Source of the DNA: Girardia tigrina
Taxonomy: Eukaryota
NCBI GenBank assembly: GCA_001938485.1
Contig: MQRK01227869.1
Coordinates: 1 to 64,000 of the forward strand
DNA: 64,000 nt
Direction of reading: 5' to 3'
Shown here: positions 1 to 64,000 of the stretch, in pieces
How positions within the stretch are numbered: position 1 is the stretch's first letter
Layout of the letters: the number at the start of each line of letters is the position of its first letter
The notes under the pieces: generated by a model
Database searches by the model: none
The model's input: only the letters and a program-made list of their open reading frames with translations
What the model was told of the DNA's origin: nothing
Translations under genes and position numbers: made by a program

Positions 1-23
1 TTTGAGGAAGGATTGTCATTCAA

Positions 24-812
24 CTATGATTTAATAAGAGACATGAGGTTCAGAACTTGGCTGAAATATACGAGTTTTCTCTTAGATAATAAATGTTGAT
101 ATCGAGAAAATGGAACAGGTGCAGAGTAAATAACCACTGACACTGATCGATCATTTTGCACTTGGATTGAAGCATCAATTTTAGGAATATCCTCCACGCT
201 CGAAATGATGCAGAGTAGCAAGGAGGAATCATATTTGATAACCTGAAAGCCATCAGGAAGATGTTGCTCTTCCATTAATTTCCTGTGGAGCTCTTCAAGG
301 GAATGGATTTTGTCCAATTCACGAATTCCTGATAGAAATCATCATTACGCTGCACTTCACGTAAATATCTCTCCTCAAACGTTGAGTTTGACTGTCGGTG
401 GGGAGGCAATTGTGATGTATAATACGATGGAAGATCAGGGAACTTGGATGGAAACGAATCATCTTTCAGATATCTAAAACAGCAATCATTCAATAAAAAT
501 GAACACAGTAATAGAAAAGGTATTTTACAAAGAAATAACTTACCTTTTCAATAACTTTCTTGGTCTTTTATTCTTCCGATCAGAATTTGTATCTCGTGTT
601 TCTTCCACAAAATCGTCCTCTTTAAAATCTTTGGAGCAAATGCGGGAATTACTATTCGGAGTGAAGTTTTCACGTGAGAGACGATGAAGCCACTTCTGGA
701 GTAAGACTGGATTGTTCAGGGGAAATTTGTGTAAGGTTATACCTGCTATATCTTCTTCAGAGGAAGATTTATAACCTGTTTTACAGCCAGGAACTGCACA
801 CTTAAAACCCAT
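24..812 (-). pseudogene. THAP-domain (P-element/THAP9-like) transposase 5' part, spliced, with frameshift and stop
   Basis: Exon 1 812..544 MGFKCAVPGC...LHKFP...KWL...RICSKDF is a THAP zinc finger (the His of C2CH is altered). GTAAGT...TTTTAG intron 543..474 (70 nt) joins in frame to RYLKDDSFPSKF (AVPTIF-box-like). Frameshift near 318 into ORF 24..317, which stops at 24-26. Confidence 0.8.
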
Positions 813-2603
813 GTGATGTGAAAATGAGAGAAAACAATGAGGCTTTTTCGTACAATTTCCATCAACAAATGAGAAGAGGCCTCACGCACCGACCCTTATA
901 CCTGAGGACTCAAGACTGATTCATCATATCATAGTTCACACACATACACACACAGAGGTTTTCAATGAGAATGACTCACTCAAGAATGATAATATACACA
1001 TCTGTTTGTACTTTTAAATATGAGATTGAACAAGTAGTTGAAAACGTATTTATATGCTTCATATCTATAGGCCTCATGTTGTCTAAAGCGAAAAAATATT
1101 TGAAGTGGTTGTTAGTCCAGATGCTATTATACAGGGGTCCATGACCTAACCAAAAACGTGGGGCATAGAAATGATCGATTGTTACTAAAAAGCAGTAAAG
1201 AAAAATAACATAAAAAATCACAAAATAATGCTTTTCATACTTAAAATTTAGTGAGATTTTTTAAAATAATTAACAGTTTTCTCTTTTCAAACTGGCCAAG
1301 TTTACAAAATGCTTTGTAGATTTCAAACCTTTGATGTTTCTACTATTTTTCTCTCATCTGCAATTTATACAAGAGTTTTATGTGTTCGTTAGTATTGCTT
1401 TCTTTTATTTGATATTAAGCAATATCTATTCAAAGTAAATTTAAATTAATTAATCTTTAAATTGTTTTTGATTGCTTTAATTATATAAAAAATATAATAG
1501 AAATATAGATTTTAGGTACCGAAAAAAACATTACGTTTCTTTTTTCTTGAAATTTATTTAAAAAAATACGTGAGAAACTAAAAAAATAAGAACATAATTT
1601 TCCACGACATTTACGAAGTCTTATGACATTAGGGAAATAATTTTTTAAATGTTTAACTATTTAAAAATAATTAACATAAATATTATTTTTAAATAATTAA
1701 CAATAATCACAATATTTACGAAAATGAAAGTTTATATTATTTTTTATTTTTTTAAATATTTTTATGAAATTGAGATTTTCGGGTGTTTATTTATAAATAA
1801 TATTTTAATGCGATATTATTCGGGGGTTTGATTTATTTAAGGATTAATTGATTTCGGAAAAACCCGAAAAAATGATGAGTATTAAAATAATTTAAATTGA
1901 AGATTGAAAATAATTTTATTAAATGATAATATAGGAGAATTACAATAATTATATGTCATCTACGTCTTATATAACAATGCTTATTGAAATTTTCAAACTT
2001 TCCATTCCACTTATTTCCTTTTAGTTTCAAGCAAATATATACTCAGTCGAATTTTATCATTCATAATTAAATTTGCGAGTAACATCGTCCTATGTCGTTA
2101 TAAACGGTAAAGTTTTAATAATATTTTTTTTCGTTTGGTTCCACATCATCTTATCAGTCAGGCAGCGTGGAACAAATCTGGAATATAGGTTTCTGATTCA
2201 TAACTTGTTGAAATTTTAGGAGACTGTGCGAGAGTCAGGTTCAGTCAAGACGTATATAACACTCTAACTTTTCGTCATAGGGTTAATAATTTCTCTCCTA
2301 TGGCCTTTTTTTCATCATCAAAAATAGAGGAACACCCACAATTTAACTCTCTCATTCAATCTTTTAAATATATCAACTGCAAAAAATCCAAGATTTTGCA
2401 GCATTTTTGTCTTCTGTATAACTAAGAACTGGTTATTAATGCAGTTTTCGACCTCTAAAATCATGACTAAAACGAAAATAAAATTTCAGTCGCAATATGT
2501 TGGTAACATAAAACTACCAATATTTAAAACATATATAAATATAGGTTTTCATGAAAATACATTTTGACACATTTTTCCCTTATCTGATCTGGTACTTAAT
2601 TAA

Positions 2604-2669
2604 CCTTGATCCGTCCCTCAAATCGACTGTACACTTCAGGCCGAAAAAGACCCTAGAGACGGATGAAGG
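2604..2669. mobile_element. 66-bp TTAA-flanked mini inverted-repeat element (piggyBac-type MITE)
   Basis: TTAA|CCTTGATCCGTC ... GACGGATGAAGG|TTAA: 12-bp TIR with 1 mismatch and TTAA on both sides. Confidence 0.55.
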
Positions 2670-3192
2670 TTAATGTGCCCTGAATACAGACAATTTTTTA
2701 GGTAATGGGTCATCTTTTAATTACAGTTAAACTGTTATAAATAAAAGTGCCTAAAATTTTTAATAAAAATAATTTTAAAATAAATAGGACTACTTATTTT
2801 GTTTTCCATTTTTATTAAATAATTTGAGCAATATTAACATTGTATTTACATCATTAAATAATACAAACACTTTAAGTTAAGAGTAGTTAACTAGCATTTA
2901 AGAAAAACTGTACAATATTATTCTTAGGGTAATATTTTGTAGTTTCTCAACTTGAAAAAATCGATTTTTATGCTAATTCACGAATCAATATTTTTTATAG
3001 ATCACTTTTAACATATTTACAAATAAATGTTTTTCATTTCTCTTTTTTATTAACTTGACTTTTTTAGTTCATTTCAGACACTTTCCACACGCTATTAAAC
3101 TAATATAAAATAATACTAAATGAACAAAATCATTAAAAAATATCTTCTGCACTTACATTTGAAAAATTTCCCTATTTTGTACTTTTTATAAG

Positions 3193-3595
3193 TATTAACA
3201 ACATCAATATGAGTTTTACAACATTTATTAATATCACAAGCGCCTTCACTATTTGACATCTCTCTTGATCAATATTTTTCTGAGTTCACACTAATTATTT
3301 TCAATAAATGAAAATCTATTAATAAAAATTATTAATTATAAAGAATCTAATTGGTTAAAATTAAATCTTAACATTTTTAAAAAAGAACATATTAATCTAT
3401 TAAAATTTTAAATTACATTAAAAAATAAATAATACATTCAAAAATTATTTTAAATCTTTTTACTTTAAAATTAAATTATTTTTAATTAGTAAGAATCAAA
3501 GAAAATACCAATCATCCATCTGTGCAGGAGAGACACAATCCGAATCAACATACAACATGCACAATGTCAACACACAATTGCAAACATTCCTCACA
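3193..3595 (-). mobile_element. Solo LTR, gypsy family A (TG...TA termini)
   Basis: Highly similar to the LTR next to the PBS/gag at 63521-64000; perfect 5-bp TSD ATAAG (3188-3192 and 3596-3600). Confidence 0.92.
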
Positions 3596-4343
3596 ATAAG
3601 TATACACGCTTGCTCTAAAATGGCGGATAATCAGGTGATTAAAAAATACAAATGGGTTAAGTCCGATTGGCGACGAGTGACATTTGCGTGAACTTGGAGT
3701 GTGTATCATGTGTGCATTAGATCATACATTGCTTACATGTTTATTTTGTCACTGTTTAATGAATTAAGTTACTGTTAATGTATCTTTTGTAGTTTTTATC
3801 TTTTAGTTCATAGGTTTATAATTTTTTCTTCTATATTACGAAAAATTATTGTTAAGCGCAAATAACTTTTTAGCAACTGTTCAATCAAGGTAATAAAGTT
3901 TAAATTCAAGCTATGCAAAATTATTTATTTATTCGACAAAGTATAATCAATTATGATCAATTTCTATTATCCACTTTCTTATAGTTGTTATATCAGGCAA
4001 AGAATTTTAAACATAAAATTTCAATGTAAATAACGTCCCAGAGTTATGACCACTCAAAACATGAACCATTGATCAGAAAAATACAAATCTGGCACATCAT
4101 GGGGCAAAATGTTAAAATTCTTGATTTTGGATTTTTTTTGTTTTGTTAAATCTGCAGTATGTGAAGATGCAAAACATACGTATTTTCATTGATTATTAAG
4201 GGATAAAATTATTTATAATATCATACACAAAATACCTCGCATATAGTATTGCGCATGATCATAAGTTAACTCGTAAGGAAACTCCTGATACAGTTTGTTA
4301 ATTTCACTAATTTCATGCTTACGATGTTTCAACGGTTTCACAC

Positions 4344-5022
4344 TGTTGGGTTTCCTTTTGGTGAACTTTAAATTTTTGATATTTTTAAAAACCATATTTA
4401 TATTTTAAATAAATTAAAAATCATGTTCGATTAATTAAAATGAAATAATTCTTTAAAATAAAAACCTTTTAAATTCTTTAAAAACAAAGAACAGGCTCAT
4501 TCTTTAAATTTATGGAAATAACTAATTGTTATAAATAATCTCTAAAATAAAAAAAATATTTAAAATCAAAAGTTTTAAACAGTTATTATCAAAAAATATC
4601 TTAATTAATTTTAAAAAGTTAATTTCATAAATAATTGAATTTTAATTGTTTTGCATTTATTTTAAGAGTTATTCGGAAAATTTTTTTGTTAAAACTTTTG
4701 TTGTCAGAAATGTAATAAAAAAAGATAATTTAAAGTTTAAAGGCAGTTGGAAATTCTGCAAATTAAAATTCAATAAATAATAGATAAAATATAGATATAT
4801 ATATTAAAAATTTTATAATTAATGGATCTCTATTAAATAATAATAAATTTAAATATTGCTAAATATTTTTGTATTTTAAATTTGTAAATTATTTTTGCAA
4901 TTTTTATTAAAAACAAATAAAAGATTTTAAATATTTTAAAATTTATTTTTAATTTATTTAAAATATAAATATGATTTTTAAAAATATCAAAAATTTAAAG
5001 TTCATCAAAAGGAACCCTAACA
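4344..5022. repeat. ~78-bp inverted repeat pair (foldback-like)
   Basis: 4344-4421 TGTTGGGTTTCCTTTTGGTGAACTTTAAATTTTTGAT... is the near reverse complement of 4945-5022. Confidence 0.75.
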
Positions 5023-5969
5023 CACACAATACTTCAAAATTTATGGAAATAGGTCGTCGAGTATGTGGCTGATTAATGTTTGGGACAATTGTCTCCACTT
5101 TGAAAATTTTAAGCAATCATGTGCCAAACGATTTGTGAATACTTGCTCATCTTTGAATTTACATATTTCACGAGCTGCGGCTTCTGTCATGTATTCTTTT
5201 TTTCTAATTCTGACACAAGAAATATTGAATTAAATAAAAACGCCCTTTTATTGCTTATTTTTAAAACTTTAAAGGCCTTCAAAATTTAAGAGCAACTATT
5301 CGATAACGTAAATGAAAAATAAAAATAAAGTTTATCAAATATTAACCAGAATCTACTCAAATCCATCAAAAACCATGCGTTAACAACGTAAAAACGATTT
5401 GAATATATTATAGAATTTATGGTTCAAATTAAAAATCGCATCAAAATTTAGAATATGAACGATTTATGCATAAAGTTTTATTTTTCTAAGTAACATTATA
5501 ATTAGATATTAACGGAAATTATAAATATTTTTATATATAACGCACATGTCAGATAAAATAAAGATAAATTAATGAAGATTTATTCGTAGTTTGTCATAAA
5601 AACAAAATATTATCATTATATTCATTTGCAACAGATTTTAGCATATGTTATGAAAATTCTTAGTTTTATTTATTTTCTTATTTTAATTAATATTTTTTAA
5701 TATTAATTAGACAGATATTTGTTTTTTTTGTGAAATGTCTCACACTTTTATGTGTTTTAAAAATTTTTTTCTGCAAAATGTGTCACGAAATATTTGTACC
5801 AATTTGTTTATTATTTTTATTTTATAAAGCGTAAAGAAAATAAACCCATAGAATTAAATATTTTTCCTGTGTAAACAGTTATATCGTTATATAATAAAGA
5901 TTTTTCAAGACCAAATTCGTAAAAATTATTTTTCAATAATATAATTTGTGAGAAGTGGTTGCAACATCA

Positions 5970-6710
5970 ATATCTGAATTCATTTTTTAACACCAAAATT
6001 TATTAATATAACAACAATTCACATATTTAAACAAATTTTTCTGTTAATTTAATTATCTCGCCACAAATTAATCTATTAAATTTGTTCGATTCAATTTTTA
6101 AAATCCTGAAAATTTATTAAATAATTTTCACATTAAAACTAAAAATTTATTTTAAAATTTATTTAAAATTGTTTCATAACTTATATTAAAATATATAAAT
6201 TGTTATAACTGTAAAAATATTTTTATTTATAAATAAATATTTAANNNNNNNNNNNNNNNNNNNNNNNNNNNNNNNNNNNNNNNNNNNNNNNNNNTTTTAA
6301 AATTTATTTAAAATTGTTTCATAACTTATATTAAAATATATAAATTGTTATAACTGTAAAAATATTTTTATTTATAAATAAATATTTAATATTTAATGGT
6401 TTTCTTATCATTTCTAATTTTAAGATATTTAATAGATACATTAAAAAGATATTTTTATTTTTAAATAGTTATTTAATTTTTTTATGATTTTCTTTTATTA
6501 TATCATTTTTAATTTTTTAAAATATTTAATAAACACATTAAAAACATATTTTATTTTTAAATACGTATTTGATTTTTTAATAGTTGTTTTATTATATCAT
6601 TTTTTAATTTTAAAATATTTAATAAGCATATTAACATTAAAATATTTTACCTTAAAAATTAAAAAAATAATAAATTATTCTGGCGAGATGAAAATTTAAA
6701 TTAACTCCTC
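5970..6710 (+). mobile_element. AT-rich non-autonomous repeat; second copy inverted at ~25195-25685
   Basis: ATAACAACAATTCACATATTTAAACAAA and CTCGCCA/TGGCGAG segments match the reverse complement of 25195-25685. Confidence 0.6.
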
Positions 6711-7503
6711 ATATAATTATTTTAAAAATCCTCGAAAGTTATATTTTAAAGAATGATGTTATAATTTTATTATTTTTATTGTAATGGGTAAAATAGGAAT
6801 TCAATATTTACAAACACGTCCACTGAATAATTCTGAATAATAACTTCTGGTACCTTCAAGATATAATTAAAAGGTATCACCTGGTCTAAGCAAGTTATTC
6901 TTGCCTCCGTTCTGTAATTTATGGTCTCAAAATGTTTTGTCTATGATGAAATTTTCATTTATATTATTTGATTATCAATAATAAATTTGCTCAGCAAAAA
7001 GTTTTATTTTGATATAATAAAGTGTTTCTCTATCTATTACGTCGTTATTGCAATCAATTAAAACATGATTAAAATTTAGAAAAAATGAAAAGAGCTTTAT
7101 TTCAGAATCGATATTTCACGATTATTTTTGGTTTTTATAAGTACATCAGCATGTTGATATATAAAATTTATTACAATCAGATGTGGTCATTTCAAAAAAT
7201 GCATTGTTTATCATCTCTTAGCTGTTTTTCATTAATAAACCTTTATGATGACCATCCTCTTTTTGTAACAATTTTTTTCTTTTTAATTGGGAAATGGACG
7301 TAAAGAGAGCAAGTAAAGTTCACGGAAGCCATCGAAGTACAAGTTTTGGTAATTATGAATGTTTGCATTATTCCCAATTATTATGGGTGAATAAATATAC
7401 AATTCTGTACACCTCGCTTTGAGTGTTTAATAGGAAACTTTGAATTGTTCACCATTTACAGCTGATCCTAAACTTTGTGATATAACATTTCATTTCTCTT
7501 CAA

Positions 7504-7964
7504 GTGAGGGATAATTGTGAATGTTGTAAGTTTGTTGTTTGTATACTGTTTAGATTTGTGACTCTCCTACTCAGATGGGATTGATATGTTATTTGATTGA
7601 TTATTTGAATCTAATGAAATTAATTTAATGAGATTCATGTTTAAATACTAATTTATTAAAAAAGTTTTGTAATTATAAATTTTAATGGTATTTTTAGTAA
7701 AACGATTTTAATTTAATAAAGTTAATATATTTTAAAAACTAATATTTATTTAAAAATTTACTGAATGTATTTTTATCTAATTAAATTTTGAGAAATTAAA
7801 AATTAATATTATTTTTAACTCATTACTTAAATTAAAGATTTGAATATAGAAACAAAAACATATGAATTAAGAACGATACTTCCCGCAGAAATTGCTACTT
7901 AGAATCATTTTGTTTGTGTTGTTAATAAATGCTCTAATGGAAATTGTGATGTTGCTTATGAACA
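7504..7964 (+). mobile_element. Diverged LTR related to families A/B (family D)
   Basis: GTGAGG-like start, shared core GATTTGTGACTCTCCTACTCAGATGG, AATAAATG ~40 bp before a CA end; no TSD found. Confidence 0.5.
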
Positions 7965-8029
7965 GCAGAGGTATTTCTACTTGTTACCTCTCGTACAAAT
8001 AAGGTTGCACTTATTTAGGCCTTAATATA

Positions 8030-8400
8030 CCTCTAACATGACCTTGGCAAAAAAACAGTAATGATTCAAAAAGGTAGCATTCTCCAATAGACAATATAGA
8101 TGAGCATAATTGCTATATCATTATTGCGAGTAAATTTTATTAAAAAACAATTTTCATTAAGTTATAAAAATATCGGAGTAATTTCTCGACGTATGAAGTG
8201 GAATTCAGAGGTCTTCATGTTTACGTTAAATGTTTTCAAATAATCTTCATCGACCAATCTGCAGATGTCTTCCTTTTGTTGGACAGATAGTTCACTATCA
8301 TTTCCTCCTCTTGGTGAAGCTTCTTCCTGATCACGTAGCAAAGAACTAACAACACTTGTTGCTACATTTGGTCTAAGAAGTATAAGAATCCTAGCAATTG
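8030..8400 (-). pseudogene. Possible decayed PIF/Harbinger transposase fragment
   Basis: Minus-strand reading DEDYLKTFNVNMKTSEFHFIRREITPIFL...DIAI loosely resembles the Harbinger N-terminal D..F...RM...F..L...I.P...AI motif. Confidence 0.25.
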
Positions 8401-9142
8401 TTATATTAGTAGTGTCTTACAAAACACTACAATTGGTTTTCATGTAGCAAGTGCTGCGTCCGTCCTACCTAATTAAGGTTATCTCTCAAAACAGCTTCTA
8501 AATTTCCAACATCCTCTTCTTTTTGATTTAAAGAAGGTGAAATAAGTTTAAACATTTGTATCGACGTCATATTTATTCAATATTTTATATTGATTGAAAT
8601 AACTATTTCTGTAATTATTTATAACCATGATGTTTATTCAACTTTTTTTTCAGTTAAACTAAAATATTTAACATTTTATTTATATTCTTCTTTACGGTAC
8701 ATTTATTGTATCTTACAAAATAAGTCGGAGGTCATTTTTTATTTGGTCATCTTTTTATGATGAGTCATTCTTAAAATCAATGAAGATATTTATAATAATA
8801 AAATAAAATTAAAATACCATCAAACAACGGAACACGATTTTTTTTAATAAATATTTAAAGTTCATCATTAAAAATAATTTATCATAATTTATGTAATCTA
8901 ATTTTTGTTACGTTTTTGAACAATGTTTTTCATTTACCCATCAAAATAATTAGGAATTAAATTGACATTAAATGACAGTTAACATAACTTTTTACAAAAA
9001 CAATTTAAATAATAATAAAATATTTTTACTTTGATTAAATAGTTACAATGTTTTGTATAACTACAATATTTGTGGAATTTGTTAAAATAAAATAACATTA
9101 TTCAGCAGAAACTAAATGAAAAAAAATTAAATTTTTAAAATT

Positions 9143-9950
9143 ACCCGTCGAATGTGGCCCATATGTATGACCGGCCAGGTCATCTGATTTAATACCACTC
9201 GATTTTCTTGTGCGGGGGTATTTGAAGAATGAAGTGTATAAGAGAAAACTAGAAACAATTCAGCAACTTAAAGATTTTTGTGAGGAATATTTGGTGTGTG
9301 TATGTTTATGAATTATGTTGTATGTTGATTTGGGATTGTGCTTCTCCTAACCAGATGGATTATCAATATTTAATTTTTTATAATCTGAAACTAATTTATT
9401 TAAATTTAGATTTAATATTCAAATTTTTAGTTTTTATTATTGCAGCTTTTACATAATTTTAATGATTTTATTTTTGTAAATTTTTAAATAATTAAAATCA
9501 AATTAATGTTTAAAAATGACTATAAAAATATTTTATTTCAGCCAATAAAATTTAAATTAAATATTTTTAAATAAAATAATTTTATCAAGTTAGTTCAGAT
9601 TATAATGAGAGATATTGAAAATTGAGTGATGGATCTAAGTGAAAGCAATACTATTGATCATCATAAAGATGATAAAAATTGTGAATGTAATAAATGTTCT
9701 GCCAAATGTGTGTGTTCTCTTAACAATTTTATTTGTCAAGAAGCGGCAAAAATAGATGGCGAAATGTGCCAAAATGCCATGAAGTCTTTTCATGGACGCC
9801 TTAAACATTGTATTGATGTCGATGGTTATTCGGTTGAATATTATTAAATTTTAATAAATGCTTTTTTGTTATTTCAAACCATTTTTTCATAATGTTTTGC
9901 CAAAGGAAGTTATTGCAGTTTAAAACCCGGTAGTTACTTTATGATCACTG
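9143..9950 (+). mobile_element. Tc1-like transposase C-terminal remnant with right TIR, split by a solo LTR
   Basis: Degenerate WPxRSxDLxPLDFxxxGYLKNEVY...TIQQLKDF, continuing after the LTR as ICQEAAKIDGEMCQNAMKSFHGRLKHCIDVDGYSVEYY*; ends ...ATGATCACTG|TA. Confidence 0.8.
9279..9725 (+). mobile_element. Solo LTR, gypsy family B (TG...CA)
   Basis: TGTGAGGAAT...CTCTTAACA with 5-bp TSD ATTTT; highly similar to 24727-25187. Confidence 0.9.
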
Positions 9951-9984
9951 TATTTTTATTAAATTTAACTTCTGTTGAGTTTAA

Positions 9985-10217
9985 CCCGAATGGGGCCACC
10001 GTCCATTTAAAAGAACACTGCTCAAATATTTTTTTACATCAATTTGACGACTCAGCAACAGGCGGCATTAGGTGCAATAGTCTTTGTATATATGAGTCAT
10101 GAGTTTGAACTCATCAGTTTATTATTTAATGTAGAACAAGTTATTTAGATATAATAAACCAGAATTAATATCACAAATTCATTTTTTCTAAAGGAAATAG
10201 TTTCGGCCCCATTAGGG
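9985..10217. mobile_element. piggyBac-type MITE
   Basis: TTAA|CCCGAATGGGGCC ... GGCCCCATTAGGG|TTAA. Confidence 0.7.
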
Positions 10218-11109
10218 TTAATTAGATTTCATCAAACCATTTCGAAGGAAAATATCCCTAATATCCGTCATTGACAGTGAACTTTTGTCAATTGGTGCGT
10301 TGTCCTAAATCAGCTACAATTTGAATCTTCTTGATTTTATACGGGGCGATCGAGTTTCAACAATGAGTGAGACATAAAATGCACTATTCAATTTGGCTGT
10401 TGGGTCGGTGAAATACAGTTTTATGAGACCATAGTTGTATCATAACACAACGTGATGCATTCCTAATGACTTAGAAAAGAACAAATGTTAGAATTAGACT
10501 ATATTATAACTAGTTTCTTGTTAAGAAGTTTTCACTAATTTCAAATTCAGGAAAGGATTTAGAAGGGGAATTAAAAAATTTTTAGCAAATTTCTCAACGA
10601 AACTAAGTATAACAATGGTAACTACGTTTAAATATGCGTTGATTTCGATGCAGTAATTACATTTCTTTGTAAAAGAAAAGTTAAATAAATTAATTTTTCA
10701 AAAATTTTAATAAAATCCCATTTTTGTTCGTAACAACTCAATAACATGGGTTTGGTAGTATGGCTAAAGGGTCTGCTCTGATATAATTTAAATGTAAATT
10801 TATCCAATTTTAAAGTTTTTTTTTATTTAATATTAATACTATCTTTTTATTTTCAGCACATTATTCGGTGACCGAGTGATGTACGTCAATATCCGATACT
10901 TTTAGAGCCGAACTATCAAAAACTTAAAAAAAAAAGAAAATTAATTCAACATTGAAGAAATTCCAGAAACAAAAGTCACATAGAAATCCCAAAGATGTAC
11001 TAAAAACCCTTCAAAAAAAATTGATAAATGTTTCATATTTTTTCTCGTACTAGCTTTGAAACTTTATTGAAGCCATTTTTGACTAATAATGCATTTAAAT
11101 TTCACGTGT

Positions 11110-11341
11110 ATTAATATTATTATTATTATTATTAATATTGGTATAAATATTACTATGATTATTATCATTATTTATATTATGTTTATTATTATTTATATTT
11201 TCAAACTTTGTTTTGTTTTAAATCTCTCATAAATCCATGAAAGAAAATTATATTTACAAAGATATCTTCGATTTAAAACTCATGAACCGGTGTATTATTA
11301 TTATTATTAATAATATTATTATTATTATTATTGTTATTATT
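11110..11341. repeat. Imperfect (ATT)n microsatellite tracts
   Basis: Runs of ATTATTATT at ~11115-11190 and ~11293-11341. Confidence 0.8.
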
Positions 11342-12344
11342 GTGGTGTAAATTACTCGTGCAACAACTGTGCCCATCCAAGCTGATTATTGATAGTGTTT
11401 TGTTAGCTCTATAAAAATTTTCCTTCTTAATCTGGTATGCTGATTTTTTTTGTTATTTGTTGACTTGATTTCTTTTGGAGTTTTAATTATTTGAAAAGAA
11501 AAACAAATTATTTCATAAAGACAACGATAAAAATGAAGAAGAAAAAAATCTTTTTTTGTGGTGATTTTCTAAAATTGTAATTTGAAATTATTGAAAAAAA
11601 AATCATTTTTTCATTTTATTTTACATAGATAGGATTGATATTTTTTTATTTTATTATTATTATTTAAAAATTATTTTAGTATTACAAATCATTTTCGAAT
11701 GATTTATGTAATGATATTTTTATTTTTTTGTTTTTTTTCTGAATATAAATAATAATTTTTATTATTAATTATTATTATTAATCTTGATAGTTTTATTTCG
11801 AAAATATAATATTTAATATTTTTAGTAAATAAATAAAAAATATTTTTTGTTGAATATAAATATAATTATTTTATGTTAGTTAAAGATAAATTTATGGAAA
11901 ATATTATTTTATTATTAATTTTAATTTGTGTTTTTATTTTTTAAAAAAAATTAAAAATTAATCAAAATATATTTTTCATTTACTTCATAAAAACACAATA
12001 CAGAATCATAATTTTGACCCTTCAAACATTATCCAAATATTCTTTTCTTTTTTTACAAATAATCTTTCGCCGGAAGATATATATGTTATAATAAACTAAG
12101 AATTAATTTATTAAAATGGTTTCAATTATCAATTAAAATTTTTTAAATTTCATTTAATTATCGATTTTTATGATTTTAATCTTAATATAAAAAATATTTT
12201 TGAATATATTCAACGTGTTAAAAAATACATTAATTTTATCGTAAATCAAAAATTTTTTTTCAGAAGAAAATAATATTAAAAAAATAATAAATCAAGTAAT
12301 AGAAATATCACTAGAAATAATTTGCCGATAAATTTGATTCAATT

Positions 12345-12780
12345 TTTAATAATTAAAATTTATAAGTCAAATTAAATGTATTATATTGTTTATAATTTCA
12401 ACGGTTTAACCCTTTCAAGACGACTTTTCCACAAACATCAGAAGGTGGAGCAACGTGCGATCACTTCCATATTCATCGATTTGCTGGAGTGAACTAGCGG
12501 TATGTAGTGTGACGGCAGATTGATTTTAGCGTGATCAAAATAGTAAAAGACGAAATGGACCGAATAAACCCCCTGGTAAAGGCATTTGAAAGTTCAGTCT
12601 TGTGCTTAAATCTCTTGGGATTAAAAGTCTCTGTAGACAATGATTATGGAATCGATGCATCATCAATAAATTATTTAAAAACTCTTAATAAATTTTTCGA
12701 GAGTGCAACTTGAACGCTAATTTTAGGATTAAAAATCTATATATAAAGCCTCCTATGTCACTATCTCCCTATAATTCTTA
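12345..12780 (-). mobile_element. Penelope-like element 3' end, inverted partner of 12910-13665
   Basis: 12630-12775 is the reverse complement of 13425-13565, and 12370-12410 of 13620-13660; unrelated DNA lies between the two matching blocks. Confidence 0.7.
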
Positions 12781-12909
12781 AATTAAATGTACTCCTGCCA
12801 GCTCTAAATTGAATTATTTCTCATTTACATTCATAACACATGTGTCAATGTCGTTCACCAGCAATAACAATGCTTTCTCTATAGCTAGCCAGTTATAAGT
12901 TGATCGCTA

Positions 12910-13665
12910 ATTGTAAAATATAGATGAAAAAATCCGAAAAATAAACCATCAAGCTAAATTTGCCTATCAATCAGTCAACTTTAAAAGCGTTAATAACCCT
13001 CAACTTTAAAAGCGACCGCAACTAAAAATCATACTTACTCAAGTCATATATCGATGAAAGTTAAAGTTCCATTTAATTGATTTCTAAATAAAGCTCATTA
13101 TACCCGATCCCTAGAGGGAATCATTTTACCAAAGATACCTATTTAATTTGCCGACTTAACTTACATAGTTTTAACACTAGAGGTTCCTGGTATTGGAGAC
13201 CTGCTGCAGATATCGGTACAGCTTGAAAAGAAATTTATAACTACTCCATAAATTTTGGAATTTTCGTAATACGTGTAAAGAGTGTAATGCCACATACATT
13301 GAAGAGATTTTACGTCCTCTCTGTAAAAGATTTTAGGAACACAATCTTAATAAAAGTGGGCATAGAAAACATAGTAAAGGGGACATAAATACCCATAACT
13401 TTAAAATACTGTGCAATCAAATTAAGAATTATAGGGAGATAGTGACATGTAAGGCGTTATAAATAGGATCTTTTAGTCCTAAAATTAACGTTCAAAATGC
13501 ACTCTCGAAAACTTTATTTAGGGCTTTTTAATGATTTATTGATGACTCATTGATCGTAAAATCATTACCGACAATATATAAGCAACCGTCTTTTATAAGT
13601 CATTTATTCTGAATATAATGGTTAAACCATCGAAATTAATAGACAATTTAATAAATTTAATTGCC
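12910..13665 (+). mobile_element. Penelope-like element GIY-YIG endonuclease remnant with degenerate hammerhead
   Basis: TCKECNATYIEEILRPLCKRF*EH...FKILCNQIKNYREIVTCKAL*I...PKINVQ; CTGAATA-T-AATGG-TTAAA-CCATC-GAAA at 13609-13635. Confidence 0.7.
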
Positions 13666-16189
13666 ATTTTGTTTATTTTTTTTTACAATTTTTATTTAAT
13701 TAATAATTTTATTATAGTTACGTTAACGTAAAATTATATTTATGATTCCTGTAAGCAATGGAGGGAGGATTTCATAAATAATAATAATTTATTAAATGAA
13801 TTAAAACTTTTTAGTGTCGTCTGAAATATCGTCGAAAAACTCGTTTTGAAGGATCCTGCATTAATACAATATGCAAAAATGATAAAACGAGAAGGATGAT
13901 ATTATATAAGATGATAAGATATCCCATTTCTTTAAATTCAATTATTTCTAAAATTTATTTTATATGATGTTAGATTTGATGATAAAAAATTATATATAAA
14001 ATAATATTTTCAAAATAGAATACTTCTTCAAGACAAAATCATTAAAGAATAAGTAAGTAGAATGAGGAGGAAGTGCTCATCATGTGGCATCCAGTGAGGC
14101 TGAACGCAGTCTCAGAAACCCGCACGTGCGTCAACGTATTAATATTATCAACTATAATCGATTTAAATTATTTTTTGAAAAAAATATCATTAGTTCAGAA
14201 AGGATTAATATATAAATTATAATTTTCCTTCTTGTTTGCTAATTGATCAGTTGTTGGTTGTCATTTTTTTCTAAAAACTGAACAGACAGAGAGAAAAAAT
14301 TCCCATTTTCCAACATAAAGTTGGATACATTATCTGACACTGAAATCGTATTAAACTTTGAATGTTTTGATCAATAAAAAGATTCTGATTTTGAGATTGT
14401 TCAAATAAACTGGTGGAATTTAAATGACAATATTTCCCATGATAAAAGTATCAAATTATTTCGAATATTTACGTTATAATTTCAAAAAAATAATGTTGTT
14501 TTTTTTGTAAAAATATTTTTTATATTTAGTCCAAAAATAAAGATATTATTTTATTTATTTTTTCTGACTAATAATTTCTAAGATAAAATTTACTAATTTA
14601 TTTTTGTATTTATTTCTACTGTTTATAACAACCCCCATCAAATCTTTAAGTAAGATCCTTTCTCAAATTTGTTTGATTAATTTAAAAAAAATATAAAATT
14701 TAAACAATATTTTGAGAAAACAATCGGTCTCGATATTTTATATAAATTTAAAACCCTTCTAATTATCAAGGTAAGTCGAATTAATTAATAAAGATGACAA
14801 AAATCTTCTAAATATTTTAAGATAAGAATATGTGACGCATAACTTAATACGTCCCCAGTCAAGGTAAGAAAACAAAGGTATTTTTAGAAATGAAACTTTA
14901 TTCATCAACATAATCCGCTTGAAGAGTGACATAAGCATTTGTTGCGATCAAAACCCCGTAATATATCAGAGTAGATTATATAAAGAGAAAAACACTACAG
15001 AAAGGATACATATATTAAAAACAGTCATAAAGACATCATTGAAAGTCACAATCCATGGCCCGAACTCGTATTATAATACGCTAATAATTATTAGCGCGTT
15101 GAACCTCCTTGCAATCCGGAGCGACATTGTTGCATCGTCCTGACCTTAAACATTACAAAAATAAGTTAAAACACACAAGGTCGCGTTGGGACTCACCTGA
15201 TGGAAGAAATCGGCCATCCGGACCTCTCCAGAAAGCCCCTGTCATCTGTTACCCATAATTGTACTTCAATTCAGAACTGGGTCGTCTGACAAAAAGATAT
15301 AAAGCCCTGATATATTACAAAAAGATTATCGAAATAAAAGAAATCAATTAAAATTACCGATGATTCAACTCCAGTCTGAAAAAAATAGAATCACGCGATT
15401 ATTCATTATGAATTACTCAGTGATTAATCCAGACCACCCGTAATGGTACGATTGTTGTCACTCACTGCAGTCCGCATGCACAACATGCCCCGGCAAATAA
15501 AAAATCAGAATTAACGGTTTTAACCAATCAGAGACCCCCACGAAAAAGTACACACAACATCAAGAGAATACGATTCTATATATACAGTGGCTTGACCAGC
15601 AGGAACCAGAATAAAAATTAGAATTCATTTTGAAACAACAAAATATGAAACAACAAGAGAAACTAAGCCAGAAGACAATTACTGACGAGACGAAAAGGAT
15701 AATCCAATTTAACCAATTTAGTTCAATTTGACCTAGTTTGACAAAGCATGAGGGGCGCATGCACGGAGCGAACAAATGATCGATTGACAGAACGTATGAA
15801 AGACTAATATTTGCACACGATAGTTCAAAGTGCGATTCCTTTTCGGAAATAAGTCAAGCGCATTGCGAAAGTGATAAAGTAATAAAATAATATAATAAAT
15901 GTTTAAACAAACATGAGGAACGCACACATCAGTAGTAACTAATATTGAAAGCAATATAAATTCAGCCATGAGCGGCGCTGAGCTAGTCGGGGGGCGCACA
16001 TCCCGTCCTGGCTTAAAATGAACCTGAAGGCCCTACAAACCTTGCACTACTCGTTAGATGTCAGGCGAGAGAGAGGCGTCCGACCACCTCACAAATAAAT
16101 ATATAAAATTAGATGCGAGATATATCGGGTTGTGGTTACCCCTTAATAAACACTGGGGGCTCTTGAACTTACAAAAATGTTAATGCCGA

Positions 16190-16420
16190 AGGGGTCGTGA
16201 CACATTCAAACGGTCATTTAACTTTTCAATACCTTTTTCGTGCAATGAGTTGCTTTTGTTCTCCAAAAGACCCTCAATTTCGGCGATAACCTCTTGATTT
16301 GAGCGAAGTCTCTTACCTTGGAGTGTTTGTAAAATCAATTCTGTAGGAATCAATTCAAAATATAATTCCTTCAATTTAACCGTTTTAATCGACTAGTGGA
16401 ACGAAGCTTTGTCTTCATGA
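16190..16420 (-). pseudogene. mariner transposase C-terminal remnant (Himar1/irritans-like)
   Basis: LQGKRLRSNQEVIAEIEGLLENKSNSLHEKGIEKLNDR resembles Himar1-type LAGKKFxxNEEVIAETEAYFE...GIKKLExR. Confidence 0.75.
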
Positions 16421-17874
16421 AACAGTTCTTTTTCTTTTTGCTTTTGAGGTCGCTTTTTCTGAATTTCCACACTCAATCGTTCCAATACTGTCACACAATA
16501 TTCACTATTGATAGTTTGACTTGTCTACAGCTAGTCTATGAACAAAATAATTTGGAAGTCCCAAAATACGGATTACAAAACTTTCCAATATCTTAAATAA
16601 TAAAAATAAATTTATCCAAAGTCTTTTCAAATGTACTAATTGTTTTTTGAAAATTTCTATCAACAACGGTCACTGAGGCTTCGGTAGAAAAGAGCTTTTA
16701 CATTAAATTCACTTTTATATCAACCAGGAATGCTTTAAATCTTTTGCAATAGAAAGGAAGATCGAAAATTGCATCGATATCTACTAATTGATTGAAGATT
16801 TTGCCAATCCAAGCAAAAAAATCTTTTGAAAATCATTTTTGTGCGTGTGTTTAAGAGCTACTAACTGAAGAACGACCCTCGAAACCTTTCACAGGTTTAA
16901 TAAGATCAAATTCGCATTATGTAACTTTAGTGAACGAAAAATTGAAATAAATTTCAAATGATTGTAAAATGTTTTGAGAAATCAAGTGGGACCAAGAACA
17001 ATTTGGTAGCAAATTCAGAAGTTTGTTTGAAATATCTTCATTTAATCAAAATAGATAAAAAGTATGATATTCTTGGAGTGATAAAGATACCTTTAAGGAT
17101 CTGATCACTTAGCTGGGATTGATAACCAATTATGTGCTTAAGAGAAAAGAATAAACGCCCTCACCGATATCGCAAACTTTTAAAGTTCAGAAGAAATAGG
17201 AAGAGTGTCAATTTTACTAGAATACAGTTTTCTACAGTTTTCTACAGATTTTATGTAGAAAAATCTTTTTTTTGTTGGTATATCAAGTCTAAATACTTGT
17301 TTTCAATAATCCATTAACACATCATTGCAAATGCAAATGCCGATTAATAAGCAACAAAATATAAAAGTCATTTGTTCTTTTTCTTTCAGGATGAAATGAA
17401 AAGAGGCTTAAAAACTATAAGTACATAACAAAACAAAAATTAAATTTTTTTACAATTTTCTTAGACACGTTTATAGAGATTTATTTTAAAATATTTCTTT
17501 GAGTTTTCAATTAAAATATTAATTATTTATTTAAAAATATTTACTACTGTTTCACAAAATGTTTTTTCTTGTTAAAGGTTGAAATAGATTTCCAAATGCA
17601 CTTTCATTTATTATTAATTTTAAAAATAGTTTAAACTTTATACAAAAAATTAACATACTCAAGAGATTATAGAAAAAAAACAATAATGAAAAAATAAATA
17701 ATATTTTTGTGTGAAGCGAATTTTAAATATTTTCGTACATAAATAACATTGTAATTATAAAATACCTTATGTAAAATTGATATTACAAATACATATATTA
17801 TTAAATAATTACAATCTAAGGTGGAAAAAATTTCATATTTTAATTTTAATTTATTACGTGTCAAAATATAAATA

Positions 17875-17885
<11 letters not shown>

Positions 17886-17911
<26 letters not shown>
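17886..17911. repeat. (TA)n microsatellite
   Basis: About 13 TA units. Confidence 0.9.
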
Positions 17912-17915
<4 letters not shown>

Positions 17916-17984
17916 TTTTATATATTTATTATTATTAACGTAATTAAATACCAAAGTAAAAATGTGGAAAAAAAGAATTATTAA

Positions 17985-18250
17985 ATAAATAAAAACAAAA
18001 TTTAACAATATATTTATAGACAATATATTTCGACGGACCAACCGTCATCTTCAGGTCACTAATTAATAATTAATTCACCTGTATATAAATGCGAAAATAA
18101 TGATTGTTTAATCGATTGCATTAAATAACGCTCATCAAAATTATGAATAAATTGGTTTAAGACTGCCGATTGAACATTGAATTTAGGGCAACATGACCTA
18201 ATTAACAATGCTTCACACGGCGCTCTCACAAAATATCTATCAATAACTAT
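17985..18250 (-). mobile_element. Penelope-like element 3' end (same family as the 20-kb copies)
   Basis: EALLIRSCCPKFNVQSAV GIY-YIG C-terminus followed by a hammerhead-containing 3' region. Confidence 0.8.
18014..18062 (-). ncRNA. Minimal type I hammerhead ribozyme (PLE-associated)
   Basis: GAC-CTGAAGA-T-GACGG-TTGGT-CCGTC-GAAA-TATA-TT-GTC: intact core, stem II GACGG/CCGTC, palindromic stem III, AUU cleavage triplet, stem I GAC/GTC. Confidence 0.75.
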
Positions 18251-20029
18251 TGAGAATTGTACCTCAGTTGTTCTCTGGTAAAAACGTCATGTATAACTAG
18301 AAACAGTATGTGTTTTTTGGAAATATTCTTTGAGAGTTAAATACTTCATTTATCACTTATATTTATGAGTCAAAAAACAAAAACTTCTGAGTTGGAAAAA
18401 CTTCACAATCACCAGCTTTCATCGACGAAATCTTATTTAACATGTATTGAGACAACAATGGAGTTGTAGTCATGAATTAACATTTCTTATTGATGCCGAT
18501 TAGTACTGCAATTTAGTCTCAAAGCATGGAAAAATTTATCTGTTCACCCACCAGTCATTTTCAAGAATTTCAAGCTTACTACATTTTAAGAAACAATGTA
18601 ATGAAAAAGTTGAGATAAAAAAGTCAAAGAGTTCTTCGATTAACGCAACCTTACAGCACTGGAAGAAATGTATGAAGCAATATGATTCATACAAAAATGT
18701 AGTGTCTTTTAGGGTTTTTTGCCCGCCTTAGGGAACGGACTTATCAAGGCGTATCAAGCATTAATTCTAAGTTAGTGGTTTGAGTTAATTCTTTGTTGCT
18801 CACATACTTGTAGTTGATAACAAATTATAAAAGAAAAGATTAAAATATTTATTATAAAATGCTTTTGCAATTTTCACTATCCATCAATTATAATATCTTC
18901 CCTAGGCTATTATTTCATAAATCTGTTCTAATAATACCGACATTCGCGTGCATTTTCAGCAAATATTTATAAAATAATGAACTTTTTATTTAATTTACGA
19001 TTTCATTATAGCATATTTTCTACCGTAATCTTGAGCTTCTGTGTTAAAGTTTTATGAATTTTGTCTCTCTGAAAACGCTGTTAATTTATATTTCGTTGAC
19101 TCAATTGTTTCTAAAAATATAACTTTCCTTATTTTTCTAGTTATTTAACCAGCAAAAATAAGTATCGTCTAATTGTGTCTTACGTCGTATCTCACACATG
19201 TCCGTGATGAGAACGTGAGGCACAAACCGCCAAATTAACGTCCTTTTAACAAGATATAGAGCATGTTTTACACTGTTCCAAACCTGACATTTTAGACATT
19301 CACAAGTTGTTCCTTTCTCCCTTTTTGTTCATTTTATATAATATTCTTCAGTTTTTCTGACTTTTTTCAACCATATATTGGTAATCTCCCACATTTTTTC
19401 TCATTATGCACATTCATACTGCCGCCCTTAAATTATTTAACCCATTTGTAAGTAATAAATAAAGAGGGGTTCTTTTCACTATAGACCACCCTCAGTTGCC
19501 GCATAATTATACCGGGTTCAATTTTTCTTTGCAGTAAAAACTTAAAAAACAGTGCATTTTTCAACATCAAATATCATGGTAGCTTGAATAATCGCGAAAT
19601 ACTTCTGACGACATAGTCAAACTATAAATCAATTCCAAAATATCAACTTATAAATATGTACTTTCTTCGTATAAAAAATCAGCCTCGTACATTAATATAT
19701 AATCTACTAGTTTACGGACATTTGGACTTCACCACGTATAACCTAAGAGAGAATCAAGAGAACTATTTCCATTCTCTGAAAAGCAAATTTGACCAGAACA
19801 TTTTCATGTTGCACGTCGTTTTAAATTTAATCCATAACCTTAACCTTGGCCTTGATACTTTACGTTCCTGAAAATAACTTACATGATTTCGCTAAAATAT
19901 ACCATATTTTAAGTTTCCCAAATTGCGATTTATCATTCAGTTTATTTATTTTATGTTTTTTAATAATTTGAAAACTCAAAATTTGTAAAACCAATCCGAA
20001 TATTTTGAAATAAATGCAAAATTCGTTTA

Positions 20030-20270
20030 TTTAAACAAAATTTAATTTATTGAACACAAAACTCATCCATTAAATACATATTTAGAGACAGTATATTTCG
20101 ACGGATCTACCGTCATCTTCAGGTCACTAATTAATAATCAATTCACCTGTATATAAATACAAAAATGATGATTATGTAATCGATTGCATGAAATCATGCT
20201 AATCAAAAATTCTCAATAAGCTGGTTGAGACTGCCGATTGAACATTGATTTTAGGGCAACGTGACCTAAT
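20030..20270 (-). mobile_element. Penelope-like 3' end, left arm of an inverted pair, with hammerhead at 20082-20130
   Basis: Near-perfect reverse complement of 20490-20715; hammerhead CTGAAGA...GAAA with U16.1 changed to C. Confidence 0.8.
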
Positions 20271-20379
20271 TCGCGTTATATGATGCAGGTGGTGATTTTG
20301 TTTTCGTTTATGTTTTATCATGTCTATTAATAATTCTAATTATTTAAATAAAAGTAAATTTGTTACACTGAATAAGACA

Positions 20380-20720
20380 TTAAATTATTTAAGAAAATTA
20401 TTTGGAGTTTTTAGTTAATATTGATAATTTCAAAATTCTGTGTGAGCATTTTGCCAGTTATTGGGAGAGTGTCAAGTGAAGCATTGTTAATAAGGTCACG
20501 TTGCCCTAAAGCCAATATTCAATCGGCAGTCTCAACCAGCTTATTGAGAATTTTTGATTAGCATGATTTCGTTCAATCGATTACATAATCATCATTTTTG
20601 TATTTATATACAGGTGAATTGATTATTAATTAGTGACCTGTAGATGACGGTTGATCCGTCGAAATACATTGTCTATAAATATATTTTTTAAATGAATGAG
20701 TTTTGTTTTGAATAAAAAAT
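20380..20720 (+). mobile_element. Penelope-like 3' end, right arm of an inverted pair, with mutated hammerhead at 20631-20678
   Basis: FKILCEHFASYWESVK*SIVN / EALLIRSRCPKANIQSAV; hammerhead core reads CTGTAGA instead of CTGAAGA. Confidence 0.8.
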
Positions 20721-21719
20721 TATCATCCGGATTTCATTTTATCAAAATTTAATTTAGTTTTATTTAATAAAATTTAACTTCAGTTGAATTTCATTACAAT
20801 TTATCAAACCATTTGAAAGTTAAATTAATTAATTCGGCATTTATTTTCGGAAGGTAATATAAAGTTCTAAAATAACTTAATTTGTAATTTCCTCCATTAC
20901 ATTTACTTATAATTAAACACATCCTTAATAATATATACTAACATATTTTCTTGTTTTAATTTCATTTAAGTTTGAATTTATACAAGTAATCTGGTACATT
21001 ATACATTATTTCAAAGACGATCGAATATAATGTTTCTTTTGGATTAAAAAAAGGACAACCTTGACAAGAGTTTGCTATTTTCGGTCTGCATTAAGCTACA
21101 AATTTAAAATAATTTAATATTGCTACCTGAAATAATTGTTCAGAAGGAATTTTAAATTTAATAGTCATTTAATGATTTTAACTTTTTGTCACCGAATCTT
21201 GAACAATACAAATAAAAGAAATAATAAAGTATGGGAAATATGTTTAATTAGTAGGTTAAACTCCTGAGGGATGTGAATTCCGTAAAAACTCATGAATATT
21301 TTGTTATCACATAATTCAAGACATATGCTTTATGGTTTTCTAAGTTATCAATTTTTGTAAAGTACAAAGATCAGTCAATGATGTTTTGCCTGTTTTCCTA
21401 TATAACCTTTTTCCATTTGTTAGGGATCTCCAAAGTTCTTCGTTTATTGAAAAACTTTTCTTCATTTTAAGTGAACAATGTATTGATTTAGAGCATCATT
21501 GGAATCAAACGTTATGTTTCGCAAAGCTTTTTGAAGAACACAAAACAAATGATGCACTGAAATGCTAATGTAGGAAGGTAGGGTTGGTGTGACAGTACAA
21601 CAAAAAATTCCAATATTTTTCAGTCACGTTATATTTTAAGAAAAATAAATAAAATCTGAGCCGTTATTTGATTGCATTCACTTCAGTTTCCCGTACCTTG
21701 ATATCTATTTATCCTATAA

Positions 21720-22305
21720 TAGTAGGAAAAAAATGGGCATTCGGCCCACAACCCCCCCGGGGGAGTCAACCGTTACCATGGAAACGGTTCCAGTTACCCT
21801 AGCAACAGTTCCAGTTACCATAGCAACGGTCGCGGTTACCATTGCAACTGTCGCGAACACCATAGCTACGGTTCCGGTTAACTTGACAACGCTTCTGATT
21901 GGTTCCCGGTACCCTAGCAACGGTCGCGATCATCCAAAAACGCTTCTGATTGGTCGGTGGTCCCCTAGCAAAGGTTCTAATTGGTCCCCGGTTCCTTGGC
22001 AACGGTTTTGATTGGTTCTTGGTTCATTAGTAACGGTTTCGGATATCTTAGCAACGCTAACCAAGGTGCCGTTTACATTAGCAACGGATAAAGTGATTCA
22101 AGGTGATTGTAACCATGGTAACGGTAACCGTATCCATAGCAATCGTAGAAAAAGTGCTAATTGATCGTTGAACATTGCTTAAAAGTGCTAATCGATATTT
22201 TAAAGTGCTAATCATTACTGTACATTGTGCCGCACATTTCTAATGTGCTGGCACAGTGCTTTTTACGTTGCACATGTGCAAAAGTGCAAAAATCAATACA
22301 ATTGT
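21720..22305 (+). mobile_element. Unclassified dispersed element carrying an RFX X-box / CCAAT-box array (copy 1)
   Basis: Starts TAGTAGGAA...ATGGGCATTC as at 61269; 21-bp-period GTTACCATGGAAAC, GTTACCCTAGCAAC, GTTACCATAGCAAC, GTTACCATTGCAAC; CTGATTGG boxes; 3' GTGCT/GCAC-rich segment shared with 62300-62430. Confidence 0.7.
21772..22143. promoter_or_regulatory. Cluster of RFX X-box-like palindromes and inverted CCAAT (Y) boxes
   Basis: Matches to GTNRCC(N0-3)RGYAAC-like sites at 21772, 21793, 21814, 21835 and 22109, plus degenerate units; ATTGG boxes near 21895, 21945, 21977, 22008. Function is inferred from motif only. Confidence 0.5.
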
Positions 22306-23929
22306 TCATTATTTCTATGTACCAATTGTATACATCAAAATCGATAGGCTGGTTACTTTATAAAAGTGTGACATATACAACATCTTTCATTGATCGTTTG
22401 CGTACCATCAGTTGTAAACATTGCACTTCTCATAACTTATTTTTCTGAAGCTTTCGTTTGATTCACCTCCGTTATGTATAATAAGTATTTGGCTTATGGT
22501 CAAAGAATTGAACTTGTTGATGTAACCCAAACATCTTTCAGGGGTTGTAAACATTTGAGTGATGAATATATACCATTTTTCCGTCTCTCCAGTTATACCG
22601 TGATGGGGTGATCAGTAGGATCAAAGCGAATGAGTCAATTTCTTCTCAAAGTCAACCTATGTTACCTGTAGACAAAATGCTTCATTCCTTTTTCGACAAG
22701 TAAATAATATTGAGAAACTTCTACAAAAATCTATTGAGATGAGATATAGTTTTAGTAAAAATAATATCTTTCTAATAAACTAGATTTTTTTAACAGAAAT
22801 TAAACTATTTTATAAAAATATTATTCCATGTTTTTAATAAAATTTAGTACTATAACCACAAAAAATATTATCAAATTAACTTTGATCATAGTAAAAAATT
22901 ATCTTAATGAAAACACGTATTTTAAAATATTTTAATAATTATTCTAATTATTATTATAATTACAGAAAAAATAAATATGGATTTTTATAAATTAATATAA
23001 TTATTAATGATTATCATATTACGTATTTGTTTTCTAATTATAAAATAAAAAAATTAAATATGTATGAAAAATAAATGAAAAAAAGCATTTCAGGTGGGTA
23101 ATCTTTTATTACTAAAAACTGACATAAAAGTTCCTTAAAAAAGACATAAAAATAATGAATATTTATTATATAATAAAATGTTTTTTCTTTTATTTATAAA
23201 ATGACAACATAAATGGGAACTAAATTTTTAAAAACTAGTAATAATTTTTGTAAATTAAATTTTCAACAATTGAAAAAAGCAATTTTACTGTAAAACTTAT
23301 TTAATAATAAAAATTAATTAAAAAACACAATTCCATTAAAAACAAATTGTAATAAATTATGGCTTCTGTAAAAACTAATTTCGATTTTCACTCAATATTT
23401 ATTGGAGAAACATCAACCTTTATCAAACAAAAATATTTTCCCCTTCAGCCCTTTTGAATCGATTTATATTTCCTATTAAAAAAAGGACAACAATAAAATT
23501 AGTTATTTTATTTACTTTAAGTCAACATAAATAATAATTAAAACCAAAAAAATGGTTTTTTATCCAACTTAATTATGCCATTTGTAATAATTTATAAATA
23601 ATTGTATTTTTTCATCATTATTTGTCATAAAACTATTATAATTCTGTGGTGATCGACATTTTCGGTCAGTCGAAAAATTCAATATTAACTTACAAAAATA
23701 TTTAAATTTTTTAAAATTAACTAAATGAAATAAATATGACAGATATGATACAATACAATTTATATTAACTTAATACGTGTGATTTGAAAATATAAATGTC
23801 TTGCTGTAATTTTGTGGATTCCGATCAAATAAAATGATTTATGATGAATTGTTTCGTCTTATTTTCCTGGAAACCGAACTTGTCAGTAACTGTTTCACAT
23901 TTGCTGTGTTGTCGGTACGACTAATGTTT

Positions 23930-24120
23930 ACTTACACGATACGAGTCGTTACAGCCCACTCTCTCCATGGATCGGTCCGACTGAGCTCGTCAGGGACACA
24001 CGTCTTCTGCATGCCGCATCTCAACTCGCGGTCGGTACTAACCCGATCCGGCGGCACCTCCCAGAAGCTCAAACGTCTGGGTCATCCTCATGCGGACACA
24101 CGCTCTAGGTTCCTAACCTA
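23930..24120 (-). pseudogene. Possible decayed 3' end of an RTE-like non-LTR retrotransposon
   Basis: GC-rich patch; mixed minus frames give VRM...LLG...RPR...D..WR, a loose match to the RTE tail GHV.RM...LL.G...GRP...DR..WR. Confidence 0.3.
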
Positions 24121-24726
24121 AATTGTTTTCTGAATTTATGTCTCCTTAACAATGTCTTCATTTCCTACGACGTTACTTCAACCTTCATTACGACTGTTGA
24201 ATGTTGATCGTGTGTAATATATATTTATTTGTTATATTTTTTATTTTTGCTTTATTTTTTGGCCTGATTGATGAGGGTAAAGATTAGTCAAAGAAAAAGA
24301 AAATGATATTCAAGAAAGAAAGACAAAGACCGTGGAAAAAACTCCCCGTTCCTCTTAATATTTTATAATAATTATAATAATATGATATTCAAATTTGAAA
24401 TATCATTGATTATTAAATGTTTAGAGTTAAAAATAAATGCAACAATTATGAATAATTCTGATGATGCATTATTTATCCATGATTTTTGACTTTTTATTTT
24501 TTATTTCAATCCTATCCAAAGGAGTCCATATTTTATCTTAGACAAGATTTTATTAATTTGTCAAGAGAACATCATAACTGAAGTAATATACTGTTTTATT
24601 CGTCAACTTTTTAAAAGAAAAAATTTTTTTGTCATACAATTTTGTTTGTTGTCATCCATTCTAATACAATTCCTGTAATTAATAGTTTTTTTTGCGAAAT
24701 TATATTATATAATTGTTCATTCAGTT

Positions 24727-25187
24727 TGTTAAGAGAACTCACACATTTGACAAAACATTTATTACATTCACATTTCTTATCATCTTTATGATGATCAATA
24801 GTAATGCTTTCACTAGAATCCATTAATCAATTTTCAATATCTCCCATTATAATCTGAACTATACTTAATAAGATTATTTTATTTAAAAATATTTAATTTA
24901 AATTTGATTGGCTAAAATAAAATATTTTTATAGACATTTTTAAACATTAATTTGATTTTAATTATATAAAAATTTACAAAAATAAAATCATTAAAATTAT
25001 TTAAAAGTTGCAATAATAAAAACCAAAAATTTGAATATTAAATCTAAATTTAAATAAATTAGTTTCAGATTATAAAAATTAAATATTGACAATCCATCTG
25101 GTTAGGAGAGGCACAATCCCAAATCAACATACACATTTAAACATGCAAACACTACAAAAAACAATTATACACCAAATATTCCTCACA
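24727..25187 (-). mobile_element. Solo LTR, gypsy family B (TG...CA)
   Basis: Reverse complement of 9279-9725; TSD CAGTT at 24722-24726 and 25188-25192. Confidence 0.9.
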
Positions 25188-25194
25188 CAGTTTA

Positions 25195-25685
25195 TTATGG
25201 GTTAATTTAAATTTGTATTTCGCCAAAATAGTTTATTATTTTTTTAATTTAAAATTTTAAAAAAAGTAAATAAATACAAAAGTGTAAAATTAAAATAAGG
25301 AAAATAATAAAAATTAAATACTTATTTAAAAATAAAAATATGCTTATTTTAATATGTTTATTAAATATTTTAAAATTAAAAATGATATAATTAAGAAAAC
25401 CATTAAAGATTAAATACTTATTTAAAAATAAAAATATTTTTAGTCATAACAATAAAATTTATGAAATAATTTTAAATAAATTTTAAAATAACTTTATAGT
25501 TTTAATGTAAAAAATATTTAATGAATTTAAAGTTTAAAAAATTAACTAAATTTTAAAAATTGAATCAAAAGAAAACTTTAATAGATTAATTTTTGGCGAG
25601 GTAATTGAATTAATAAGACATTTGTTTAAATATGTGAATTGTTGTTATAAATAAAAATTGTGGTGTTGAATTATGAATTTTGATT
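25195..25685 (-). mobile_element. Second copy of the AT-rich repeat at 5970-6710
   Basis: TGGCGAGGTAATT...TTTGTTTAAATATGTGAATTGTTGTTATA matches the reverse complement of 5990-6065. Confidence 0.6.
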
Positions 25686-27830
25686 CTAGTGATAACGAAA
25701 GTGGAATAAACGCTACTTACACAGTTCTTTCATATAAATTTTTTTCTCGTGAAAACGAGTTTATTGATCGCTATCGCTATTTGCCGAATCCGTAAGCTCG
25801 TTTTTAAAATGAAGTACGATTCTTCATTCGTTCTATATTTAATCAATCTCAATAGTTTCTGGTCACTCCTAATAAATATGATTTATGTAAATGTATAAGA
25901 ATTATGCTTATGAGACATTTTTTGGACATTCTTTCCTTATATTTTAACATTTTTAAAAATTTCTATTAAAAATTTATTTTATATTATCAGAAATACTGAT
26001 TTTATTTATTTCAGTTTTATTGATTTTTATGTTTTTATTGGCTAAAATTATCAAAAAAAGGCGTATTTAAAAACAGAAACATATTAGTGATATGAAACTG
26101 TACCAAACGACCCTCCTTGATCGTCGCGAACCACTTCGCTCTTACTCTTATCAGAAAGAAATAAATTAATTATCTGAAAAAGAGGAAATTTATTTCAGTG
26201 TAAATTCGTTAGTTTACTATTTTTTTTGATGATTTTTAAAATATAAACAAAACTTATTGGAAAACAAATTTAGTTTAAATTGTTAGAATAATATTAGAAA
26301 AAAGTGAATATTTAGTTTTGTTTTATAGATTTGTTTCTCACGAATTCAGTGTTGGCAATGTCGTTTTTGGTTTTTGTTTTATTTGTTTCAACTGCTTCGT
26401 TGATAACTCTGTCCCACAGTAAATATTGGTATTTTAAAAGATTTTATGATTGATTATTTTAAAAAAATAAATAACACTCAATTTTTTATACCAACTTTCA
26501 TGAATTTTCTTTTGAAGGTGAGAAAAAAATTTGTGTATTTTAACAAGGGAGAAAAGGGTTTATGAAGATCTTCACAAAGGTATTTTGAAAAATCATAGTC
26601 GTTATGTGCTGGTCGGACGGCATGTCGGACCAATAATAAGACTCCAACTTCACCCGACGGGTAAATCTCGATTCTCATTGAAAAATATCTTAAACTATCG
26701 AAAAAAATTATTTAATAAAATTTATATTATATTTTCATTTTATTAATAATTGTTTTAATTTTTTAATTGTGTATGAAATGATCTTCATATTATTTCGATC
26801 ACCAGTTTCGAGGAAACAACAAAATTAGGGATCGTAAAATGATTAAGTAAAATTGGATTAGAACATGTGGCAATCATGTGTCAAATTCCACGGGGAAAAG
26901 TTGTAACCAAATTATTGGGCACTTCAACATTCCTCGTGTGAAAAACATTGATTTCATTCACAGCTTAAATAATGCATTTTTTAAAATACACAAATCCTTC
27001 TTTCATGAACTCTACATAATTTACTTTAGTTTGACAGTAAAAAAATAAGTTTCATTCTTTCTCGTTTTACTGTTTCACATATTTCTGAAAAAGGAGATTT
27101 CCTAAGATAGTCGTAAATTTTTCTTATTTGTATAATCAAACGTTTGCAACGGTCTAATAATTTTGGGGATTTATTAAACTAATCAATATCAAAATGGCTT
27201 TCATCCTCAAAGTCTTCAACAAAATCGTCAGAACACTCGTTATTTTCAGATTTCTCATTAGTAAGCTGTTGTATCCTTTTCAGTACGTTTTTTATTTTAA
27301 TGTAGTATACCAGTAACCGCTAAATATATAGCATATGAATAACACAGTTGATTGATGACATTTAGCAAAACGTTTTAGTAACAGTAGCAAAGTTATTTTG
27401 TTGTTGTAACTATGTCAGTTGTCATTTCTAAGTAAAAATGAAGTTTTTGCTGACACTAATGTGGCAAGGTTTAGCAAGATTCACATTCTTGAAAACTTAC
27501 ATGTGGTCTGATATATTAGTATAAAACAAATATGAGTTACATAGCAGGGATAATACAGTACTTTGAAAGACTGATAACTCGTCAACTGCAGTGGTTTATT
27601 TGTCTTCAACGTACAATTTGTGAAAATTCATTTTCTAAGTTTCTTTTGATGGATTGCTACTTTCTTGTGAATCTGTAACACATTCATGAAATTTTCAATG
27701 GTGAAGGATTTCCGAATCCGTCAGATGTAATCGAGAACAGTCTTATAAGAGAAAAAATATATGTACTGAATTATTCTTTTTATCGGATATAGCCAAATAA
27801 TTGCATCTTTACATTATAAGTGATGTTTAA

Positions 27831-28071
27831 CCTATTAAGTACCAGATTTTTTTTTCTTAAAATTTTGCATAAAATTTACTTATTATGATGAATTATTAAT
27901 GACTCAATATCTCCTCATCTAATTTTCGGAGTTGAAAGATAACACGTGAGGCAATAGGGTGACATTTTTACTAGTAGATAATGACTAAACTTCCTGTAAA
28001 CTCATATGTAATATCAGAAAAATTAATAAAAAATGATTGATCCCCATTTGGGTCGCAGGGTACTTAATGGG
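27831..28071. mobile_element. piggyBac-type MITE
   Basis: TTAA|CCTATTAAGTACC ... GGTACTTAATGGG|TTAA. Confidence 0.7.
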
Positions 28072-28789
28072 TTAACCTTGGCATTTAAGTATGTCGTTTA
28101 TACATATCAGATGATCTTCCCTACCAGTCTTCCATATCCAGTCTGTGGTACAGTTGCACATACTTACATCAAGTAAGACTTTTTAAAGTAAAAATAAACT
28201 TCTTCATCCCGATGTCATTAGCAGATCCGAAAATGGATCATAATCAACTGTTGAAGCATTTTTACCAAAATGAAGTTAAAACTTAAATTTGAATATTATT
28301 GTAAAATCAAATATAAATAATATAAAAACGATTTCTTTCGTCAATTCTTTGACATTTTATCTATTGAAAGAATATTAAAAATTAAGTCAAAACAATTTTA
28401 TGTTTTTAATGTTTCAATTAACTTCAAACGAAAGAAACTATTTTATTGTTTCAAAGAAATTTGAAGTAGAATTAATCAATTTGTAAGTTTATTATTTCTG
28501 GGTTATGTAACTTGTATTTTATGTATTGTACAGACTGGTACAGAATGGTACAGCCAGCTCCTTTGGGACATCCTTCCCAGCTATTACAAATATTACTCCC
28601 GGGTATTCTGCAATCAATATTATTTCTTTAAATACAAATAAATGATTTTAAATTGAAAACACTACTAAAAATTAATTATTATTAATTTTTTTTATTATAT
28701 TGCTCAAAATATATTAATTATATTTGTATAACTGATATTATAGGAAACGTAAGCACTGTTTTTTACTTATAATCTCCTATTTTAATTTA

Positions 28790-29780
28790 TTATGTTTGAA
28801 GGAAAGTTACGTTATTTATTTAAAAAACTCAAAATAAATTTATTAATTTAACTTTGTCTTCTATGGATTTATTTATTTTATTATATATTCGTAGGAGCCT
28901 TTCGATATATTATTCGCATTGAATTGTCTTTTCTATAAAAAGTTATTAATGTAGAATTTTATTATATTTCGCTCCGACAATACGCATCATAAGAGACAAA
29001 ACGGACTGCCAACGCTCCACAACCATTGATAAACGAGCGGTGCTCTGTTTCATTAAAGCCGATCCTATCCACAGAACGCGTGAACTGGCCGCTGAACTCA
29101 AAACTTCCCATACAACTATTATTTGGAGCGTACGGAAAATAAACAAAAAAATTAACATGGTAAAAGTTTCCCGCACGAGCTCAACGAAATTCAAATAAAT
29201 TTGCGAATTAACGACTCTTTTTGGCTATTGAACAAATTTAGACTTGGTGGATTGAAACGGATTTTTATGTGCAATGATATGTTGGTTGTTTTCAATAGCC
29301 GGAATCGCAAAAGTCTAGTTCCACTCAGAAAACAGACATATCGAAGTGATCCGCATCAAAACAAAGGGATGTTGAGCATTTTGTGGATAACATTAGGTTT
29401 GTGGTATCAAAATGGCTCGAGTTTTCTTTCAAAAAGACAACTACAGGCCTTACGTTTCACACTAGACACGCCAAAACGTGAAGAATAAGGTTGGGATGTT
29501 CTTAAGTATCCACTATGAAGCTCAAACATTGGCCCATTTGATTATCATTTTTCCGGTCCCTGGAACATTTCCTTCACAGCTTCATTAAGATGAACACGTG
29601 GAACAGGCCCTTCAAACGCTTTTCGACCTGAAAACACCAGACATTTCTCGTTGCAGCCTAATTGGAGAAGAATAATGGAAATTAATGGTGATTACATTAG
29701 TGAAAACGATCTCTTGTTATTGTTAAAATTTTTTCTAAATAAAATGTTCATTTAGTGACAAAACTTTCGTTTCAACTTAA
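28790..29780 (+). mobile_element. Decayed mariner element
   Basis: TA-flanked degenerate TIRs (TTATGTTTGAAGGAAAGTT vs reverse complement of AACTTTCGTTTCAACTTAA); remnants TRELAAELKTSHTTI, HQNKGMLSILW, GWDVLKYPL*SSNIGPFDYH. Confidence 0.8.
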
Positions 29781-30342
29781 TAAATTTGTTTTATAATTGT
29801 TTTTGTTTGTTTTATAATAATCCAATATAGTTTCTTTTATATAATTTCTTTTGGTAAAACTCTCTTATCCAAAAACATAAATGACTTCTAAAAAAAAATA
29901 TTACCCTCCATCGAGGCCCACGTCAAAGAATGTAGAAAAAATATAGCAATGGAAAACACCTGTATTTCGTTACCCAAGGGAATTAGTTTTCACTACTTGA
30001 GGAGGAAGCTACGAATATTTTCAAATTATTTAATTTAAAGTAAATTTATTAAAATTTCATATTCAAATGCGCAACGGTTTACGACTCAAGTTTTATATCG
30101 ATCGTTGTAGAGCCAAATCATGTTGTATTACTCTATTGTAAAATATGTTTTATTAAGAATCACAAAGGTAAAATCATAGGTATAATTATAACCTAATTAT
30201 TAATCACATTTTTTAAAAATAAAAATTTTGAAAATTTTGAATGATCTTTAAATGTATAATGAAAATTTATTCACTTATTTGAATAACAAGGTAGAAATAA
30301 TAATAAAAAATAAAGGACATTCCATTATCAACCAAAACTGCA

Positions 30343-30905
30343 ATGGATCGGACAATTCGTATGGAAGTAGACATCACAAAACAACAAATTGTTTATATTT
30401 CCAATTCTTCAGCCTTGTCCATTGCTGTTGATGAATCTTGTGATGTAGGTGACATAACATCGGTTGCTATTGTTTGCAAATATATCAATTCCTTGGGGGT
30501 TCTCAAGAAGAATTATTTGAACTTATTCCACTTAATGGTCAAACTAGAGGAGAACATATTGAAAGGAACTATTCCATCACCATTTTAAGCAATGAGATTG
30601 AGCTCGAAAAAGTTGTGTCTATTGCCACATATGGAGTTTCGAGTATAGTGGGATCTGTGAAAAGATTCATTCCGCAATTTAAAAAGAAATTGAAACTTGA
30701 AATATTATCGTTTCACTGTGTTATTCACAAAAAGCCTTATTTACACAAACTTTCTCAAGTGAACTAACTATGGTAATGAATAGGTGATTAAAATTGTAAA
30801 CACAATAATGACCAGGGGATTAAATCATTGACAATTTAGCGAATTTGTGTAAGAAGTTGACCATAAGTACACAGATCTTCTTCTTCATTATAAAGTTCAA
30901 TGTAC
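30343..30905 (+). pseudogene. hAT (Charlie/SPIN, GTF2IRD2-like) transposase remnant
   Basis: SIAVDESCDVGDIT; EELFELIPLNGQTRGEHI; VVSIATYGVSSIVG; FHCVIH; several frameshifts. Confidence 0.85.
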
Positions 30906-32110
30906 AGGTTAAATATATCTTTTTTGAACTTACTTAACATATTTCAAATAGTCTTCTCTTCATAAAATTTACTATTTATTAAATTTTAAACTTTTTCAGC
31001 TTTGAGATTTTGTCTAAAGCAAAGTACAAAACAAGTTGTGGCTAGAAACATTATAAATAAAATAAAGAAAATAAAACTACAATGAATATTTTTCCAACCT
31101 TTTACATATTTAATTTATGAGCACCCACAAAATCTTTTCAAAGTAGGGAGGCAAAATAAGAATTGGAATAAGAATAAGAAAATACAAAAATCTGTAATTC
31201 TTTATTAATTATTTATTTATCCATTTTTATGCAACTTAAAAAATTTTTAAATGAAATAGATATCAGAATATTTCATTAATTCCAAAAACACTTTTAGTAT
31301 TCGAAATTTAATTTTCTTCCGCCTATTAATCTGATATATTTTTTTATATTTTTATATTCCATTTCCTTCTAGCATTATGTAGTGACCAAAAATTTTAAAT
31401 TAATATTTATAAATATATTTGTGTACTAAAATTTTATATTATTATGTATAGGAAAATATGCTTTTATAATTATCGTTATTTTTAATGACAAATGAAAATG
31501 TTACTTCTGTAATCGTTTCTTTTTTACTCGATTTTTATGATAACAGTCTGTTTATCCGAATCACTTTTTATTATGTGTCAATAGTTATAGTTATAAGTAC
31601 AATGTTTGATGAATTATGAATATTCTCGATTTTTTTGATTTATTCATGAAACAACCGCCGCCGACAATCGTCGATTTGTTGCCGGTCGATCACTGCCACT
31701 CGATCGATCCCTACCGAATTGTAGCGCTCGCACTTTTCCGATGGGCCGAATACGGAGGCATCGTCGCTGAACTCGACGCCGCTTTGGATTAATCGATCAT
31801 TCGATTCAATGCAACCAATGGCCGACCAAATCGATCGTCGAGCGTCGTTCACTCCGATCAACAGAGACAGTGGCCACCTCTATAAAGACCGAGCCCAAGG
31901 TGACATACCACCGTTAAAGGTCAAATTTTTAAGTGCCCATGTCTTCTTCCCATCATTATTTGTAGTTACATTACCACAAATAAAAAAATTAAGAAAATTT
32001 AGGAAGTAGATGCTTGATGTATAAATACTCTTATTTATCACACAATAAATAAAGAAATTTGAATAACAAATAACAGAATGCATATAAAAATTTTGTCTTA
32101 ACGTATTGGT

Positions 32111-32245
32111 TGTGAGGAATATTTAAAATATTTATGTATGGGGTATGTTGATTTTAGTATGCTGGACTTAGAATGGTGATTCTTTCTCCAGTCGGAAGTT
32201 GGTCTGTTATTAAATTTGTGTTAACTTATTTGAACATAATTATAA
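32111..32245 (+). mobile_element. 5' part of an LTR, family C (TGTGAGGAAT start)
   Basis: Shares the start and GTATGTTGATT..AGTATG..G.A.TTAGAATGGTGATTCT with 59556; no 3' end or TSD identified. Confidence 0.6.
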
Positions 32246-32568
32246 TTTTGAAAGGTTTATGTACATAATACTTTGATAAAATTTATATTTATAAAATAAT
32301 ATCATACCAAAAAAATTTTTGGTGTACAAGCTTTTATAATTTGTCATATATTTGCGGTTCTGTATCTATTTCACCCACTTCCCACATTTTTTGACTGAAT
32401 TATCAAAGCCTANNNNNNNNNNNNNNNNNNNNNNNNNNNNNNNNNNNNNNNNNNNNNNNNNNNNNNNNNNNNNNNNNNNNNNNNNNNNNNNNNNNNNNNN
32501 NNNNNNNACGACACTTTAATTACTTTTTTGCGGCCAAACTAAAGGCGGTAGATGAGCAGTGACAGTGA

Positions 32569-33013
32569 AAAAGTGTATTGTCACCTAGAATACATCCATC
32601 CTGAAAGTTTCATGTCGCTAGGTGAACGGAAAGTTGGTGAATTTTCGATCGCAAGATTTGATGCATCCAGACAGACAAACAAATGAAACGTAATAAAAGC
32701 TTGTAATAATACTAATTATTATGATTTGGTAATTTGGTAGAGTTTGAATTTTATTCATGAAAATAAACAAAAAGATTGCTATGTAATACAGTGTATAAAT
32801 TTGTAGATAATCGTAAGTGGTTTTTTTGCAAAATAAATTAAAAAAAATATTTCTTTCAAAAATTTTCAAGGAAAAGTGTATTGTCATCTAGAATACATCA
32901 CTCCTGAAAATTTCAAGTCACCAGCACAACGGAAAGTGGGTGAAATTTCGATCGCAAGATTTGATCCATACAGACAAACAAACAAACAAATGAAACGTAA
33001 TAAAAGCTTGTAA
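32569..33013 (+). repeat. Two ~140-bp direct copies of a DINE-1/HINE (Helentron-associated)-like end
   Basis: 32569-32706 and 32871-33013: CCTGAAA.TTTCA...TCGATCGCAAGATTTGAT...CAGACAAACAAA...TAATAAAAGCTTGTAA; family assignment rests on resemblance only. Confidence 0.55.
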
Positions 33014-36000
33014 AAATTAATTTTGAAGTTAAATAAAAAATGTAAAATTATTAACGCGATTCAAAGATTTCAAAATTAAAAAATGAAAAAATGTGTTCGA
33101 ATAATCATCATTAAAAAATTAGTAAATATGTATATAAATTCACCAACTAGAATGTGAAGGATCTTCCGAGAGCAGTCTCAGAGACAACTTTCATTGTTGA
33201 AATAATTAATCTTGCAAAGTTAATTTTGTCGGTGTTTTTACCAGTGGTATTAAAATTTTTAATTAGTTACATTTTGATAACAAGAATATTAATGAATTTA
33301 AAAATAGATTAATAAAATAATACGTTAATTTTTATATAGGCCCATTGATTTAGATCCCCGGATGCGGACGGTACCCGGATGAGGTACACAAAATGTGATT
33401 TTTAAATAGGAATTTAAAATATTAGAAGTGGTAAATAAACTTTACAATAATTTAATGAACAGTTTTTTTTAATTAAAATTTGATATTCAGAGGGTTAATA
33501 CCCCTTCTTAACCCTACTGTGGACACATATGATTTAATTCTAAAGAATTTTCTATTTTGCTGATTTTTCATTCGTATTTTTAATATTTTTATAAAAGATT
33601 TATATTTTTGTTTTTATTGATTTATATATTTTTGAAAAAAAACAGTAACAATTTTGTTATCTTATTTTTGGCTTTTTTTGAAATATTTGAAAGATATTGT
33701 TTTTTGATCTGTCTTATTAAATATAAATCAAAATGGCAAATCAAATCATAAATGACAGTTTATTTTGTTTGATTCGTTTTACAAAATATTTAAAGTCTTT
33801 CGGAGAAATGTGTTTAAAGTTTTTAAAAACGCTTGACAGAACTTCTTTCGATTTGATCAGATCAAAAATTGACAGCAGTTTATAGAGAATATATAATTTT
33901 AAAAATCACGTCTAGCAAATATTTTTATTGGAAATGAAGAATATAAATTTAGAAAAATAAATATGGTGATTGTGACGAATATGTTCGAATGTTGCGAATT
34001 TTTGTGTTTTTCATGTTGATCAACTGTGGCGGCCTTTCCATTCTGTTGGGGGGCTCGATATATGAATTTCCAATATTGCAAATATAATTTTAAGTTTTAA
34101 AATTTAATACTTAACAATTACTAAATTGAATTATGTAACATTTATATTTAATTTTCTTTAGAAAATAAATTTAAAAATATAAATGTAGAGAATTTTAAAT
34201 TTTTTTTAGGATTTTAAAATTTTGTTATTTATATACAATATTTTAATTTATACAATATAAATTTATTATAATAATAATTATATGAATTTTAAAAAACTAA
34301 TATATTAATAATAATTATTATTCTTATTATTTCTGGAGGATTTTCTTGTCAAAAAGATCCTCCTTATCTACACATTCATCATACAATATGCACAACAATT
34401 TATCCACCCAAAAGAACTATTTTATTTCGAAAGAAGTACCAATTTGAGTTATAAGAATCATTCACAGGAAATCACCGTATAAATTTCTAAACCAATAAAT
34501 TTCGTCACCCATCAATCTAAACTAACAAATAAATAAAGAGAACATTGGTACTGACTGATCTAGAGACCAAGAAACCATCAAGTAGAAAAAGAAGAGCCAA
34601 AAACTTAATCCAAGGATCCCAAGAACAATATATATTAACTACTGAAGTAAAATATGAATTAGTTGATTGTTATCTCCTACCTTATCAATTCTTGTTTATA
34701 GTAATCCATTGAATGTCTTCTTATTATTGCTTCCGTTGTTTTTTGAAATAAAATTAATTAAAAAAATATCTCCATTACCGTATTATCGCGCAGAAAAGGC
34801 GCTACCTATCTGAGAAAAAAATGAAAGTTAAAAAGAAACTAGTGAATCAAAAAATTTAATTTTTATATCCATTCGTTATGCAGACAGAACTCTACTTTGC
34901 CTATAAAGTTTTTAAAATTTAAAAAAAATTTAATATTAAAAAATTTTTAATTAAAAAATATTAAAAATTAATGTAAACTACTTATAATTTATGAGTAAAT
35001 ATCTTGCAATTAATATTGTTCAGAAACTCCGAATTTTCTGTTATTTTCCCATTTTATAATCTTAAAAGGTTTTTTCGATCAAATTTTCACATAATCATTT
35101 ATTGTCATCGAGAATGAGTAAGTGTGCAAAGTTTGAAGAAAATCGATTGAGTAAAAAACCTTCAAAAACAGGTTTCTAAATTTCATGGATATATATATTT
35201 ATATATATACATATACCTATATAGAAATTAAGTTAATAAAAAGAATGGAATAAAAGTAGTGGCGACTTATACGACTTATCATAAAATTCTTCTTGATTGA
35301 CCGTTTATCACAAAAAATAATAATAAATTAACACAAAGAAAATTTTAATACTTTTATTGCACTGTTTTTACTCCAATCTCATTTGCAGTGCGATTTTTTA
35401 GCATGTCAAAACTCACTGGTATTTCGTCCACATTACCAATGTGTCTCGGTTTAATCCCAACAAGACTATTGTGATAATTTAAATGGTGTGTATAACTTCC
35501 AGCTTTTTCTTAGCCAAATAAGCTGTTCTCGTTTTTTTTATCATATCGAGTGAAAATAAAAAAAATAACGGTTTTAAAAGTTTACAAAATATTTTTACAA
35601 AAAATTCATACCTTTCAAACTACTCTATATAGTTATATCGTGCATATTAGCCGCGGCTTCTCTGTCAAAAAAGTGCATTTTTTAAAGAAACTCATGTGCG
35701 ACTTATGCGTGTTTTCTACTCACCTGTGCGAGTTATTGTTGTGACTACAATGAAAAAGAAAATTCGGAAATCGTTTCAAAGATTCCCTAATTTTCTTTGC
35801 AATAAATGAATAAGATGTTTTTTTAATTAATATTTATTTTTATTTTTATCAATCAGAAAAAATAATAACATCCGAAAGTATTACAGAGAATTTTTATAAT
35901 TACAGTTCTATTTGTGTTGAAAAATAATGTATACGTCAAAATCAGGATGTTATTAATAGTTAAAACAAATATTAATTTAGAAAATTGTAAATGTATATAA

Positions 36001-36862
36001 AATTCAAATTAAATATCTTAATAGAGTGTTTGCGTACTGTTTAGCTCTTTCAGTCCTTGGGGATACATTTATCTCAATGAAATAAGAAAGCACACTACTA
36101 GAAGACAACCCATATAATTTGTATTATCTCGGTACAATTTATTCTTCTGAATCTATGTACTTTATAATTGGCAGCTTTAGACAAGTTTATATAAGTAAGT
36201 TACAGCTATTATTGTATGACTCAGTTTTGTTTTTTCACTTGTTCTTGAATAAATCTCACATAATAAAATAATTTCGACGTTAAGTTGATTTACAATTTAC
36301 TTGTGCGTTGTAGGGGCGCAATGCGAGTTATCATATAATTTATTTTATGTAGATTAAATGCGTAATTTATGACAATGGGACATATTTTTAACTTGGACTT
36401 TATGCGTCAGACTAATCTACCTAGATAAGCATCATTGTATATATAGAAAGTAAACTATAGTAATAACAAAAACCTTATCCGTGATATTTTAGTATGGAAT
36501 CTTTGGGATAAAGTAAATAGGATGGCAGAAAAAAGTTATTTAAATGAAAATGATTTTTTTCTGATAACGATAACTACACTTATGATAACTACTACGCTCA
36601 AAGAAGTAATCAATCTTTATAATTTAAGGATGATTTAAGGAAAATATAATGAAGATTGCTTGGAAAAGGAAAAGAATGATGCTGAAAACATTATTAACAA
36701 CATCAATAATAATATATTGATAATATATATCAACAAGTATATTTAAAATGAGGTCTCTTCCTGAGAAATAATATTGCCAAGGAAAGTAAACCATCAATGG
36801 TCAGAACTTGACAGGTTGACTTGATGTGATCGAAGGTGCACCTCTTTCATCTTTGAAAACAT

Positions 36863-37264
36863 TATTAACAACATCAATATGAGTTTTACAACATTTATTA
36901 TTACCACAAGAGCATTCACTATTTGACATTTTTCTTGATCGATATATTTCTGAGTTCACACTAATTATTTTCAATAAATGAAAATCTGTTTATAAAAATT
37001 ATTAATTATAAAGAATAAAATTGGTTAAAATTAAATCTAAACATTTTTTTAAAAAAGAACATATTAAAATTTTAAATTACATTAAAAAATAAATAATACA
37101 TTCAAAAATTATTTTAAATCTTTTTACTTTAAAATTAAATTAAATTATTTTTACTTAGTAAGAATCAAAGAAAATACCAATCATCCATCTGTGTAGGAGA
37201 GGCACAATTCGAATCAACATACAACATGCTCAATATCAACACACAATTCAAAACATTCCTCACA
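36863..37264 (-). mobile_element. Solo LTR, gypsy family A (TG...TA)
   Basis: Same family as 3193-3595; TSD AACAT at 36858-36862 and 37265-37269. Confidence 0.92.
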
Positions 37265-40200
37265 AACATAACTGAGATTTTTGGAATAACTGACGAAACA
37301 AAGGAGAATGACAAAAAATATTTTGTTCAAATACATATTTTAAGTGGATTTGTGTAGATAATAATTTTAATTCCATAAAAATATATGTTAAAAGAATACT
37401 AACTACTTTATGTAATGAGAAAGGACAATGGCAATATGTAAATATAGTCTATACTCTATAGACTTTGTGTCGTGAAACATTTATTCTAAGATAAAGTAAA
37501 ATTGAATAAAACGATTTTTATGGGTTTTCTTAAATTTTTGAACTAATTAATAAATAATAAACGCAATATACATGATACATAATTAATCCTATTAAAAGAG
37601 TTTTGTCCTCTAAAAGAGAGAGCTTTGGACACTCGAGAGAAGCAGATAAGTCGGGATTTGAGCAAAGATTATCAGACTGAAAAGGTTCGGAAATTCCCGG
37701 AGAATTAAGGTTTTGTGACTAAAGGTGTTCAAAATATTTCAATTTTAAAATACTCCGCTGAATATTGAAGATATCGATATTACCACCAGAACAAGAATGA
37801 AAAGCGAGAAGCAAAGACTTTAATTTTTGAATTTTCAAACAATCGATTTTAGCGTTACTCGTTAATTGGTCATCGTCTTTCCAGTCTATGATCCGACATC
37901 CTGGTCGAAGAATCGATATAGAATCGAATCTATAGAACTGCTTTCAGGAAATGTCACTTTGTAAAATTTTTCATATTCAGTTTCAAACAAAGAATCCATT
38001 TGAAATTTAGATGTTTTACTAATTTTCTGACCAAAATTCAATATTTACAAAATTTTCCTTTTTCAAATATCCAAAAAATTATCAATAAAAAGATCGAACA
38101 ACTCATAACGTTTCGTCAATTCAAAAAAGACATATTTTCATGTAATTAAACATATTTTTCAAAAAATCGCCAACTTATCAACAAGCAAAATAATCGATTT
38201 AAACAATTTCGATTTGAACAAAAATCACAGTTCTAATTTTTGGTAACTTTTTCCAAACCAATACAACCTTAATTCTAACACGTTAAATTCGTCACGTGCA
38301 CAAAAACATACACAAACACACATACACAACACACTCACATGCTCGAACTATAAATACCAATCCCAAACGTACACAAACAAAAAGTTCGATCGATTCAATA
38401 CGATTTGGATTAAGTTGTATTTCTGATAATTTTGTTTTTTTTTTGAGAAATTTGATTAATAATTCTCTGATCAAAAGCTTCAAGAAGACGAGATCCAGTT
38501 GAGTTATTTGTGCTTAGTTTACAGTGTTTTTTAGCTTCAGTAATAATATCTGCGGCACAACTGGTTTTAGAAAGTGCGACTTGTATTTCAAAGTGATCTT
38601 GAATGTTTGTATCAAAAAAAATGAAACTAATTGTTGCGTCGTTTCGACTTCATGAATATGAATTTTCAATAGTTGGAAGTAGAGCCTTTTTTAAATTTGT
38701 TGAAAGTGCTAAAGAATTGTTTGCTGGATTGGACAATGGTTGATGATTTGAATTTATTAATGCAACATTTTGAGTTGGTTTACCTCGGGGCAAAATAGCA
38801 TTGATCTGAGATTGAATTTGAGAACTAATTCAATCTGTAAGAGTTCCTTCAAAAGTTGTTCGTACAGGGTCACTGGGTCATTTTTGGAGCCATGGGAAGG
38901 TAAAACAGGTTCATAAAGTTGTATTTTGCTAACATCTGCTTCAGGAATATTCATAATCAAGGCTTTAAATGTATCCATATACCGATACTTTATATAATAT
39001 GTAAATATATATATAAGATGTAAGTAATAAAGATACCCACTCAATATCGGTCTCAATCCAGCGTACAGCAGTAACGACACTTGTATTTCAATTTAGGTTT
39101 ATGACATTTGTGTTGTTGATATTGACTTTCAGTTCTAAATCTAAAAGGACTTTGTTTATAATGTTCAAATTTCTGATTATGTCTCTTCTATTAGTGTCAA
39201 TTAGATAAAGGTTATCCCAATAGGCTAATCAATTAATCTCCCCGAAGCTTCCTTCTTCTGTTTTCATCTTCACTAATCCTGATAGTCCTTTTGATACTAC
39301 AAATTTCAATACTTCTTACATGTAATCTTTATGGATTTAGAGAAACCATTCAGTAGTGTCACCGAGAGTCTCTCTAGAGCTGTTTAAAGAGACAAGAGAT
39401 AAAGAGTTGGAATGCTTGATCTTTCTACAAGGGGTTTGAAGGATCTATTGTGACAGAAACCTTCAAAATGAACCAGAAATAAGACAGGATTGTGTGTTAG
39501 ACCCCCTACAGATTAATAATTTACTCTTCAAGTGACCCTCGCTCCTTGAAAGGAATTAAACCGGTGGCTTTTTTTGAGGTCATAGGACGCTGGAAATGCT
39601 TTAATATTGCTCCCCCTAAACGGGGATCTACACGGTACGCGTCATTGCAAGACTGCTCAATCTAATTGATGAATAAAATCTATTCAATCGGATATCATAG
39701 CAGTGCTATCTCACCATCGACCACGTAGTCCCGACTACCACTGCCTTCACACCCAGATTATTACAGCTAAGCCTTGTAAGTGGATTGCAAGCCCACTGGT
39801 GCTATGATTTTCTGTCGGCACAGAGATCGACTAGCTTAGAGACGGAATGGAACTCAATCTAGTTTTCCCAGGGACACTACATGAAAGTATGTCCAACTGA
39901 CTTACAGACGATCCCTCTCCAATGTACGAGTTTCTACACCAGTGACATGGAAATTCATTAACAAGATTAAATTAATATGCACAAAACTGTTTTCTATTTT
40001 ATTATCAAGAGGAGTACTTCGGGTTTTAATGAAAACCTTCATGAACAATATCTAGTAAATATACTTAATTTACCATTTAACAGTTAATTTAATTTAAAAA
40101 TTATTATTCAGTTATTAATAATATCTCACAAATAATCTTAATAAATGTGAACAAAACATTATAAAGTATAATTTGTAAATAAATAATTTTTCAAATTATA

Positions 40201-41180
40201 AATTGAAAAAAAATTTTTTAAAAATTGGCAAAATATTGATCAATTTTTAAACAAATAAATTCGTAAACAATTTTTAGCTTAATTGAAAATTTGATATATT
40301 TTATTCATCTTTATTTTTTTAAATACACAAATTAATTTAGATAAAATTCATTTTATTATATTTAAATAAAAATTATCAGATTACTTTAATTAAGAGAAAT
40401 AATTTTTCTATAAATCTCAAAAATAAATTCGTGAAATTTATTTAAAAGCTTATTAAATATCTTTTGTATTTAAATTGAATAAAAAATTATTTTAATTATT
40501 ATATTTACAACAGAAATAATTTTACTAAAAAGAAACAAATTTTATATTTTGTTTCCAGCAACAAATTAATGGATTTTATATTTTTAAGGTGCTCTTCTAA
40601 AAGGGATAATCCTAAAGGAAAATGTCTTAAAAGATATTCAAATAACATTCATAAATTATTTATATTTTTAATCAAAAATATTTGAGCGGTTTTTAATTGA
40701 AAGGAATTTTTGAATATATAAAAAACAATTTTTAAATGAATTTTTATTACAATAAACTGAAAAGAAGTACTATTTAATGAAGAGTTTTTCTGTGAGTTAC
40801 ATAAATTACAGTAAAAATGTTGAGCACATTTTGTTAAAAAATATATGCATATAATTTATAATGAATGATATTATAAATTCTTTTGTAACAAAAAACGGAA
40901 AGTCAAAAACGAAGAATATAAGTTTATAAGTTTATAACAAAAAGAAATCGGGTTATTAATAATTTACCAAATAATCGAAAACTATAATTAATTCTAACGT
41001 TTGTTGTCTCTCGTAAATATCGCCCTAAAGAAAGGGCGATAGTAGTGTCCTACTTTCACCAACTTACATATATTTATATTTATTTATATTTACCTAATAT
41101 ATAATTCTTCTAATTTATTATCTAGAACTGATAATGGCATTTTTAATAATAATGAAAAGAAAGTCCAAATTTATTCACAA

Positions 41181-41217
41181 TACATACGCGTTTCACCATT
41201 TCGGCATCTTCAGTGCA
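41181..41217 (-). ncRNA. Minimal type I hammerhead ribozyme (PLE-associated)
   Basis: TGCA-CTGAAGA-T-GCC-GAAAT-GGT-GAAA-CGCG-TA-TGTA: intact core, palindromic stem III ACGCGT, GUA triplet, ~120 bp downstream of the GIY-YIG ORF. Confidence 0.75.
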
Positions 41218-41333
41218 ATGAAATAAAGTGATTAATGACTATTTACATAGTTGAAAACTATTACATCATACGTCTCAAAAACATGCTTTTTTTTCTTTTT
41301 TAAAAAAAAAAGAAAAGTATTTTTAATGATATT

Positions 41334-41708
41334 TTAAAAAACTATAATATGATTAGATGAATCACCTTGCACGTTTAAGCATGGTTTATGATGCTTTATT
41401 AACAATGCTTCGGCAATAATCCTTTCATAATTTATGTCAAAATTATTTAAAATCATTTTAAAATCTTTATTGTAATCCATAAGATTACCTTTACATCTTT
41501 TAATATGGCTCAATATCGAACTATTTTTACTCGATTGAGTATGTTCAGCAATTCTAGTGTGGAGATGACGACTTGTCTCTCCAATGTACAAGGCTTCGCA
41601 CTTGTGACATTTGAATTGATAAATTAGATTTGCCTTAATACACAAAGGAGTTTTTGATTTGTTGGAAAAATAGTGCCGACATTTATTAGTTAAAAAGATT
41701 ACTCTCAA
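41334..41708 (-). mobile_element. Penelope-like element GIY-YIG endonuclease domain (5'-truncated)
   Basis: LIYQFKCHKCEALYIGETSRHLHTRIAEH...AEALLIKHHKPCLNVQ. Confidence 0.9.
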
Positions 41709-42024
41709 TTTTAAGCAAAATATTAAAAAATTTTTATTTTTAAAAATTTTTTTTATATACTTAAAATTTTAAATTAAGTTTTTTTCATAATTCAATAATT
41801 ATTATTTGTCTAAATACCAGACTCTTTTGACCATTTATTTAATACGTGTTTCGGAGACTAAATTAAATAAGTAATTTTATTTTTAAGAAATAACATATAT
41901 ATTAAAATACATTAAGACTTGTTTGTCGTTGTCTAGATTTAAAGATGCGTAATGGAAGTTTGATATCTATTTTAAATTGAAACATGTTGTTTTATTAGGT
42001 TTAAAAAAGATAGTACTTCGAAAA

Positions 42025-42461
42025 CATTTTTGCACATTTTCGTAAGAATCAAAGCGCTGCTGAGCAAGTGCGTGACCCATCGATGCAAACAAATGGTAAT
42101 CTGAAGGTGAATAAGCCGCATGAGGTAAAACTTCCCAATTCATTTCTTCCAACATGGCGCGAACCGGTTTTGATGTATGTGACGAAGCGTTGTCATTGAG
42201 ATGAATAACCTTGTGTTGCCTTTTGAGGTATTCAGGTCTTTTTTGAAGCAGCGAACAGTTTAAATCGACAAACTGTTGTTTGTAACGTTCAGTAATCACC
42301 GTTTCACCGGGTTTTAATAGTTCATAATAAATTACACCCTTCTGGTCCCACCAAACGCAGAGCATTGTCTTTCTGCCAAAGCGATTTGGTCTGGCTGTCG
42401 ATGTGGATGGCGTACCCGGGTCTACCCATGATCTTTTTCGTTTAGGATTATCAAAATAAAT
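42025..42461 (-). pseudogene. Internal fragment of the mauritiana-type mariner transposase, inverted relative to the element at 43751
   Basis: IYFDNPKRKRSWVDPG...MLCVWWDQKGVIYYELLKPGET...YSPSDYHLF; appears identical to 44493-44724 where they overlap; no TIRs. Confidence 0.9.
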
Positions 42462-42540
42462 AAAAAAATGTTTCGTGTAATTTGAGTTTTTCTTATAAAT
42501 ATGAATGACACTGAAAGTAAATATATCGATACTATAATAT

Positions 42541-43743
42541 TAGGGTTTGCAATACCAGTATTACCGGTTTTTGGAAAGAAAGTTAACTTCGGTAATACCG
42601 GTATTATGGAGTTTGAAAACCGGTATTAATATTAAGAATGAAAAACTTTCATCCAAGTACAATATTTATACTCTTTATTTCTGAAATTATTATTTTTTAA
42701 TTTAATTTTTAGTCAACTTTTTTTTTAATTAAATTTGGTTTAGTAATTTAAATTCTTTTTTATTTACAATTTGAAATAGGTTAGTAATTTATTTGTTTAA
42801 TTTTAATATTTTCTATTTAGTATTTTAGTATTTTTAAATTTCTTATTAAAATAAATATGATTTGCTCAGTCAAGGAATTCGCTTTCAATAGTTGTGTGGA
42901 GTAAAATCTATCTATTTTTTTACTTTTTAGTTTTGGGGTTTCGTATTGCGTTTACTAATAAATGTTAATAAATAAATATGATATTTTTAATATAATATAT
43001 ATTTAAACTTTTTAAAATAGAAAAAAAATTAAAGGGGTTAAATAAACAAATAAATAAGCTGTTTTCTAATAAATAAATTTATTTATATAAATAAATTTGA
43101 CAATAAGAGAAAATATCAGGAAGTTCGTGCTGGAGGAATTATCTAAACAAAATAATTAGTTAAGTAGTAAACTAAAGGATATTTTGGTTGAATTCATTGA
43201 TGAAAGACGAACAATATTCTCAGATTTATTGGCTTTCTTACACAATTCAGACAGTTACATAAATGATGACGATGAATATTTTCAAATCTTCAATAAAAAG
43301 TCGAGGACAACTGAACTGAATTGTTGGAACGTTTATATCCTGTGTAAAAAAAGTTAAATGCTGCTGGGGATTTACCAGTTCAAATCATTAACAGTCCAGA
43401 GACAGCGCAGGGATCTGAATCAGAAAATTTGTCAATGAAGGAAAAATTACATTTAATGATTTAAAGAAAAATTGTTTAACTGATAGTACTGAAGCTGAAA
43501 GACGCGAACAAAATATTGAAAACATGCTCAAAACAAAACTAAAACTGTTAGATTGTCTTATCCTTCAACACTTAGGATTATTAGAAAAAGTACTGTCATT
43601 TATATAATATATCAAGACATGAATGATTTTTAAACAGCCTTATTTTTCATGGCCAATACCGGTATTACGGTATTACATAGTTTTGCAAGAAACCAATACG
43701 GGTAATACCGGTATTGGAAATATCCTGTATTCTGCATTCCCTA
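42541..43743 (+). mobile_element. Non-autonomous hAT deletion derivative
   Basis: TIRs TAGGGTTTGCA / TGCATTCCCTA; repeated subterminal AATACCGGTATT at both ends; 8-bp TSD TATAATAT / TTTAATAT (right copy split by the mariner); internal remnant RRTIFSDLLAFLHN. Confidence 0.8.
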
Positions 43744-43750
43744 TTTAATA

Positions 43751-44911
43751 TTAGGTGTACAAGTATGAAATGCGGATTTCAGAAAATGGATTGTGCACAA
43801 TGCAAAAAGTAGGTCAATGGTTAGGCAATGATGTCATAATATTGAGTAATTATGTAGTGTCTCATACGTAACTCATAAATTGATAAAGCGTTTTAATAAT
43901 TGTTGTATTTCTGTGTTTTAGATGTCCAAATTTATGACAAGCAGGGAGCATTCGCGGACGGTACTAATTTTTTATTACCATCTAAAGAAAACTGCTGCTG
44001 AATCATTCCGATTACTCCAAGAAGCTTATGATGAATATGCCCCATCGCAAGATACATGTGAACGATGGTTTCGGCGCTTCCATGGTGGTGACTTTGATGT
44101 TGCAGATAAGGACCATGGGAAACCACNNNNNNNNNNNNNNNNNNNNNNNNNNNNNNNNNNNNNNNNNNNNNNNNNNNNNNNNNNNNNNNNNNNNNNNNNN
44201 NNNNNNNNNNNNNNNNNNNNNNNNNNNNNNNNNNNNNNNNNNNNNNNNNNNNNNNNNNNNNNNNNNNNNNNNNNNNNNNNNNNNNNNNNNNNNNNNNNNN
44301 NNNNNNNNNNNNNNNNNNNNNNNNNNNNNNNNNNNNNNNNNNNNNNNNNNNNNNNNNNNNNNNNNNNNNNNNNNNNNNNNNNNNNNNNNNNNNNNNNNNN
44401 NNNNNNNNNNNNNNNNNNNNNNNNNNNNNNNNNNNNNNNNNNNNNNNNNNNNNNNNNNNNNNNNNNNNNNNNNNNNNNNNNNNNNNNNNNNNGTTCGCTG
44501 CTTCAAAAAAGACCTGAATACCTCAAAAGGCAACACAAGGTTATTCATCTCAATGACAACGCTTCGTCACATACATCAAAACCGGTTCGCGCCATGTTGG
44601 AAGAAATGAATTGGGAAGTTTTACCTCATGCGGCTTATTCACCTTCAGATTACCATTTGTTTGCATCGATGGGTCACGCACTTGCTCAGCAGCGCTTTGA
44701 TTCTTACGAAAATGTGCAAAAATGGGTCGATGAATGGTTCATGGAAAAAAGGAAGACATTTACTGGCGAGGTATCCACAATTTGAGATATAGATGGGATA
44801 AATGAATCATTAGTAATGGAGCATATTTTGAATAAAGCTTTTTTATCGTTCTTTTGTTTTTAACGTATTTCTTTTCAAAATTTAATCCGCATTTCATACT
44901 TGTACACCTAA
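43751..44911 (+). mobile_element. mariner element, mauritiana (Mos1-like) subfamily, defective transposase 43922-44785
   Basis: Perfect 28-bp TIR TTAGGTGTACAAGTATGAAATGCGGATT (close to Mos1 AGGTGTACAAGTATGAAATG), TA TSD. Transposase has YSPSDYHLF instead of YSPDLAPSDYHLF and a C-terminal frameshift; the centre is an N gap. Confidence 0.95.
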
Positions 44912-46151
44912 TATTCTTGGAGGTAGTTGGTATCGCGTAACATTAAGGAAGCCTTAATTGGAGACAATATAGAGGATTTAAATACTAATCCAATTGGATT
45001 CCTTGAGGGGTTTGAAAGTAGTTAGAGGAGTAGTAACGGCTCTCGTTAGGACAAGAAAGGATTGATTACAATAATTGATTGAATCAGCTTGATTGATGAC
45101 CATCAAAAAAGCTTAATAAATTTGAAAAGGATAAAAGAAAATTTTGTCCACTAAATAGTAAATTAATATTTAATCCTAAGCAACTTAACACAAGTTTGAC
45201 AATGAAAATAATTTCAAAAAAAAACAAAGAATAAATATTTTTTCCGATTTATTTAACTTAAAATTAACATAAAAAAATAAAGAAAACAAAAACTTTATAA
45301 AAAAAAGAACAAATTTTTCACAAGTTCACATCGTGTCATTTTAATTCCGTCGGGAAAAATATTTTCCCGCCTTTTATCTAATTAATTAATTATAATTAAA
45401 TAAAATATTTAACAACCCGGTTTTGTTTTTTGGCAATATAATACGACACTGTCAAGCAACCGCAACAGGGGGGGGCGTGCAAGGATGGAGTAATAAAAAT
45501 AAAACCGAACCCCTAACGGAATTCGAAAGTGAATTCTGTTTTACCTGGAGAAATTAGACTGAAAAAAAATATTTCTTTTTCAATTAAAAATAATTTAATG
45601 AAACAAATTTTTATTGAATAATATTTGCAGGCAGTTAATAAATTTATAATTTCTTTGTGATGAATATTCACAGCCTGATTGAACATAACTTCTAATTATA
45701 TATAATGGACTCATCCACTGTTGGAAACACTGATTTATGTGGGCTAAATTTATGGGTTTTTGAAGCAGAGCTGATTGAATAGAGTAATAAAATGAAGCAT
45801 AGTTTTGCTCTAATTTATTGATGCATCAGAGACAAAATTTAGGATGGGATTAATGTCAAGTTTCATTTTAATTCATAATTTTCAAACCGGGACATATGTT
45901 TAGAAACTGGTATTTATTCAGTTAATTCACTCACTTTTGATAAATTATTGAAGTAAATTCATCAAAAAATATAAAAGGTTAATGACAAATTGTTCAGTTT
46001 TCAAAAAAAATTTTTTTATTTTAATATTTTATTTTTTCTATTTGATAAATATTCGTTTTTTCAAGCAGAAATTAATATAAAAATATTAATTAATTTATTA
46101 ATAATTGTTTTTGTTGGAAATATCATGGAGTCATAGGGTGGAGTAAAAGGT

Positions 46152-46538
46152 ATGATTAGTTTGGCTACAACGACACTAATTGATCATCGAATCCAAGGTA
46201 ATGGTACTACGAACGTCCAAGTAGTACAAAGAGAAGAAACAGAAAGACGTACTGGACCTTTGAACTTGAACGCAGACCATGATATGCCAGTGTCTGTCGG
46301 TGTAACTGAGGAGGACTGTCCAAGAGTAATCCCTGGTGTGGTGCTAAATTTTCGGCTGGATAATATAACGGATAAGGAAAAGTTTCATTACCCATTTCCC
46401 CGTTGTACTAAGTGCGTTTATACAACCGGAAGTCTCCAGAATCACGGAACGAATGAACATGACTGGTCATTTCTCAGAGGGAAGCCGAAGAGTGCCCGTG
46501 CATGGAAAGCTCGCACTCTTGCATCTGAAGCCGTGTGA
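46152..46538 (+). pseudogene. Possible N-terminal zinc-finger remnant of an RLE-type non-LTR retrotransposon
   Basis: FHYPFPRCTKCVYTTGSLQNHGTNEH resembles a degenerate C2H2 finger; GC-richer than the flanks. Confidence 0.3.
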
Positions 46539-46897
46539 GAGGATCAGAAAACTTTGTATTTGTCAAATGGTTTCTACCCGATACAGAGTCTATGGTGCAC
46601 CAATGCTGAGTATCATTTGTAATACATAGTTATCCGTAACAGTTGAGAGAGGCTTAATGATCAGTTTGTTTATCGTTTCAAATGATAGAAATAAGTGATA
46701 AAAAGCAATTTTTTTAAAAAATATTTCGCAACAAAGTTTTGGAATTTCGTCATTATTGTGGTGTCATTTTGTAGATTTTGTCTTTTTTTAAAAAAAGTTT
46801 CAAATTAAAATTTATCATACAATTTTAGTTTGTGTGATATTACATTTAAATTTTAATGTATAAAAAAATCAATATCTTTATTAGCGAATTTGGTAAA

Positions 46898-47116
46898 ATG
46901 AACAAATATAATATTGATCAACGAACATTTATGATTTTAACTTATTTTAAAGTGGATTTTTCAGCAGAAGAAACAATGAAATTATTTAAGAAAATGTTTG
47001 GATGGAATCACAAGATAACTAGGTGCACTATAACAAGGAATTATGTAAAGTTTCTTAGAACCGAAAGCATCCTAGATGATACAGAGGCAATGAGAAGAAA
47101 CTATACGCAAAAACTA
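46898..47116 (+). pseudogene. Tc1-like transposase N-terminal HTH (DUF4817-like), truncated
   Basis: MNKYNIDQRTFMILTYFK...F...TITRNYVKFLRTESILDD. Confidence 0.65.
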
Positions 47117-47780
47117 TAGGCTGATCCGAAAGTACGATGGTAGTAGCAGGTTGTAAAGTTTTTGGTGTTTGTAGAATTTGTTCTGTTGAGTCGTTGCTTG
47201 AGGAGGTTTATTTCGGTCGTCAGATTGAGTAGTTGGGTCGTCGGCGGTATTGACTGTATATTGTGATGTCACTTGGGTCAGATCGTCGGCCAGTTTCACC
47301 AAATCGTCTAAAGAATTAGAATCTCTACCTGTCAGATATTTCTGGATGTCGACGGCGAGTGATTTGAGGAAAACGTTTCGCAGAATGTGATCATTAGGTG
47401 ATTGCATTCCGAGTTGCTGATAGTGTCCCCGGAGGATGCGTAAGTGTTCCTTTGGGCGACGATCTCCGAGTTGTGTAATGTTGAATAGTCGGTCGAAGTG
47501 TGGGGAGATTGGGACCTGTCGGAGTTTAATCATTGCCCGTTGGAGGTCGGAATACGGAGTGTTTGATGATTCTGTGAACCATTCTTGAAGCTCGATGAGG
47601 ATGGCTGGAGGAAAGCTGACCATGACGTGGAGGAATTTGCTGGTTTCGCTTGTTATTCCGGAAATTTACACGGCTTCGACTTGAGGAAACCACATTTCTG
47701 TATCATCGAAGTATTGTGGCGGTTTTGTTGTCACGTTGTTGCATTCGATCAACGCGTCGCTTCTGACACCAGTTTTGTAA
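47114..47780 (-). mobile_element. Ty3/gypsy gag (DUF7041-type) remnant with PBS
   Basis: KPPQYFDDTEMWFPQVEA...GITSETSKFLHV...LGDRRPKEHLR...FLKSLAVDIQKYL...LVKLADDL; upstream TTACA-AAAC-TGGTGTCAGAAG (tRNA-Leu-type PBS) at 47757-47780. Confidence 0.85.
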
Positions 47781-49005
47781 TCATTCATTTTTATATAAAA
47801 TGATAAGACTAAGTCATAAATCAAAACTTTATTTTTAAAAATACAAAATTACAAAAAAAATACTTTTATATCAATTTTGTTTGCTGGCATCATCTAATGA
47901 ATCATCTAATTGCATTTGCGCAATTTGACCTTTTTGTGCAATATTGTTCAGGTTGATGTGATATCATCAACTAACTCTTGCACAATCGTGAAAGTAAAGT
48001 AGTTACTTTACAATGGATATTTGGGAAAGATTTTCAATATTTTCAATGGTAAATTGTAGAGAAGACAAAAGGATGTATGAGGATATAGAAGACCATTTTC
48101 ATCTCTATTAATACGAAGGTAGGCTCGAACTGCTCGCTGGAAACGAATAGTGATTTCTAATTATCTTTTAATTAAAATATCAAAAGAAGTAAGCTCAAGG
48201 TCTGAGAATTGGTGTTTCAGTTCAAGAAGACAAAACATCAAATTGCTCTCGGTCTCAGATTAGACTAAATGCATTCGTATTTTGCAAAATATTCTCGATT
48301 GATCAGCTAAACCACTATGGACAAATAGTACTTATATTCTTATAAAAAAGCAAAGAACATTTAATATAAAGATTTAGTTAAAGTTTAAAAACACATTTAA
48401 AGTATTTTTTTTAAATAAGAAATGGACATTTTGCTGCATTGGCAAACGTGATCGATTAGGTTAGTCGGTGATTAACAAGGGTTGAATTAGTTTGCAGGAA
48501 GAACAGAAGTTGTGGAGATTAAAAGCATATAAAATACGATAAGATACAGAGATAACATTGTTCTTCCGTTTGTTGTTTCAAAAGTAAAAAACAGTATTTT
48601 GCTTTCCTAAAAAAGAATACCCGATCACTTGTCGTATTACTTGTGAAAAAGAGGAAAGTCGAGCATGACATTGTTGCTCTGCATTTTCCTGCTCTTAGTT
48701 TCGACCTTTTACAAATCGATGATCTCTGGAAAAACTTTAGTAAAACGTTTTCCAATCCTCAACTTATTCAGTTCAAACTTATATGACTTAACAGGATCAA
48801 CATATACTGAATGAGTGATATTTATGCCACAATAAAAAGGTAAAGATTAGTTTTGAACATGGCGTCACTATGGTGGTAACAGCTGTTAAAAAAACTTATA
48901 TTTTTCAATACAACATATTAAACATGTGTGAATTATTTCTTTTAGTCAACTATATTCTCCGGTTCTGTTTTACCATTTGTTGGGTTTTTATTATCTTTTT
49001 ATGTA

Positions 49006-49230
49006 TTATTTCTTTTTTATTATAAACCCAACACATTGTTTTGACACGAACATCTTATAGCTTTCCTCTTCTAATACAGGCAAATAGTTCATATCGTACC
49101 CGATTAGGTTCATCTGGCCCAATGATTTACCAGTGAACAAAATCAAATACCTTCCGGGTTCCTCGTAAACTTTTTTTTGTAAATATTCATCCATCTCCTG
49201 TCTAGAGGAACAAATCTCTATTGATATCAT
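49006..49230 (-). CDS. Hypothetical 74-aa ORF of unknown family
   Basis: ATG-initiated with protein-like composition (MISIEICSSRQEMDEYLQKKVYEEPGRYLILFTGK...); no recognised motif. Confidence 0.25.
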   Translation of the reverse strand: MISIEICSSRQEMDEYLQKKVYEEPGRYLILFTGKSLGQMNLIGYDMNYLPVLEEESYKMFVSKQCVGFIIKKK

Positions 49231-49476
49231 GTTGCTTTATATTTTGATGATTTCTTATATTTCTACTGAATAATCTTTAAATATTTTAAAAGAATATAAA
49301 TAAACTTAGAAACATAAATGTTCATCAATTATCCGATATTGATATTAAAAATTTAACAATGACAACAACAAAATGTTGAGGTTCATGGATGTTTGATTAT
49401 TAGACTCATCGACGGTGACATTTAAGATGTTCTATAGAGAACAATTTATTTCGACTTCCAGATCATCAATATACTC

Positions 49477-49725
49477 GGCAGGCACTATGAACACCCGCCG
49501 GTAACTATCAACTGATCATCTGTCTTCAATTCCTTTTTAAGATCTTTTCATATTCACTGCTAGATCGTTAACAATCACGACAGGCACTATGAGCACCTGC
49601 CGGTAACTATCAACTGATCGGCTGTCTTCAAATCTCTTTCAAGATCTTTTTCTTATTCACAGCCAGATCGTTAACAATCACGTCAGACACTATGAGCACC
49701 TGCCGGTAACTATCAACTGATCGGC
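49477..49725. repeat. ~102-bp tandem repeat (about 2.4 units) plus a diverged partial unit near 49963
   Basis: GGCACTATGAGCACCTGCCGGTAACTATCAACTGATC-like at 49481, 49583 and 49686; related CGGCAGGCACTATAAGCTCCTGTCG at ~49963. Confidence 0.9.
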
Positions 49726-49999
49726 TCCCAGCAATATATTTTAGCATATGTCCAATTTATATCTATACTCCACCAACCTCTAAAAACAATTAAAATTAAA
49801 AAACTCACAAAAACTGAAGATTGAAAAATTTATTAATTTGTAATCAACAACTAGACTAAAAACTTTCTGAACAAATAACAGATTCAAATGAATTTATAGT
49901 AATTCTTTTTTTCGAAATTTTCACATAAATATCGAGATCGCTGGACTTTGTGTCAACAGTTTCGGCAGGCACTATAAGCTCCTGTCGTTATCTGTCGAC

Positions 50000-50300
50000 A
50001 ACAAAGTCTAAATCAATTAAGTAAGTTTTTGTTTTAATCAAATAAAAATAACAAAATTTTCATTTAGATAAACAACGATCAAAGGTCAGATAGATCAAGT
50101 AAGTTTTCTAATTACATAGATAATAATTGTTTTTGTTAATTTCAGGATCAAAGGTGGAATCAATTAGGTAAGCTTTTTATTCAATTAATTTTAATAATCA
50201 TATTTTTTATTTCAGATCAAAGTTCAAAATCAATTAAGGTTATTTTAATTAATTAATATTATATTTATTTAATAATCATTATACTTTATTTCAGATCTCG
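50000..50300 (+). other. Tandem micro-exon / mini-intron array
   Basis: Candidate introns 50021-50067, 50099-50145, 50168-50215 (GTAAG...TTYAG, 47-48 nt) and 50239-50294, separating similar 31-, 22- and 23-nt exons (ATCAAAG..AATCAATTA). Confidence 0.55.
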
Positions 50301-51806
50301 AGAAATTTTCCATCAAACTCAGTGCCCCCGTAATGAATCGGCCTGATGTTGATTGAGAAATTTCTCGTTCCCAACACATTAGTTTATTATACACTGTATC
50401 TTGTACAAGTTTATTTTTTTATAAAAACAGATGAGTTAAAATGGCTTTAACATGAAAGTAGGGTCCTGTGTGATTCAAGAACAACGTATCATTCGACATT
50501 ATGTTTAAAATTGGTAATATTATTTTTGACCATTATATGCATTTCTATAGATTTATTTTGCTCATTTGTATAACTCATTTTGATAGGAATAACACATGCT
50601 AAAATGCACATATTCTACAGAAAAATGTTTAATAATACTTTTAAAATATTTCTTATATATACTTTAATAACAATTTATTTGCATTGATTGTGGTTTATTT
50701 CCACCACAAAAATTTTATTCTAAATTATAAAAATAATTATTTTATATATTTAACATTAAATTATATTTTAATATTATCCGATAATAATATTAATTTCTAT
50801 ACAATTAGTTTTTGTAATAAAAATAACGATTAATGGTTAATTTATTATTTATTAAAATAATAAAAAAAATATTATTATTTTATTATATTTTATTTATTAG
50901 TTTTATGTTAAAAATGATTTAATAAAATCTGATTTGAAACTTTAGTTAAAGAGAACAGATGAAATTAATTTCACAAAAATAAATTTAATTTAAACAGAAT
51001 AAATTTCTTTTAATATCTGAATATTTAATTAGTTATTTCTTTGATTTTAATATTTTTAAATTACTTTTAAATTAAATGAATAAACATAATCTTTTATTTA
51101 AAAACATTAAATATTAGATATTATTCTATCGTAATATCAATCGATAACAAAAATTTTAATCTAAAGATCATTTTTAAATCTTATAAAATACAAAGTATTT
51201 TCAGCAATAAATCTCAAACTCATTGAGATTTGTGTTCCAATCTTGTTTATCAATATTCTTGTAATGGGCACTAAAACGGTGCGAGTAGGAGGCTTATCGA
51301 ATTCAGGCAAACAGTTCTGCTAAGTTGAATTGAACCAAGAGGATCGGTGACTGTATCCCTGATAAGCAGAAAGCACTAGACAATCACCGGTAAAAATCAG
51401 ATTACCGAGCTACCATCTTGCCTCGCTTAATCTGATGGGTCCAACTACGGTCATCAATAAAACTAGCCACGCGACCGACCATCCTCCAATCCGATGTCTC
51501 TAACAAATTATATCAAGCAAAAAAACTCAGAAGATGAACAACAAGCTGTATTAGATCGCAAACATATTCACAATTGCTAATCATTTTTGTGTCTATTTTA
51601 AATTTCGTGACCAATTTGTATTTTTCGTTATGTGCAATTAAACAAAAGCTTTATTTTTGAATTTGTGATTTTATTTACAAATTTTACATTTTTTAATATA
51701 CTGATGCGAGAGTGTTTGCAGCGTTTATGTGGTTGCGGCACGTCTGAGTTGGGGGGCGGACTCCGGGTCGTGAGGAAAAACTAATCATGATCTTACTTGA
51801 AGATTC

Positions 51807-52076
51807 CACACTTTTAAATCGGAATTTTGCACATCGAGAAGTAAAAGGATCGATGATTCGTGATACATAAATGTAGATCAAACAAAACCATAACGCAGAC
51901 TGAGTGATAGATGCCATTGAATCAGTGTCTTTCAGATTATCTGTCACAGCAACATGCGAGAACTTTTTTAATTTCCCTCGAATAATGGTGATTCCTCTTT
52001 CATCGGACGAGATCAATTCGAGCACTCTAATCCGATAATGTCTCAGTCCAAATAATTCTTTCGCAGCGGCCAAATT
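51807..52076 (-). pseudogene. RFC4: Replication factor C subunit 4 fragment, intronless, internally deleted
   Basis: LAAAKELFG...RVLELISSDERGI.IIR.K.K.F...DSM...Q.AL..FCLI..YVSRIIDPFTSRCAKFRFK matches RFC4; Walker A is absent, and Walker B (IILDEA) and RRTME are deleted. Confidence 0.85.
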
Positions 52077-52247
52077 AGTCAAAAACATTAATCCAGTTTT
52101 ATCGGCAACTTTGAACGTTTTGTCCCCATTTTAGACTTTCATTTCATTAGTTTGAACCATTTTCAGAACCACAAACATCGATGAAACACGTTTAGCAATC
52201 AATTTCAAATCTCAAAAATGCGCAATCGACTCTTTGGTTTCGGTCAT
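52077..52247 (-). pseudogene. SOSS-B / SSB1 (NABP1/2-like) OB-fold N-terminal fragment, fused in frame to the RFC4 fragment
   Basis: MTETKESIAHF*DLKLIAKRVSSMFVVLKM...TFKVADKTGLMFLT aligns with hSSB1 [20 protein letters not shown]...TCKVADKTGSINIS; two in-frame stops. Confidence 0.7.
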
Positions 52248-53010
52248 TATTATATTAGATTTTCTGATGCACCATTGAAATCAGCACGACACGTTAATTA
52301 AGAAAGATATAATACATGCAGTAATCATTGCGATCTTTACTAAATCTTCCGTCCTTAAAATTCTTTCTGGTTCCCGAGCGTCCTACTTCAGTGGATTGCG
52401 TGTCGTCAACTAGTTGATCGCCTGTACGAGCGGTCTCTCGACTCTCACCGACGGTATAATCGACATCGACGAAATCCTTCGCGTTTACTCCTTTATTAAG
52501 ACCCGAAAAAGATATATATATTTCTTAAATTAAATATAAAGAATTGCTTAAAATATGTAAAAAAATGTTCCAATCTTTAACACATTCATTGCACACAATA
52601 CGTACATACAATACATGTCTACGAAAGCAATATAGACCCTATATACACCCGATTGAATAGTTAATTAAGTACAAAATTTCTAAATTGAAAAAAAATGAAA
52701 AACATGGAAGGAAATAAATATCCTCCGATCAGCGATACTAATAACACTGAATCATGGTATATTAATAGGTATATTATCATTGTTAGGAAGAATATAAGTA
52801 TTATAAATTATTATTATCAAATTATTGTTTAGAATTATCATTCAAATCTTTATTAATTTATTTAAAATTAATTAAATATGGTTCCAATAATTTCGTAATT
52901 AATTCTCGCATGTTTTATGTTTTGTTTTAGTCAGAATAAATTTTTGGTAACAAGTTTAAATTTGTATTGTTAATTCAATTTAGATATCGACTAACAATCA
53001 TAAAATAGCA

Positions 53011-53240
53011 ATGAGTGATACGGCACGGCTAATCAGTGTATATAATTTGGACGAAGATTATTTACCATCGGCTGGCAGTTGGATATTTCTGAATCTGCAG
53101 CCAAAATTATCATTTATAGATACGAAGAAACATGATAAATGACAAAAGAGAAGCACGGAAAGCACAAACAACTGGCACTGTAGACCGCAAAAAATATCAG
53201 GAATTTATTCCGGAGCTTTGGAACAGTTTGTTCTGAACGA
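53011..53240 (+). pseudogene. Tc1-like HTH remnant
   Basis: QLDISESAAKIIIYRYEET resembles the Tc1 L.IS.S.V..II.RY.ETG motif. Confidence 0.35.
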
Positions 53241-55399
53241 CGCATATTTTTATACTTATCTTATACATTTAAATACTGTAATACCTCACTTTTGTTAAAG
53301 GAGTGTGGTACTTATATTCTTCGATTTTTTATGGTTTTTTTGTGTGTTTGTCATATCTTATACGGTTGTACGACACTGGTGACGTGGTATGAATTGGCGT
53401 TATTTTATTTTATTTTATTTTGTTTTATTTTATTTTTATTTCGTTTTTTATTTGTTTTTAACTTCGGGTAATCTCCGAGATTACCGATGAAACGAAACAA
53501 TGAGAAGTAAAAAAAAAATCCTAAAATAAAGAAAGAAATAAAAGATCTGCAAAAAAAGAAGGAAAGTATCAAATAAAAGAAAAAATCGTATTATATTTAC
53601 GACAATTAATTTTTAAATATAAATTCAAATAAAATAATCGATGGCGATATTAATATCGTCATGGATCATAATTAAATATATACTGAATATTCTGGCAAGC
53701 AAAAATAAAAGAGACCTTATTGTCTGACTATAAATATTGGTGGTTCGTGGTCTAAGAAAACAAGGATTGTACAGATTGAATACGGTCGTTCAACGACAGA
53801 CTCTCGAACTAATATTCGCTCTTTTGCTGTGATTTTTTTTTATCTCAGAAATTCGACTTTTAAACGGTTATAATTTTTTTTGACCAGTATTGTTTAAGTT
53901 AGAATATATTTTCAAGCATTATTATTTTACGTTTGGTCTTAGAGAAACTCATCCTGATTAAATTAATCGAACAATAGATACCTAACTAAGTTCGATTAGT
54001 TTAGTCAGTTTGATTTTTACCTTTGAAATATATTTTCTTACTCAGTTAAAACTCTTGTATTGTCATCGTTATTTTTTTGGAACAAAACAAGAGTTTTACA
54101 AATACCATTTTAAATAATGAAATTGTATAATTGCTTTCTTATTCCCCATTCCTCAATAGAATTCCTTTTAAAATTCTAATTATGGTTGTCTATGATTTTC
54201 AAGAGCACTCAAACATCGGCCAGAGCTAATAGAAAAGTACAAAAAAGAAACTGAACATCTTTCATCCTTTCTGATTGTTGAAAAGATCAAAGGTTATCGA
54301 AAGGCCAGTCCAGTAGTTTTCGGCTCGTTCCCACTCGACCGGGAAAATCTAACGGGATCGGATCCGCGTGTAATCGTGTTGCTCGCGCCGCAAGTTAAAT
54401 CGGTCCCCGACGCGGAACTCGAGCGGCAATCCGTGATCGCCCTGTCCCTGATGACAAAAACTTCTTATAAAACTCAAAGAATAAAACTATGTGTACTAAA
54501 AGTAAAGGTTATTTCTTTCAATTGAGCAGTAGTTCTTGTTTTCTATAAAAGAAATAGTTTAAAAGACATTTTATTTTTTTCAACATTGACGACAATTTCT
54601 TTAGAGATAAGAAAATATAACAGACAATTTTGCATAAATAATCAATTTTAAATGCTTCTTATTCTTTCAAAAAAATATAATTTTATTTTTCTGAGACATG
54701 AGAATCCTTTGTCATAAAATATTGAAATGGGTTCAATTATTGCTTGCCAACATAATGCGCCCAACATCGGAATTAATTAAAACAATAATTTCACAAAAAA
54801 ATAAAATATTAATCTTAATTATTTCATTCATTTTGGTTATTTATTCTCTTTTAACTTTCATTATTTTATTGTTTGAAAATCGTATTCTCTTTTATTTGTC
54901 AGAAATTAATTTTCTATTTTTTTATATAATTATTTTATATGAAATCAGTTGAAAATTAAATGATGGAAAAATTGGAAATGAATTTTGTAATTGTTTTCAA
55001 TTTTCCTTTATTTCTTTCTCAATTTTCTTATCAATATTTATATAATTTTATTTCGTATTGGCTTAAAATCAATTATTCATCAAGAGAATATTGTAGCTTT
55101 ATAATTTGGAATTTTAATTTACCAAAAGAACATAAGGTCCTAAAAGCGTGAAAAAAATTTTTATAAAGTCCAAAAGTTAAATATCCAAAGGGATTATTCA
55201 AGAAAGCACTTTACTTGTCCAAGATAGTCATAAAATTGATTTGGCTTGGGTTTTGCGGCAGTAAATTTTAATTTATAATATTTGCCAAAATTTTAAATAA
55301 TTATTAATCTAATTTAATTATATATATATTATATTATATTATATATTATTGAGTCTTGTGAACGCAAGTTTAATATTTTTTAAAGTATAATTTCATTGA

Positions 55400-55920
55400 A
55401 GCTTCTTTTATATAATTATTGGACATGTTTCGATGTTTACATACGAAATTTTTATACGAAATTTACATACGTACATCATCATCAGCAATATTTGGAAATT
55501 TAGTATTTAAATATTTGAGTAGTACAATATTTTAATTGTTCTTAATAATATGATTTTAAAAGGTATATTAAGTTTAATTGGAATAATTTTAAAAATATAT
55601 TATAATTTATTAAAGTATTATTGGGGAATAATGGCAAAAATATTTTAATTATTGAAGTAATCTTACTTTGCCCATTCTGAATGTTAATTGATGGGTTGTA
55701 GTGTCTTATTAGTAGAGATTCACAAAACTGTCGTTCGTAATGTGAATCGATCCCTTTTGTAGAACATAAAACTCATCTTTTGAAATGGATGAGGTTCTAT
55801 TCTTACAATATAACCAGTGATCAAGAACCTTACTCGATCGACTCATTTTTGAGTGCTCACTAATCCGGGTTTTGAGATGATGATTTGTCTGTCCGATGTG
55901 AACTTTACTCCTCTTTCAGG
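55400..55920 (-). mobile_element. Penelope-like element 3' end (GIY-YIG remnant)
   Basis: KVHIGQTNHHLKTRISEH ... ESLLIRHYNPSINIQ, followed by the hammerhead. Confidence 0.8.
55417..55490 (-). ncRNA. Type I hammerhead ribozyme with an expanded loop II (PLE-associated)
   Basis: TATTG-CTGATGA-T-GATGT-(loop)-ACATC-GAAA-CATG-TC-CAATA: perfect 5-bp stem I, canonical core, GUC triplet. Confidence 0.8.
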
Positions 55921-56291
55921 TATTAAGCCTATAGGCTTTTTAGGAAGTCCTGAGACGCTGACGATGATCAAAAAGCACTCTCCCAACTGGGTATCCATGC
56001 TTCTGCTCTGCCGGCTAACTAACTTCATTGCAACGCCGCTCATAAAGATTGATTCATCGAGAATCATTGCGATGCAATCCCACCAGTCGACCGCAGAGTC
56101 ACTACTCCCTTTCGAATAATTCAAATGTTATTAAATCTTTGGATTAATTTAATCCCGTCAATTCTGAACAATTTTTGGAAATTTTGAACAGGTTTTAATG
56201 ATATTGTCACTCATTTTGACAATCTTGTGTCTACATCAAATACTTAAATCCGCAACAAAATGACGACATACAAATTTTTAGTTACTACGAC

Positions 56292-56705
56292 TATTAACAA
56301 CATCAATATGAGTTTTGCAACATTTATTATTATCACAAGCGCATTCACTATTTGACATCTCTCTTGATCAATATATTTCCAAGTTCAAACTAATTAATTT
56401 CAATAAATGAAAATCTGTTAATAAAAATTATTAATTATAAAGAATTAAATTGGTTGAAATTAAATCTAAACATTTTTTAAAAAAGAATATATTAAATTAA
56501 TATATTAAAATTTTAAATTACATTAAAAATTAAATAATACATTCAAAAATTATTTTAAATCTTTTTACTTTAAAATTAAATTAAATTATTTTTAATTAGT
56601 AGGAATCAAAGAAAATACCAATCATCCATCTGTGTAGGAGAGACACAATCCGAATCAGCATTCTACATGCACAATATCAACACACAATTCAAAACATTCC
56701 TCACA
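56292..56705 (-). mobile_element. Solo LTR, gypsy family A (TG...TA)
   Basis: TSD ACGAC at 56287-56291 and 56706-56710. Confidence 0.92.
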
Positions 56706-56957
56706 ACGACAAAATTTTTCCATTCATAAAACAGTCAATCAATATCCTACAAATTAGTTCAGTTGATCCATAATCAAAACTAATCTACGGTGAAGGACAT
56801 AGAACTTTTGAATATTGACTTATTTTATTTCTGCATTCAGAAAACTGTTAGTTCATCAATTTATTTGTTCATCTTCTTTTGTTAATTAAAAAAAATATTA
56901 ATTAAGTAAGGGATTTACTAAATATAGCACATTTATAATAAATAGTAATAATTATTT

Positions 56958-57313
56958 CTTTCTTGATTCGGTGGGTGGTGGTGCATGGCCGTTCTTAGTT
57001 GGTGGAGCGATTTGTCTGGTTAATTCCGATAACGAACGAGACTCTGGCCTACTAAATAGTGTGATTGTGTTTAATNNNNNNNNNNNNNNNNNNNNNNNNN
57101 NNNNNNNNNNNNNNNNNNNNNNNNNNNNNNNNNNNNNNNNNNNNNNNNNNNNNNNNNNNNNNNNNNNNNNNNNNNNNNNNNNNNNNNNNNNNNNNNNNNN
57201 NNNNNNNNNNNNNNNNNNNNNNNNNNNNNNNNNNNNNNNNNNAATAGTGGATTGAAATTATCCCACTTGAACGAGGAATTCCTAGTAAGTACAAGTCACT
57301 AACTTGTGCTGAT

Positions 57314-57356
<43 letters not shown>

Positions 57357-57358
57357 AT
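56958..57358 (+). rRNA. 18S rRNA: Isolated eukaryotic 18S rRNA gene fragment (V7-V8 region), probably non-functional
   Basis: GGTGGTGCATGGCCGTTCTTAGTTGGTGGAGCGATTTGTCTGGTTAATTCCGATAACGAACGAGAC and GATTACGTCCCTGCCCTTTGTACACACCGCCCGTCGCTACTACCG; non-rDNA on both flanks, N gap inside. Confidence 0.93.
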
Positions 57359-57415
57359 ATAATATTAATGGAATCATTGGTGACTTGGTGTGTATATACA
57401 AAGCAATAGAAATAA

Positions 57416-57772
57416 TCAGTCATAGAAATGTCTGTTTGATTTACGCTTCGGTGACACATTGGTGGTGATTGGATATATGGATGTAACAGAATCTCCATTA
57501 CCTTTCATTCTTTTTAAAGGAATCATTTCTGAATCGATATAATTTTGATTGCTGTTGATAACACTATAATCAACCATGATTTTATTTGGTACTTCATCTG
57601 GATCTGCAACTACTAATCGTCTTGGTAACGGTAGTAAATATTTAGTATATACTTTGATTAAATCATCCCATGTATCTCTTTCAGATATGAGAATTTTAAA
57701 AGGAGTTTTACAAATTAAATCGAATAGTTGTGAAAAAGATTTACAATTAGGCTCTGAGATATTAAAATACAT
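57416..57772 (-). CDS. Ashwin-like (C2orf49 family) small protein
   Basis: Uninterrupted 118-aa ORF; ISEPNCKSFSQL...DDLIKVYTKYLLPLPRR resembles ashwin L.HPE.LS...L...D.L..LY.....PLPQR; basic SPKRK near the C-terminus. Confidence 0.45.
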   Translation of the reverse strand: MYFNISEPNCKSFSQLFDLICKTPFKILISERDTWDDLIKVYTKYLLPLPRRLVVADPDEVPNKIMVDYSVINSNQNYIDSEMIPLKRMKGNGDSVTSIYPITTNVSPKRKSNRHFYD

Positions 57773-59555
57773 TAATTAATAAAGTAATTTTTATTTATAA
57801 CTAAAAGCTGGAGGGTAGGGTCATTGATTTCATTGAAAATTCAAAAAGTGAAAGCGTAAGTAGTTGTCTAAATGGGGGCACGACAATCACGTCTCGAAAG
57901 TTAAGTCTCGGAAATAAAAATTTTAAAAAATGAAAATTTCGGATAAATTTTAGAAAAAAATTTAATTTAATAAAATATAAAATAATAGAAGAAAATAGAA
58001 ACAAACAATCTGACTTATTTTTTCAAGTATGAGAAATTAGTTAATTTTCATTTCGCTGATCAAGATTTAAATAATTAAATATTATTTAAGATTAAAATCA
58101 AATTTAAAACTTAAAGTTAAATATTTTAAATAATACTTTAAAATTTTTCATTTTTTTCTAAAACTTACTGCAATTTTTCCTTTTTTCAAATTTATTATTT
58201 AAAAAAACCAATTAATTTTCGAGACTTAATTATCGTACAGATGACTTGGGAAAAATTTATAATAATTAAATATTAATAAGTGATTACAGGTTGCAAAATA
58301 AAATAAATAAATAATAAGCAAGGTCTGTAAAAATGTTATGTATATTTATTAAAAGAAGATATAATGAAAAAATGTCATAAAAAAGAATTTTTTGCTAAAT
58401 CAATTGTATTATTTTTCTTTCTATACAAAAGTAAAAATTAAAAATAATAATATTTGTAATTACTTTGATAATGTAGATTTTTCTTTTTTTCTCTTTAATT
58501 AAATTGTTGTGGTATATTTAATAAATCTCTTTTATCATATTTTTTTATAAATATTTAAAAAAAGTTCGAAAATCTTAACAGTGATTTTCTGGCTTTCTTA
58601 ACACCATTTTTATCATATACTACAAATTTTAATATTTCATTGAAGTATTAAAAAGCTACGTAGCTTATAAAACAACCTTCTTCACTAAAAAATTAGGAAA
58701 AACAACGAAAGGTTTCAAAACTTTAAAATGAATAACTTTATTTTATAAGTCTTCAATACAGCAAACCGTTATGAGAAATATTTAGATAAAAAAGGTTAAA
58801 AGCCATAAAAGATAAGTACAAAAATTCAAACAGTATTTGTTAATCTCGTAAAATTCTAAAATTATTTATAACATTTATTAATGTGAATTTAGAACAACTT
58901 AAGAATTTCGAAAAGGTAACAAGTTGTAACTAATTAGGCGGTCTAAATTTTGTAATGTTTATTTATTTTAAAATATTCTTAATCGTTTTCTTTCGTCACA
59001 TTTAAATTGGGAAATCTCCACGAAGGATATTTCCAAAGAAACAATAAAATAGAAATAAATAAATTTTTTAAAAACAGAAAACTCATCAAATATAGCCGAC
59101 AACTTAATTATTAATAGCTCAACATTGCTTCTCTATTTCACATTGAGGATCGGTTTTGATGCTTTGATTTTTTTACTATTTTGAGAAATTTCTCCAAAGA
59201 TAAATCTCACGAGAATTCTCCCAAGAAAAATGGTTCAAGAATTAATTTATATGATGGAGAACCGCTGGAAATTCTGATTAACAATTTGCTAAAGAAGTAA
59301 AGGTTAAAATAATTAATATTCATTTTTGAGATGAATATTTTTCCAACACGACTATTTCTACATTCTCTGAACTTGGTAAACAAATATATTTTGACGTATT
59401 ATTAATTGTTTGAGTATTTGAGTATTCTACTGTTGGGTCCCCGTAATAACGAAGATTTTTGACAAATCAAATTATGGTCAAAATTGAAGAATATGTATAT
59501 TTAAATAACATTTATATTCAACACTACACAATTTTAGGACTTGTATTTGTATTAT

Positions 59556-59710
59556 TGTGAGGAATATTTTAAATTGTTTGAATGTGTAAATGTATTGATG
59601 CGGTATGTTGATTTGAGTATGTTGAATTTAGAATGGTGATTCTCCCACCCGGATGGAAATTGATATTTTTTATTTAAATTTAAAGTGATTGACTATTCGA
59701 ACATAATTAA
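59556..59710 (+). mobile_element. 5' part of an LTR, family C
   Basis: TGTGAGGAATATTTT...GGTATGTTGATTTGAGTATG...TAGAATGGTGATTCTCCC...GGATGGA; similar to 32111. Confidence 0.6.
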
Positions 59711-60893
59711 AAAAATCATTTTATAAGTTCATATCTTTAATTTCAGAATTAAAATTAAGTTTAATAATTTATAGTAAAATTTAAATTAAATGCATTTTTA
59801 ATAATTAAAAAAATATTGTTCCTTATATTTATCCATCCTTTCTACATTTTACTTGAGTTACATATTCTAGCAAGAAGAACTCGGATATTTCGAACTTGGT
59901 TATCTCGAAGACTTGCTTTGATTATTAAAGAACGATTTAAATATTTTTTGTATTTGATTAGAAAACATTTGGATTTAGAGGTTGATTAAAAACGATTAAG
60001 TCTTCGTGTCTTATTAGAAACGATTCATAATTATTCAATTAAAAAAATTTGTCTTTGAGACGAAATTTTCAATCGAATATTAGAAACGAAATTCGATCTG
60101 AACATTTTAAAAAGGGCCTAGCACAAAGAGCAGCGACAAAAATAACTGCGACTCCTCTACCACCGGTCAGTCTCTAGGGAAACATGTGGACTTTTCTAAT
60201 GCCTATGATAATATTGTTATTTAAAGCACTAACTGGATGTATATTAATAAAATATCATTTATGAAATAAAATTTATTATCTAAAGTGTATTATCTAAAAA
60301 TAATCAAGGATGTTTAAATTATCAATTTATTAGAATCGCAACTCAAGCTATATAATGATAATAAATATAATGATCAAACTATCAAAATAATATTTTTATT
60401 AATATATTTCATCAACTCAATTTATAATGGTTATTATTTGAATTAATTGAATTCTTTTCGAATATTTGAAAATAGATTTAGAATTATATTTTTTTAAATT
60501 TTATTTTACCGTGAAATTTATAAATAAATAAAATTTTTAAATTTAATGATATTTTATTTTATAATATAATAAAAACGAATTATTAAAGAAAAGAAAACAA
60601 ATCTTTTTCTTGTTGATAATAGAGAATTTGTCGATAGAATCTTCTATTACCAGTGGATCGTGTGAAAGAAGAAGATTGTGTTTATGATTTAATAAAAAAT
60701 TCTTAACTTTACTTCCAACAAATATTTACAAAACATGATTTAATCAAATTCAATAACTAAACAAAAAACAAATGCAATTTTATGATTATTCTTTAACGAT
60801 CCGCTGAAATATCTTTCAATAATTGAATTACGTGTCGAAGAGAAAGTTTTTCCTCTCTAGAAATTCTAAAAGGAAACTCAGTATCGTCTGGAG

Positions 60894-60930
60894 AATAATA
60901 ATAATTATAATAATAATAATAATAATAATA

Positions 60931-60960
<30 letters not shown>
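60894..60960. repeat. (AAT)n-(ATT)n inverted microsatellite
   Basis: An AAT run followed directly by an ATT run, at the point where the gypsy RT is truncated. Confidence 0.9.
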
Positions 60961-60961
<1 letters not shown>

Positions 60962-61268
60962 GAATTCCAAAAGGCATTCTTTTAAAACCATATTGACCAT
61001 TATTTATTGAAAACGCTGTTTTAATCTTTGATTCTTCTTCTAATTCAACCTGATAATATGCATTTCCCAGATCGATTGTACTAAAATATATTGCTCCATT
61101 CAACGTGTTTAACATGTCATTCACATTTGGCATAGGAAATGCCGGTCTTACCGTAATTTTATTCAACTGTCGAAAATCGACACATACTCGAATGTCTTGT
61201 TTCTCTTTTTTACATACACACACCAGAGAAAAGTTCCATGGAGAACTACACTTTTCAATTATACCCTT
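60961..61268 (-). pseudogene. pol: gypsy reverse transcriptase N-terminal fragment
   Basis: GIIEKCSSPWNFSLVCVCKKEKQDIRVCVDFRQLNKIT...FKRMPFG; ends before the YxDD motif. Confidence 0.93.
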
Positions 61269-62430
61269 TAGTAGGAACATGAGCATTCTCCCTCACATGA
61301 CCCCAGAGGGGGGTACCCATTGCCATGGCAAAGGTTACCATGGCAACGGTCGCGGTCACCATAGCTACGGTTCCGGTTTGCTTGGTAACGCTTTTGGTTC
61401 GTCCTTGGTACCACAGAAACGGTTCCGGTTCACTTGGAAACGCTTCTGATTGGCTCTTAGGTCCCTAGCAACGGTTTTGATTACCTTTGCAACGGTTCCG
61501 ATCACCCTAGCAAAGGTTTGGATTAGTTCCATTTACCTTGGTAACAGTTCCTGTTCACTTAACAACGCTTCTGAGTTGTTCCTGTTTACCGAGCAATGCA
61601 AATGTGCTAAGTCAATCAAAATCAAGTTCCAAATGTGTAAATCAATAGTGCAAAATGTGCAAAAATCAGACGGTTCCCATGTCCTTAGCCTAGGCAGCAA
61701 CTGTCGCGATCACCCTAGTCTAGTCAGAAACGCTTCTGATTAGTTACTGGTTCCTTGAGAATATTTAATTGTTCTAAGAAGAATAAATTTTATTCCAAAT
61801 TCCATAGAATTTATTTTGTTCTAAAAGAATATTATTTTGTTCTAAAAGAATATTATTTCGTTCTAAAAGAACATTATTTTATTTTAATCTAAGAATATTT
61901 TTAAGAATATTTAATTGTTGTAATAAATATTAAAAATAAATTTATAAAACTATAACTTAATTTTTTTATATAGAAAAATAGAACCAAAAAATTATATAAC
62001 GATTAAGACTTAGAAAGTACAAGAGAGAATAATTGTGTAATTCAAGAGGAAAAGTATGATTAGATAATCAAAAAAGATAAGATAAAATATATTATATTTA
62101 CTTTCCCAAATTTACATTTATAAACTACTGCTCTATTGATTAATCAATAGAATAGTTGTTTATAAATGTAAAGATATAAAGAATATTAAACACAGCATAT
62201 ATAAAAATAAATGCAGTAGTAGTTTAAAAATGTAAAGATATATAAAATTATAAAACACATGTTAATCGATCACTGCACAGTGCCAAAATGTTTTAATTGA
62301 TATTTTTAAAGTGCCAATCGATATTGTACCTTGTGCCGCACATTTTAAATGTGCTAGCACAATGCTTTTTAAGTTGCATATGTGCAAAAGTGTAAAAATC
62401 AATACATAATTTTTTTTAAAAGTGCTAGAG
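61269..62430 (+). mobile_element. X-box/CCAAT array element (copy 2), inserted in gypsy pol
   Basis: TAGTAGGAA start; GTTACCATGGCAAC at 61334 and GTCACCATAGCTAC at 61355; CTGATTGG at 61446; 3' segment homologous to 22190-22300; internal 21-bp AT-rich tandem TTCTAAAAGAATATTATTTTG at ~61800-61890. Confidence 0.75.
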
Positions 62431-62715
62431 TCCAGAATCGATATCATGTGTTTGATGCACATTTTGATTCTCTACATCCCACTTGTCAGCCATGAATATT
62501 GATTTAGATTCTGTTAATAGTCTCATTAGTTGGTAGTCAACTTTGGTGTTATATATTTCTTTAATTCTCTTTAGTCTGCCATCATCTGTTTGACTATCTC
62601 TAATCATCCATATATCCCTTGAATCTATAGTTTCCTTTCGTTTAATTCAAATTTTTTTCTAAAAAGGCAACTCTTGCTATCATTTCTGGGTTGAGTTCTT
62701 TGACTACATAAAACT

Positions 62716-63042
62716 CTATAATTTTTGTACTCCTTCAATTATTACATTTAGTTTAACAATTCCATAATTTATAAGTTTTAAGTCATTTGCACAATAAATG
62801 CGTTTACTCGTTGTCTTTATCTGAACATCTTTCATACTTTTAAGTATATCTGCTTTAACCACATTTACTTTGGCACCGGTATCCAACAGACATTCAACAT
62901 TCATATTCTTTGTATGAAATTCAATGCTTGATCTTCCATTCAATTTGTCATATCTAATATTGAGCTTTGATATTTTCAACATTTCTTCCTGTTTCAACTT
63001 TTCCGATTTTGTCTTTATCTCCTTATCAAAACAGTGTTTCAA
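62716..63042 (-). pseudogene. gypsy aspartic protease region
   Basis: VECLLDTGAKVNVV...CANDLKL..YG. Confidence 0.9.
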
Positions 63043-63089
63043 ATTCTTCTTTCCAACAATCTAATTCACATAGTTTTTTTTTGCGTAGT

Positions 63090-63521
63090 TCATACGTATT
63101 TGTCCTTTGTTTCGGTAGCTCCTCTCAATTTCAATTCTCTATTCACCTCATAATCGTCAACCATATTCATACAAACAAGGTTGCGCAGCTTTTTCTTAGA
63201 AAGTTTGCTTTTTGTTAATATCTTCACTAATTCTTCGGCTTTTTTGAACGTTTCTTCCTTCATTGTGTCAGGCAGAGATTTTTCTTTCACAAATGGCGTT
63301 TTCAGTTTTTCTTTATACGTATTTTCATCTGCTTCTGAAAATTTTGTGATTTCTGATGGAGTCATGAAGATCGTCACCATTACTAATCTTCTATCTTCTG
63401 TTATAGCCATAATATCCGCATAACGTTCGGAATTTTTTATGAAGTCATCTAATTTCGACTCGGATCCATTGAATTTTTCGTGTCCCATAATGTTCGTTGT
63501 CACATGAGCTGTGGTCGCCAT
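63090..63521 (-). pseudogene. gag: gypsy gag (decayed)
   Basis: ORF directly after the LTR/PBS with EKFNG...DDFI...ERYA, a typical gag N-terminus. Confidence 0.75.
63508..63520 (-). promoter_or_regulatory. Primer binding site (tRNA-Arg-like, TGGCGACC)
   Basis: TGGCGACCACAGC immediately 3' of the LTR end; TGGCGACC PBSs are used by 412/mdg1-type gypsy elements. Confidence 0.8.
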
Positions 63522-64000
63522 ATTAACAACATCAATATGAGGTTTACAACATTTATTAATATCACAAGCACATTCACTATTGCACATTTTTTTGATCAAT
63601 ATATTTCTGAATTCATGCTAATTATTTTCAATAAATGAAAATCTTTGAATAAAAATTATTAATTATAAAGAATCTAATTGGTTAAAATTAAATCTAAACA
63701 TTTTTAAAAAAGTACATATTAAATTAATATATTAAAATAATATAATATATAATATATTAAATTAATATAATAATATATTATATATATATATATAGTAATA
63801 TATTATATATTAATATTTTACATTAAAAATTAAATAATACATTCAAAAATTATTTTAAATCTTTTTTACTTTAAAATTAAATTAAATTATTTTTAATTAG
63901 GAATCAAAGAAAATATCAATCATCCATCTGTGTAGGAGAGGCATAATCCGAATCAACCTACAACATGCACAATATCAACACACAATTCAATATATTCCTC

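Follow-up and report, generated by a model that had tools for sequence, protein, structure and literature searches.

Two copies of a non-coding element were found in the window, the whole 64-kb stretch of DNA that was analysed. Each copy carries a tandem array of 14-bp palindromes resembling the X-box of RFX proteins together with CCAAT (Y) boxes, and one copy interrupts the pol gene of a Ty3/gypsy element. The module is best read as the terminal cis-acting part of an unclassified non-coding mobile family, these members of which would be non-autonomous or truncated. We judge the chances to be about even that the array acts as an enhancer/promoter or open-chromatin module recruiting host RFX, and probably NF-Y, for the benefit of the element itself.

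Copy 1 spans 21720 to approximately 22306 and copy 2 spans 61269 to approximately 62406 or 62443; both are non-coding. Self-BLAST aligned them in two pieces, 21720-21982 with 61269-61482 at 68-77% identity and 22155-22300 with 62260-62406 at 83% over 147 bp. The best conserved part between the copies is the block of GTGC words in the second piece (83% versus 68-77% for the X/Y array). An earlier reading made from the letters alone (the sequence-only reading) had described a conserved left end recurring at 61269, and this was borne out by an alignment of about 100 bp that extends into the first X-boxes and whose score was equalled by 0 of 2000 shuffles. That reading lacked the recurring right-hand GTGC block and the location of copy 2 inside the gypsy pol gene.

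Features of the two copies and of the gypsy gene that flanks copy 2 (window positions).
Feature	Positions	Strand	Remarks
Copy 1 left end, sharp	21720-21771	.	TAG start; aligns to 61269-61320
Copy 1 hairpin 1	21734-21748		Within left end
Copy 1 hairpin 2, C/G	21752-21763		Within left end
Copy 1 minisatellite	21772-22143	+	14 scored X-box-like units; TRF periods 21 and 31; one decayed unit near 21929
CCAAT/Y-box	21895-21902	-	Within the extended (+10 bp) spacer of a 31-bp unit
Second CCAAT/Y-box	21946-21953	-	One-mismatch variants at 21977 and 22008
Copy 1 GTGC-word block	22146-22306	.	Short palindromes; homology ends at ...AATCAATACA
Copy 1 tail	22307-22346	.	Right end could reach an AATCGAT word common to copy 2; weak gapped alignment
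Gypsy N-terminal RT fragment, left of copy 2	60963-61268	-	Pfam RVT_1, E 1.3e-11; 65-72% identity to relatives
Copy 2 left end	61269-61318	.	Abuts gypsy RT reading frame (KGIIEK, minus strand)
Copy 2 X/Y array	61319-61760	+	12 scored units to 61597; Y-box 61446; 68-77% identity to copy 1
Copy 2-only segment	61761-62250	.	AT-rich, 17% GC, 490 bp
Copy 2 GTGC-word block	62251-62406	.	Followed by 62407-62441, element or gypsy
Gypsy protease and pre-RT of the same pol, right of copy 2	62442-62970	-	Pfam Peptidase_A2_2; tblastn and frame alignments to relatives

The 52-bp end common to both copies contains two small hairpins. These lie at the same offsets in the two copies and, by eye, show one two-sided pair change and one broken pair; their folding z-scores were not significant, with energies inside the shuffled range, and the RNA folds of the two left ends differ from each other. 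The fold of the copy 1 GTGC block gave a z-score of about -2. Both GTGC blocks contain repeated AAAGTGCTAAT-type words, AATCGAT/AATCAAT words and short palindromes. Within the copy 2 array a GTGC-like stretch (about 61598-61668) is followed by more decayed X/Y units, and the copy 2-only segment, which may be a nested insertion or part of the element, contains a separate 21-bp tandem (61806-61887) as well as a 62-bp palindrome (62111-62172) and a direct repeat (62142-62194 and 62206-62259). Outside that segment, near 61597, there is a word ATGCAAAT that we take to be octamer-like. Because copy 2 has the extra inner GTGC stretch, the additional X/Y units and the AT-rich segment, the copies look like reshuffled subfamilies. 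A search of the window by nhmmer with seven element parts detected no third copy; two candidates for further copies, a CCAAT at 15524 and words like TAGTAGGAA within gypsy LTRs, are unrelated.

That the element is mobile and non-coding, as the sequence-only reading had proposed, is supported by the insertion of copy 2 into the gypsy pol gene (minus strand), between protease and RT, with a left junction that is sharp at 61268. In intact gypsy relatives, the last motif that can be followed on the right side and the first one on the left are separated by approximately 32 residues; thus up to about 31 gypsy codons are missing at copy 2, or about 20 if 62407-62441 is still gypsy. Neither copy has a convincing target site duplication (TSD) of 5-10 bp; letting the ends slide brings up only 4-bp matches, at chance level. 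An inverted second arm or second terminal inverted repeat (TIR) was found neither in the copies nor in the 64 kb; on both absences the sequence-only reading was correct. Near 22850 a possible 6-bp duplication, which has no TIR, was put down to chance, the DNA there being AT-rich. Pfam scans took in 340 of the 365 N-free stop-to-stop open reading frames (ORFs) of at least 45 aa, the other 25 being other frames over mariner, gypsy and 18S pieces. A coding function was rejected, as ORFs over the arrays belong to no credible Pfam family, and the flanks of copy 1 gave no Pfam or Atlas match to an autonomous partner. An RNA gene was likewise rejected: no tRNA was found, no Rfam family reached its gathering score in the whole window, and the copies gave only sub-threshold chance matches. 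A prokaryotic or phage origin was also rejected, with no blastn match in 50,697 phage records and a 22-mer shared by the copies absent from GTDB contigs.

The core of each unit is the 14-bp X-box-like palindrome. Palindrome plus 7 bp makes a 21-bp unit, and a 31-bp unit has a spacer 10 bp longer that carries CTGATTGG or a variant of it. The sequence-only reading had X-boxes starting every 21 bp, and the four 14-mers that it named do so (21772, 21793, 21814 and 21835), the pure 21-bp run being confined to the first six units (21772-21877); the spacings that follow are 31, 51, 31, 31, 21, 30, 37 and 21. The strict RFX consensus GTNRCC-N0-3-RGYAAC, as printed in the available text of 10.1101/2022.11.11.515474, is matched exactly by two of these four 14-mers and with one mismatch by the other two. 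In the 64 kb it has five strand-hits, all of them inside the two copies; exact units number three in copy 1 and one in copy 2. Allowing up to one mismatch raises the count for the window to 18 strand-hits, of which 16 fall in the two copies; shuffled sequence averaged 1.0, and none of 100 shuffles got as high as 18. RGYAAC half-sites number 20 in 816 bp of array versus 64 in the 62,506 bp elsewhere, and a perfect right half is kept in 12 of 26 units. According to the accessible part of the same source, RFX uses one strict and one lax half-site, and a monomer can bind a half-site (10.1101/2022.11.11.515474). Additionally, the unit at 21814 is by eye 13/14 identical to the DCDC2 X-box, which the text available reports to be bound by RFX1/RFX2 in supershift assays (PMC5024701).

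Because repetition multiplies one event, single units were tested by shuffling, a comparison that the sequence-only reading had proposed. An RFX match proved rare: when a 21-bp unit was shuffled, an exact one arose in 118 of 200,000 trials that kept mononucleotide and 59 of 20,000 that kept dinucleotide composition, and an RFX site with up to one mismatch arose jointly with an NF-Y site in 5 of 200,000 and 3 of 20,000 shuffles, respectively, of a 51-bp unit, figures that overstate significance since the motifs were picked after the sequence had been viewed and many other factors could have matched.

Variation among units was analysed in 26 consensus-anchored units; a spurious row at 22057, two rows past 61597 and the decayed unit near 21929 were set aside. 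Of the 26 units, 24 have A or G at position 9 (G in nine), and G never appears in the 52 unit positions of A12 and A13. On unit trees A13 never changes and A12, G10, C6 and T8 need one or two changes, compared with 10-13 for R4, N7 and R9. The minimum number of changes per column averaged 2.0 for fixed right-half, 4.5 for fixed left-half, 7.8 for degenerate and 6.3 for flank columns; fixed columns differed from the others at p=0.013, in units that were chosen with the RFX consensus, with some circularity, and that are not independent of each other. The toggling of R9 beside a nearly fixed G10, A12 and A13 is the pattern predicted for RFX, with its one strict and one lax half-site. RFX-like behaviour of the units is supported in that their sequence and their pattern of variation both agree with an RFX site.

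An unbiased wrap-around alignment, in which all 21 columns have equal weight, was weaker, giving p=0.065 by column for core against spacer. Conservation of the core did not exceed that of spacer positions +1 to +4 (p=0.25 to 0.40), and the flanking GGT is as well conserved as the fixed X-box positions. Identity between the copies was 52/64 in the core, 28/31 at spacer +1 to +4 and 40/66 at the other spacer positions. Since spacer +1 to +4 is as conserved as the core, the constrained word appears to include the right half of the X-box and to reach beyond it (AACGGT). The two analyses thus give a mixed answer to the expectation that substitutions would avoid the X-box cores, with p=0.013 for the fixed columns of the anchored units and with +1 to +4 equal to the core in the unbiased alignment.

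A constrained word that passes the X-box, with +1 to +3 as fixed as the core, would suit a subterminal array bound by the element's own transposase or recombinase, in which case the palindrome merely resembles an X-box. Ends of hAT, CACTA and Harbinger elements carry subterminal binding arrays, repeated palindromic sites close to the ends are typical of DNA transposons, and the array here, itself a series of palindromic sites near an end, begins 52 bp from a sharp TAG end. Nevertheless, we consider this explanation unlikely. There is no second arm in either copy, and palindromy alone produces an RFX match in only 176 (exact) to 964 (up to one mismatch) of 400,000 random perfect 14-bp palindromes. 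It leaves unexplained both the A/G toggle at R9 and the presence of exact NF-Y-type boxes as the only inserted module, and the GTGC block is a better candidate for the role.

A second explanation is a neutral minisatellite within the mobile element, without present function and grown by slippage or rolling-circle copying from one X-box/CCAAT promoter fragment that arose by chance or was captured. Tandem amplification multiplies one event, so that neither the counts nor the 21-bp phasing are independent; the element holds another 21-bp tandem, which is AT-rich; and the unbiased conservation test is borderline (p=0.065). The strongly uneven variation among columns, with 0-2 changes at C6, T8, G10, A12 and A13 against 10-13 at R4, N7 and R9, is not expected from neutral decay, and we hold this explanation to be decidedly unlikely.

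The conserved +1 to +3 positions would also be accounted for if the array served mainly a Myb-family factor, alone or in competition with RFX. The Myb consensus, YAACKG, lies over the right half-site and is often mirrored on the opposite strand; the two arrays contain 14 such sites, and AACGG directly follows 11 of the 26 units. However, shuffling a unit yields such a Myb-like 6-mer in 5-17% of cases, a Myb factor would leave the fixed C6, T8 and G10 unexplained, and targets of mouse A-MYB and RFX2 are mostly non-overlapping in the portion available of PMC4498915. A predominantly Myb array is therefore very unlikely. Least probable among the rivals is that the host has co-opted the array as an RFX/NF-Y enhancer here, or that the family acts as an RFX sink across the genome, which is the sequence-only reading in its strongest form. 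Helitron heat-shock elements (PMC6927752) and MITE-derived germline promoters (PMC9757741) are precedents. Against it, only two copies are present in the 64 kb, the window is strewn with decayed elements and gene fragments, functional X-boxes usually lie about 500 bp or closer to a transcription start site (TSS; PMC5838959), and co-option is unsupported, with no intact host gene close to either copy among the 340 of 365 ORFs scanned with Pfam.

Returning to the reading of the array as an RFX module, probably with NF-Y, we examined its Y-boxes. Exact CTGATTGG occurs in the 64-kb window only at 21895 and 21946 in copy 1, at 61446 in copy 2 and at the unrelated 15524, and alone it is barely above chance (four observed; 1 of 100 shuffles reached four). 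The exact boxes sit among weaker units, the 31-bp units scoring 8-9/11 and the 21-bp units 8-11/11 (p=0.022, units non-independent). The interleaving of X-boxes with CCAAT boxes described earlier is correct for the two boxes within the copy 1 array and incorrect for the four best X-boxes, between which there is none. Helical phasing, also described earlier, is seen in 22 of 24 intervals, which fall within 1.5 bp of whole helical turns. The intervals trace to only about four independent length events, of which 21 and +10 are in phase and 37 and 15 are out, at a chance of about 0.31 each. Phasing is weak evidence because it rests on these few events, and as a sign of selection it was rejected as underpowered.

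The sequence-only reading also likened the array to the X-Y module of MHC class II promoters, in which an X-box is followed by an inverted CCAAT. In the text available for MHC-II-type sites, the distance from RFX5 to CCAAT peaks at 29 bp (PMC4889920), and an X-Y spacing requirement is described (PMC4381081). At each of the three exact Y-boxes, the CCAAT centre follows the end of an X unit by 30-31 bp. These cases share ancestry, and by simple arithmetic a unit within 2 bp of the 29-bp distance is expected about one quarter of the time on a 21-bp lattice. The MHC-II module is defined by X1, X2 (CREB) and Y at fixed phase, in single copy and upstream of a TSS. Here inspection by eye found no CREB X2-type site in the spacers, no gene lies downstream and the units are tandem, so membership in the MHC-II X-Y enhanceosome was rejected. 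As far as the sections available describe that module, the array differs from it further in having no W box, in being mobile and in its invertebrate-type genome (PMC4381081, PMC4889920). The analogy thus extends to the distance and not to the CREB X2 and CIITA context, and the array would work at most like an X-Y module without being a member of the class.

Two copies allow no family assignment, the defining features of Helitrons, HINEs, Polintons, TIR transposons and solo LTRs being either absent or beyond what two copies can show. Both copies read T-AGTAGG at the left end, where the first base is ambiguous with two copies to compare. Polintons have a short terminal repeat of AG type, and Academ and hAT elements are TIR transposons with TAG ends and TSDs of 3-4 or 8 bp. 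An Academ/hAT-type TIR transposon was rejected, since the candidate ends of copy 2 agree over just 3 bp and no 5-10 bp TSD was found. A solo LTR would have a TG start, a CA or TA end, a 4-6 bp TSD, TATA and polyA signals and an adjacent primer-binding site (PBS) or polypurine tract (PPT). The minus strand does read TG...TA, like the gypsy LTRs of the window, but there is no TSD and inspection showed no PBS or PPT. Of the features of SINE/LINE 3' ends (a conserved 3' RNA stem-loop, a simple-repeat tail and a tRNA-like or other head), the short (CTA)2 end fits, as does the target loss; the RNA folds of the ends differ and there is no tRNA.

Helitrons, according to the available text of PMC4067079, have 5' TC and 3' CTRR ends and insert between A and T. 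The minus-strand end here is ...CCTACTA, the other homology end starts TG, and an A follows copy 2; canonical Helitron ends were thus rejected. The palindrome expected of a Helitron is 16-20 nt long and about 11 nt from the 3' end, with no TSD. The hairpin found measures 15-16 nt, and its distance from the end (14 and 11 nt) fits; it shows a single two-sided change, its folding is non-significant, and no TSD was seen. A Helentron/HINE was rejected on the absence of a TT target and of a 12-15 bp subterminal inverted repeat pair, which was sought among the longest 25 of 190 and the longest 25 of 120 inverted repeats and by inspection of the ends. Polintons, in the portions of the sources available, have paired TIRs of 100-1500 bp with a 5-8 bp TSD (10.1101/2023.08.22.554363) or a TSD of 6 bp (PMC10045372). 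A Polinton/Maverick, which the sequence-only reading had considered, finds no support, as there is no inverted partner in 64 kb and no TSD, and Pfam matched no pPolB, integrase or capsid among 340 of 365 ORFs, a scan that decayed fragments could escape. The element may still be a lone truncated Polinton arm.

We propose the following origin for an RFX module of this kind. The 14-bp X-box palindrome would first have been amplified as a 21-bp minisatellite, after which a 10-bp longer variant with an inverted CCAAT would have arisen and been re-amplified as 31-bp units and 51/52-bp higher-order units. Units would have been held near the RFX preference while active lineages diverged, and then carried into these two copies. 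Since the units appear to have been so held, we infer that host RFX binds the array, as a dimer on the best units and as a monomer on RGYAAC half-sites, and that NF-Y probably binds too. The element would thereby gain a ready-made enhancer/promoter or patch of open chromatin beside its own end, plausibly active in ciliated cells or in the male germ line. Signals for mobility would more likely lie in the hairpin end and GTGC block than in the X/Y array. The ends of adenovirus use host factors and offer a model for a host-factor-assisted terminal origin. A fuller version, in which an invertebrate family seeded genome-wide carries an RFX-NF-Y module with a selected helical register and an MHC-II-like distance and fires in ciliated or male germ cells, or at a terminal origin, is quite unlikely. 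In the texts available, every metazoan sequenced is reported to have RFX (PMC2873420), and the factor predominates at the promoters of genes of multiciliated cells in animals ranging from cnidarians to mammals (PMC5245798); RFX2 drives mouse spermiogenesis genes (PMC4498915). Germline use is plausible given this reach and the role of RFX2 in spermiogenesis.

Transposons bearing arrays of host-factor sites are known, with HSF-1 on Helitrons, NF-Y on LTRs and HIM-17 on MITEs, and the following comparisons extend as far as the available sections of the cited papers. The Caenorhabditis Helitrons are similarly mobile, lack a TSD and carry a dense tandem cluster of sites for one host factor, but the sites are for HSF-1, with binding and effects on genes demonstrated, whereas the RFX(+NF-Y)-like sites here are known from sequence; their 5' TC and 3' CTRR ends are absent here (PMC6927752). 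The NF-Y-bound LTR12/ERV9 and ERV1 LTRs share mobility, CCAAT repeats at fixed spacing and a partner site. Those are retroviral LTRs with E-box/Znf143 partners and a 19-bp double CCAAT, in contrast to the present CCAAT boxes, which are 31-51 bp apart, partnered by X-boxes and without LTR hallmarks (PMC4889920). The CERP2/CELE2 MITEs with m1m2 are also short and non-autonomous, with a two-motif regulatory module and possible germline activity, but unlike our element they have terminal inverted repeats, a THAP-protein binder and proven co-option (PMC9757741). HINE/DINE-1 Helentrons are likewise non-coding, with central tandem repeats, small terminal palindromes and no TSD, yet have the 12-15 bp subterminal inverted repeat pair and TT target that are lacking here (PMC4067079). 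Helitron minisatellites matching the helical repeat are reported in the text available of 10.64898/2026.08.08.743475, and the accessible part of a review of factors binding mammalian TEs contains no mention of RFX, NF-Y or MYB (PMC7778262). Full-text searches of an open-access collection, which leaves aside most subscription papers and all Repbase entries, showed no report of an RFX X-box array on a mobile element. If the binding is real, RFX, a regulator of cilia and spermatogenesis, would join the factors arrayed on transposons, and the units would form a natural series for RFX-NF-Y spacing outside vertebrate MHC-II genes.

The surrounding window is AT-rich (20-36% GC per 2 kb) with N gaps, and its CpG observed/expected ratio of 1.1 overall gives no sign of methylation-driven CpG depletion. 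By Pfam it contains decayed THAP, mariner, GIY-YIG and Ty3/gypsy elements, a mix that suggests an animal genome; matches were to TE-type domains, a few weak uninformative ones and one USP7-like fragment 16 kb off. Among the 340 of 365 ORFs scanned there were no Helitron or Polinton proteins in the 64 kb and no further DNA transposase adjoining either copy. A THAP domain ORF at 540-881 (minus; Pfam E 6.3e-16), followed by fragmentary frames, is probably what remains of a P-like transposase. Two decayed pieces of host genes, both apparently without introns, lie at 38413-38649 and 51696-52130 (minus): a USP7 C-terminal-like stretch (Pfam E 1.6e-05) and an RFC small-subunit-like stretch, the latter called by eye and with no database match. 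An isolated 18S rRNA fragment (56960-57350, across an N gap; Rfam SSU_rRNA_eukarya, 102 bits) is directly followed by a 119-aa ORF (57419-57775, minus) that looks Ashwin-like, with no Pfam or Atlas support. Mariner pieces at 41967-44942 are in inverted arrangement, 42025-42256 being 100% identical to 44493-44724 on the opposite strand beside an N gap, possibly an assembly artefact.

Several other repeats were observed. A 230-bp repeat occurs three times (18001-18231, 20039-20271 and 20461-20721; 85-91% identity), with two copies inverted about 220 bp apart that may be long TIRs of another element. Tandem repeats lie at 49454-49726 (103 bp, 2.4 copies, 90%) and at 6358-6648 (96-97 bp, about three copies), the latter with related sequence inverted at 25193-25679. 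A gypsy LTR family is present at 3193-3597, 36863-37266, 56292-56706 and 63521-64000, with diverged relatives at 9279-9726 and 24726-25187. Clean 5-bp TSDs flank three solo LTRs of the family, and a 5' LTR has a PBS-like word and gag behind it; in sense orientation these LTRs end TG...TA rather than TG...CA.
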